Below are positions 1 to 44,180 of a stretch of DNA of 44,180 nucleotides, one piece after another. Each line of letters starts with the position of its first letter. Position 1 is the first letter of the stretch. The notes under the pieces are model-generated. The model had not been told where the DNA came from, did no database searches, and saw only the letters and a program-made list of their open reading frames with translations. The stretch is from Atractiella rhizophila. Lineage: Eukaryota. The translations under genes were made by a program, and so were the position numbers. The stretch covers positions 248,001-292,180 of the forward strand of contig MU271184.1 of NCBI GenBank assembly GCA_021432655.1. The letters are read 5' to 3'.

Positions 1-394
1 CTCTTCGTTCCATGCTTTCAGACTATTCTATATTTCTATCTACTTATGTATTACGGGTTTTCCCGCGATGTTGTTTGATCTTTTATCCGATTCATTGGCC
101 TATAAAAGAGGCCTCACTTGTTAATATAAATTCATCTTATTCCTCATCATCTTACTTCGCACTCACAGCAGAAAGCGCAGTAAGAATCGAGGTAAGTTCC
201 ACGGGCCGTAGAAGCGCCCCTGTAAGATCCATCGTCTTTATTCTGAGACCAAATAGCTTGGTAAGCGGCCCTACACTTCATAGCAAAAGCTGGTTCCTGT
301 CTCTCCATTTCGTTCAAGCTCTCATTTATTGATTGAGCCTCTTAATTCTCGCTCTAGTCGAGCTAAAGGAACTCGCTTTTGCAGTAGAGTCTCA
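1..394 (+). mobile_element. LTR-like repeat (3' part; runs off the window start)
   Basis: Homologous to the inverted copy at 41301-41617 plus 42161-~42243. Similarity stops at ...GAGTCTCA (394), an LTR-like CA end. Contains TATAAA (125-130), donor GAG|GTAAGT (192) and acceptor TTTGCAG (384). Confidence 0.7.
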
Positions 395-838
395 CAACTG
401 CTCGTACTCCTCATGCGTCAATGACAGCGTCATAAGAGGTGAATGGAAAGGCATCTTGCTCAACAGCACGAAATCAGCAGCAATGGAGAAGAGACATCCA
501 AAGACAACGGGGCAGGAGAGATTGTGATTAGAAAGATCGTTATGATTATAAAGCTCGTTGCTATTTCTTCTGGTCACCACTTGGATCACTGAGGGACCCC
601 AAGCGGGGGGTGCGGTAGCAAGTCGGGCAAGTATTCAAGTATAAAATTAGTTAGAATATATTATTATTATTAGTTTATTCTTAATGGTGCGTGGAGCCTC
701 TCCATTTGGCGGTTGTTTTGAATGGCCATCGTTCCCACATCTTCGCGGGCGTTAATTTTGGTGTGGTTGTTCCGTCCAGCGGAGAGTACCCGAGGCGTGC
801 CCACTTTCAACAGACCCCACATTTCGCGAAGTCGTCTC

Positions 839-1072
839 TGTTGAACCTGAGGTTCATCAGAAAGACAGGAAGAGGAAAAGATGAGTATTGCATGTGAGCG
901 TGTGATAGGATGCTTACCTGAGGTTCATCAGAAAGACAGGAAGAGGAAAAGATGAACCTCAGGTAATGCGAACGAGACTAAACTACAGTAGCGGACGGAA
1001 CAGTCAGACGCGGAATGCGTAAGATGAACGGGAAACCAAAAACGAAAAGAGAAAAACAACCAAGCTTCAACA
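839..1072 (-). mobile_element. Solo LTR, 234 bp, with 5-bp TSD
   Basis: Termini TGTTGAA...TTCAACA (perfect 7-bp inverted repeat). TSD GTCTC at 834-838 and 1073-1077. Confidence 0.9.
847..917 (-). other. Putative 71-nt spliceosomal intron inside the solo LTR
   Basis: Minus strand reads CAG|GTAAGC...pyrimidine tract...CTGAT...CTCAG|GT. Its last 38 nt (847-884) duplicate the upstream 918-955. A perfect 16-bp hairpin (914-929/951-966) covers the donor. Confidence 0.65.
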
Positions 1073-1209
1073 GTCTCCATGCCTTCCCGCTTCCTAAAAC
1101 GAATGTGGTAGCAAGACAGCGAATCTTGATTATTCTTAGGGGAACGAAGAGGACTCCGTCCAGCTCCATTCTTTGTTCTGGAATTCCGCTCTTCCTATTT
1201 GGTCAAGGT

Positions 1210-2112
1210 ACCCGCCCCTCCAGTCTCTTCCGGCAAACACCACCGCTCCTTAGCACGACACTTATCATCCGAACAGACCTTCGAAATGCTAAAGGAAATG
1301 CCACGAGCACAGGCATCGATCTTCGTCCAACTGCGATCTGGTCACATCCCTAACAACAACTACCTGCATCGAATAGGGATTGCGGAAGAACCGAACTGCG
1401 ACTCCTGCGGCATGAGGGATATGGTCACCCACCTCTTTTTTGAATGTGAGGAGCATGAGGAAGAAAGAAGAAAACTTAGAAGGAGACTCGCGAAAAAGGA
1501 TGTTCGTTTCAGATCCCTGGGCGACCTGCTGAGCGAACCGGAGGCGACGCAGGCGGTATGGGAATTTATTAGACGGAGCGGGAAATTCAAGTTATGGATC
1601 ACAAGGGCGCAGAGGGTTTTGGATAGAAGAAAGGCAAAAAGGAAACAAACGGCGGAGGCAAGAGGAGAAAAGGATGACAGCAGGGAGGATTGGGAAGATT
1701 AAAGACAACAAGTTACGTCCAGATTTTTCACTTCCGAACTGAGGCACCTTTTGCAGGAACCCAACGTACGACGGAGGTCGGAACTCATTTCACCTACACA
1801 CGGGTCCCCAAGGAGGAACACAATCTGCCATTCAGCATCTTCTAAGCATAATTTACCTCACACAAATAGCCATCGCGATTCAGTAACCCCCCACTCGGTC
1901 TTACTTCCACCAGTACCATAACATTATAAGGGGATTGTTGGGGGCCTTTTTCTTTACACATTACATGCATACTTCGCTTAGTTAACCCATTCATGGCCAA
2001 TTTCACCTCGTAAACCGTGTTTCTTTTCAATAATGTGATATCCCCCAGAATGTAGAGCTACGTTGACTATAGTCTGACAGCTCTGAAATATGATCACAAC
2101 AACAACAACAAA
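1210..2112 (+). mobile_element. 5'-truncated non-LTR retrotransposon (Tad1-like LINE)
   Basis: ORF 1199-1702 carries the LINE ORF2 C-terminal motif LRSGH..YLHRIG..CDSC..HLFFEC. (CAA)n tail at ~2098-2112. TSD TTTGGTCAAGGT at 1198-1209 and 2115-2126. Confidence 0.9.
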
Positions 2113-4839
2113 TCTTTGGTCAAGGTTAAGGTCGGAAACATCGACCTCCATAACTTTATCTTGTCAGGTAAGTATTATTTCCTAGAGAACAGGTAGTAAT
2201 GGAAAATGTGGCAAGTTGGGGGGCATTGAATTGGAACTTTTACTGAGGGATTAGAGCTCTGGCAGTATTTCTCGCTTGGTGGTCAATAGGTGGGCCGTTC
2301 GATCACAGCATTCTTGTCAGGCCCAGTTTGACAATAATCTAGATTCGGGCTACTAAAGGAATTCTAAAGCTGCTACACCAGTTGCGCCGTGAATCAGAAA
2401 TATAAAGGCTCTTCGATGTAAACATTGCTTTTCCTCGTCACAGCTGCCTGCAACAAAGAAGACGACATGTCACCTCCTGCCCCCACAGCTCCAGAACAAC
2501 CAGACCTCGCCCTCCAAAGTGCAGCCATCGAGGACATCCTCTTTACTAAACGTACCTACCTAACCGGTTTGCGCTTTCTACCTTTTGCACATGAACGACA
2601 TTCAACTGGAGGATGGCAGCTTGCTATGCATTCTACGGTTGGGATTTCATAGTTACTTTTCCTCAAGATTACAAGACAATGTGGAAAGCACAACGTTGGA
2701 CGCCAGTCCGAGCTGCCTTCTTCTTCAACCGGTAACTCTCTCCTCTCAACACTCACTGCGTACGTGGGAAGCTTATATGAGAATTATCAAGTTACTGGGG
2801 TATCTTGGACTGCATATTGGTCATGTGCCTTGCCTGGCTCAAAGTTGACCCGAAGACTTGTGACAAAATTTACCTTATCAAACCAGTTAGTGGTATTGCT
2901 GTCTTTTGTGTGTCCCCATTCGTGTCTCAAGAGAATCCCTGACGCATTGTAACCGCAGCGAGTTCCGAGTTCCTGCTTGCCGCAAGGGTATGGGCAATAT
3001 GGGCCCGTCGACGATGCTTGGTTCTTTGGTATATTTGCAGCAACCGGTTCCGCACTTAAGCTCTCTGAGTCGAGACTGTCACAGAAACCCTGCAGAATCC
3101 GATCTTAATAGAAAGCGGTTAACTTGGATGTCACCAGAAATTTCGGAGCCTTGTGACCTTGTCGACAATCGGCTCAGGTGTGTTCGCAAGTTAGACGGTT
3201 TTCAAACAGGCTGACAGTATAGAACTTATAGAACGCTAGTATATCTGCATGAACAACTGCTGGTGTGTCTTTGTCCTAAATATCGGATGTTAGAAAGACT
3301 TCGTTTGTGAATGCCTCCTTGGAGTATGACATTGTGCTTCATGGGATAAAACCCTGTACCCCGTACCCCTATACCGTTTGGTTACCCCCGGGGGCTAGAT
3401 CGATTTATTTCCGCACTCTTTCCCTCATCCGACTGGTTCATGGTTCAGAACCAGGCGCTCCATATTTTGTTTCTTCACCTTGCTGGATCCGACAGGTCTT
3501 ACAGAGTGTTTGGGGATGGCAAGGTGCTTTTACACCTCATTTACCTCATTTTGAACGTTAGCTACGCATGAGATCTGATTCTTGACAGCTCTTAGCATCC
3601 GATGGGCTCATCAAGTCTCCGCGATGGAGGAAGGAAGGAGAGAAGCCGAGGTTACTCCGGGTTGACTATTGGAGCAAACTGCCGAAAGGTGCGATCCTTG
3701 GTTTTGGTTTTGGTTAGGGTTATTGTCATTGGAAGAGGTGTCGTAGCGTAGTCACCGGAAGTCACGTTGTTGTCTGTGCTCATGTTCTCCCTGTGAGTGT
3801 TGAGTGTTATTGCTATTGCATGGCACGCTTGCGTCGCGCCGTTGGCGTCGTTTCCTCCTTAAGAAGGGAACTTGTCATAAACGTTATCTGTACGCAAAAA
3901 CAGTCCAACGAACCCTGGGTGTGTTGTCTATATTTTGCTACACCCTTCTCAATTTCGATGCTATGTTTTCAAAATCCAGCGCAAATGGTCAGGCAATACC
4001 GTGACTCACATTAGAGTGAATGACCCATGAACGACGTTGGCTGAGATTTGCACAGGCTTGCCGCGCTGTAGTTAGAATGAAGCCGGTGTTGAAATCCCAG
4101 CTGTTCTACACGGAGACGTTGCTGAATAGCGGTTGTCCAGCTTCCGAGCGGTCGCCTTCGTTGTCCGATGCCGGCGCCAGACGCCACTCAGGCAACATGG
4201 CTTCAGTTTAGAGCTGCGGTTTGCGGTCGTAGTCGCTTTGTATGGGCTCTCGATACTCATTCAGGAGCCGTTTAACCCTTATAGCTCTCTAAGGCACTCC
4301 AAAGTCTCTCCGCAGTTCTGTCCAACGTACCATATTCTGATGCTCAGGCTTTCCTAGAGCGTTCCAATTCACTTGGCAGGAATGTGAAACAAGCGGCCGA
4401 CAAGGAGGCACCGAGATCCTCGAACGGAACCGCAAAGTCGGGACTAAGTGGACTTCTAGCAGAAACAGTCCAAAAATAATCCTGCAGAGGCAAGAAGCCT
4501 ACGTCTCAAATGACATCATATCATTCCTTATCACGCCGAATATGAACGATGACAGTCTAGCCTGTTTGAATTCAGCGGAAGGACCCCTCAGACGGGGAGG
4601 GCTGTTTCACACCGATTTACTGGTTCGTCTCATTAGACGCCAGCAGGTCTAGCCTTCAATCATCCTGCACATTTTGTGGATCCCATTGGAACCGTGTTGT
4701 TGTCACCTTCAACTCCAATTGGCGAACCTTTGGCCCTGGGTACAAGTTCACTGTCGATCAAATACTCGCATGAGTCGCATATACCTAACCAACCACTCCT
4801 TATCCCTTATCCTTTCACTGCCTCATGTTTTTCATTGCC

Positions 4840-6478
4840 ATGATGAAGACGTATGCAACCTTTCTTGGATTTGCTCTCCCATTCGTAGCACAAGCCGCCT
4901 TGAGTGATGCTGGTACGTTGTTGTCCTTCGAATGTGGCAATCCGCCAATGAATAATAATGCACAGATGTTGCTTCCGTCTTCCCCGATTCACGAAACAAC
5001 CTCTCGACGTTGACCAGCGCAGCTGTTCGATTTCGGCAGTACGCTGCTTCGTTTGTCGCAAACTCATCGCACATTCTAAGTAGTTCTTCCAAATTGTTCT
5101 TGATATCGGGACCTGAACTAAGGACAGTCACCCTGAATAAAACTGATGCTACTTGGGACCTTGTTGGATGGATGGGCCATGGCATCGGTTCGCTCCGGAC
5201 TATTCTCACGGGAGCCCACTTCTGATGTGGAGACAGGAACTGGAATGAGCAATGGGATTTGTTTGCCATTTGGCCAAACGCCGACTACACCTGGACGATT
5301 TCACATCACGAACCAGCCCAACATGTCCTTCCGTCCCCAATCACTCCTTCCGCTGGTTTGTACAGTGTTATCCATGCGCTCTCAACCAATTCAACTTCTG
5401 GGACTCCTTGGACCGCCGTTTCCTTCATTCGCCCCCCTCTCTTTCGCAAATGTTGCGAGCTACGGTACCACTTCCAGCCAGGGCACGATTGAGAGAGCGA
5501 CCGGCCAGGTTCTGCTCTACTCTTATGGTTCACAAAATCCGGGGTAAATGGTGATCTCCAAGAACACTCCGATCAAGGGACTGCATCAGTAGAATTGTCG
5601 AAATCCTATATTCCTGCATCTACGGGAAATGACAGTGGAGGAGGTTCTGACGGATCCGGAGGCTCTGGCATTGGCCGGAGTAATCAACCTCAAGAAGCCA
5701 CCTCCGCTGGCTGGACTCGCCACAGCAAGCTAATAGCTGCTCACGGTCCGTTGCTTCTGTCCATCCATTGACTTCTCTCGGGCTCACCCATGAGACAGCT
5801 GCTTTCGGAGGCGTGGCTTTCATGATCATTTCTCCAGCAGCCATTTTGTTCGGACGGTACTTCCGGTCTCAGAAGTGGTTGCCCGCCCATCGAGCTCTCC
5901 AGATCGTCACGGTGTCTTTTATGCTCATTGCTTTCGCGTTGGCTGGAACAGCTACAGGTAATAACCCGAAGCATACGCATCACGTGAGTCTCCTGTAATA
6001 TTTAATGATATGATTGATTTGAACTGAGGCTCTGAGCAGAAAATCGGTTATGCCATGTTCGTGATCACGTTGTTGCAAGGCATGGTTGGTCTGATTGCCC
6101 ATCACATCAAATCCCCACCTAGGTCAAATCGCAGTCCTCTTCGTTGACGCATGTAATCGTTGGTATCGGTTTGGGTTATTCTCAAGTGCGAACCGGGATG
6201 CAGGAATGGGAGGATGAGGCATCATCAGGCATGTCTTCTCCGGACGGTGTGAGAATCGTCTACTACACCCTTTGGATGTGGAGGTTGCTGCTTATCTCAT
6301 CGGCATCTTCCTCTCTCCCACCCCGTACTTTCCTTGGAAGAGCGCTGAAGACTGTGCAGCAGAAGCAAGAGATGGAGAACAAAGCCTGAGAATTCTCCTT
6401 TCCTTTTTGCAGCCGTTTAAGCATTTTTTTTTGTGGAAACGGGTGTTAGTGCTGGTGTATAGTAATGTTTTGAGCTAA
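4840..6478 (+). pseudogene. Signal peptide + DOMON (CBD9-like) + cytochrome b561 membrane protein; multi-exon, frameshifted
   Basis: Signal peptide MKTYATFLGFALPFVAQA. DOMON-like GWMGHGIG/TGMSN..DLFAIWPNAD..WTISHH. b561-like helices with His: LIAAH, WLPAHRALQ, HTHHKIG, LTHVIVG. Several GT-AG introns. Frameshifts near 5255, 5435, 5543, 6143 and 6272. Confidence 0.75.
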
Positions 6479-7129
6479 ATCAAAATACACATTTCGCCAG
6501 CAGGCACATGTCATAGGGGGTCACTGTCAACAAAGGCTTGTGGCTTAGAGTAACTTATGAGCCCGGAAAGCTGTTAGCTAATTCATGTAGATCGGAGAGT
6601 AGTCGAACGATCTGTTGGATCGAAAGTGTCAAGGAAGAGGGGAGCATTGTAAGCTTGGGAGACGGCAGGAAAGGTAGACCATTCACGGCACAGGCAAGTC
6701 ATCCGTCTCTTTCAGAAGGCCATAATCTCAACAGCAAGCATATAGATGACAAGAGTGATCATCATGCCGTCCCTCTGAAGCCCTGATTTTACCTCTTATT
6801 TAGCACCACAATCATCCACTCAGATATCGATACTCCTTCTCAAGCCGAAAGACTAGGGTTTGTGCTCATCAGTGCAGATGTGATATCTGGTCAGGTTTCA
6901 GAAAAGGGGGGAGTGTTGTGTGTGAACCCCAGACGATGACACTCAAATAGGTGTTTGTTCCTAGATTCTTGATGTATGACATTTCCTCATAACCCATGAC
7001 AGCCCTACTAATCACAGCCAACTGACACAGCACCAACCGATATGTTCGCTGGCACTCTATCCTTTTCTGTCGCTAATGGTGGCTACTCAGTCTACATTCT
7101 GCTTGTCAGAACCACGCTTTATTAGGGTA

Positions 7130-7391
7130 GACAAGTGTGTCAGAGGCCTTCGTCCCTCAGGCCCCCCAACCCACTCGCAAGGGGCATGGCCCCTTGAACC
7201 CTACTGTGACTCTTGTGAGGGTTCGAGTCCAGTATGCAACACATTTTTCTACCCCTTTCAGAATAAAATTTCCTCGCGCATTCAGAAAGGCGCAAGCATG
7301 TTCAGTAAGATGGTGTAATTCATTTCGTTTCAATGTGCCTGCTGAAGGTGGTATGAACGCTCAAAAGTGCGTTTTATGACTCATGCCAAGA
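7130..7391 (+). repeat. Partial copy of the 5' half of the solo LTR at 41618-42155
   Basis: GACAAGTGTGTC...CTCATGCCAAGA aligns with the reverse complement of ~41895-42154. Confidence 0.85.
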
Positions 7392-7824
7392 ACGGATGGC
7401 TTTTAGAGGTAAGGATAAGGATAAGGATGCGCCTACACCAAGAGACAATTTATCTTTTGAGGAGCAAACAGGGATAAGGGTCGCACCAAATGGTTGTGTA
7501 AGGACTGTTCTCATGGATAGGGAGATGAATGGTGAGTCTTAGAGCCATAGGTTACCGCAAGGAATGATGAACCATTGCGACAGACGGTAATCGATTCGTT
7601 CGTAAAAAATTGGAGTCGAGAGGAAATAATTCACATAATCGATGATGAAACATGTTTTTACCCTACGCCTCATGTAGTCAATACTTATTTCGAATGATCT
7701 CTGCGCTACACACCTGCAGGACCCCTTGCCGGCGGCGACCCTCTATCAATTGTATGTGGCAGAACACCAGCTATTGAACAGCAGCAATGCGTTTCACCAT
7801 ATACTCGCCATATACATCACCTCC

Positions 7825-8078
7825 TGACAAAATCGTGCGCCTCCTCCTTTCGCCACTTGCGCACTTGCGCGTTTCCACTTTCGTCGAGCGTGTTCTGGAA
7901 CTGTGGCAACTTCTCTTTCGCCACAGGGACCTTAGCTATAAAACCCTTTCACCTGCAAGTGCGAGACTCACACTTATTTGTTATCTCGCACTTCGCAGGT
8001 AATGTAGTTCCCTTACATACTAAATGCAACACACACTTATTTGTTATCTCGCACTTCGCAGCGCTTGCAAATTTGTCA
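7825..8078 (+). mobile_element. Solo LTR, 254 bp, with 5-bp TSD
   Basis: Termini TGACAAA...TTTGTCA (7-bp inverted repeat). TSD CCTCC at 7820-7824 and 8079-8083. TATAAAA at 7937-7943. Confidence 0.9.
7999..8061 (+). other. Putative 63-nt spliceosomal intron inside the solo LTR
   Basis: CAG|GTAATG...TACTAAA...CGCAG. The last 30 nt (8032-8061) are identical to the upstream 7969-7998. Antisense arm 7951-7966 pairs with 7984-8000. Confidence 0.6.
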
Positions 8079-8194
8079 CCTCCTTCCGTGTAAAGCACCT
8101 TTGCCTCTTCAAACACCTTCAGAGCATTCTCATTCTGCCCACATCGAAAATCAATCTTCCCAATGTCCGTGGACACAATTGGCTCCCTGTGAAC

Positions 8195-8375
8195 AGTCCA
8201 GGCCAGTTTTTTTTGAACACTGGTTTTAGTGCCGGTAATTTACCTGGGTAAGGCTGGTAAAAATGAACCAATACCGGGCGAGAAAGCGGGAACGTCGAGC
8301 CTGGTTTTTTACTGGTGAGTAAACAGGTTTTTTTAGCTGTTTTTTACTGGGGAAGCCAGTATTCAATGATTCGCA
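8195..8375. repeat. Cluster of short CTGGT(T/A)n / CCAGT motifs; possible DNA-transposon subterminal region
   Basis: Repeated ctggtttt/ctggtaaaa/ccagtttt motifs in both orientations, abutting the truncated TPR fragment. Confidence 0.3.
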
Positions 8376-8630
8376 TTTCTGCAGGCAAAACCACTGCGAC
8401 GACACCCCGAGTTCAATCAGGATCAAGTAGTACACGCAGCTCGGTGAGTAGTTGTTCCTTGGAGCAGAAATGCCAGGCTGAACTAACTGCTGCATGCTGA
8501 TCTCGCGAGCCAGGTGGACGAGCTGATACGAATCGCTAGCCGTTCCCAATGTTTGTCGCGATTTCTCTACTTATCAGGCCTCAAAACATGCTGAATAGAG
8601 AATTTTACAGGTCTAAGAAGCGCTTTCCGC

Positions 8631-9815
8631 CTTCTCGCTCTCGAAAAACAAACCAGTTCGGTGTCTGACCAGCCTTCGACGACACGAATGCTTTTGGTAA
8701 TCGTGAAGTTGTTGAGTGAAAGGAGAGACTGGAATGAACTGAAGGAGCAGGTTCAGGCGTTGAGTAAGAAGCATGGACAACTTAGGGAGAGCACAAAGAA
8801 GATGGTTGGAGCGGTGATGGAGGTTTGGGAGGCGGGAAAGGCAGAGGAGGATGAGAGAGAGGGACTGACGGTCTGTCTGAGGGATGTTACGGAAGGAAAG
8901 GTTCGCTTTTCCCTATTCTTCTTATACTTACATTACGCACTGAGGAGCTGATTTCGGATTGATATGATAACAGATCTTCCTAGAACTTGAACGAGCTCGT
9001 CTCACTCGCCGACTCTCTGCGATGCTCGAACCAAAGGGAGAGGTGGCAGATGCGTAACGGATCATCCAAGAAAACGCAATTGAGACTTTCGGCGCCTTTG
9101 GCAGGAGAGAGAAGACGGCCTTCATCTTGGGGCAGATTTAGATTCTTGAAGCTCCGTTGCTAACAGGCTTCTCCGAAACCGCGACACCCCAAGGCATCTC
9201 CATCGACTTCCAATGAGCCATCGCGTAGCCATGACCAGGAGAAGCGACGAGTACTTAGGAGAACTATACAAGTTGATTGGAGAAGAAGGATTGACGCTGG
9301 TTGCCTGCATGATAAATACGATCCACTATCCCGGTGTGTCCTCTCTTGCTCAAGTTTAACCGGCCGGTTCCATCCTAAACTACGTGGGGGGCAGCGCTGC
9401 ACTTTCTCATTTCACAAATCTCTTCCAACGCCTCGATACCTTAACACTGCACCTATCCATCATCCACCCGTCTCCCCGTTCGCTTCCTCTTCCACCTCTT
9501 TCTCCACAAAGAGCTTCGTTCGAATGGTTCAACCTACCGAGAAGATTGTCTGTGCACTGGCCATGCTGTTCTCCACCTCAACTTTGTCGTTCTTGAATCT
9601 CGATTCGACTTTGATAGACTCTGAAGCTTAGCCGCTAGGTCAGATGGAAACAGCACAGGGAGCAGGATGATTGTTGGAGTATTGTGATAAGTCAGTATCC
9701 CTTCTTTTAAGCCTTATCTCACAATGAGCATGACCTCTTCGAATTCTAGCCGGATAACCTCACGCAGCGACGGACTGGGGGGAAACGGAGCGAGCTTGCT
9801 AAGGAGATAAGACAA
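8631..9815 (+). pseudogene. RPN5: 26S proteasome lid subunit Rpn5/PSMD12 relic
   Basis: LLALEKQT..SD..STTR..LSKKHGQL..LRDVTEGK, intron 8901-8973, then IFLELERARLTR..ETFG..RREKTAFIL. Premature TAA at 9055. Only scattered degenerate C-terminal traces (RIT..ETE..DKT) to ~9815, so the end is uncertain. Confidence 0.85.
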
Positions 9816-10128
9816 GTGAGTGTGGCCACAGTCAAAAGCGCTCAATTGCTGAGGGTTATTCAGTTCCTTGAATTGCATCCGCCCCTCGTCCACCGTCGCT
9901 CACTCCCATGCCACATGCACACTAGCCGCCTAGTCTTTTCCATCGTAATCAGTCCTCTCCCACTCCGAGACGCAGTCCATTCAGCCCATGCCGGACAACA
10001 AACCTCTTCCTTGATCTTGGATGGAAATTGGCGAGCAGACGGCATATATATACAAAAAGAAGTGATTGTCAATCTCTTTATTGCTTTGACACAATAAAAA
10101 CAATAAACCCGGTACCCATGTAAGTAGC

Positions 10129-10800
10129 TCAGTCATCATCCGACTCCAAGTTTGTGAGCAGGGTCATATGCTTCCAAGCAATCCCATATCTCTGCTGCCC
10201 AACAGCCGGCCGTGTGTTCTCCCAATCTTCCTCAAACTGTCCGCTCTCTTCCTCTTCTATATCTTCTTCTTCCTCGGACTCGGAGTTTGCTTCTAACAGC
10301 TGCTCATCAATAGGAAAAGATAGAAACAAGACCTTTAATTGTCCCAATGTCAATGAAGCGATTCCTCCGAGGTGTCTCGTCAGAAAAGCAGCAGGAAAGA
10401 TCGCCTCGCTCAACTTCTCCTCTCAGATCATCTACAACCGTAACGTATGCGAGCTGGAAGCAGTGGTCCTGAAACCGACAAGTGAGGTAGAATTGCACGA
10501 CGCCAAAGTATCCTTGCAGTTCACCGGTTTCCCTGTCCCGGTTAACGAACTGCATGGTATTAGACGAGTCGTGCAAAGTTAACAACCACTCAGTGAGATA
10601 CAAGTTGCACTTCTCGTAAGCTCCTTTCGGACTCAACCCACATTGAGCGAATGGTTTGCTTGTTTCCCGCCAACTTGAGATTTCCCCATCGAACGACCTC
10701 TCTCAGTTTGCCAAATGATACTTCGGTCTCCTCAGAAGATGACTGGGTCATGTCCACTGACATGTTTGATCAACTCGACCCAGAAAACACTGTACAGCAT
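10129..10800 (-). mobile_element. Degenerate DNA transposase C-terminal fragment (CACTA/Tnp2-like)
   Basis: RWGNLKL..IRSMWVE and YFGVVQFYL..LAYVT..FIDIGTIKGLV followed by an acidic tail, resembling fungal CACTA-type transposase C-termini. Frameshifted; recognised by eye only. Confidence 0.5.
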
Positions 10801-10888
10801 TCGACTAGAGGTATCTTACTTTAGCTGATCCTCACTGTCAGCAGTGTGATAGCTTGAAGAGGCGTGCCTATGTTATTGCTAGTTAGAG

Positions 10889-10999
10889 ATGTGGAAGAAA
10901 GGCTAGATTACACAGTTGGAAGGGAACGATCGCTCAATGTTCATGTGGAAGAAAGGCTAGAGTACACAGTTGGAAGGGAACGATCTCGCTCAATGTTCA
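10889..10999. repeat. Tandem duplication, 2 x ~54 bp
   Basis: ATGTGGAAGAAAGGCTAGA...CTCAATGTTC starts at 10889 and 10943; one substitution and a 2-nt indel. Confidence 0.95.
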
Positions 11000-11449
11000 G
11001 GCAGTTCCTTCAATAGTCAGTCACTGCGCGATCAAATTTCAGTCCGCCAAAACCAACTGAAAATTCCACAGTGCAATGTCAGTTGTTCTTCAGGGCTCAT
11101 CCACCTAGACCATGGTGCCGTCCAGCCCGGCAGGAGCAACAGGGCGGCCGCATCAACATACTTCATCTGATTTTTTACAGAGACAACTGGTTCAAGTTTC
11201 ACGCCTTGCTCATGTACCTTCCCCTTTCTGCCAATCTTCCGACTCCTCTTGTCGCTCCGTCACTCCAGCTTCAGATGTTCTGTCCCTCCCCCCTCCCATT
11301 ATTCGCAGAAGATGGAAAGCCGGAGCGGATCGAGTCGTTATCGAAAAGAGCAGAGAAGAGATGGAAGCGGTAGCTGGCGCTGGTGAGTGGTTTGCTGATT
11401 TGCCGTTGCAGTGAGAGTGACCTGTTCAGGAGATGCAAGATTGGTCTTG

Positions 11450-14400
11450 ACCTTTGCACACAGCGGTTACAGAGGAGGTTTTAAAACGGGACTTAGCCAT
11501 GAACAGTTACCTCCAGGTTCTTCCAAAACCAACAAACCAAACCTTTCAAGGGATTTATGCCGGTTCATCGACTTCATCAAGGATGCCCACGACACCTCAT
11601 GCCTCCGTGCGGTTTCCATCAGTTCGGCAGCCTGGTTCGATGACTGGCCAATCTGGCTACGTGTAGCCATTAAATGCCAAAAGATCCACCAAAGCAATCC
11701 GAGATGTCATTTTTTGTTCCCCAGATCAGGTACACATTCAATATGTTCCAGAGCGGGAACAATGGATGCTTCTTGAAGTCGAAAGCAAGTTGAGGAGCCA
11801 CGCACCACCCGTAACTCACGCACATGCACGGAAGCCCTTTCGTACAAAGTTCGAGAACCACTCCTCAAACAAGCCATCCGCACCTACCACAGCCAGTCCC
11901 CACCCCATCGATCGCGAGCAAGAAAAGATGAGTATGTCTGGTGCCTGTACAACGGTCACAAATACAATGACTGCTACTCCACCAGAACCATTTCTGAAGC
12001 TGGAGGAAAGAACCTGGCTGCTGAAGGTCAGGGACAAGGGAAGCTCATTGTTGAAGGAAGTAGTGATAGGATACTTCTTCCATCAACTGCATTCTGGATG
12101 CAAATGGGGAGACCGTGGCAGCGCCAGCAAGCACACCTGCAGCGCTTGTGACAAGCCAGACTGCAGGGTCTGCTTTAGCCTCATGTTCTTTCAATTCAGC
12201 TAACATACCTTCACAGGCAACTAGTGCTCCACCAACCCGTTGAAGTCCCACTCCCCAGCATCCTTGAGCCTATGATCAAAATCGCCTATTCCAATGACCC
12301 TTTACAACAAATCATTACAACGTACAATGCAACGCAGACATATTCGAATACTACATCAACCGCTTCGGCCTTCACGACTTGTATCTCAACTCCGAAATTC
12401 ACATCCCTAACTGGATCCACAATGGCTTCCCACCTCGCATTGCCAACACAAACTTTGTTAAATTCACCCCCCGAACACTTCTACCCTTCACACCTCCAAA
12501 GCAAAGAAAGCCTTCGTATGCAGTTGGTGCCAGGAGGAACGTCTGCTGAACCGTCTCCTCGGCCCATTCACAGTGTCAACCCTGAACACAGTCTTCGATG
12601 GAGTCTGGAGGACTAGCCCAATCTCCATAGTCAACAAGGCAGGAGCACCTGGCGAGTTCCGCCTCGTTGTCGATTTCTCCCGGAAACCCCACTCTCAAAA
12701 CGTCCCCCCTCTCAAGTCAATTAATGACGATATCGACACTACCTTCTTCAGCAACAGGTGGGATGGTTTCCCTACCATGCGGCGCTTACTTCTCTCAGTT
12801 CCACAAGACACCGAGGTTATGACTCTGGACGTCAAAGCTGCCTTCAGGACTTTTTCAACTAGCCCGGATTCAAGGTGCTATTTCGTTTTCCAGGACTTCG
12901 AAGGTCAGTTCTGGGTAGATACGGTGGCCTCCTTTGGTTGTGCTTCTTGCCCCGGCAATTACGGGCTCTTGAATGACTGCTGGATCAACTTCGTCTCCTC
13001 GCTCTTCTGGATTGCCATTCACTGGGTCGACGACAACCTGTTCTTCAGATCTCGCTCTACCTCTCAGTGGTACAATCTGAGGGATGTCCGGAATATCCTA
13101 GAAGAGCTAGGTGTTCACATTAACAGAAAGAAGGCCTTTGATTTCTCTCATACGTTCAAGTACATTGGTTTCACTTGGAGCTTCGTCGACCGTTCCGTGT
13201 CCCTTCCCCACCTGAAACTCCTCAAAGCCGTCACCCTCCTAGAACTCTGGCTCGTCCCCGCCTTTGGTTCGATGCAAGCATAGACTGGGGAATCAGCACA
13301 GCGATCCAAGGTTATTGGTCCGTCTGGAAGTAGAAGTCTAGCTTGTCACGCTTGGACAAGGAGATAGGCTTTGACGAGATGCTGGCTTGTGAGCTGGGGA
13401 TTTATCTTCTCCATCACTTATTTTCCACGCTGCCCTCTAAATTCAATGTCCCCTCATCACACCGCGGTTCCATCATCCTTCACGCCGACAACACAGGTGT
13501 CCGGTTTATCCTTGACAAAGGTTGGACTTCCAACGTCAACTCCAATTCATCTCTGAAGCGCATTTATGCCGTCTGCCAACAGCTACGAACTCTCTTCGCG
13601 TTGGCTAGCCTCCGGACTGACTCACTGTCACACGGCAATTTCTAATCCTTCGACCCTTTATTATTCTCCCCATTTCCCCCCACCACAGATCTCCAACTTA
13701 GTATTGTATTTCTGCAGCTATCCACACCTCTTATGTAGGGTTTCTTCCTCAGAACCCAGTTTCGAACCCTTTATCTAATAGTTTTCCATGGATACTTCCT
13801 TACCCTTTACTTATAGTTATAGGGCTCTCCCCTATACCCTTCCTTCCTTCTCCTAATGAGTAGCCCTAATTTCATCGATTTGGCAAATCTGCAGCGGCTG
13901 TGTTTTTTTCTCAGGCGCAGTTAGAGCCAGCCTCATACCAAATCCAGTCCTCTATCCCCCCTCTTTCTTTGCTCACACCTTTATCCTCCATGGGGCGGTC
14001 CACACTCATGATTCCCTATGTTCATAAGTCTTCTACTTCATGGCACCACAGCCTGAAAGGTGTCTCCAAGACAAACACTCCTTCACACGGACAACCTCAC
14101 TCTGAGTACCTCAGCAGCTCAGCCTGCATTGCGATTTCGGGTTTCTCTACCACACTCAGAAAACTGCACGCTTTCGAAGCAGAACACTCCAACTTGCGAG
14201 CTAAGGAAGCCTTTAACCCAGACATCTCAACGTCTCTTACAATGGACTGGCGCCTCCACTCCAGACGTGGACCGCCTCACCATCAACAAGGTCATACGGT
14301 GTATTCAGAGGGTCGTAACTGCTGCTGAATATGCCCCTGGCACCCTGGACTCCTACTCCTCTGCTATCCCGAAGTATTTGGAGTTGTGTGACAAGTCTGC

Positions 14401-14650
14401 AATCCCGTACTCCCACCGGTTCCCTGCCTCCCCCAACTCATCTCCAGTTTCTTACTCTGGTGCTCCGGTCCCATGGATGGATGGCATTCCTAAAGCCATA
14501 GCCCCTTCTTGGACCGTCACAGGCAACACTGCTTCACGATATGTCTCTGGCATCAAAGCATGGCACATCTTCCATGGATACCCCTGGATTGGGATCACAG
14601 GCCTGATGAGCTGAAGATCTGATGCAAAGGAATAGCCAGACTCCAGGGTA
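11450..14650 (+). mobile_element. DIRS/Ngaro-type retrotransposon, 5' part (gag-like, RT, RNase H, YR N-terminus), degenerate
   Basis: RT 12573-13283: SPISIVNK..FRLVVDFS..DVKAAFR..FGCASCPG..HWVDD. RNase H (DNTGV) 13343-13645. YR N-terminus TLDSYSSAI..YVSGIKAWH at ~14330-14650. Confidence 0.88.
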
Positions 14651-17300
14651 CAGTCAGACCCCTAAACATGCAGGCCCTCAGTGGACCACCTAAGCTTGCA
14701 TATAAAGGGTGCTTGCGTATGAGCAGGGGCACCAAAAAAGGGGACTTGTGGCTGGAATATCATCGGAAAACATCGGATATCACAAGTATGTATGTTATAT
14801 AGTGTTTGGAATCAACTGGAACCACAAAGCAAAACTTAATGTCATTTAAACAGATCAAGCCATCCATTTGACAATGAGAGCCTTTTGCTTCAGGAATCGC
14901 CCTAAGTGTTGCAAATATTCTCCATTTCTCATACAGAACTGTGTCAGTGAGGATGATGCCATGGTGAAGCTCCTGCTTGACCCATTGGATGAGTGCTGCC
15001 TCGACCTCTGGATAGTGACGATGTGTCGTTTTTTCGTGGCCAAGTTCTCAGATTTGTCTGCTTCTTTCCGAATTTTGTGCTTGTCTTTGAAGTATTGAGA
15101 CAGAGTTGCTGCACTGAGAGTATTGAAACCATTCTTCCTCCAAATTCATTCCCTTATTCTTCTCAGCATAGTCTCTTCAAAAGTCATGTTGCCAAACGGA
15201 AGTCCTCCAAGGAACACTCACCAAAAGGTCTACTGCTTTCTATTCCAAGGTATGTTAAATAAGTATTCTAGCATATATGAGACACATGCAATTGCAGAAG
15301 CTCGTCCTCAGGCACCTAGGATATCCAGGTGAGCTGAGAGAGGATATTTGGCAATTTGCATCTGCACCTGATGTGCTGAAAATGTTTGTGAGTGCCTGTG
15401 TCTTTGAGCAGAGCTGGTATGAGCAGAGTATGGAGATGAGTCTGGTGTAGGCAGTTGAGGCGCGTGATCTCGGCTGTAGGCCGATGCAGAGGGGGGAGGG
15501 AAACGAGTGCGGCGTGCAGGGGGTATTGGTCTAAACGAAGCAGCAGAAGCCAGGAATTGTTGAGGAGAAAGCGCCTGAGGTGGGGTAGATGACGTTCTTG
15601 ATGTTGTTGCGGATGTTGTACACTCTCGTACTTTTAGGCGAGATGATGGGGTTCCACTAGAACTGGACGGACCTGTAAACAAAGCGCCTACAATCAATTA
15701 AGTACCTTCTTCAATTCCCTCCATAGACTCTCGACCTTCTTCTACAATTGGCCAAAGCTGTGAACCTGAACTTGGCACCGAAGAAGAATCTGTTGCATTC
15801 ATTCGCTGGTCACTTGTCACAGGGCTCGCATTATTCTCCTGGCGATGACAAAGTTGTTCCTGCTATTGAAGAAGTAGGCCTCTAACTAAATTAGTAAGCT
15901 CTTCGACCTGATGACTGAGACGTTGATTGTCGTTAAGAAGGCGACGGTTCTCTAACTCAGTAGGTTCAAGTGGGGAGGAGGCAAATGTTGAAACTATAAT
16001 GCCGTGAGCTTGTACCGACTTGGAGGAATAAAGGCTACGAACTATCAGCGACAGGAGTGAGCTTTCCCAGAGGTTAAGGAAACATCAACACTGCCATATG
16101 ATGCTAAGAAATTAGAATGTGTATGCTAAGACAAAACTGTGGATGCAACGTAATGCGCAGCCAACTATTTTTCTTGTAGGTGAAATGGAAGTTCGGCAAC
16201 TGGTGCTGATCCCACACATGATGAGGCATACGGAGCTTTACAAAGGTACCTGCCTTCTTGAACATTAATTTGTAGAGCAATCTGATCTTCTTGTCGCTGT
16301 ATCATTGGGTTGCTCTCATTCAAGGCTAAAGTTCTAATGTAAGCTGAGCAAGAAGGATGATGTGCACCCACACATTATGACATCTTCAGTGCTCTGCTCA
16401 GCAGAAATAGGAACGATAGAGTTATTGCTTAGGACTGCATCTGGAAGATATATATGAGACTGAGTCTCAAAACTCACAGCTGGAAACCCTACCATGCAGG
16501 TTCTCTGCCCTCTTCCCCTTCCTGACTGACCGGCATACAGAGCCTGCTCTGGAGGAGGAAACACTCATTACTGAAACTGCGATGATTGAGCATCAACTGA
16601 AAGCTCTTGCAAGACGGAACAATGACGTTAGCGTAGTGGAAAAAAATGAGAGTAAGCTCTGCTCACCGTGAAGCACAGGAGCAGCAACATTAGATCCAAG
16701 CTCTTCATTGACACCCTGCCCAAAAGTAAATTCGGCTCCTTCAAGAGCACGAATTGGCCAAGAAACGGTGATGGTCAAGTTATGGGTGCATCGAGGAGGA
16801 TGAGGAGGATCTGGAATCTGCTCAAGATCTTCTCCTTCAAGCACTTCCGTTTTAACCCTCTTCATAGCACACCGATCTGGTCCCAGAGAGCTGGCTGACT
16901 CTGGAATCTCGTGACACATCTGCATGCAAATGTTACTGCACGTAAATCATCCGACATAGGCGCACACTACGAAGTGAGCTTCAAGTCTTTCTGGATGGAA
17001 TGATCGAGGTGGTTGTACTCTCTGCTGATTGGCTTCTTCTCTCCTCTTCTTCGTCACTTTCAGAATGTTCAACTAACGATGTTCACTGGCTTTAGTGCTG
17101 TTCTGAAAGGCCAAATGACCATACCATTTGGAGTGGATGGCTCAGCCATCCTCCAAGGTTGTCTTCTCATGGAAATTGTAATTGTGCTTTCTGCGACATT
17201 GCTCTACCTTGCATTCAGGGCAAGATGGAGATAGCACATTCTTATACCTTCAGAATTTGCTGACAGGCTGATAGGAAGGCAACAAAACATCTAGATTTAA
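14651..17300 (-). mobile_element. Pogo/Tigger-like (CENP-B HTH) DNA transposon, 3' part; DDE domain missing
   Basis: TA|CAGTCAGAC terminus at 14651. Minus strand ~14830-15120 gives EVEAALIQWVKQE..ILTDTVLYEKW..LSNGWLDLFK (Tc5/CENP-B HTH). Inner boundary uncertain. Confidence 0.7.
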
Positions 17301-17599
17301 TATCTGCTTGTCTCCTTCAAAAGCTTGACACAGCAGACACAACACAATCATTTTTACGGCCAGGTTCTTGCTTTCACCGTATTTACAATGTGTCAATGGA
17401 ACAAATCAAGGCTGATTGAAGGGGGACACAATTCTCTACCCGTTGAAGTACAAGCCAGAGACAAGTGAAATTTACTAATACTCCCAAAATTTGCCGTGAC
17501 ATACCGTGCCGGACAGGGTAGCTCTTTTGCATGACAGATGTCTTGTAGCTAGTGGAGAAAAATCAACATGTCAAGTCATAAAGCAGTGGTCTCTATCAT

Positions 17600-18043
17600 T
17601 GGCAATTAGAACTCGTTCAGGTTGGAGTTGTCATTTTTGAAAAAGAAAAAGATGGCGTGGAGCGGCAGATGGATCGTCCGGAGCCTAAAATTTTAGCGAA
17701 CGGACAGCTTATTGCCTCGCGTGTGGGTGTGTTGGATCCGCTGCCACTTCCACTTCTCTTTCTATCCATCTCTGCGCTTAATGGAAGGGGGAGGTCGACA
17801 TATCAATCGGCATCTTCGTCTCCTTCTCTTTCTCCTTCTCGTCCTCCCTCTTCTTCCTTTCAATCTCCTCCCTCCACTTGTTCATATCCCTGGGGGCAGA
17901 GTGTCAGTTCTGGGAAGGAGGAGAAGGTCGTCGTTACGAGTAGGAGGATCAGGTGTAAACGGTGTAGGAGGGAGTTGGTGGCAAGGGAGGATGTATTGGC
18001 ACATGAGGAGGGTCAGGGACAGGATGCCTTTTCAAACAAGTAG
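17600..18043 (+). pseudogene. YVH1: Fragment of YVH1/DUSP12-type dual-specificity phosphatase (linker and start of the Zn-binding domain)
   Basis: QLEL.. followed by RRIRCKRCRRELVAREDVLAH, typical of the Yvh1 C-terminal zinc domain. No catalytic HCX5R seen. Confidence 0.55.
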
Positions 18044-19166
18044 TACCTGGTATTTTCCCACATTCATATGCCTTCACCTAACCTCCACACTTCTGAGGTA
18101 TCGAATGCAGAACGTTATTCTGGTGATGAGGCCGGCAGGAGTCATTCTTCCATCCTTCAGTTGACTTGTGAATGGGAGACAGGTGGAAATTGGATGTTGT
18201 CACATGCACTGGAGTTCAAAGTGGTCACTCACTTGGACCGCACGTTGAAACAATAGTTTAAGTTCACAAGTATGACACCTTTGGAAAACACTGACATTTC
18301 CTGCAGACATAAATGAAGTTCGAGTGACACTTCAGTTGGCACTACCCCACTTGGAATCCAAGTGTTTTTTATCTAGGCGTGTAAATGCCCTGTAATCTCA
18401 TTCTATGGAAGAATATGGAAGTTTGCATATCATTTTGCCATTATGAAAAAGGAAAGGGCAACGAACGAACAGGAGCCGCATGAGCCGATTATCGTATCAT
18501 ATCGTGTCAGCATGGTGTGCGGAGATTCGACCGTGCCTCGAATCGACTCAAAGTTGTTCCCCATAGTCTTTCAGCCTCTGGCAAACTAGTTGCCCCGAGG
18601 GTTGTGCCCAGGCAGCCGTAGACCGCGCGCTCAAAAGGGTTTTGCGCTAAATTTTGGGCTGCAAACACAAAAGTGGTCAACCTCAACCATTCTCGTACGT
18701 AAAATGCAGTAATGCATTGTGGCGGTGGGGCTACTTGAGGGACTTTGCGTTCCATTCTTTGCAAGTAGCTCCGTCAGTAGCGTCACAATAATTTGGTATA
18801 TGAGAACGGAATGGTGGGATGTATGCCTGTGGGTGTGCAGAAAGATCATGTATGCTTGCTGGCCTGGATTGCGGTCTTTGGGAGTATAACCAAGTTGAGC
18901 TGATCCAGGCAGGCACGAGATCCCACATAAGTCAGCAGGCGAGACCACACAGAAAGGGACAGGGCAGAAGGCTCACCCCAGATGCTGCTTGGCGCTTCAG
19001 GGCAAAGAGCAGTTAGCACTTCTGACCTGCACCCAGAATGAAGTGGTGAGCAGCCTGCTTGTGTGAGTTGGCGAATTGGAGGGGAACTCCGTACTTCGCC
19101 TTTCATTCCTGCAACTTTTCGTGGTCCTTGGCGGAGGTGATATCTTTGTTGATGGTGATCCAATGT

Positions 19167-19916
19167 CTAAGGGCTCTGCCTCATGCTCGAAGGAATGGGC
19201 AAAGTGGAGAGGTTTGAGGGGAGGTGGCGGTCCATAGGGAGAAAGACGACTTTCTTGGCTTGGAGGGTGACCTTGGGGAACTGGTTTGGGATGTAGTCAT
19301 GAAGGAACCGAAGGTATAGCTCGTAGGATATGGACTTCCACCTGCCGACTAGCCGGATGTACTCTATCTCGAATCCCAGTTTCAGTAGTAGGGATGGGCC
19401 ACCGATTCTGAAGCTGTGACCGGAAATAGATGTAGACCTATTGTCCGTCCAGATCGGATTGACCCAGTTAAGGAAGGCTTTCTTGGTGTGGGCATGCATC
19501 GAGTCTGTCCACCTGTCGATATACATGAAAAGGTGGATGGTCTTATCTTCTGTGAAGTTGGTGCGAAGGTGATTCGTAAGCAGCTCTAATGTCCACCAAT
19601 GGTGGAACTGTGTCTGAGTGAAGCGGAGGAGGCAGGTGGATCCAGCGAGGAGGGTCTTGTTGCGTCACAGGTGGATAATAGGGTACATTTTCGTCCGTCA
19701 TTCAATGCTCAATGTCACCTCTCATGATGGCAAATTCGGGATCGTGTGACTTGTGGGAAGGTACTGTCGACTCTCCAATGCGGAACAAGGTGAAGAAGGA
19801 GACGATGGTACATGCCATGACCACAGCATCGAAATGGGAGTTGTGGTTGAGGTTATTGACGAGGCAGGCGACCATGCCTAGTGTGATTAGAGGGCATGGT
19901 GCTTTTTTAAAGAGAC
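19167..19916 (-). mobile_element. Tyrosine recombinase catalytic part of the DIRS/Ngaro element (inverted)
   Basis: KKAPCPLITL..FFTLFRIGE..NKT..GHSFRIGG..GRWKS..YLR, matching the R-K-H-R-W-Y catalytic set. Joins in frame to the N-terminus at 14650 across one TA. Confidence 0.92.
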
Positions 19917-19918
19917 TA

Positions 19919-20353
19919 CAGTTAGACTTGCCAATATGCATACTAGTCAGTATGCAAACCTCTTTACTTGCAAGGAAAAATCGTCCACCAACCTCGTTCC
20001 TATGTATTTTGTCCTTTATGCATTGCAGATTCAGTTCTCAGTATGCAAGCAGTTGCTTGCAACTTTTGGCTGTGATTACATGTTGAGAGTGCGGCACGTG
20101 ACCTTCAAAACCTTCTTTTGGCACGCAAAAGTCATGGTCACAACTCCCTTGAAATTTTATCCTTGTCTCAACCCACCACTCGTCAGCCATGGTGCCAAAA
20201 ACCAAAGAAGCACATAAAATAGCAATGCTCTTTCAATCACAACCACAGCAGCACATCCAAAGCGTGTTTGGGGCAACCTTTCTTCAGCCCAACCTGTCAC
20301 TCTCAAGCGAAAGTGTTCCCATCCCATGAATCTTGATAAACTGGTGTTTATAG
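19919..20353 (+). mobile_element. 5' end of the pogo-like element
   Basis: TA|CAGTTAGACTTGCCAATATGCA matches the other end CAGTCAGACCCCTAAACATGCA at 15/22 positions. 20253-20353 recurs at 30523-30623. Confidence 0.75.
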
Positions 20354-20479
20354 GTTGTATTTAAGGAATGGACAGCATTCAACCACAAAATTTCCGACAT
20401 CGATGACATCTTTGATGTTGCACGGCATCAAGGCACTCTACTCATTTCACCGGAAGAAGTTGCTTGCCAAACACCTATC

Positions 20480-21726
20480 CAACTGGCAGCAAACCCGCAT
20501 TTTCGAGGCAAGAAAATGGTGCCAGGCATGAACAAGATTCCAGACAGCGCCTTTGGATTTGTGAGAACAATTTTGGCGGACTTCGGTCTCACCAAATTTA
20601 ATCCAATCTGAGGGAAGAAGCATTTTCAGTGCATAATTGTGCACATCGCTTTGTCTTTCCCATCATCATGAAAGCCTTGGGGTCTGCCAATGCCTTCTTC
20701 AAGTTGGTGCCAGATCCTGAAAGGCTCAGAAACCACAGTTTCTTAGTGTCAGCGTATGACTCGGTTGTCCATAAACGGTTTAAACGCATGTTCGTGAAGA
20801 TTAAAGATCAGGGAGGCAGTATTACAGAGGATATTGCTAATGAGGCAATTCGGAAGAGAAGAAATCAAGTATGTTACATGCTTATTTCAGCTGGAGAATA
20901 CTCACTTCAAGATTGACAGCTTGCCCAAGTCCGCAAAGAGTTTGCAGATGCTAATCAATTTCCTGAATGGTTTGTCGCACTTGTAGGCAACTACGACTTG
21001 ACCTCAGATGATGAGGATCTTAATAACGGAGGTTATGAGATCAAAACAAAATTTTTCCGCTCAGACGTTTGGGATCTGGTTCTTCGCTTCTTCGACGACA
21101 GACGGTTAGAAGCTCAGTCCTACGAAAAACGATCATGCTGAAAGCCAACGCTCTGGATTCTTCCTACTGATCGTCAAGCGGAGAAGGCAAAGTCTTGCCT
21201 GCCTCCTCTTCTACCTCTGGTACCAAGAAATGCCATGGACGCGGTGAAAATGAACAACAAGTCCCAGTGTACATTTTCCCTCCATCTGTCTACAATAGAC
21301 AATAGTCTTCCTCCCAGCACCCACACACGCTTAAATGCCAAGTTCACCTCTGACTTTAACCTTCATTATCCCAACTTCTTCATGGAGCAGCAGCAAGCAG
21401 AACTTGCAAATTATATCCAGGAGTACAAAAGCGGGGACCTTGTTGTGGCTTACAACATCTCGATGGGGGGAGAATGGATTGATTTGGCTGAGGAAGAAGA
21501 AAGTAATGATGAGGGTGACAATGTTGAAAATCTGCATCCAGCTCCTCGACGCAGGAGAAGACGGATGATGGCCGAGTGGGCACAGGAGCAGGACAGAATG
21601 AACAGGTTTCACAGGGGTGTCAATGGACTGAGGTGTGAACAGGATGAGGAAGATATAGATTTTGATTACGAAGTTGACGCTGACGAAGAGATGGATGATG
21701 AAAGTGAAGGCTCCAATTCAGACTAA
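20480..21726 (+). pseudogene. Uncharacterised, probably TE-associated protein with acidic C-terminus
   Basis: Exon AYDSVVHKRFKR..RKRRNQ, intron 20869-20919, then LAQVRKEFA..TSDDED..YEIK..RS. In-frame TGA at 21139. D/E-rich end; stop at 21726. Confidence 0.5.
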
Positions 21727-21899
21727 GAAGAATATCCATCTGTCCTGACTGGCTGTGGAAAACAATGTTGTGTGTTGTGTGCGCATTTTTGATGTAGTAA
21801 CAATAATGCTGTGGATTCATTGAATGATATTTATTTTATTAAATCTTACAATACAGTCTAGTCATATATACCCCTCCAGCACCAGCCACATATACCTCT

Positions 21900-24800
21900 C
21901 CAGCTACATTAGCCGACTCGGAATCGAGTACGGAATCAAACGAAAGCCTACCAAGAATCAGAACAAGGCAACAGGCGAGATTCCGTCAGCTACCACCGAC
22001 CCCTTTCGCCACTGGCAGCGTCAGACCGAGCAGTGCACGGGGACAAAGGAATACCAACTGTAACCGAAGAACAGAGACAGTTGGCACAAGGATATGAACT
22101 GCTGCAAAAGGATCCTTGAGAGGCGACAACGGAACAACAGTCAGAGCGCTAAAAAAGTGGACAAGAGGGAAGTTGTTTCACATTAGTATTGAAGTTGGAA
22201 CAGCTTGGAAAGGACCACTGGAAGGTCACATCAACACGTGCGATCATAGACAAAGAGGCGACCAGAAGTTTGATGAGCAAGGACTTCTATCTAAAGAACC
22301 AAAGAAACCTGCCCCCCTTCTTCTGTCAGACAGTTCGCTGATAACTGGGAATGGATCAGTAGCTCTACCAATTGGCAGGATAACGACTCGATCAGCAGTT
22401 ATCAACGACCCACAACTAGCCGAGGCCCAGTTCGAGATCCTGGACGCAGGGTGAGCGTTTGATGTACTCCTCAGCAAAGGATGGAAAGAAGACATGGAAG
22501 CGATTCACTTCTACAAATGGGACGTCATATGCTTCATGCCAACGGATGACAGCAAGACTTGGAAATGTTATAGGAACGAAACGATTGGATCAACTCAACC
22601 GCCTTGGAACCTTCCATCAAACCCCCTCGACATCGTTAAATTACTCACCTCCGGAACCATATTCTACTTCAACACCACCACCAACCATGACACCAATTTA
22701 TCCTCACAATTCAAAATTATCGACAACTCTCACGAAATAGATGAAGAAATATTTGTGCTAGAGCAGTACAAGAAAATCCTGGATTACCGTCCCCACCCAG
22801 GTGCCCGTTGGATCGACGCTAGGGGACGTGTAGAGCACCGATTCGACAGGCAAGGCCAAGGGGAGGGAGCGGTGGCCAGCTCAGCCGTTGAAAAATACTG
22901 CTCCTTTTTCGCTCCTGGCGAAAAGCATGAGCATGATCCTTACTATTCACACCAGCACAATGCTAAACCCTCCTATACATTCTGAGAGAAGGATCACGTG
23001 CCGCTCCAAAGCTTGATAGCCAGCTTGAAGGACAACCTTTGAAGGCTAAAACATCCTGGAGTTAACCCTCCAGCCCCAGGTACCCGTTGGGTCAATGCTA
23101 GGGGAGGAGGATAGCGATTTTGACTCAGTGGGCACATGACCGGGGTGGAGTGGAGGCTAGCCCAGCCATTGGCTCTGTAAAGCTTGCGTTATGCAGTGCT
23201 CCGGTCTTACGATCTCCACACTTCGCTTCAGATTCAGAATTCGTTGCCCAATCAGGGGCATGTCGGCATGGGTTCGCAACTACACTCAGCCAACGATTCG
23301 ACGATGGCATCATCTACCCAGTCGGATATGCATCCCGAAAGACAACACCCAGCGAATCGCTCTATTCAGCCCCACTGCTTGAACTTGCAGGTCTCAAATA
23401 TAGCTTAGACTATTGGAGAGACCTGACCCTGGGATTCCCAATTGATGTCAAAACCGATTGTCGCTCACTCCTAACCATACTCAAAAATGAGAAGCTGAGT
23501 CCTGCGCATGGAGTGATGGAGGGAATGTCTATTCACCCACAACATCCGCTGCATTGAACATGTCTTAGGTAGTGTGAACTATTGCTGCAATATGATGTCT
23601 GCAGCACCTGTGGGAGAAGCTGGGAAGGTGACATGGGAATCATGGATGGAGATAGAAGGGTTAAAGGACGAGTCGTTCCAAGAAGCACTGGGGGGGAAGC
23701 AATGGGTGATGATGGTTAAGGAGGATCCGGAGGTAAAGGAGTTGCTCAAGAGATTTGAAGGAGATGAGGTATTCGAGGGAATCCTTCACCTGATCCTATT
23801 CCTCTCACTCAAGGACGGAACTCCCAAACATCTGAAAGAAGTCATCCGTCAACAAGCAACCTCCTATGTCTACCGAAAAGGGGAACTCCTGTTCGTCCAG
23901 AGGAGAAGGGAATACAAATGCGTTCCAAGAAGAGAAGTAAAAAATCTCATCATTTCAGCACATGAACAACAATGCCAGCAGGACGGGATCTAACCCTCTG
24001 GCACATCAAACAGAAGCACTACTGGCCAACAATGCAGGCTGATGTCACAGAATATGTCCTTTCATGCCCATTGTGCCAACGCTTCGGTCCATCAAGCCGA
24101 AACTTCCTCCTCCAACCGATACTCAAACTCGCTCCACTCTCCCTTGTCTCTTTCAATGTCCTCACACTCCCAGAGTGCAAAAAAGTACGTATGTTTGGGA
24201 AACCAGTCTGCAAGGTAGCGATAGCCTGCGATCACTTCACTGGATTTCGATGGGCAGTAATGTTGTCGAACGAGAAAGCTGAGCTTGGGGTACGCATCTT
24301 CAACAAACTCATAAACCATGCCGGCCCTTGCAATGTTCGATGGAGGTGGAACCTTCAACAACGAGGAACTGAAAGCGAGAATCAAGGAAGTTGGGACGAT
24401 TGCACATTTCACACCGGCTCTGCAACCATCGACGAATGGATTTCTGGAGAACAAAAACCACACTACCTCGAGCGATGCAGGAAAAATGCACCTGCAGGGG
24501 AAACGGACACGAGCAGCACTTGGGCCCTCAGGTTGGACGAAGACATAAACTCCCTCAACCGAGACAAGATTAAAAGCCATGGCTTCATGCCCACGGAGCT
24601 ACTCCATGGATGGAACCCATCGGACCGGCGCATGCTTACGTCCGAGGACGTGAGGGACTTGGTGGAAGGCGACAAGGAACCGACAAGAAAGGAGATTGAG
24701 GTATATCTAGGACAATTGGAGGCAAAAAGAGAACAAGCATTCATTAACAGGGACAAGTATACGGCAAAAATGAAGGAGAATTTCGATAAACATGCGAACC

Positions 24801-25057
24801 TGGTCAACTTCAAGGTGAATGACCTCGTCATGGTGATGGACAGCACTATTCGCACGCAACACTCACGAAAACTCGAAGCCAGGTGGTTTGGACCGTTCAA
24901 AATCGTCGGGAAAAGAGGAAACATCGATGGAGAAGAATCAGCAAATGCACAGTCCTGGATTTTGGAAACATTAACCGGAGTGAGAATAGGTGGATACTTC
25001 CACAACCAATGCCTTAAACGCTTTCATGCGAGGGATCCTAAAGCGGAAGGGATTTAG
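21900..25057 (+). mobile_element. Ty3/Gypsy LTR retrotransposon remnant (RNase H + integrase; no RT)
   Basis: RNase H: YPVGYASRKT..ELAGLKYSL..TDCRSL (23120-23557). Integrase: H..HYWPTM..CPLCQ, DHFT, and GPY/F motif KLEARWFGPFKIV (23972-25057). Frameshifted. Confidence 0.9.
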
Positions 25058-25199
25058 CTACAGCATTATCAGATCGTATCTCATATTTCTTATCACTTCA
25101 CTCACATCATATCATCATTTTATTCGGCCTGCCACCTATTTTCATCTTCTTCGTGAGCCGGCATCTGTGGTAGGCACAAACATGTACAATCCATAGAAT

Positions 25200-27250
25200 G
25201 AAAACTAACGCTGATCCACCATCTTCACTCACGTCCCATCCCCACGTCAAGAACCGCTACATCGTCCCTGATAAGATCTTCAGGATGAAGAATCAAAGGA
25301 TGTACACATGTGGTAGACCTCTCTTCTGAAATTCAATGACCCAGACATATCCGATAACCCTTCCAAAATTCTGTCGTACCACTAAATCCTTGATGTACTC
25401 CAGAGCCTTCAGTCGAAAAATCCTTGAAACTACATCTGGCCGATCCTCTGGCTTTTGTCCTGGTAGGAGGGCTTCCGTGATCTCTGCTCAGTTTGGGTTG
25501 CAAGTGAAGGTTGTAAAGATATTTGGGGGTCCCTTAGCACCAACTATACCCATCGCATCCTGGAACAGCTGATTCATTGAACGTGGACTGCCAGTGAAAC
25601 TTGATGTAATATAGTCAGCCTTCATATATCTTCTAAGGGATAGCCTTCCGCAAGGGCATCTGTAAGACCTTGATATACCTCAGCTCGAAGAATAGACTGA
25701 TTGAACCGAAGATAGCGGAGGCAATATGCTTCAATTTGTGCATAAGCGTCAACTACTAATTCTTGTAATAGCCGACCACCATAGAGAGGTAGTGTGAATA
25801 TATCACTTCGTTGATGCAACATGTAAGAATTGAACTCCATTTGACTGACACGTTGTCGAACCCCGGAATTACCAACCCGCATGCCGACTCAGTGAAGTGC
25901 TCTTGCTCGCGAGAAGGAAGATCTCCGGGCAGGTCTCGATATGGAATCTGTGGATGCCATCCTTGGTCCCCATATGGAAAAAGAAGTGGAAAACGAAGTG
26001 GAAGATAATTTGAGTTAAGCTCGTTGACACGCTGTAAGTTGCTACCGTTCGTGGTTGTCCCTGAGCTGGACGATGATATCTCTAGCCACGCCATATTCTT
26101 CTCTGTTGCCATCTCCTACCATCACCACAGCAACTTTGCTGGCTACGGGAATGTTGTAGCGTCTTGGGTCCCTATCTCGTGGAGCTACTGTGCGAAGATG
26201 TAGTGTGGTGGTGGGATCCTGTTCCATTCTTTCTTTTGCAAATTTGTTGATCCTCGGATATGGGTTGACATGGAAGAGCATAGCCTGAAGTTCTTCAAGT
26301 GTAGCACGATTCAGTGAGACTGAAGAGTTCCCAACTCTTCGTTCAATCTGTACAGCTGAATCTGTAATGTAGACCTGTGCAAATGTTTCACCTCCTTCTT
26401 GTTGTGGCAAAAGAGTACCAATAAGGTGGCACAGCTCTCCCTGAATTTTGAAGGAGTAGGGACCATGTCCAGGAATTGATACCTGGCCGATGCCTAATGA
26501 TGTAAAGGCGAAAGCATTATTGAATACCCTGATATGCTCTCGAAATGCCTTTGGCTCTAAAATGATTTTCCTCTCAGATATGTATATGCAATAAATTGAA
26601 TAGAAATACTTACCGTTGTATTGTGATGTGTAAAAAGCTTTCGTAGCTCTTCAGGTGGAGATGGAGGAACAGGTAGCAGCACCTTGCCATGTAGACAGCA
26701 CAATGAAAACTTTGGATTATATTGTGGGCTGTTCACGATCTTCTCTTCCATCCAATGAAAGGCTTTGCAATGTGCACAAAGTAATCCCCACGTAGAGAGA
26801 TGATGTGCCTCAAGATCCATATCAGGTGAGTAGTTGAATGCAGGATAGTGATGTTGCCTTTGTTCGCCTTGCAACAATGGGACTAATGCCCTATCCTCAT
26901 CGCTGTCTCCATCATCAGGATCAGGAGAGGATGGGTGCTGTTGAGCCTCTTCTTCACTGTCCTCCTCAGGGAAGGGTGAACACTGTCTCTGATGTCGTCA
27001 AGCTGGTCGTGACGATCTAGACAGTGATGAGCTGCGTCGATGCAGGTGATGTGGAGCCCTAGTTGGTCTCGTCTCATGCTGAGGTGGAGTCGGTGGAGTA
27101 GGATTAAAATGTGCAGGGCATCGCCTCTCCCTTATAGGTCGGCCTTGGTGTGGTGGTGCCTCCTGCTGCAGATTTTGGGGCTGTTTGGATCGGCGCTCTC
27201 AGTTTCTTGTTTGATTTCTCTGAATTGCACGTGGCATGAGAGTGTAGCTT
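25200..27250 (-). mobile_element. Helitron Rep/helicase N-terminal fragment (Helitron_like_N)
   Basis: CAHCKAFHW..CCLHGKV; FNNAFAFTSLG; RYNIP; YLPLRFPLLFPYGDQGWH; GRLLQELVVDAY; SFTGSPR; FTTFTCNP; IEFQKRGLPH. Stops and frameshifts; helicase absent. Confidence 0.95.
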
Positions 27251-28369
27251 GCCGCACATAGCAAAATGATGTAAGTGAAGAATACATAAGCTAGAGTACA
27301 CACACCTATGCTCCTTTTGCTTGATTTGATTTGATGGTAAAGGATGCAGGGATACTATAGTAGATTGTTAGAGACCATATTTGTGCTGAAAGAAACAGTT
27401 TCACTTGCATGAACATTTGCTCACTTTCCCTCATAGTTAGGAAACAATGTCTTTTGGCATACGATGCGAGAAATCAGAGAAAGCGCTGAAGAAATCGTGT
27501 GCAGGCACTTTGTAGCACTGCACTTTTTGGGTGACAAAATGTGACCCCACCAAGAATCGAACTCCCATCAACACAACCCAGGACCTGAATTTCACCACAG
27601 ACCAACTAAACCATAGTACAACTTTTATGTTGTATCAAATTACTTTGAGTAGGTAGCGAAACCTTTGCCCAAACGGTCAAAGTCACCTGACTCAGTCAGG
27701 AAAACATTTATTTTTTCGTCCTTCAAACAGGCTTTGCTGTATACGGTTCGAAGAGCGCCGACACACGTATTCTGTTGGTATGCTCAGAATTCTGACAGGG
27801 TTGTCATGGGCAGTGATATAAGAGCTCAAAAGTACATGCGTGAGTCATGCTAAAAACATGTCGTGCTTTATATATAAGGACAACAAAGGGTTCAAGGCAT
27901 GGTACCTTTGTTATACCACATCTTCGTTCTTCGATGACAGTCTCTTAAGCAGTCCATCGTTGAATGCACAAGTCGTCGTTAACTCAAGCAAGACTCGAAG
28001 GGTGAATCAGTTTGTTTACATTGTGCAGAAGTTGATGTCTTTGGCGCTTGACAGGGAATCAGCAGATTTGTTTGCGTGAAAAAAAACCTTTGGAATACAG
28101 ACAGAGAGCGTTGTCCTCACAAGCCCGATCTCCTCATGCGGTGAAGGTTCCTCAAGCAATGAAAACAGCAATTTTACTCCTTCCCATCTATCATCGTCAT
28201 TTCCCCTATTTTTGTTTCATGATCCCCCGAGAACCAGCAGATAAACTCTGGGAAACTGACTCACTCCAAGCCATACGCAATAGCTATGACCTTTGCCGCA
28301 TTGTGTTACTAGTGTGCATGGAAAGACTTGGTGTAGATGGGGTTCCAAGATTGCTGATAACAATTGAGC

Positions 28370-29905
28370 ACGAGGTGTCGAGTATGAGGGAAGTGACCTT
28401 TGTGAGGTGTGGTACTTTGAATAGAACGGAGGGGGATGGATGGATGCTGTCGTCCCAAACGAATTCTAGCTAGTGACACCCAAATTCAATGCTCTGTTAG
28501 ATGGACAGGGATAAGACCGAGCACCTTTCTGTCATGTCTTCTCTAGAACACGAGTTAAATCTGTGTATCTCGAGTATCATTCCTCCCCACCCTCCCAAAC
28601 CCATGTATATTTGTCCTTCTCGCTCACATCAAAATCTCTCAAGGCGCTCCTGGCCATGCGTATCTCTCCCCCACGCCAAGCTCCAAAGAATAGTGCGATC
28701 CTCAACCTGCGTCCTCTCGTTGTCTGAGGGAGGGGACACAGATAGGACAGCTCTAGCCATGTGAGGGTGAATGGGAGAGGCGGGTATGTGAGAAGCTCTA
28801 GTCCTTCAAGGTCAGATGATAATTGAAGCGCTGGTGATGTCGACGAGGCAGAGTCCTCCACGTCAAAAGCATGGAAGGTTCTGATCCTGTCACCCATCCT
28901 CGACATAAAATTCTCAACCTCATCCTTCTTCCACTTTCTCCAACCTTGACCTCGAAACATTACGTCATCCAACCTCGTCAAGCTGTCAAACGCATGCAAC
29001 ACAATCTTCGCCTCCTTTCATTCCAAATTGCATCCATTGTCACTAACATAACATTCGGCGAGCCGGCGATGACGCCTTTCGCCATCGCAATGCTGATGTC
29101 ATCGTCCTCACTCTCAAACAAGAGATATGTCCACAAACGCCCGGCATTAGGATAAGCTGTCAAACGAGCATACATCTCCTTCACAGAAACTTCACTCAAA
29201 TATGAGGCTGAAACAGCCTTCCAAAGCTGACAGACGGCCGAAAGTCGCTCGTAGGAAACGAGATATCCAGTACCTTCTATGAGCATTTCAGATTCATTAA
29301 ATGAAAGAAACTCGAAGATGAGTGAGAGGACCTCAGGAGGAAGGTGTGTGATACTGCATAAACCAATACCTGTAGGTTGAGTTGTGGGGAGGAAGAGTTG
29401 GATGGTTGTCCCCAGAAAGGTGGATGGGATGGTTGATTCCTCCCATTCACTGAGAGGAATGAAACGCTGTTGCTCCTTCAAGTATAGGGCAACAGGTTCA
29501 AAGAGGACCTGAGAACGATTATCCGGAAGATAAAAAGTGCATGTGAAGGGCTTCCGAGACAGGCCCTCCAATTCCACGGATGCAACGTTTGGTATCCCCA
29601 AAAGCTACCGTAATACATTCCTCCTCCAACACAATGCAAAGAATCACTGCACCGTCAGGTTCGACTTCATTTTTGATACCTGCCAGAGAGAAGTAGGATA
29701 ATTTCAACAGCTCATAATACTCCCTCCAGAATTCAAGAGGCAAGACAAATGTGATTCGGAGCATGTGAATTGATGGAGGTAGGCGAGAAAGGGAAGAGGG
29801 AAGAATGGAGGCATGGATCGGAGTGCCATGTTCTAAGGTTACTGGGGTAATGGGATGGACCAGTGCGATTGACTCTGTTCCCTCATCATCCTTCTGTGAA
29901 ATCAA
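28370..29905 (-). pseudogene. F-box-like protein, frameshifted
   Basis: SITHLPPEVLSLIFEFL..RLSAVCQLWKAVS. Three overlapping ORFs (29519-29905, 28978-29601, 28577-29002) linked by frameshifts. Confidence 0.6.
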
Positions 29906-30522
29906 TGTTTCTTTCTCAATCCTTCCTGGAGATGCACTAGGCTGAGGCTCAGAAATTCATGTCAAACGAGACTAGAGAAGGGGAAGGATCATATCATGCC
30001 TGCAGCGCATCCGCTCGTTGTCTAACCATCTTGACGTTCTCCGCGCAATGATCAGACATCACAATTGTGAGGATGGAGATCGCAAAACTGTTCGTGGAAG
30101 TCGGTGGATTAGGCACCGTTGCAATTAAGACAGATTAGGATCTGTGTCCGGACGTTGAAGGTTTAGTTCTCTAGCACTTGACTACCAGATAGTGCCACAG
30201 GAAATCCTAAAATATGTAAAGAACTGAAATCCTTTGCAATACTAGCACCTAAACTACACTGCATTCAAATCAGAGCTAGAGGAGAGCGCTCTGATATTGA
30301 TCCTCCATCCGCAATGATATAATTGTGAGAGGGAAAGCAGGGACAGTTAGGGAGGGCCACTTGTGAGGACATAGATGACATTTGAGTCAAGACGGGAAAC
30401 AAAAGGGATGGAGGGCAGAGGCTTACGAGTACGAGAGCGGCTGACCTAGACGTCCGCTTGTGATCCCTGATCCAACACTGCCAATATAGCTCTCCTCTTT
30501 TCCATCAACCATTTCATTGTTG

Positions 30523-30983
30523 ACATCCAAAGCATGTTCAGGGCCATCTCTCTTCAGCCCAACCTGTCACTCTCAAGCCAAAGTATTGCCATCCCACGAA
30601 TCTTGACAAACTGGCGTTTATAGACTATGCTGAGAAGAATAAGGGAAGGCTCAATTGTTGTGAGAGGGAGTGATGCTGTGTGATGGTGAGGTTGCGAGAC
30701 AGCTTAGGATGCTGTGCACAAAGGCACTGAAGGAGTTTTCAAGCGAAAGTTCGTGAAGGAGTCTCGGGTACAGACCACCTTGGATTCTTTCGCGCAGAAC
30801 AAGTGAGCACAGTACTACAGTTGATTCCAAACACCATATAACATACATACTTGTGATATCCGATGTTTTCCAACAATATCCTGCCACAAGTCCCCTTTTG
30901 CGTGCTCCTGCTCGTATGCAAGCACCCTTTATATGCAAGCTTAGGTGCTCCGCCGAGGGCCTGCATGTTTAGGGGTCTGACTG
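30523..30983 (+). mobile_element. Internally deleted second copy of the pogo-like element
   Basis: 30523-30623 matches 20253-20353; 30622-30647 matches rc(15149-15174); 30818-30983 matches rc(14651-14818). Encodes a pogo-like C-terminus QTTLDSFAQNK*. Confidence 0.8.
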
Positions 30984-31137
30984 TTGTCCCCAAAGTCTTG
31001 CTCGATGCACGGAAGGGTTATGTGTGCTCTGCTGCCCAGCACATTCATGCAGCTTTGCCTGCGGAAGGTCTGTTTAACCATGTCGGAGAAGACACAGTCT
31101 TTCAGGATGAATCTGAAGACTCTATGTTGTCATGCTA

Positions 31138-34100
31138 TGGTGCAGGTCCGCTAGTCCCACATCAGAGGCTACAGCATGAGTCACCATGACTCACAGGTCC
31201 CAAATCCCAGAAAATTTTTCCTGTCATCCTGCTTCTGAGGTTCTGGCTCCTCACATGCATATGTGTGAGCTGCCCACAGTGAAATGCATTAATGTATTCA
31301 CACTGTTCATAGTATTAAATGGAAACCCTAGTATATGTACAAACCCTCAAGCCTGAACCGGCTCCCCTGTTGCAGCAGCTACTTCTGGAACACGTCGGTG
31401 TGATGAATACTTGCGCACTTGAAATCCAGCTTGCATGACATCCTTGCCCTCGGCATAAGCTTGGATCCATCTGTGAGTTCTTCTCTCAAACTTTCTGATA
31501 GTGGACAGTTGCACAGACTTGAGAGCCACATGCATGTTCTCCTTCAATCCTTCAAAGGTGTACCGGCAGTTTTCTGTTGAAGTAATCAGTAACTTGTCAA
31601 CATCCAGAGAAGCTGCAAACCTCTAAGGTAGTACTTCATTCTTCCCCAAAAAAACTCAATGAAATTAAGCTCACAATGAAACTTCGGAAGCATTAAGGCA
31701 TAGTGCCCAGCTGCTTCAATTGCTTCGACCACTGCTCCTTTTTGGGCACGGAAGTCAGGCTGTGATGCAAGTAAACGCTCTGTGCCATGAAATGAGTATT
31801 GGATGGTGGAATGTAAGATGTTACTCACCAGCACAACATGTATGGTCTGCTTGATGGTCGGTTGCTTGCTTGCATCGACCTTTCAGACCCTTCTCCGGCC
31901 ACAAGCCTCGTTCCTTCAACACCAGCTCCATTCCCTTCGGTTTTCCAGCGTCAGGGTGACCGGGGGGGCATATCATTGACTGTCCAATCCTCTGCCCATC
32001 CCTCATGAACCATCCATCCCGCATAATCCGAGCATTTTTCCCACCTGGACTGGATATTAACAATGAATGCCACAGAGGAAGAGGAGTGGCCTATCAGGTC
32101 TCAAATTCATATCAGATGCTCTCAGTGCATCTGCTGCAAAATGATTATGACCTTGGGAATTATCAATCGACACCAGCACCCTTTGATTGGGATGGAGCCG
32201 TTCAAAAACAGGAATAAACTTTTCCGTAACCTATATACAATTTTAGTGAAGTTCTGATAGTCTCCCATGACGTACCTGCTTAAGCATTTTCTCTCCAGTC
32301 CAGAACCCTTCATGGTTCTTACCATACTCCAACTGTTCTCCACACTCTTCCAACCAACCGTATGTTGAGCAAATAAAATCTGAACGATGTATCCCTCGGC
32401 CCTGCCCCTTCTTCCGTAGCTTTGCTTGACCATCCAGAATCCAGCAGTGTTTCTTTCCGTCATTGGCAGTACACGTCGACTCATCATGCGCGACAAGGAC
32501 GATAGGCTGAGTTTCGGGGGGCAGTGGTTTCTTCACTTCAAGGTTAACGTCCTCAGAAGACCATTCGCGCAGTCGAGGCAGGAAGCTTTGGAAGGTTGGT
32601 ACGAAAACCTTCTGACGATATTCAACAACATCAGGTCGCTCATGGCCACTGCTCAACTCCAATCAGCACATTATGCATATGTGAAAGTAATGATGTACTC
32701 ATAATATAGTCCCTTTTTATATTCTGTCCATCGAAACCCTTCACGCCGCAACCATTTCCTTGCAGTACGTAACGAAATCCCCCGTTTCGGTTTCCACCCA
32801 GCATTGGGAAAGAAAGTCTCCTCCAGATAGCCCTTCAGCCTCATTGGCATGTCAGTGTGCAACTCCTCTTTCACTGATTTCTCAAGTTGAGATGGAATCA
32901 ATACATTCTGAGAATAGGCCGCCAATTTGGCTGGATCCATGTTCTCCTTTTCCTGCCGAACCCAAGCTCTCAGCATCTCACAATGCTCTGGATCATTCAA
33001 CAAAGAGAAGGTTTTCGCATGTCGGCCTTGCAGATCATCAGCTTGCAATGTCCAAAGGTTAGCACAGGAAGACAGACCACGGTTAGACATAGGGAGTGCT
33101 CCTTGCTCAGTTTCAAACCGGTCCGCCCAGCTTCGGATGTTCTTCGCTCCGTAAGACATCCCGAAACGATGAGCTGCAGCTGCTGTCTGCGATGCCTTGA
33201 GACGGGTATACCTGCCAGTCTTCATGAGGTTGAAGAAGCACTCCAATGCTCGAACTCGACGTGCTTGGAGCTCAGTCTCGAATTTCTGTTTCTTGAGCAA
33301 CCTCTCTGCCATCTCCGCGCCTGTTGCATACCGCCCCAGCCGTGCTTGGTGCCGCTCAAACGCTTCGCTTTGCACATATCGCTGTCGTTGTCTCTTGCGT
33401 GGGGGAGGGAGAGAGGGATCAGAAGGGGAGGCAGGGCCGGTGTTGCAGTGTCCGAAAGGTGGTTTCTGTGGTCGTCTCTCGTCGGAATCAGTTTCATCGT
33501 CATCAGGTGACTCTTCATTCTCCTCGGCTGATGAAATGATAAACGTCTGAATATTGAATGGATCATCGAGAGGAGAAGGAGGTGAGGTTGCAAGGGTAGG
33601 TGCTGTACTATGCTGGCCATCGTCTTCGTGAGCCACTGGGACGTCACGAGTGGTATGGGGAATGGAGTAAGGCGGTGGAAGAGGCCGGTTGTTGATGAGG
33701 AAGGCTTTGAGCGGGTAGCATGTCTTTGCTTCCCTGAAAAACCAATCAGTGCCAGCTTCAGTGCTAAAAGAGATTGAGAAAGGAGAGGGGAAAATAAAAA
33801 TACAAACTGTTCCAGCAATTCTTGCTTTTTCTTACGGTTATGGCGGGTTTGCTTTGGCACCTTCGTACCAATGTTGTATCCTGAAGAGCGTCCCAATGCC
33901 TTTTCTCCCTTCTTCTGATTCAACTCTCGCCCTCCCTCAGACATCAACTCAGCAAAAATGCCCGGAAGTTGTGCTTTAGCTTCTGCAATGAGTATCTGTC
34001 CTTCAGCAGTTTCAGGAGCAAGCTCATTGGCACTCTCTTCTGATGCAGATTCACCCTCAGAGTCAGAACTTTGCTCTGATGAAGCCCAACTTGCATCATC

Positions 34101-34744
34101 AAAGGTTCCGAAGCAATTCAAAGTCTCTTCATGCTTACTGCAAGAAGAGATCTCAAAAGGTTCAGGCAATGGAGCATCTGCTAATGCGAGGATCTCGCTT
34201 TCTTCATCAGAAGAATCTGAGAAAAGTAACCAGGGGTCTGTAACAGATCCTCCCAGTATCTTCAGAGATTGTCGTTGCTGACTCTTCGCAGCTTTAGCTG
34301 CCCTTGCTGTGACAAGCTTTTGGTCACGAGCTTTCATGCTCTTTGAGCGTCTCCCCATGCTGCTGAAAGATTTGGCGAAGGGGGAAATGGAAAAGAAAGA
34401 AGGGAAACGTCGATGTTGCAGACAATTGGAACCTGAGGACTTCTGTTTGTGGCGCTAATGCAGCACCGGAACCGAAATCGACCGTTCGGAGCCGAACGCC
34501 GACATCGGAACTAACTTTGCCAAAGTACACTGGAGATGTACAACGGCCTGTCCCAATCGCAAGATCTTTGAAAATAAAACCTTTTCTGGAAGTCAACCAA
34601 TAAAAAATCTGTCTTACAAAACTCTTCTAAATACACCAAATAAGCTATATGTAAGACAGATTGTTGAAATGTTCACTCTGGGAGTCACGATTTTGGAATG
34701 ACTCATGCTGTAGCCTCTGATGCGGGACTAGCGGACCTGCACCA
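31138..34744 (-). mobile_element. Full-length IS630/Tc1-mariner superfamily DNA transposon, 3607 bp
   Basis: ~46-bp TIRs TGGTGCAGGTCCGCTAGTCCC.. with one mismatch (31138-31183 and 34699-34744). TA duplication at 31136-31137 and 34745-34746. Confidence 0.95.
31347..34358 (-). CDS. Multi-exon DDE transposase (one intron donor mutated)
   Basis: Exons splice in frame: LVAHDES (D), IDNSQGH (D), LPKFHCELNFIE (E), plus KPKGM..LKERGLW and YSSHRRV. Seven predicted introns; the intron at 32045-32094 starts AT instead of GT. Confidence 0.85.
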
Positions 34745-35279
34745 TAGACCTTGAAGCGGAACCTCAGGCAAGAGAGATGACAATGATGAAGTGGGGGACA
34801 ATCTTCAAAAGGAGCAGGGGACAAAGCGGAGAAACAAGAGCCAAAAGGTATGTCCTCATCGTACTTAGTTCCCTTGCCCTCACTTAGATCCATATAGGTT
34901 ACTAGAGGCGTAGAGCAAGGGTCGGATGGAGAAGGGGTTGTTGCCACTTCCTCACTCAAAGCAACAGTGTGGGAAGAGTTGGTGGTGACGGATTCGCTAT
35001 GTTGAATGTTCATCTCTGATTCATCCCTTCTTTCTGGCTTGTCGTGACGATGTGTTTTCATTCCAGCCGATAATTTCTCGATCATTGATCCTCTATTTTT
35101 ATGAGCAGACAACGGTCAACCGTGCAAGCGCCACAGTTCGAGCTTGACATCAAGAGGGCGACAGGTATTATCAATGTAACCATTGCACACACATTGTCCG
35201 TATCTCTAAAGCGAGCAATTCTAACTCCAAAGGGCTTGTCAAACATCTTAACAATCTCTCCAGCCATCAGAAATCTCTG

Positions 35280-35770
35280 GTGCAGTTTTATGGTCTTCTG
35301 AAGACCAAGAAGGACAATGATGTGGAGATTACATAAGAGGATCTTGACAAGGCAGCAGGAAGAACCAAGGTCTGTCACCTTTTTGACGTAGTGTTTGGCT
35401 ATAACTACTGAGTTGTCTCCTCCGAATAGATCACAGATTTAGATGGCAAAACTGCTCACATGCAATCTGAGCATGTCAATAATATCTTAAAGCGCTTAGA
35501 ACAGCAGTATGGTATCAGGTTTGTCTTTTGTCTGCACTAGGTGCTCCATGTCCTTGACATGTGATTATGGTAGTTTGACCAACGGGTCTTCAACAACCTC
35601 CTTCAAAAATTTATCGTATTAACAGACCAACCTTTCTCCTTGATGGAAAATCCCAAGTTCATAGTGTTGGTCTGCTACGCCCACTGGACTCGGTCAACCC
35701 TGAAAAATGTTGTGACAAGTGCCAACGGTACTCAAGTCAAATGTACACCAACAATAAGTTGAGGACTTGT
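35280..35770 (+). mobile_element. hAT transposase fragment
   Basis: KFIVLTDQPFSLMENPKFIVLVCYA at ~35607-35681 matches the hAT N-terminal conserved block. Flanks decayed. Confidence 0.55.
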
Positions 35771-36519
35771 AGCTTCCGTCAACATACCTGATTGCGTGGT
35801 TGCCACCCATATTTCAAATATTTTCCCCCACCAATGCCTCGAGTTTCCCACGTCGAGGATTTTGAATCAAGAGTTTTAGATCTTCTCCCAAGAATCTGGA
35901 TGGTGGAGGAGGGAATTTGTGGAGGATGATTGTGGAGACATGAGGAGACGGAGGAGAGATCGAGTCGGATGGTTCGGACCTGACGCCAGCAAAGCCGCAA
36001 TACATCTGGAAAGACATATCGGCTTTGATGCGCTCTCCCTTGAAGAAACGTAGTTCTTCCTTGATGGAGGAAAGGAAGACTCGATATTTCAGATCGATTC
36101 TTAAATGTCCATCCTAATTGGGTGCTTCTGTCAGAGTTAATTTTACTCTATTGTCATTTTCTAATCATTTCAGTCTAAGAGTTCCTGCAGTTTGCCACAA
36201 GATGTCTTCTTCGACGGAACGGGTGGTGCAGCTAAAGCTGTTATCTAGAGAGAATTGGATTTTCGGTTCTACAAAGCCCTTGGGACCTTCTGACCGGCAC
36301 TGACAATGTCTTCCGTCGAACATTCAACAACAGGTACTCGGGATAGAACATATATCCACTTCAGTTGTAACCCTTAACCCTCAAGGTCTAGGAGAGTGTG
36401 GAGCAATTTCTGACGTGCACAGGATAGCTGGCAGGTTGATTTTTGGATGGGAAATGAGAGCTCGCCCTACTTTGGGAGAATTTTGATTCAATTAAGGAGT
36501 TGAGGTCTTGACTACGGTT

Positions 36520-37830
36520 GACGGCGTCTTGGTGACATCAATATTGGCAGAGGCAATGATAACAATACATTGAATGGGAATGCCAGGATGCTTTTGTTGT
36601 TCCAACATTGGAATGAAATATAATTGCTGGGTACAGCTCCTAACACACCGCTTTCCTTAACATCCACAAGAATTATGGCCCCTCGCGTTGTTCTCCATCG
36701 TCAGTCTGCCTGTCTTGTCGTAGATGGTCAAGATAGAGATAATTCAAACTGCAGTAGTTCGTAACAACAATATGACTCCAAAATTTGGGAGCAATAATCA
36801 ACTTGCTGAATGTGGAGAGCCAAAGGTGCATCTTGTGGAAAGATTGGATAGGACTTTGCCAGTTAGTTATGGAGGCTTAGTGGTCAAGGTCAATGACAGC
36901 ATGTATTAAAACTTATATTCCAGGCTGCAACCAGTCCCTTGACAAGCTTGAGGACACTTCCGGATCCATCTTTGAAGCTAGGAGGTTGCTTCACATAAAG
37001 CACCTCCAAGTCTTCCAAATCTCCATTCAGGTAAGCCTATACTTACATGCATAGATATATGTTGCAGCCTTTGGCTGCTACGAGTGCAACCATGGCTCGC
37101 ACAGGCCCATCCGAGCCAAAGGAGCAAATTTTTGATTAGAATCTTGCCTTTGGATCTGACTAAATCCCTGGACTACTAGTCTTGCTTTGTATCACTCGAC
37201 TCTTTCCTCCTCATCCCTCTTTCAACGAAATACCCACTCAGATCCTTTCACATTGCGATCTTTTGTCAAATCCACTAATGCCCTCTCCCAAGCCCCATAT
37301 ATCTCCGGCTGCCTAAATGTCCTCTTCCGTAGCTTCTTTCCATCATTCCGATTCATTGGATTGTTTTGCTTCTTGTTAACTCTTGGAGTTGTCTTTTGAG
37401 CTGATCGAAGGTGCGAAAATGAATGCGAAGTTGACAGCTTCAGGTTATTGGGTCTCATTCCATTCCCATCGTGAGGTCCAGTTGCTCCTACCCTTCATAT
37501 GAGACCATCGGCAAAAGGTTGGCGCAGAGATGAAATCTGAGGCAGCGGCAAAATTTGTGGGAGGTCGAACACGGCAGTAAGACTTCTCTTGTAAGAATCA
37601 TCATGCTTTGCAGGCACGACAGAGCCGAGGTTTCCATTTTTCCATTAGTGCATGTCATATTCATCAGCTTCTTGATATAACACCTTTTACGAAACCGCTC
37701 ACTCCCTTGCCTAAACTCAGTTTCTGTCACTATGGAGCCTTTCACTGTCACACACGACACACGGCCAATCAGACAACCTACTACTTCAAGGAACATAATG
37801 ATCGCAACTATAGGCTAGCCTTGCTGTGAG
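36520..37830 (-). mobile_element. Ty1/Copia reverse transcriptase remnant
   Basis: GSEWVFR*KRD..YKARLVVQGFSQ..FAPLAR..AYLNGDLE..LYVKQPP..VLKL. Many stops. Confidence 0.85.
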
Positions 37831-40800
37831 AAAATTGTAGATGGAGCCACGCCGCAACTAGGAGACCTATTCCTGTATTCTTCGTCCGTCATCAATGTGG
37901 GCAAAGATTGTAGAAGTTTACAGACACTGTTGGGCAACGATGGATGTGGTGCGCTGAACATCAATTGACCACAGATGTGCTGCCATGTGACGGTCTCACA
38001 GAGATAAACTGCTGTTTTGTCGGAGAGAAATTTTCGTTCTAGGTTCGCCGCTTCATGGTAGCTAGATAAAAGGGCTGTCATAAGGCTTTAGCCTACTCCC
38101 CCGCCCCGCGCCTACTACTCGTTGGAAACGCCTTTGCGAGAGGATAAATTATATCTGGAAAACATGGATGGGCAAGTTGTATTGTCTCGAAGACTTTAAA
38201 GACCATCATGGATATTGTTCATCTGGGGACATTTTGATCGGAAGGCAACTGATAACTTTTTGAATTCATTATGATGGTTTCCTCAAAGTCTTTTCTGTGG
38301 GTAAGGTGGTTCCCACGCAAGTCGGAGTCGATGCCACCTCACCCCCTTCTGTGAAGGCTCATATCGACGCATATTTAACCAGTATGGCACCGAATACTTC
38401 CCGCCAACTAGGGATGGCTTACTCTGGCTGAGAGGTAAGCCCAACACTCTGCTCCTGACCTCATTCTCTGCTTTGTTGCCTTTGTGTTCACAGAGGAGGT
38501 AGGTTAAGCATACATTGCTAACAGCTTCAATAGCCTCCTTTCATTAACTCTTAGTTACATCTGTCAAATGTTTGATATGGAGAACAGATGTGAGTGGTGC
38601 AGTGGCTTCATTCCCTCTTTCCCCTCAGATTAATAGAATGAAAAGACAAAAGGCCTGCAGTCATCAGAAAGCATTTTATATCTTGTAAGATTAGAGGTGA
38701 ACAGTTTGGTCAGAACGATCCAATCGCATTTGTTGTTGGCTGTGGGAAAACATGTGAAACCTCAAAGATAGCTCTCTCCTAAATTCCGTTTGTCAGAGTT
38801 GACATTAACATGTATACGAAAGTAGTAGACAGCTAAGCCAGGGTTTGTTAAGACGAAGGCGGATTGTACTAAGCGAAGAATGAGAGGTTTAAGTATTGTT
38901 GGGGGTTGTGGCTCCCCTGCATGGCATGCAATAATGATAACACTCGCTGGGGAATATAGGCACACAAACAGCAGCGCAACTTTCAGTCCAGCCTGGAGTT
39001 CCTTGGCTCTTGCTCTTTCCTTCCCCGTCGAGACCTAACTTGTTGGCTTCGGGCATTGAGAGCTAGTCACGCGACGAGATCCCCAGATCTGGCCTCCGTT
39101 TCTCCAAACGCTGTACCTCTGAGACAGAAGTCATCTTCTCTTTTGTTGCCGCAGAAGTTGCGCTCCGGGGGAGTAGATGTGCATACGAAGTTCTACGAGT
39201 TCACGACGATGTTTCATAAGCCATCGATCACAATAAACCTGATGTGCCTGCTGTTCCGTTAGAATGACGTCGATGACCTTGAGTGCATGCCTCTACTTCA
39301 CTCTGTAGTCCTTCCCAGATGCATCCATTGGCCTGGTTCCTGCAGCTAAACACAACTTGAATTTGTTTGTTGGGAAGCAAGAGTTGTCCGAGTCTTCACA
39401 GAACACAAATCGTGGCTTGATGCCACAATGTAGGTTCCAAACGTCAAGATGATACATCTCATGTGAGTAGCGTTCCTGCCTTGCAATGCGAAGGATCATC
39501 GATCATCTTTGAAGCGTGGACAGGCTTGCCACAAATCATTAGCGAGTGCGAGACCCCTCGCAACGTTTATATCTCTATCACCTTTGACATTTGGGGAGGA
39601 TACCTTTCCACCTGGTGAGAAACTTTGCGTTCTGTGCGGTCATTCAGCGATTTTGGCATCCCCTTTGCCGGCCGCTTATTTCACCAACTTTTGATTCGCA
39701 ATGGAAGATGAACCTTGAAGTACCTCAATAGATCGCCATCAAGTGGCAACCCTCCAGAGATCATTCACGTTTCGGTGATAAAGTGAATGTCGAAATCCAC
39801 ACTGAACGCGCAAATATCTGGTTATTCTCCTTTTGGACTGGCTGGCCACCGGCCACCAGTTTGCCAGAGCGACCCGGTTTAACCTCCTTTTTCAACTCGA
39901 ACAAGGCCCACGGTCGTTTCCTCCCTCGTTCAAGGGGTGGAGTGCCAGAGCTGAACAAAACAGTCGCGTGATAGCGTGGCTAAGTTGAAAATGAGGGTAA
40001 ATCAGGTTTAAAAGCACTTGGACATCCCAAACACTGTCGGATCCATCAAGGCAAAGAAACAAAAACATGAACATGGAGTGCCGAACCAACCTAAAAACAA
40101 GAAAGTTAGATACGGTCCTCTGGGGTTGAGAATCCAAGTCGGTTGTCGGTGAAAGCGGCCGCAGCCAAATAAAACAACAGTTCTGGGCGGTTCCGCAAGA
40201 CGTACGCACTTCACCAGCTCACCTAATACTAACCGGCTAAGGCAGGTCCACGAATTGTCTGTCATCACAAACAAGGTGTGCTCTAGCACCTCCTTTCAGT
40301 GATTGTGGGAGACAAAAGTGATTGAAGGCAGAAATCTATCAAAGGAGGGTTGATCGGGTACACATGAGCGCAGACAAGATTCAAAATTATGCCGAGTGAA
40401 GAGGAAGTCTCAACTCCAATACTCAATAATCGTTGATTGTTGGTTCGGAGCCTTACTTATTTCATCAGTGCCATTAGTGGGCTGGGGCGGAACTAACCTC
40501 AGGCTTGGGTCTCAGTAGCAAACTTGCGGCCGGTCTGAACACGGAGTGCCATCTCCACAAAGTTAGGTTCAGTGGAAGTCTGGTGTGCCACCTCTGTTTC
40601 GAAATCTGGAGCCTAGAAGAAGAAAAGCATACGTTGTGCTGAATCCTATAGTTGGGGGTACCGATTGATCCATTGTCGTGAGATGACGAGCTCCATGCTC
40701 GTGCTTGGGTGATGACGGCAAGAAGGCTGCTGAGCGTTGAGATTCATTGCTGAAAGGCACGGCATATCAATACTTTGCCCAATTATATATGTCTTTGAGA

Positions 40801-41300
40801 TGAAAATGAGAACTACCACCATGTAAGTCAGGTCTCGGTCAAAGGACGCGACGTACCTGCAAAATGATAAGCCGTATCTGATGAAGCTAGGAAGAGGATG
40901 AGTTCGAGGATTTGAAGGATTGATGTGAGCAGGTTGGCTCCGACGCCAAATTGGATTAACTGCTTCAGGGATATTTGCACTTCCCACACCTACAATAACG
41001 AAGCAAGAAACCTACACGCAATATCAGGTCTGTTGTTGCCTGAAGTTATATCAGCGCGGACAGACATGGGTTGAAGGAGACCGACAGAGAAGTTGGTGCT
41101 TCTCAGATGCTTCTTGAAAGCCAGCATGAAAAAGAGTGCAAAAAGGCAATCGACAAAGGCGGATCCGCCAAGCTGCAAGGAAGCACCTGTTTCCAGCTCA
41201 CTACAGCGAGAAGCATTTAAAACCTGATTGCTGCACAAAGCGTTCTGTCAAAGGGCGGCCGATAAAATTCATGCCGTAATCCGCAAGAAGCACTAGTCCA

Positions 41301-42268
41301 TGAGACTCTGCAAAAAGCGAGTTGCTTTAGCTCGACTAGAGCGTGAACTAAGAGGCTCAATCAATAAATGAGAGCTTAAAAGAAAAGGAGAGACAGGAAC
41401 CAGCTTATGCTAGCCACACTGAAGTGTAGGGCCGCTTATCAAGCTATCTGGTCTCAGAATAAAGACAATGGATCTTACAGGGGCGCTTCTACGGCCCGGG
41501 GAACTTACCTCGATTCTTACCACACTTTCTACTGTGAGTGCGAAGTAAGATGATGAGGAATAAGATGCATTTACACTAACAATTGAGGCTTCTTATATAG
41601 GCCAATGAATCGGATAATGACGCGATACAGATCTGTAAGCACTGCAAATCGAGCCACAAAAGCGATTAGAATACATTTCATTGGTACTTAAGAGAAATAA
41701 CTTCACCTGCAAATGCGAGCCACAAATCTAGCATATTTGTGAGAAATATCACCGTAGCCCGTCGCCGTTCCTTGAGCCAATTATCAAGCAATAGAAGAAG
41801 AAAAAAGGAAAGAGAAAAAGTCACAAGACCAAAATGACGTACGAAGTGAGAAATGGGAATGCGCAAATGTCCATCTTATTCCTCTATCATCAGTGTCTTG
41901 GCATGAGTCATAAGACGCACTTTTGAGCATTCATACCTCCCTCAGCAAGGATGTTGAAATGAAATGAATGACACCAGCTTATTGCATATGCTTGTGTCTT
42001 CCTGAATCTGCAGGGAAATTTTTTTCTGCAGAGGTCAAAAAATGTGTTTCATACTGGACTCGAACCCTCACAAGGGTCACAGAAGGAAGGGTTCAAGGGC
42101 CATGCCCCTTAAGAGTGGGTTGGGGGGCCTGAGGGACCCGTTGACACACTTGTCAGATAAAGATCAAACAACATCGCGAGAAAACCCGTAATACACGAGT
42201 AGATAGAAATATGGAATGATCTAAAAGCGTGGAACGAAGAGGAAGCTGAAGGGAACCAATGAGTCTCG
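41301..42268 (-). mobile_element. LTR-like repeat (copy of 1-394) interrupted by a solo LTR; far boundary uncertain
   Basis: 41301-41617 is rc of ~83-394; 42161-42243 is rc of 1-~83. Confidence 0.75.
41618..42155 (-). mobile_element. Solo LTR, 538 bp, with 5-bp TSD (Copia-related)
   Basis: Termini TGAC...GTCA. TSD GATAA at 41613-41617 and 42156-42160. ~41618-41875 is homologous to the Copia LTR at 43374-43549. Contains a putative intron 41642-41706 with a duplicated ~20-nt unit. Confidence 0.9.
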
Positions 42269-42846
42269 CCAGGGAATCGACGGATCTCGCCTTCCAGCTT
42301 CTAAATAAGGCTAAAATACCATGCAGTTATCTCTCCCTTTTCTCCCGATCTATCGTACCCACTCTGAGTCGACAGGAGAGGTGTAGAGAGACGGGGGAGT
42401 TGTGAGGTACTCAATGGTCAATGGGACTTCCAAGTTAGGCAGGAGCCGCCTCCAGAATAGGAAGGTATTGCCGCATTTGACCATTGTGTCTCCCAAGTCC
42501 ATTGGGATTTGAGGGGCTGAGTTATTGGCAGGAGTGACAGGATGATAATGAGAAAGCTTGCTAACATCGAACGGATCTCGGCATCCACCCCATCTGCCGC
42601 CACTTGAATTGAGGTCCTCCGAATATGCTGTCATGCATGCTTTTCACTCCCATGCTGCTCCGATTCCTTTCAACCTTCCAAAAACGGCGAATTTTTGTCC
42701 GTTTCTACGTTCCAATTCAAGGAGGTCTCCCAGATTATGCTCTTTCATTCAATATCTAACCGGGCTATTTTGCAGCTAGTCCACTCCACTGTTCGATCCA
42801 AAACCTGCTCCTCAACCCTCCAGCTTCAGAGCTCTTTGACTGAAGA

Positions 42847-43340
42847 TTGCCATTAGTGGATGTGAATGAAGACCTTGTTGGCTATTCCGATTCCGATTTC
42901 GCCGCCAGCCACGATCGAAGGTCCATTTCAGGAACGCTCTTCACGCGCGCTGGAGGAGCGGTAATTTGGAACAGTAAGAAACAATCTCTAGTTACGTTGT
43001 CATCATCAACAGAGGCCGAATATGTTGCATTGTCGTCAGCCGCAAGAGAAGCATCATGGATCAGGAATCTCTTCAAGGATCTCCAAATCCCTCTCGCTTT
43101 TCCCATCACTATCTACGGCGACAACCTTTGTTCCATCAACTTGCCAACAAGCTCATCTTCAGACAACGAACCAAACATATTGATGTCCCATTTCACTATA
43201 CACGCGAATGTGTCTCTAATCGAAAAATCGAGCTTCAATACATGGATACGAAGGAACTTCCAGCAGATATCCTTACAAAGGGAGTAAGCAAGATGAAGTT
43301 GGAAGGAGCAATGAGTAAATTTGGGATGATGAATGAGTGA
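42847..43340 (+). mobile_element. Ty1/Copia RNase H (3' end of pol), one frameshift
   Basis: LVGYSDSDFA..RRSISG..WNSKKQ..STEAEY..DN..RTKHIDV..ADILTK. Confidence 0.95.
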
Positions 43341-43373
43341 AAGATGCATGAAATATGAATGTGAGGGGGAGTT

Positions 43374-43549
43374 TGATGGACTTTTGCACAGTCTCATTTC
43401 TCTTTCTTCTTCTGTTGCTTGATAATTGGCTCAAGGAACGGTGACGGGCTACGGTGATATTTTCTCACAAATATGCAAGACCCCTGCAGTGCGAGTCCCA
43501 TAGCTTTTTTGGCTCGTATTTGCAGTGCTTACAGCTCAGTATCTCATCA
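43374..43549 (+). mobile_element. Copia 3' LTR, 176 bp
   Basis: Follows the polypurine tract GAGGGGGAG (43363-43371). Termini TGATG...CATCA. Homologous to rc(41618-41875). Confidence 0.88.
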
Positions 43550-44180
43550 AAGCTGGCTAGCGCAGTAGCTCCTTAATTGCAGAAAGCAACCAACAATTTA
43601 TCATTGTGTCGAGAAGCAGTTCACAACGAAATCTCAATGAAACTAAAGATAACAACATTGACCGGAAAGCGATCACAGCTTACTTAAACCATGAGTCATT
43701 GAGGAAACCGGATTGCCTGCGGGAATGACGAAAATTTGGCATTTCAAAGTTGGAAAAAAGTTGGAAACATGCCGTCTTGGTTCTGATCTTCCATTTCACG
43801 GAGAATTTCTGCCGTCCTCTTAACAATGTCACCATCAGGTAACGCTTCGGTGCTGTTCGGGTCAAGGAAAAAAGCTTTCAGATTGTCCCACGTCAATAGC
43901 TGGATTCTTCCACCCAGCATCCTCGGATAGACATAGACGCCTTCAGGAGCAATGGAGATGTTGGAGTTCCCTATTAAAGTATGTCAGCAGATGAACCATC
44001 ATTCCAGGAGGCCAGACCTGCTTCCATTCTGTTCTGGTGGAGAGCTGGATAATCGTGCTTTCGAGATATTTAGTGATATCCTTTCTCAGGATTCCAATTT
44101 GGTTTGGTTAATGTGCTTGTGAACATTCGACGATATCCGTTTTATTGACCGCTCGAGATGAAAAATGCATCTGGGAGGCG

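Follow-up and report, generated by a model that had tools for sequence, protein, structure and literature searches.

Retroelements are expected to lose introns, being copied from processed RNA, and those known to keep an intron either use unspliced RNA as the template or, like Penelope, retain it in a manner that is not understood. The whole stretch of DNA analysed here (44,180 nt, henceforth the window) carries at positions 839–1072 an element with the marks of an LTR, in the last third of which, read on the minus strand, an interval resembling a short spliceosomal intron ends in a copy of the sequence that precedes it. This arrangement raises the question of whether an LTR can hold an intron that survives reverse transcription, or whether it reflects a repeat that is never spliced at all.

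The window is eukaryotic, has a G+C content of about 44–52% and is full of transposon remains, which lie at 1130–1699 (+), 12462–13280 (+), 23102–25054 (+), 14763–15047 (-) and 31589–31882 (-). The types represented are the zf-RVT tail belonging to a non-LTR element, which adjoins the 839–1072 element, RVT_1, RNase H plus an integrase zinc finger (gypsy-type pol), a Tc5 HTH and a weakly matching DDE_3 transposase. Three pairs of segments are repeated in inverted orientation with 83–91% identity (1–394 versus 41301–42241; 7130–7398 versus 41888–42154; 14650–14818 versus 30818–30984) and are presumably copies of other repeat families. The sole conserved host-type gene piece in the window, at 8496–9138 (+), is 84–87% identical to two proteins attributed by their source to Atractiella rhizophila, a root-associated basidiomycete. 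It is a truncated PSMD12/RPN5-like (proteasome lid subunit) pseudogene: of the ~480–498-aa homologues, only residues 10–182 align with it, it contains an in-frame stop, and its splice sites have decayed.

Evidence for a solo LTR at positions 839–1072

The element and its flanks comprise the following features.

834–838, no strand: left copy of the target-site duplication GTCTC (direct reading; matches 1073–1077)
839–1072, sense strand probably minus: apparent 234-bp solo LTR with the ends TGTTGAA..TTCAACA (direct reading)
1073–1077, no strand: right copy of the target-site duplication GTCTC (direct reading)

The sequence-only reading had called this element an LTR with the target-site duplication GTCTC, and both parts of the call hold. 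The termini form a 7-bp inverted repeat (TGTTGAA at 839–845, TTCAACA at 1066–1072) with TG..CA ends, and GTCTC stands on both sides, a 5-bp duplication falling within the 4–6 bp by which LTRs are recognized. TG..CA ends together with a 5-bp duplication are an established LTR signature. Moreover, one contig from another organism parts from the window exactly at the predicted boundary: its match ends at 1072 and its next 180 letters are unlike the window, the opposite LTR boundary being outside the contig. These observations support the assignment of positions 839–1072 to a solo LTR of an LTR retrotransposon.

One could instead consider a MITE, that is, a small non-autonomous DNA transposon, here bounded by 7-bp terminal inverted repeats and flanked by a target duplication of 5 bp. 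The element does possess both, and no full-length retroelement with an end of the 839–1072 type was seen within the window. We nevertheless regard a MITE as very improbable, given the LTR signature described above, inverted termini of merely 7 bp and the existence of a sister element of the same layout that carries a TATA box and the same type of end (see below).

Searches for relatives of the LTR returned little. Blastn revealed no second copy within the 44,180-nt window, neither a complete element nor a PBS or PPT came to light there, exact-pattern scans of metagenome contigs and viral contigs for the LTR gave 0 matches, and neither this LTR nor its sister was matched when 500–8500 was searched with cmscan against Rfam 15 (E<=1). 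The sole cmscan match in this region is snoR118 at 6006–6097, which is sub-threshold (22.8 bits as compared to a gathering score of 44).

As to orientation, direct reading agrees with the earlier remark that this LTR has no clear TATA, and it revealed no other orientation signal either. A purine-rich flank at 1072 in the contig from another organism (9 of the 10 nearest bases, minus strand) was considered as a PPT clue to orientation and dropped, the window's own random flank being purine-rich as well. We infer that minus is the sense strand, on account of the splice signals and of the analogy to the second, TATA-bearing LTR.

A 40-nt repeat, a hairpin and an intron-like interval

Read on the minus strand, the LTR contains the following features.

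951–966, minus strand: upstream hairpin arm TTACCTGAGGTTCATC, which complements the donor region and whose final 5 nt double as the first 5 nt of X1 (inverted-repeat search; paired in MFE and centroid folds)
916–955, minus strand: X1, first copy of the 40-nt repeat and putative first exon, ending ..CTGATGAACCTCAG|GT (direct-repeat search, 100%)
914–929, minus strand: downstream hairpin arm GATGAACCTCAGGTAA, over the donor CAG|GTAA (inverted-repeat search)
847–917, minus strand: 71-nt intron-like interval GTAAGC...CTGATGAACCTCAG (intron-criteria scan)
845–884, minus strand: X2, second copy of the 40-nt repeat, comprising the 3' end of the interval and the first 2 nt beyond it (direct-repeat search)
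856–860, minus strand: CTGAT branch-like motif, its A 10 nt ahead of the acceptor G (direct reading)
839–846, minus strand: last 8 nt of the LTR, GTTCAACA, past the acceptor; putative part of a second exon and U5 remnant (direct reading)

Thus, the arm TTACCTGAGGTTCATC is followed by a 21-nt pyrimidine loop, the second arm GATGAACCTCAG|GTAA, a 31-nt unrelated spacer, the repeat copy ending CTGATGAACCTCAG, the 8 nt GTTCAACA and the LTR end. The sequence-only reading had described an exact 40-bp direct repeat, a perfect 16-bp hairpin over the donor, a CTGAT motif and an acceptor 8 nt from the LTR end, and each of these was recovered. The two repeat copies are identical at 40 of 40 positions with a spacing of 71, and the hairpin arms (914–929 and 951–966) are 100% complementary, are separated by 21 nt and cover CAG|GTAAGC. 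In addition, the upstream arm is complementary over 14 nt to the second repeat copy (845–858). The donor reads CAG (920–918)|GTAAGC (917–912), and the acceptor AG lies at 848–847.

The GT..AG interval 917–847 equals one repeat period, and its tail is a copy of the 38 nt preceding the donor. The earlier note had pointed to this match between the period of 71 and the interval 847–917. The equality is true, but it is no independent coincidence and adds no independent information, since donor and acceptor occupy the same place in both copies. The last 32 nt of the interval are 81% pyrimidine. Judged by its sequence, the interval has the donor, branch, pyrimidine tract, acceptor and host-like length of a spliceosomal intron, and we refer to it as a putative intron. 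The one usable host calibrator within the window, an intron remnant of gene origin at 8911–8973 that belongs to a pseudogene with decayed splice sites, is 63 nt long and likewise carries CTGAT.

It may be, though, that nothing here is ever spliced. In this case the 40-nt repeat would be a duplication that arose by RT template switching or strand-transfer slippage or, with plus as the sense strand, a repeat of the U3 enhancer type; the hairpin would serve the LTR as a structural element or a protein-binding site, and the motifs that resemble splice signals would be by-products of a purine/pyrimidine-rich repeat. We hold this explanation to be unlikely rather than remote, and several observations speak for it. 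Neither a TATA box nor any other orientation signal is present in this LTR. Retroviral U3 enhancer repeats are direct, tens of bases long, with a period near 70, and form contiguous tandem units upstream of the promoter. A pair of direct repeats close to one end of an LTR could be of this kind. In the plus orientation the repeats take up LTR positions 7–46 and 78–117, and U3 repeats are common at such positions in retroviral LTRs. Furthermore, the plus strand also has a donor-like CAG|GTAATG at 960–968, which is forced by the symmetry of the hairpin because its arms are reverse complements. On the other hand, the X repeat differs from U3 enhancer repeats in that it is interrupted by the unrelated spacer and aligned to the splice signals, and in the sister LTR it lies downstream of the TATA box. 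The U3 version is further weakened by the lack of a plausible acceptor on the plus strand: the sequence downstream of 963 is purine-rich, and the intron scan detected no plus-strand intron-like segment there.

A second, unrelated LTR has the same layout

The second LTR of the window is composed as follows.

7825–8078, plus strand: unrelated 254-bp apparent solo LTR, TGACAAA..TTTGTCA (direct reading)
7820–7824 and 8079–8083: target duplication CCTCC of this LTR (direct reading)
7937–7943, plus strand: TATA box TATAAAA
7949–7965, plus strand: arm
7966/7969–7998, plus strand: X1
Plus strand: donor CAG|GTAATG
7999–8061, plus strand: 63-nt intron-like interval GTAATG.., ending in X2 (8029–8061)
Distance from acceptor to LTR end: 17 nt in this LTR, 8 nt in 839–1072

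That this element is an insertion is confirmed by a DNA contig of the best-matching run, in which a joint 7816->8076 skips 259 bases (254 + 5) and thus represents the empty site. In the best DNA run, the summed word depth is very high at 7825–8078. The LTR is located ~400 bases upstream of the PSMD12/RPN5-like pseudogene piece and on the same strand.

The TATA box upstream gives this LTR an orientation, and it matches that of its splice signals. Its X copies are identical at 32 of 33 positions, and X1 begins 29–33 nt past the first T of TATAAAA, a layout consistent with X making up the whole first exon between cap and donor.

The sequence-only reading had proposed that architecture rather than sequence is common to the two LTRs, and this was borne out: the geometry is the same, and blastn with a word size of 7 (E<=10) returned no match between them. 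The donor is placed at 66% of the length in 839–1072 and at 68% in 7825–8078, the interval spans 63–71 nt and ends 8–17 nt before the LTR end, and both have a donor-pairing arm and a repeat that stops at the exon/intron junction. It is a difficulty for the explanation without splicing that this junction-aligned layout returns in an LTR unrelated to the first, and one that has a TATA box upstream in the matching orientation.

The layout is not explained by chance

Short-range exact repeats, defined as at least 16 nt with a period of 25–250, occur three times in the 44,180 bases, and two of the three are the two LTR modules (the present one and 7966–8061). The third (10889–10985) is a plain tandem duplication with a 54-nt unit (a 43-nt, 98% identical core) and no AG|GT alignment, and serves as a negative control. 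The occurrence of such a duplication without splice signals in the same window is at the same time a point in favour of an origin without splicing. A scan of both strands for junction repeats (at least 12 nt before AG|GT recurring with at most one mismatch and ending 35–150 nt downstream) matched at the two LTR modules only; applied to 30 random 44-kb sequences, the same scan gave one match each in three of them (mean 0.1).

The strict intron criteria applied to both strands (88 kb) required AG|GT, no more than one mismatch to GTAAGT, a CTRAY within the final 40 nt, a pyrimidine share of 65% or more over the final 32 nt, YAG and a length of 45–120 nt. Four donors qualify, and the donor of 847–917 has the highest pyrimidine share (0.81). 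The other three, at 26826 and 38435/38499, look like those of gene introns of 56, 59 and 93 nt, one of them with the same GTAAGC hexamer. At 38435–38554 (+), two intron-like segments are adjacent, one of 59 nt (GTAAGC..CAG with CTGAC) and one of 56 nt (GTAGGT..TAG with GCTAAC); the five bases between them, AGGAG (38494–38498), are a possible 5-nt micro-exon, and a third short segment (GTGAGT..CAG) follows this pair at about 38591–38628.

Finally, 200,000 random X-spacer-X constructs were generated. An aligned donor with at most one mismatch to GTAAGT was present in 1.2% of them, and the complete set of features (donor plus YAG, CTRAY and at least 65% pyrimidines) in 0.006%. An origin without splicing would accordingly have to produce donor, tract, branch and acceptor by chance at a rate of about 6 in 100,000 such constructs. 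The layout of the modules is non-random, and chance does not explain it.

Predicted folding of the two LTRs

Folding of the 839–1072 LTR gave a z-score of -4.95, with none of 200 shuffles as stable, and the arm–donor pairing was present in both the MFE and the centroid structure; for the 7825–8078 LTR, the z-score was -4.71. The predicted mean unpaired probability of the donor in 839–1072 was 0.02 in the whole LTR versus 0.43 in an RNA beginning at X1. For the donor in 7825–8078, the corresponding values were 0.22 and 0.11, i.e. it is predicted to be paired in both contexts. Thus, folding supports a masking of the donor that would depend on RNA context for 839–1072 but not for 7825–8078, and this predicted contrast is not general.

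A proposed leader mini-intron that could be renewed by reverse transcription

The reading that we favour, although we would put it somewhat short of an even chance, is that the last third of the 839–1072 LTR is a leader mini-intron module able to survive reverse transcription. Its strand, transcription start, poly(A) site, splicing, strand transfer and renewal are those that we infer from the layout. Transcription from the 5' LTR would start around 955, close to where X1 begins, and splicing of the cap-proximal donor CAG|GTAAGC to the acceptor at X2's end (847) would remove 71 nt. Since the excised piece closes with a copy of the exon ahead of it, the 5' end of the spliced RNA would read X + GTTCAACA, which is letter for letter the end of the unspliced 3' LTR (X2 + GTTCAACA). 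With identical ends, minus-strand strong-stop DNA made from the spliced RNA could land on X2 at the 3' end, and from there copying would proceed back through the spacer, X1 and U3, such that an intron-bearing LTR is rebuilt. Annealing to X1 instead would yield an intron-less LTR, the predicted minority form. In the 3' copy, the arm would lock the donor in the 16-bp hairpin; this copy would stay unspliced, the donor would be hidden from U1 snRNP, and the RNA end could form. The arm would be present in the RNA only at the 3' copy because 11 of its 16 nt lie upstream of X1. For the model to work, polyadenylation would have to occur within or after X2, among the final bases of the LTR, and no recognizable poly(A) signal for such a site was found.

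A selective reason for an element to keep such an intron is conceivable in this host group: in basidiomycetes, removal of introns greatly lowers mRNA accumulation (PMC3744415). One may also speculate that X1 acts as a recursive splice site, with acceptor signals directly before the donor. Self-priming of the Tf1 type was considered and dropped, both hairpin arms being inside the LTR.

Extended to both LTRs, the model would mean that unrelated LTR families of this basidiomycete converged on a self-renewing leader intron: the intron tail would copy the first exon, the spliced RNA would keep its terminal redundancy together with a hairpin-protected 3' copy, and the intron would be rebuilt in each cycle. 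This wider claim, drawn from the layout of the two elements, is tentative and to us rather doubtful.

A real intron does not require a role of the repeat in renewal. The intron may be spliced in only part of the transcripts and be kept since unspliced RNA is the template for RT, with the X repeat as a historical by-product. Such a repeat could have arisen, for example, when cDNA made from spliced RNA switched to the end of an unspliced molecule and the CAG of the exon became a new acceptor, and donor and hairpin would then serve U1-dependent poly(A) control and intron-dependent expression. The splice-signal statistics are the same for this explanation as for the leader-intron model, and the stop of the repeat at the exon/intron junction in both LTRs is what one would expect if X2 was copied from spliced RNA. 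It leaves unexplained, however, why the copies are fully or nearly fully identical in two unrelated families (40/40 and 32/33), and intron-less copies should accumulate if most of the RNA is spliced, as is the case for Penelope. We consider an incidental repeat improbable.

Copies in other sequencing runs

Among the 24 run rows listed, 19 contain part of the 839–1072 LTR (13 studies), and 10 contain at least half of 17 sampled words; none of the 19 is recorded as RNA. In the best DNA run, the summed word depth over the LTR bin is ~29x that of the apparently unique segment 5298–6602, a ratio that gives no copy number. Four runs were compared with 600–8400; the one raw RNA run placed 0 of its 8,367,211 records on this region, an outcome that carries no weight for or against splicing.

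The two contigs from other organisms match 866–1072 with three other letters and 875–1072 with two other letters, respectively. The sequence-only reading had made its case depend on hairpin and repeat being present in further family copies. Both contigs indeed contain the hairpin, the full 916–955 copy, the 31-nt spacer and the first 10–19 nt of the second copy, so that this part of the claim is sustained as far as the contigs reach; neither of them extends to the acceptor end, where the second copy is completed. In one of them, 8 letters past 866 differ from the window. Moreover, both contigs pass unbroken through 916–955, which suggests that their X copies are not identical and that the second copy may be diverged. 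Identity is expected by the leader-intron model for freshly made copies only; divergent X copies thus weaken the argument from identity but do not decide it.

The sequence-only reading had also looked to a joint of 918 to 846. Lack of such a joint in DNA contigs was rejected as evidence: Logan contigs are, as we take it, built from 31-letter words, and with X being 40 nt long, an intron-less copy would make no new word of this length.

Comparison with known systems

Penelope of Drosophila virilis has a 75-bp intron 46 bp past the start site; most transcripts have it spliced out, and expression depends on it (PMC2377424). It resembles the module described here in having a short intron near the transcription start, comparable to the 71-nt interval after a putative first exon of ~40 nt in 839–1072. 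Penelope is not an LTR retrotransposon, though: it combines RT with GIY-YIG and replicates in another way, whereas 839–1072 is a solo LTR without coding sequence and its intron is putative. In addition, a repeat of the upstream exon inside the Penelope intron is not reported in the accessible text of PMC2377424. The TG..CA ends and the 5-bp duplication of 839–1072 point to an LTR element rather than to a Penelope-like element.

A second parallel is provided by foamy virus. Its R region contains the major splice donor, which precedes the poly(A) signal; U1 snRNP bound at the 5' copy suppresses polyadenylation, and a different RNA structure blocks U1 at the 3' copy and permits polyadenylation (PMC3694450). 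The donor of 839–1072 is likewise inside the LTR, and its arm could mask the 3' donor in the same way, since most of the arm is upstream of the putative start. Unlike the foamy virus donor, which splices to far-downstream acceptors outside the LTR, the donor of 839–1072 belongs to a complete GT..AG unit within one LTR. That known retroelements either have such an intron or use a donor in R (PMC2377424, PMC3694450) also counts in favour of a real intron with an incidental repeat.

In split-intron retroviral vectors (Ismail et al. [quoted passage not shown] As far as this summary goes, the vectors differ from 839–1072 in that they are engineered: their donor sits in the 3' LTR and their acceptor outside it, the intron is made once rather than renewed from spliced RNA, and no exon is repeated. 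In Tto1, engineered introns were lost in the cDNA (PMC3061985). A narrow phrase search of the open-access literature turned up no report of an LTR with an internal intron, which does not prove that none exists.

The module also recalls the tandem-duplication model of intron origin, in which an AGGT segment is duplicated, one AG|GT yields both splice sites, and splicing removes one period and restores the single-copy sequence. In 839–1072, too, the same AG|GT gives donor and acceptor. The repeat covers just 40 of the 71 nt and is thus not a simple tandem duplication, and in the setting of an LTR the second copy could have come about via reverse transcription.

Implications

If the leader-intron model is true, the puzzle of a retroelement that is spliced and yet retains its intron would have a simple solution: the intron lies inside the LTR, and the RNA ends stay redundant after its removal. 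An element residing in a host with intron-dependent expression would stay well expressed without ever losing its intron, and it would be the natural counterpart of the engineered split-intron vectors. It would also provide a concrete route to the birth of an intron, in which reverse transcription supplies the acceptor and the exon's own CAG becomes it.

Follow-up and report, generated by a model that had tools for sequence, protein, structure and literature searches.

Retrotransposition is the textbook route to intron loss, and the disappearance of an intron from a marked Ty element was reportedly the original proof that such elements move through RNA. How, then, could an LTR element be spliced like a host gene and yet pass its intron to progeny? 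The question is raised by a solo LTR in the window (the whole 44,180-nt stretch of the Atractiella rhizophila genome analyzed here), for which the initial annotation had proposed an intron that regenerates itself. That proposal started from the premise that LTR elements normally lose spliced introns. Such loss is not inevitable, because unspliced RNA can serve as the replication template; Drosophila copia, for example, is a spliced LTR element that keeps an internal intron.

The layout ascribed to this LTR (F1) agreed base for base with what we found: a TATA box, an arm, a unit X, an intron beginning GTAATG, an exact copy of X, a 17-nt tail and a target-site duplication (TSD) (Table 1). At 97% match, the repeat can be widened to 33 nt (7966–7998 versus 8029–8061, period 63). 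It amounts to 1.5 copies, the periodicity extending over 96 nt at a period of 63 nt, and TRF makes no call. Computed folding reproduced the annotated pairing of the arm over CAG/GT (here and below, a slash marks a splice-like boundary). The arm pairs with 7984–8000, with one bulged C, and the resulting 66-nt hairpin was equaled by none of 200 shuffled sequences. Two of the LTR donors in the window, GTAATG (F1) and GTGAAG (LTR C1, below), lack the usual G at +5, and host donors here are likewise loose. The F1 LTR sits ∼500 nt upstream of a PSMD12/CSN4-like gene.

Table 1. LTR features in the window, with their positions, strands and the basis of each assignment
Feature	Position	Strand	Basis or remark
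F1 solo LTR, 254 nt, ends TGACAAA..TTTGTCA	7825..8078	+	Sequence inspection; TG..CA termini with short terminal inverted repeats
F1 left TSD CCTCC (5 bp)	7820..7824	.	Sequence inspection
F1 right TSD CCTCC	8079..8083	.	Sequence inspection
F1 TATA box TATAAAA	7937..7943	+	First T is 32 nt before base 1 of X1
F1 arm ACCTGCAAGTGCGAGA, antisense to X1 end and donor GT	7951..7966	+	−26.8 kcal/mol, z = −6.9
F1 X1, predicted leader exon 1 (predicted start site to donor), CAG at end	7969..7998	+	Repeat and TATA spacing
F1 candidate intron, 63 nt, GTAATG..CAG (33-nt spacer plus X2)	7999..8061	+	Sequence
F1 X2, exact 30-nt copy of X1; putative processed leader copy/R-equivalent acceptor	8032..8061	+	Reading by analogy with two-exon relatives
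F1 tail, 17 nt, putative leader exon 2/U5 end, to LTR end	8062..8078	+	Sequence
F2 solo LTR, 234 nt, ends TGTTGAA..TTCAACA, TSD GTCTC at 834–838 and 1073–1077	839..1072	-	Same layout as F1
F2 arm GCATTACCTGAGGT, upstream of X1 in sense; pairs with CCTCAG/GTAAGC	956..969	-	−28.8 kcal/mol, z = −6.7; 0/500 shuffles
F2 X1, 40-nt repeat unit; exon 38 nt, then GT	916..955	-	Repeat scan
F2 candidate intron, 71 nt, GTAAGC..CTGAT..CAG	847..917	-	Sequence
F2 X2, exact copy of X1, then tail TCAACA to LTR end	845..884	-	Repeat scan
C1 solo LTR, 538 nt, TSD GATAA, within LTR-A copy	41618..42155	-	Tail 24 nt; no arm
C1 X1, then GTGAAG; C1 X2, CAG at end	41707..41726; 41642..41661	-	20-nt X twice, one indel
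C2 LTR, 175 nt, directly 3' of copia RNase H remnant and GAGGGGGAG tract	43375..43549	+	Arm and single X, no spacer
LTR-A, cut at window start	1..394	+	TATAAAAG at 101–108; candidate intron 192–384 (GTAAGT..TTTTGCAG); tail 10 nt

Is this layout peculiar to one LTR? The initial annotation had reported recurrences at three other places, and the one at 839–1072 (F2) was borne out on the minus strand, with its own TSD. The exact 40-nt repeat of F2 has a period of 71, with CAG/GTAAGC after the first copy and CAG/GTTCAACA after the second, and its donor is covered by a perfect 14-bp stem. The recurrence at 41618–42155/43374–43549 held in part. C1 does carry X twice, followed by GT and ending in CAG respectively, and C2 does carry an arm; C1 has no arm, however, and C2 has no intron. 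With an arm, a single X and no spacer, C2 represents an intron-less form. The X1 of C1 lies only ∼13 nt past the nearest TATA-like motif, AAATAT. For LTR-A (1–394), a partial likeness had been claimed, and this is what we saw: there is no clean copy of X, but the LTR does hold a donor, CGAG/GTAAGT, and an acceptor, TTTTGCAG, 10 nt before its end. Across the 44-kb window, an exact-seeded local direct repeat with a period of 35–200 occurs in three places, two of which are the LTR ends of F1 and F2.

The candidate introns are 63 (F1), 71 (F2), 65 and 193 (LTR-A) nt long and start with GTAATG, GTAAGC, GTGAAG and GTAAGT. Branch motifs are well placed in F2 (CTGAT) and C1 (CTAAT), whereas F1 has TACTAAA alone, distant from the acceptor (∼38 nt). 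The LTR families had been thought to share little other similarity. We found that the motif CTCGC.TTTGCAG at the acceptor is common to F1, the 41618/43375 family and LTR-A, and that F2 and LTR-A have the first ∼20 nt of the leader in common. As to copia context, C2 is the only one of these LTRs that adjoins an RNase H remnant and GAGGGGGAG tract; F1 and F2 are solo.

Contigs from two sequencing runs (X1 and X2) were placed on positions 1–8400, and the joints cited here are among those listed. One contig of run X1 matches 7825–8009 from the exact start of the LTR and then continues into a different flank, revealing another F1-family copy that shares the LTR start, X and the GTAATG after it. Similarly, a run X1 contig matches F2 at 909–1072, where the match stops and another flank begins. 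These other copies are ∼98–99% identical to F1 and F2 (3 differences in 185 nt and 1 in 164 nt). In one contig of run X2, 4 other letters separate 7801 from 8076; it hence lacks 7802–8075, as an empty site would. Run X2 is RNA-derived, as indicated by contigs with ordinary 48–56-nt GT..AG joints; among the joints listed, host introns comprise seven of 48–56 nt and one of 669 nt. One RNA-derived run X2 contig joins 7976 to 8041, with one F1 period missing. This contig contains the arm and also differs upstream (7874 to 7951). It may come from an intron-less DNA variant like C2, or it may be spliced RNA that contains the arm.

The decisive evidence lies in 80 metagenome contigs or loci encoding related copia elements, among which 33 LTR 3' ends abut a GGTTATG.G primer-binding site (PBS). 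The layout is present in 7 of these 33 ends. Eight of the 33 hold exact repeats (10 nt or longer) whose second copy ends no more than 70 nt from the PBS, giving 13 repeat pairs. The first copy is directly followed by GT in 11 of the 13 pairs, against a chance expectation of 1 in 16. The remaining two are a 10-mer in L045 and a pair in L060, where mutation shortens the exact match. When all 304 local repeats in the 80 loci were considered on both strands, 14 showed AG/GT..AG at the repeat boundary. All 14 have pol-sense orientation, and the one from L074 is a long tandem with no relation to the layout.

Eight elements (L051, L065, L070, L077, L071, L016, L060 in both LTRs, and L002) carry a processed copy of two exons. 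Their order is Xa, a 49–56-nt GT..AG segment, Xb, a GT-initial stretch of 14–20 nt, then Xa and Xb contiguous, then the tail. The segment removed from the downstream copy starts with GTAAGT, GTGAGT, GTGAAA, GTGAGA or GTACGA, ends in AG in all eight cases and contains CTNAY-like branch motifs. Measured from the initial T of the TATA box, base 1 of X1 is 32 nt away in F1, 33 in L065, L016 and L060, and 32 in L002 (TATAAG, counted by hand). Thus, the repeat starts 32–33 nt past the TATA box in all five elements that have one; the X start of F2 aligns with the TATA +31 position of LTR-A. In every element, spacer and X together measure 53–80 nt (X 20–50 nt, spacer 14–54 nt).

Copies within an element are identical at 188 of 188 positions (L051, L065, L070 and L077), while between these four elements Xa is 73–88% and Xb 52–76% identical, corresponding to 12–48% divergence. 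In the full-length elements L060 (with 92.5% identity between its LTRs) and L061, the layout stands at both ends, which indicates that it survives transposition. The layout-bearing relatives have a polypurine tract, an LTR and a GGTTATGGGCCC PBS. An RNase H clade (SH-aLRT 89) unites six of them, and its sole other member, L058, has its LTR cut by the contig end; this is a quick tree of 91 columns from which L060 and six other loci were left out because of a short match or a stop. Among the 80 loci, the D/E clade showed no intron-less by-product.

Collectively, these comparisons establish, at the level of DNA sequence, that the downstream copy is an exon–exon joined (processed) copy, that the layout is conserved, that the repeat begins at the TATA-predicted start and that the copies evolve in concert. 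Judged on the same basis, the 3' portion of the LTR originated as a spliced leader that was reverse transcribed, and it is probably rewritten each cycle. Because the relatives hold DNA copies of the exon–exon junction, there is indirect proof of splicing, and we infer that the LTR junctions are spliced in vivo. The feature is, in our estimation, probably the R/U5 end of a copia-type LTR with one (here) or two (in the relatives) spliceosomal leader introns, rebuilt by the cycle proposed below.

Transcription would begin with base 1 of X1, ∼32 nt past the TATA box. Splicing of the leader would then run from the donor directly following X1 to the AG at the end of X2, so that X is joined to the tail and the PBS. 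With this spliced RNA as template, the minus-strand strong-stop cDNA would be the complement of tail and X. On moving to the 3' end of the RNA, which holds an unspliced LTR copy, the cDNA would anneal to X2 rather than X1, and synthesis would go on through the spacer, X1, the arm and U3. The progeny LTR would thus combine U3, arm, X1 and spacer from the 3'-end template with X and tail from the spliced 5'-end template; the intron would be rebuilt each cycle, with X1 overwriting X2. The role of X2 as transfer acceptor would require a poly(A) site in or after X2. Unspliced RNA would yield the same LTR through ordinary R transfer, so that either RNA could serve replication. The core of the annotated idea, in which spliced strong-stop cDNA is joined behind an unspliced 3'-LTR copy and keeps the X copies identical, draws support from the eight two-exon elements, the TATA +32/33 spacing, the identity within elements and the presence of the layout in both LTRs.

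What would keep the 3' copy unspliced? The F1 arm lies upstream of the predicted start site and would hence be found only in RNA read through the 3' LTR. By analogy with foamy viruses, the arm in U3 may keep the 3' copy unspliced and/or allow its polyadenylation. The annotation had envisaged such a hairpin gate, which fared unevenly. Complementarity running upstream of X was present in 11 of 11 elements folded (in L061, the donor window is 2 nt off), and bases upstream lengthened the local stem in all 11, C1 with its missing arm being the exception. In whole-leader folds, however, donor masking was not consistent and the changes were small, and one arm-containing contig, that of run X2, lacks one period; if this contig is spliced arm-containing RNA, it argues against hairpin gating. 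When the donor alone was considered in a duplex test, the number of shuffles (of 500) doing as well was 34 for F1, 0 for F2, 7 for LTR-A and 312 for C1, a weak test given that low values (11 and 17 of 500) came from two of eight host donors as well. The gate is thus conserved as local complementarity, and its predicted effect on splicing or polyadenylation is unproven.

The same sequences can be read in other ways. A simple tandem duplication or minisatellite does not fit, as there are 1.5 copies and an internal segment is omitted downstream in the relatives; nor does a second start site at X2, since the TATA box precedes X1 and a copy cannot acquire an intron. Hairpins promote template switching and tandem repeats are common in LTRs, and one might therefore suspect duplication at the DNA level or by reverse-transcriptase slippage (template-switch scars), with splice-like edges arising by chance. 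Such an origin is highly improbable. Every family has 1.5 copies rather than 2, and the absence of the internal GT..AG segment from the downstream copy of eight elements already contradicts slippage. Furthermore, the GT after 11 of 13 first copies, the confinement of 14 of 14 flagged repeats to the sense strand and a start that is always at TATA +32/33 all speak against chance edges.

Two further explanations accept the processed origin of the copy. In one, X2 is not the acceptor: the RNA stops where the spacer does, and spliced-leader cDNA is joined to it end to end each cycle, by microhomology or a non-templated jump, leaving X2 as a by-product. The repeat boundary coincides with the predicted 5' end of the RNA, as this would have it, and the AT-rich spacer ends (CAATATA, ATTATTAT, TTAATTG, AAATGCAACA) could hold poly(A) signals. 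Yet the junction between spacer and X2 is identical in L016 and both LTRs of L060, with no A-runs or filler, as templated copying gives, and X1, which offers perfect homology of 24–40 nt only 14–54 nt upstream, should catch the cDNA first. The 53–80-nt total of spacer and X also suits a limit on intron size, whereas poly(A) distance gives no reason for such a total. We regard joining of this kind as quite unlikely. Nor do we think it likely, although it deserves some weight, that the layout is a historical relic, in which an ancestral LTR received a spliced-leader copy on a single occasion and only unspliced RNA is used now. R would then be X1 plus spacer, with X2 a part of U5 kept for another role, such as a second binding site, a 5' hairpin or packaging. 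Unspliced RNA does reproduce the LTR faithfully, and the LTRs in the window are young, so that their own identical copies tell little. Moreover, L016 and the 3' LTR of L060 have the same Xb1/Xb2 difference; it falls at a CpG, so parallel deamination could account for it, the alternative being that the copies are not rewritten every cycle. Against a relic stand the perfect identity within elements despite 12–48% divergence between them, which calls for continual rewriting or very strong pairwise selection, and the ease with which direct repeats are deleted during reverse transcription, given which their persistence needs regeneration.

Other features of the window were also considered. Three repeats proved to be of different kinds: 20253–20353 and 30523–30623 have a 101-nt patch in common with no LTR structure; 14650–14818 and 30818–30984 form an inverted pair beside a Tc5-type HTH ORF, probably a DNA transposon; and 10889–10999 is an ordinary 54-nt tandem of 2.0 copies, unrelated to the LTR layout. 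No tRNA genes were found in the 44-kb window, and Rfam gave no match in the window at the gathering score and none in 7700–8200 at E ≤ 1. A protein atlas search with the 410-aa ORF at 33225–34454 returned no usable match. Neither a relative of the copia fragment nor a match to the F1 hairpin pattern turned up in viral contigs, and metagenome contigs contained no exact match to that pattern.

Returning to the spliced-leader cycle, we presume that the element benefits through intron-dependent expression in basidiomycetes. A broader formulation, for and against which we see the case as evenly balanced, is that a fungal copia clade and at least two further lineages use a ‘split R’ (the relatives being known from metagenome contigs). 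In this formulation, spliced mRNA would be the usual template, and the spliced 5' repeat would match the processed copy in the last LTR intron. One or two LTR introns would be rebuilt every cycle, with a U3 arm, absent from 5'-LTR transcripts, keeping the 3' copy unspliced and permitting its polyadenylation. The whole would be an adaptation to hosts whose mRNAs accumulate only with an intron. If true, solo LTRs spread ready cassettes of promoter plus intron upstream of host genes. The proposal offers a testable link between basidiomycete intron-dependent expression and transposable element design, and a signature for genome mining, namely TATA +32, X, GT, spacer, X, tail and PBS. What would let the element pass its intron on is a processed form of its own spliced leader, kept in the LTR to act as the strand-transfer repeat; confirmation would make this a new replication variant among LTR retroelements.

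We found no description of an intron wholly inside an LTR with a copy of the leader in the open-access articles of PMC and bioRxiv. Several known systems have elements of the design. In the Rogers model, an intron is said to arise by duplication of an AGGT-containing segment; there too, the duplicated exon end gives the acceptor AG, and splicing restores the unduplicated sequence. The LTR duplicate described here is bounded by a transcription start and splice junctions, which points to derivation from RNA, unlike the tandem DNA duplication of that model. DIRS-type elements have an internal complementary region, and an internal copy of terminal sequence serves as the template bridge by which their ends are rebuilt each cycle; they do so by means of a tyrosine recombinase and a circular intermediate, with no splicing.

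Ogre, EVADE and Cer1 are host-spliced LTR elements that keep introns (PMC12786077). Their introns are internal (gag/pol region), make subgenomic RNAs and persist only via an unspliced template, and none is described there as lying wholly in an LTR or as carrying a copy of the upstream exon. Solo LTRs acting as introners likewise link LTR sequence with spliceosomal introns; according to PMC12130899, the whole LTR or element is spliced from a host gene, whereas here the intron lies inside the LTR and would serve the element. In split-intron retroviral vectors (Ismail et al. 2000, as summarized in PMC3182074), reverse transcription places a splice site in the 5' LTR, so that the provirus has an intron absent from the packaged RNA. 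These vectors, as that summary presents them, are engineered, work for one cycle only, have donor and acceptor in different parts of the vector and use no processed repeat as R; the LTRs studied here would, if confirmed, be a natural counterpart. In foamy virus, according to Schrom et al. 2013 (PMC3694450), the major splice donor lies in R; an RNA fold that depends on U3 masks it at the 3' LTR, and polyadenylation in the LTR is suppressed when U1 binds the 5' copy. Our elements would resemble it in having a donor inside the LTR, downstream of the start (predicted here from a TATA spacing of 32–33 nt), and a few U3 nucleotides, found only in the 3' RNA copy, that alter the fold of the donor (here a predicted masking). 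They differ in that foamy virus has only the donor in the LTR, with the acceptor far downstream, no leader repeat and no rebuilding of an intron. If confirmed, the foamy-virus logic by which the 5' and 3' LTR are told apart by RNA structure reaches retrotransposons.

Re-reading of the sequence bore out, at every base, the initial annotation of F1, a solo LTR with two copies (X1 and X2) of a leader repeat. Its arm, an antisense segment upstream of X1, is predicted by folding to pair with the end of X1 and the donor GT in a hairpin of –26.8 kcal/mol (z = –6.9; 0 of 200 shuffles as good). The same annotation had this layout recurring elsewhere in the window, where decayed transposable elements are abundant. 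F2 has it in full: its sense strand reads arm, X..CCTCAG/GTAAGC, 31-nt spacer, X..CCTCAG/GTTCAACA and LTR end, with a perfect 14-bp donor stem that reaches GTAAGC (–28.8 kcal/mol, z = –6.7 by folding). The others match in part, as C1 has no arm, C2 has only one X, and no clean X copy was found in LTR-A, whose splice-like sites are kept in both window copies (about 91% identity). Rather than the little visible similarity noted initially, the LTR families show distant kinship: the acceptor motif CTCGC.TTTGCAG is common to three of those in the window, and the point where the F2 leader starts can be aligned to LTR-A around TATA +31.

LTRs of the window and parts of F1 (tail, X2 end to LTR end)
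Feature	Position	Strand	Description
F1, solo LTR	7825-8078	+	254 nt; ends TGACAAA..TTTGTCA; 5-bp duplication CCTCC on both flanks
F1 TATAAAA	7937	+	
F1 arm	7951-7966	+	16 nt
F1 X1	7969-7998	+	CAG at end; then GTAATG and 33-nt spacer
F1 X2	8032-8061	+	exact 30-nt copy, CAG at end; then 17-nt tail
F2, solo LTR	839-1072	-	TSD GTCTC; exact 40-nt repeat, period 71
C1, LTR	41618-42155	-	TSD GATAA; two 20-nt X copies (one indel); GTGAAG after copy 1; copy 2 ends CAG
C2, short relative of C1	43375-43549	+	behind copia RNase H remnant; arm and single X, without spacer
LTR-A	1-394		TATAAAAG, CGAG/GTAAGT, and TTTTGCAG 10 nt before end

Other repeats were seen as well. C1 is nested in a copy of LTR-A (41308-41617 and 42156-42241) that is inverted relative to 1-394 and 89–91% identical to it. 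An inverted 169-nt repeat (14650-14818 versus 30818-30984, 91% identical) adjoins a Tc5 transposase HTH ORF (14763-15047, minus strand) and probably represents a pogo/Tc5-type DNA transposon or its ends. At 10889-10999, outside the LTRs, lies an ordinary 54-nt tandem (2.0 copies, 94% identical) without splice-like edges.

We used the copia RNase H fragment at 42844-43284 as a query and obtained 80 metagenome contigs with related elements. Many of these are ordered polypurine tract, LTR, PBS (GGTTATGGGCCC) and gag, which fixes the limits of the LTR at both ends. Among 33 LTR ends abutting such a PBS (4 further ends, too near the contig start, were left out), eight contain a perfect repeat (≥10 nt) with the second copy ending no more than 70 nt from the PBS. 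The first copy lies directly before GT in 11 of their 13 repeat pairs, the exceptions being a chance 10-mer in L045 and an exact match in L060 shortened by mutation. In an unanchored scan of both strands of the 80 loci, AG/GT..AG fell at the repeat boundary in 14 of 304 local repeats, all 14 on the pol-sense strand and one (L074) an unrelated long tandem. The layout is absent from 26 of the 33 anchored LTRs, which makes it a lineage trait rather than a general copia feature. One RNase H clade holds six layout-bearing elements (SH-aLRT 89; quick tree, 91 columns); the LTR of its seventh member is lost at the contig end. A GC-rich element with another PBS (L061, TGGTAGCGCC) has a one-exon layout in both LTRs.

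In eight elements (L051, L065, L070, L077, L071, L016, L002 and both LTRs of L060), the leader has two exons, Xa and Xb, and the order is Xa, GT..AG, Xb, GT.., Xa Xb, tail, PBS. Between the upstream Xa and Xb, the GT..AG segment spans 49–56 nt and starts with GTAAGT, GTGAGT, GTGAAA, GTGAGA or GTACGA; in 8/8 elements it ends in AG, with a CTNAY-like motif 10–20 nt before that end. In the downstream copy, Xa runs directly into Xb at precisely the GT..AG junction (..CACTGAGGT/TATCTACC... in L051). DNA duplication was considered as the origin of the downstream copy and rejected, as it is unable to take the internal segment out of one copy, whereas splicing plus reverse transcription fits exactly. 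At the sequence level, these joins show that the elements carry, as the 3′ part of the LTR, a processed copy of their own spliced leader. In the L051, L065, L070 and L077 contigs, the pol stop is followed by one LTR and then directly by PBS and gag, reflecting either tandem elements that share an LTR or assembly collapse of two LTRs; in both cases, the LTR is delimited at its two ends.

The boundaries of the copy point the same way. Its start lies 32 nt (F1) or 33 nt (L065, L016, L060) from the first T of a TATAWA box, and 32 nt, counted by hand, from TATAAG in L002; 32–33 nt is the usual TATA-to-start distance. No TATAWA was found within 80 nt in the other eight LTR sequences tested. Hence the copied unit begins at the predicted cap site, crosses the splice junctions and extends to the PBS, which is the expected content of the spliced RNA's minus-strand strong-stop cDNA. 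The two copies are identical at 188/188 positions in L051, L065, L070 and L077, while between these elements Xa is 73–88% and Xb 52–76% identical. Sequence shows that the downstream copy is held identical to the upstream exons and that both LTRs inherit the whole structure. Each LTR of L060 (5′ and 3′, 92.5% identical) has acquired changes of its own in X1 and X2, which fits copies that are identical at insertion and decay later. One Xb1/Xb2 difference, at a CpG, is common to L016 and the L060 3′ LTR; it may reflect parallel deamination, or rewriting that does not occur every cycle. The L060 LTR differences (7.5%) are mostly C-to-T or G-to-A at CpG (e.g. CGAG to CAAG, TTCG to TTTG), which suggests methylation-linked or RIP-like decay in its host. 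Spacer plus X totals 53–80 nt in all elements, although X alone (20–50 nt) and the spacer alone (14–54 nt) both vary, a pattern that an intron-length constraint would give.

The initial proposal of a self-regenerating LTR intron is thus well supported by comparative sequence, through the exon-joined copies, TATA-spaced start and within-element identity. In such a cycle, the leader would be spliced in vivo, and strong-stop cDNA of the spliced RNA would anneal to X2 of an unspliced 3′ LTR copy. Spacer, X1 and U3 would then be copied, rebuilding the intron and rewriting X2. The poly(A) site would lie in or after X2, perhaps set by the AT-rich spacer end, and unspliced RNA would yield the same LTR product.

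The proposed hairpin gate, in which the U3 arm would hide the donor in 3′-LTR RNA only, is plausible, yet unproven and less secure than the rest. In 11/11 folded elements, the bases that directly precede X1 lengthen the stem covering the donor and exon end, and short-context folds predict lower donor accessibility in 8/11 (for an added 25 nt without shuffle control). Against a gate, whole-leader folds give small, inconsistent changes, and C1 lacks the arm. In 7/8 two-exon elements, folding predicts that taking out the first intron makes the second donor more accessible, a weak hint of an ordered splicing cascade, intron 1 then 2. In L051 (840-880), L065 (765-800) and L077 (960-1000), the first intron finishes with sequence (e.g. 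TAGTAGTA) complementary to that around the second donor (e.g. TACTACT), so removal of intron 1 should expose donor 2; an ordered-splicing switch is possible in these three.

Two sequencing runs, X1 and X2, were compared with 1-8400; neither is recorded as RNA. Contigs from run X2 contain at least seven ordinary GT..AG joints of 48–56 nt over 1-8400, indicating that the run is RNA-derived. One of them (depth 157) joins 7976 to 8041, losing one repeat period, with a 1-nt deletion. It also has the F1 arm, and further upstream its sequence differs from F1; it could therefore be spliced RNA or a transcript of an intron-less LTR variant, and is suggestive, no more, of F1 intron splicing. Another run X2 contig lacks 7802-8075, like an empty site. 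A contig of run X1 matches 7825-8009 and then has a different flank, indicating that other F1 family copies share the start and X then GTAATG. The first recognisable exon of a PSMD12/CSN4-like gene (8595-8948; 84–87% identity to two Atractiella rhizophila proteins, which places the host as a fungus near Atractiella, Pucciniomycotina) starts ∼500 nt downstream of F1, which has the same orientation. The surroundings of F1 are transcribed, with a GT..AG joint spanning 7532-7583 and high contig depth over 7841-8400. F1 could supply this host gene with a promoter and leader intron. A separate transcribed multi-exon unit at 4350-6452 (plus strand) has at least five GT..AG introns of 48–56 nt in RNA-derived contigs, with loose donors (GTACGT, GTAGTT, GTTCGC, GTCCGT, GTGAGT); no ORF of at least 90 aa in it had a Pfam match.

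Our searches of the open-access literature turned up no report of an intron that lies entirely within an LTR and is accompanied by a copy of the leader. The introns of the known intron-bearing LTR elements Ogre, EVADE and Cer1 are internal (PMC12786077) and splicing removes introner solo LTRs in their entirety (PMC12130899), whereas here the intron lies inside the LTR. Split-intron vectors have an intron assembled through reverse transcription (PMC3182074). Several basidiomycetes, no pucciniomycete among them, need introns for mRNA accumulation (PMC3744415, PMC7017817, PMC8379801, PMC4935854), offering a possible rationale for an LTR leader intron. In foamy viruses (PMC3694450), the donor lies in R; at the 3′ LTR, a fold that depends on 13 nt of U3 hides it, while U1 binding at the 5′ copy suppresses polyadenylation. 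The F1 and F2 arms follow the same logic of U3-dependent masking, which here is only predicted.

Follow-up and report, generated by a model that had tools for sequence, protein, structure and literature searches.

In the window analysed here (the whole 44,180-nt stretch of Atractiella rhizophila DNA), a solo LTR on the minus strand and the 3′ LTR of a Ty1/copia fragment on the plus strand are each derived, judged by a homologous outgroup module, from a complete layout of which each has lost one part. We regard it as plausible, if just short of probable, that the two are different deletion derivatives of one ancestral end module, and that the unit missing from one of them is a leader intron re-copied at first-strand transfer. 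An element that replicates through RNA is expected to lose any spliced intron, and textbooks explain the lack of introns in the inherited parts of LTR elements in this way. If the reading is true, an LTR element could be spliced and yet transmit its intron, and the layout that allows this would solve the problem of intron loss in a new way; it would also bear on how LTR elements set the ends of their RNA, and possibly on their interaction with splicing-linked silencing. What this locus adds is a neighbouring pair of natural deletion variants, an outgroup from which the direction of change can be read, and a direct repeat (X and X′) whose copies stay identical while X diverges between relatives.

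Anatomy of the Solo LTR

41618-42155, minus strand: solo LTR, 538 bp, TGACAAG...GCGTCA, with TG..CA ends
41876-42155, minus strand: first 280 nt (5′ part) of the solo LTR, without counterpart in the Copia 3′ LTR
41707-41726 (read 41726-41707), minus strand: X, TTTGTGGCTCGCATTTGCAG, its CAG end directly before GT
41642-41706, minus strand: 65-nt intron-like unit, GTGAAG...TTCTAAT...CAG, by direct reading
41618-41641, minus strand: 24-nt tail, TGCTTACAGATCTGTATCGCGTCA, with the LTR end ..GTCA at 41618

The solo LTR has TG..CA termini and lies between the two copies of a 5-bp GATAA target-site duplication (left copy 41613-41617, right copy 42156-42160). It interrupts another repeat, the uninterrupted paralogous site of which is found at 1-394 of the window; alignment to this uninterrupted copy, CGGATAAAAGATC, supports the duplication. 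Empty sites are also represented by DNA contigs that bridge 41610/11/16/17 to 42159-42183 and skip the insert. Termini, duplication and empty paralogous site together identify the insert as a solo LTR. Its 5′ 280-nt part is highly repetitive in the genome, with summed contig depth maximal at 41867-41947, and 42154-41888 is 83.2% alike to 7130-7398.

Introns have GT..AG ends and a CTRAY motif 10-30 nt before the 3′ end, and fungal donors usually have G at position +5. The 65-nt unit has GT..AG ends and a branch-like CTAAT at nt 38-42, 24 nt before the end of the unit, and carries A at position +5. X′ makes up the final 19 nt of the unit (41660-41642) and copies X except for one missing C. The core of X, TGGCTCGNATTTGCAG, occurs twice in the 44 kb against 0.20 occurrences expected, a count that misses X′ owing to the 1-nt gap in that copy. 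X of the solo LTR lacks the first ~10 nt that X has in the Copia LTR and in the outgroup at 7937-8078.

In the solo LTR, folding revealed no arm that could pair with X (z -0.11 and +0.13). The best score in a complement search was 8, which was equalled in 27% of 1000 shuffles. Since this plain Watson-Crick search is blind to wobble arms, the Copia LTR used as positive control scoring only 6, the absence of an arm rests on the folding.

Anatomy of the Copia Fragment

42844-43340, plus strand: RNase H part at the 3′ end of a Ty1/copia pol, split by a frameshift over two frames; element 5′-truncated
43363-43371, plus strand: polypurine tract (PPT), GAGGGGGAG, 2 nt upstream of the LTR
43374-43549, plus strand: 3′ LTR of the Copia fragment, 176 bp, TGATGG...CATCA, with TG..CA ends
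43484-43497, plus strand: arm, forming 14 bp with the 3′ end of X (43511-43525), including 3 G-U pairs and one bulge
43498-43525, plus strand: single full-length X, CCCATAGCTTTTTTGGCTCGTATTTGCAG, followed by the tail (43526-43549); the 65-nt unit is absent

The RNase H remnant matches Ty1/copia polyproteins, with 681 proteins at E<=1e-5 among 2172 candidates, a best match at E 1.1e-23, and 53-57% identity in the best five. Among the 120 matches listed, most bear PF07727, and the full-length ones listed also bear PF14223, PF13976, and PF00665. Scanned directly against Pfam, the two RNase H ORFs matched 0 families. The copia-type RNase H and a PPT adjoining a TG..CA 3′ LTR place 42844-43549 in Ty1/copia. 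The window holds no 5′ LTR, PBS, gag, IN, or RT of this element, which is 5′-truncated.

The arm and X of this LTR fold at -17.3 kcal/mol in a 50-nt piece (z -3.6, 0/200 shuffles as good), and the fold is unexceptional in an 80-nt context (z -1.05, 31/200 shuffles). The first-pass annotation had described this LTR as arm, one X and tail, which direct reading bears out. The same holds for its account of the solo LTR as X, a 65-nt GTGAAG..TTCTAAT..X′ segment, a 24-nt tail and no arm, the coordinates of which agree with direct reading and with the folds. It had also linked the whole architecture to Ty1/copia; this link stands for the LTR of the arm-X-tail form, which adjoins the PPT and the copia-type RNase H, and would be an extrapolation for the 538-bp solo LTR and the outgroup module.

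Comparison of the Two LTRs

The two related LTRs are separated by 1.6 kb. Their likeness is confined to the last ~258 bp of the solo LTR (41875-41618) and falls into matching blocks of 78 nt (94.9%), 47 nt (87.2%), and 28 nt (85.7%). The 47-nt block (41663-41618 vs 43503-43549) contains the 24-nt tail, and the tails alone are identical at 20/24 positions. The solo LTR carries 44 extra nt (41847-41804) without counterpart in the Copia LTR. With this 44-nt indel and the 280-nt 5′ part lying between the same two LTRs, the family appears prone to indels anyway. Their earlier assignment to one family is thus only partly right: it may hold for the last ~258 bp and does not extend to the 44-nt block or the 280-nt 5′ part, which the two LTRs do not share.

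Removal of the 65-nt unit from the solo LTR layout gives exactly the junction of X and tail (X|tail) seen in the Copia LTR. In alignment, the region differs between the LTRs as a replacement (65 nt vs 24-27 nt) rather than as one clean indel, and global alignment at four gap settings produced four different gap placements. The earlier statement that the intron is precisely absent from the Copia LTR is therefore right as to the expected junction and ambiguous as to precision, because X and X′ are near-identical. Treating arm and intron as two independent presence/absence characters holds up, as does the anatomy on which that treatment was built. The cause proposed for the loss, strong-stop transfer landing on the first X, does predict the observed X|tail junction, but DNA recombination, which the annotation had itself named, and template switching by reverse transcriptase (RT) predict the same one, so that three mechanisms share a single product.

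The Outgroup Module and the Polarity of the Losses

7937-8078, plus strand: outgroup module, closing an LTR-like repeat that starts near 7128
7937-7943, plus strand: TATAAAA, by direct reading
7951-7966, plus strand: arm, homologous to the Copia LTR arm at 43484-43497
7966-7998, plus strand: X
7999-8061, plus strand: 63-nt unit, GTAATG..ACTAAAT..CAG
8029-8061, plus strand: X′, 30 nt exact against X; the tail runs to 8078

The repeat of the outgroup module begins (7966/7969) directly after the arm. Counted from the first T of TATAAAA (7937), this lies 29-32 nt on, a distance at which a transcription start is expected, and it suggests that transcription would start at the beginning of X. The larger repeat around this module has neither a confirmed target-site duplication nor adjoining Copia genes, and its status as an LTR derives from its likeness to the 5′ part of the solo LTR.

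Homology between the modules is clearest for arm and X. End to end, the Copia arm and X score 38 against 7951-7998, compared with 12.9 ± 2.6 for shuffled sequences (0/2000). The score of 20 between X of the solo LTR and the outgroup X (7966-7998) was equalled by 3/2000 shuffles, and that between the outgroup and solo LTR tails by 42/2000. The non-repeated spacer of 7999-8061 aligns only marginally with the 65-nt unit (81/2000 shuffles equal the score).

Since the outgroup module has arm, X, unit, and X′, both LTRs are best read as derived and the complete layout as ancestral. By this comparison, the solo LTR retains the 65-nt unit and has lost 25 nt, comprising the arm and the start (first third) of X; the Copia 3′ LTR retains the arm and the full X and has lost the 65-nt unit. 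The outgroup module likewise indicates that an intron-less, arm-less form is not ancestral. The homologous unit at 7999-8061 and the contig depth over 41624-41704 argue that the 65-nt unit is not restricted to the solo LTR.

Within modules, X and X′ are identical at 30/30 positions in the outgroup (7969-7998 / 8032-8061) and at 19/20 in the solo LTR, whereas X differs from the outgroup X at about 6/22 aligned columns. Identity within LTRs despite divergence between homologous modules favours copying between X and X′. Given the marginal homology of the spacer, each lineage may instead have gained its repeat by a recent duplication of its own.

A Second Complete Module and Predicted Hairpins

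845-966, minus strand: second complete module, unrelated in sequence to the others
966-951, minus strand: arm
955-918, minus strand: X
917-847, minus strand: 71-nt unit, GTAAGC..CTGAT..CAG
884-847, minus strand: X′, 40 nt exact including the following GT

A search of the window for direct repeats (12-nt exact seeds, 35-150 nt spacing) found four loci. Two have repeats of 30-40 nt with a unique spacer, and both place GT right after X...CAG; of the remaining two, one is a tandem duplication of a whole 55-nt unit (three seed runs) and one a 12-nt match. The solo LTR repeat escapes the 12-nt seed, and the GT right after X...CAG was there read directly. Mononucleotide shuffles of the window gave 0-3 direct-repeat matches of at least 10 nt. 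In all three spacer-type modules X′ ends in CAG, and the units measure 63, 71, and 65 nt. Shuffle-tested alignment of the module at 845-966 with the other modules detected no sequence likeness. The donors GTGAAG and GTAATG, two of the three, lack the usual G at +5.

The hairpin predicted for the module at 7937-8078 (-26.8 kcal/mol, z -6.8, 0/200 shuffles) includes the donor GU, and that of the module at 845-966 (-28.8 kcal/mol, z -7.4, 0/200 shuffles) covers the donor GUAA. With the Copia LTR included, the predicted hairpins (z -3.6, -6.8, and -7.4) are consistent in silico with masking of the donor by an upstream arm. The only host-type gene close to these elements is a pseudogene, truncated and interrupted by in-frame stops; its splice sites are degraded, and it is no guide to the intron lengths of the host.

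DNA Contigs and Database Searches

Two runs (X1 and X2) provided DNA contigs, all short, from one sample; a third (X3), tentatively taken as RNA, is from a different organism (share 0.06), with 11 contigs placed and 0 across the 65-nt unit. The undeleted form of X was found in contigs that carry the full GGCTCGCATTTGCAG before the tail, 6 in X1 and 5 in X2 (extra base after 41649). Among the 15 joints listed, of 19 in these short contigs, none skips the 65-nt unit. Five joints on opposite strands connect the two LTRs (41709/43508, 41715/43490, 41726/43505, 41764/43459, and 41836/43402) and show that further variants exist. The joint 41726/43505 (X2, depth 141, side 69, 3 shared letters) fits a copy in which arm, X, and unit follow one another, if the orientation is as we infer. 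A further contig joint leads from 41875 to 42159 (side 23).

Metagenome contigs scanned with a 21-nt LTR core and with the X+tail junction yielded 0 stretches in each case. Rfam searches had no match in the window at the gathering threshold, nor at E<=1 on 41500-43700, and a tRNA search of the window found none. A literature search on introns within LTRs returned no description of such a unit.

A Proposed Leader Intron Rebuilt by Strand Transfer and Its Alternatives

The anatomy and boundaries of the modules, their homology, the polarity of both losses and the predicted hairpins are the established ground for the following proposal, in which splicing, transcription start, strand transfer, and the role of the arm are inferred. 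The ancestral module would have read promoter, arm, X, GT..(about 45 nt)..X′-AG, and a short tail, and the unit would be a short spliceosomal leader intron between the transcription start (set directly behind the arm, where X begins) and the sequence serving as R. Splicing would give the RNA a 5′ end of X|tail. Minus-strand strong-stop DNA made from this end could then anneal to the identical X′|tail of an unspliced 3′ LTR, in which the arm, borne by U3, would hide the donor. Synthesis onward through spacer, X, arm, and U3 would rebuild the intron and rewrite X′ as a copy of X. An arm-X-tail LTR would be the product of a failed step, whether by transfer to the first X, repeat switching by RT, or later DNA recombination. 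The model predicts a start at the beginning of X, an X|tail junction, and polyadenylation downstream of X′. Re-copying does not foresee an arm-less LTR such as the solo LTR, which requires a separate deletion.

The module evidence fits and favours, short of proof, this rebuilding of a leader intron. Stated for fungal LTR retrotransposons as a class, the proposition is that a true intron lies between the start and the functional R, that splicing creates the R-U5 end, that transfer onto X′ rebuilds the intron every cycle while the U3 arm keeps the 3′ copy unspliced, and that the two LTRs are failure products (intron lost and arm lost); in this form we advance it tentatively, as possible rather than probable.

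Ordinary LTR length variation is the less likely but still serious account. Here, the 65 nt would belong to R/U5 and stay unspliced, the 20-nt direct repeat would be neutral, the GT..AG ends would be coincidental or irrelevant, and unit and arm would have gone by replication slippage, DNA recombination between repeats, or RT template switching. Such variation is in keeping with the two further indels (44 and 280 nt) between the same LTRs, with donors that depart from the usual consensus at +5, with the marginal spacer homology, and with the unremarkable Copia hairpin in its 80-nt context; RT deletion between direct repeats is, moreover, frequent and precise (PMC3187697). What it leaves unaccounted for is that 3/3 spacer-type repeats put GT directly after X...CAG in units of 63-71 nt, one of them of unrelated sequence, and that strong predicted hairpins cover the donor in both complete modules. 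Neutral drift also does not predict that X equals X′ while X has diverged between homologous modules. Chance or artefact, with X/X′ and arm coincidental in a low-complexity LTR or created by mis-assembly, is already disfavoured and seems very improbable. It could draw on the short X (only 20 nt), the gap in X′, and the ambiguous alignment of the variable region, but the X core exceeds expectation tenfold (2 vs 0.20), homologous and analogous modules with 30-40-nt exact repeats occur in the same window, and the region is covered by independent DNA contigs from two runs of one sample.

A further alternative, which we consider improbable, retains the donor and dispenses with removal of the unit. 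As in foamy viruses, the donor would bind U1 snRNP and silence the poly(A) site of the 5′ LTR, the U3 arm would mask it in the 3′ LTR so that cleavage occurs there, and X′ and the AG would be incidental. In foamy viruses, the major donor does precede the poly(A) signal within the LTR, and U1 is blocked at the 3′ LTR by an alternative RNA structure (PMC3694450); likewise, the hairpins predicted here would occlude the donor, and the arm lies just upstream of the putative start site. However, poly(A) control leaves unexplained X′ and its identity with X, the AG end, the CTAAT/ACTAAAT/CTGAT motifs, and the possibly host-intron-like length in three modules, and no poly(A) signal or site was identified.

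Relation to Known Systems

The proposed leader intron has partial parallels in several systems. The foamy virus LTR has its major splice donor in R, under a structure-dependent switch (Schrom et al., 2013; PMC3694450). The modules described here would resemble it in a donor inside the LTR near the RNA start, in a predicted RNA structure, possible only in the 3′ copy, that would hide this donor, and in identical 5′ and 3′ LTRs that would behave differently. Foamy viruses differ in that their acceptors are far downstream, and the cited account, where it treats the LTR, describes neither an intron wholly within it nor an exon copy at the acceptor. They are, furthermore, retroviruses of vertebrates, whereas the present element is a fungal Ty1/copia element known from its sequence alone.

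Penelope-like elements include a 75-bp 5′-UTR intron in the Penelope pseudo-LTR and a 398-bp one in Chlamys-3_cRei (PMC8557442). As in the putative case here, a short spliceosomal intron in a terminal repeat, just after the start, is kept through retrotransposition. These elements differ by target-primed reverse transcription, a GIY-YIG nuclease, and pseudo-LTRs that arise by tandem insertion, and the cited account of their introns leaves the retention unexplained and describes no exon-copy repeat or arm. A Penelope-like identity for the present elements was rejected, as the coding remnant is copia-type and the 5-bp duplication around the solo LTR is of the integrase type.

Split-intron retroviral vectors (Ismail et al., 2000, as reviewed in PMC3182074) carry the donor in the 3′ LTR, with the acceptor located downstream of the packaging signal. 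Reverse transcription, via LTR duplication, assembles a working intron in the provirus, as is proposed here. These vectors differ in being engineered, and their intron is made once in the target cell and is not maintained; as reviewed, they involve no repeat-guided strand transfer. Finally, retroviral RT can delete between direct repeats with precise loss of one repeat copy and the intervening sequence, the documented cases involving repeats of about 100 to 700 bp with a frequency that falls with repeat length, against 20-40 nt here (PMC3187697). Such a deletion gives exactly the X|tail junction of the Copia LTR; it accounts for the loss only, and for neither the layout nor the identity of X and X′.

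Anatomy of the Two LTRs

A solo LTR on the minus strand and the 3′ LTR of a Copia fragment on the plus strand (the Copia LTR) share parts of a module in which X, a short sequence just before a donor GT, recurs as X′ at the end of an intron-like GT..AG unit, followed by a tail, the LTR end. A stretch 5′ of X that can pair with it is termed the arm. Direct reading bore out the first-pass annotation's coordinates and description of X, the 65-nt unit, the tail and the Copia LTR:

41726-41707, minus strand: X of the solo LTR, TTTGTGGCTCGCATTTGCAG
41706-41642, minus strand: 65-nt unit, GTGAAG...TTCTAAT...CGC-TTTTGTGGCTCG-ATTTGCAG
41641-41618, minus strand: tail of the solo LTR, TGCTTACAGATCTGTATCGCGTCA
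43363-43371, plus strand: GAGGGGGAG, between the pol remnant and the Copia LTR
43374-43549, plus strand: Copia LTR, 176 bp, TG..CA
43484-43497, plus strand: arm of the Copia LTR, pairing with 43511-43525 (14 bp, three G-U, one bulge)

Upstream of X, the minus strand of the solo LTR end reads ...CACAAATATGCTAGA, and X′ is the final 19 nt of the unit. Two occurrences of the X core were counted in the window, where chance predicts 0.20. The solo LTR extends from 41618 to 42155 (538 bp, TGACAAG...GCGTCA), which is larger than first implied, and is flanked on both sides by GATAA. It sits inside another repeat, whose uninterrupted copy at 1-394 has CGGATAAAAGATC across the site, and DNA contigs of a single sample, sequenced in two runs (X1 and X2), link 41610-41617 straight to 42159-42183. 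With these corrected boundaries, the observation itself is real and beyond chance. The host repeat has two inverted copies that are ~90% identical (1-394 and 41301-41617 plus 42159-42241); the second, the insertion target, is matched by many DNA-run contigs.

The Copia fragment comprises the 3′ end of a copia-type pol (42844-43340, plus strand) in two frames with a frameshift. This remnant matches 681 proteins at E<=1e-5 among 2172 candidates; PF07727 is found in most of the 120 listed matches, the full-length ones having gag-copia and integrase domains. A Pfam search of the two remnant ORFs returned no family. The segments of the Copia LTR are, in order, ...CACAAATATGCAAGA, CCCCTGCAGTGCGAGTCCCATAGCTTTTTTGGCTCGTATTTGCAG and TGCTTACAGCTCAGTATCTCATCA.

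The two LTRs had been assigned to one Copia LTR family. Likeness does extend over the last ~258 bp of the solo LTR (blocks of 78 nt at 94.9%, 47 nt at 87.2% and 28 nt at 85.7% identity), but the rest is unlike, with 44 nt (41847-41804) and the 280-nt 5′ part of the solo LTR absent from the Copia LTR, making them relatives rather than copies of one LTR. The intron had also been called precisely absent from the Copia LTR; the unit is indeed missing, but the X region is a replacement (65 nt versus 24-27 nt) rather than one clean gap, and alignments made with MAFFT and under four gap settings disagreed on where the gaps fall. Record 20 of run X3, a contig of 401 nt that comes from another organism, matches solo LTR 41875-41816 and Copia LTR 43403-43483 and then diverges after ...GCAAGACCC; a related species therefore has this LTR core, though its module region is different.

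The Copia arm and X fold better as a 50-nt piece than 200 of 200 shuffles (z -3.6) and are unremarkable in an 80-nt context (z -1.05). As the first-pass annotation had it, the solo LTR has no arm: its folds score z -0.11 and +0.13, and a complement search gave nothing above chance. The arm-less junction at 41728 is present in one X1 contig (depth 98, a summed depth rather than a copy count) and in none from X2, and the arm-less form therefore looks rare.

Complete Modules in the Window

One scan of the 44-kb window looked for GT..AG segments bordered by direct repeats and another for close direct repeats of any kind; they returned two complete units, the first being homologous to both LTRs and serving as outgroup:

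7937-8078, plus strand: outgroup module, with TATAAAA, arm 7951-7966, X 7966-7998, 63-nt unit 7999-8061 and 17-nt tail
966-845, minus strand: second module, with arm, X and a 71-nt GTAAGC..CTGAT..CAG unit ending in a 40-nt exact repeat

The last 30 nt of the outgroup unit (GTAATG..ACTAAAT..CAG) repeat X exactly. The second module is unrelated in sequence to the others. Arm and X are predicted to form hairpins of -26.8 kcal/mol in the outgroup and -28.8 kcal/mol in the second module (z -6.8 and -7.4; 0 of 200 shuffles each), both including the donor GU; that of the second module has 16 bp and covers GUAA. A weak zf-RVT match lies at 1130-1699 on the strand opposite to this module. Apart from these units, the 44 kb has just two close direct repeats, one 12-nt match and a plain ~55-nt tandem duplication (10889-10999), in which, in contrast to the X...X′ modules, the entire unit is repeated. 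Transposable elements abound in the window, further retroelement remnants being RVT_1 (12462-13280) and gypsy-type RT_RNaseH_2 plus Integrase_H2C2 (23102-25054).

The outgroup module terminates an LTR-like repeat (7128-8078), which over its first 270 nt shares 83% identity with the solo LTR 5′ part. No target duplication was found for this repeat (flanks TAGGG and CCTCC), and its downstream neighbor is a PSMD12/CSN4-like pseudogene fragment rather than Copia genes; its LTR status is thus backed by neither. Since the repeat, with its TATA box and complete module, lies ~400 bp upstream of the fragment, it could be the fragment's promoter and 5′-UTR intron. The truncated pseudogene (8496-9138) covers just residues 10-182 of a ~500-aa PSMD12/CSN4-type protein and has in-frame stops; its ORF at 8595-8948 has 84-87% identity to two proteins source-named Atractiella rhizophila.

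Direction of Change

The Copia arm plus X (45 nt) and outgroup 7951-7998 align over their full lengths (score 38 versus 12.9 ± 2.6; 0 of 2000 shuffles). Against the same outgroup, the score of the solo LTR X is reached by 3 of 2000 shuffles and that of the tail by 42; alignment of the spacer, the non-repeated part of the unit, is marginal (81 of 2000). The homology of arm plus X, X and tail places the complete layout before the split between the LTRs. Both therefore probably derive from one ancestral module by deletion; as judged by alignment, the Copia LTR would have lost the 65-nt unit and the solo LTR a 25-nt stretch comprising the arm and ~10 nt at the start of X, which would explain why its X is just 20 nt. 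The sequence preceding solo X′, TCTAATCGC, still resembles the Copia X start, CCCATAGC. For a contig joint from X2 between 41726 and 43505 (summed depth 141, shorter side 69 letters, 3 shared letters), the best reading is a genomic copy uniting arm, X and unit, with the orientation of the joint inferred.

A Possible Re-Copying Cycle

X differs between homologous modules at ~6 of 22 aligned columns, yet X and X′ within one LTR are identical at 30 of 30 positions in the outgroup and 19 of 20 in the solo LTR. This is expected of re-copying in each cycle and not of a one-off neutral duplication, and it is the weightiest observation for mechanism. In such a cycle, transcription would start at the first bases of X, which in the outgroup begins directly after the arm, 29-32 nt past the TATA box; a TATA-to-start distance of that order is expected. 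Splicing out the unit would leave an RNA 5′ end of X joined to the tail, from which strong-stop DNA would match X′ and tail in the LTR copy at the 3′ end; there the U3 arm could hide the donor. Extension from there would restore spacer, X and arm, the new X′ being a copy of the old X. Transfer onto the first X instead would yield arm, X and tail, the form of the Copia LTR. This product is the same from first-X transfer, from reverse transcriptase switching between direct repeats, or from DNA recombination; a review describes such switching in retroviruses as frequent and precise, though length-dependent (PMC3187697). Contigs with an undeleted X/X′ form before the tail exist, and their source copies may be unit-bearing or not.

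On the tests made within this window, a spliced, re-copied leader intron is the best single explanation of the module, tentative and unproven, with a chance somewhat below even. The usual donor consensus has G at +5, and its lack in two of three module donors counts against this explanation. So do the marginal spacer homology, the other indels separating the solo and Copia LTRs, and the poorly backed LTR status of the outgroup; the arm-less solo LTR requires an additional deletion outside the proposed cycle.

No description of an LTR-internal intron unit with an exon copy at the acceptor was found in a literature search. Penelope-like elements keep a short 5′-UTR intron in the pseudo-LTR (PMC8557442), split-intron vectors can assemble an intron through LTR duplication (PMC3182074), and the foamy virus LTR has in R a donor that acts through U1 to silence the 5′ poly(A) site, an alternative 3′ LTR structure masking the donor (PMC3694450). 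None of these has an intron wholly inside the LTR with an exon copy at the acceptor; the foamy virus LTR is the nearest functional parallel to the module, here known from sequence and predicted folds.

The Repeated 5′ Part of the Solo LTR

The 5′ 270-280 nt common to two otherwise different LTRs (41876-42155 and 7130-7398) form the region's most repeated stretch, and summed contig depth peaks at 41867-41947. Within this part of the solo LTR, GGTTCGAGTCC (42066-42056) resembles a tRNA box B; ARAGORN and Rfam gave no match for the stretch. The solo LTR also contains the purine-rich GATAGAGGAATAAG (41877-41890, minus strand), immediately ahead of the position corresponding to the Copia LTR start; speculatively, this would fit 5′ growth of the LTR via priming from an upstream purine tract.
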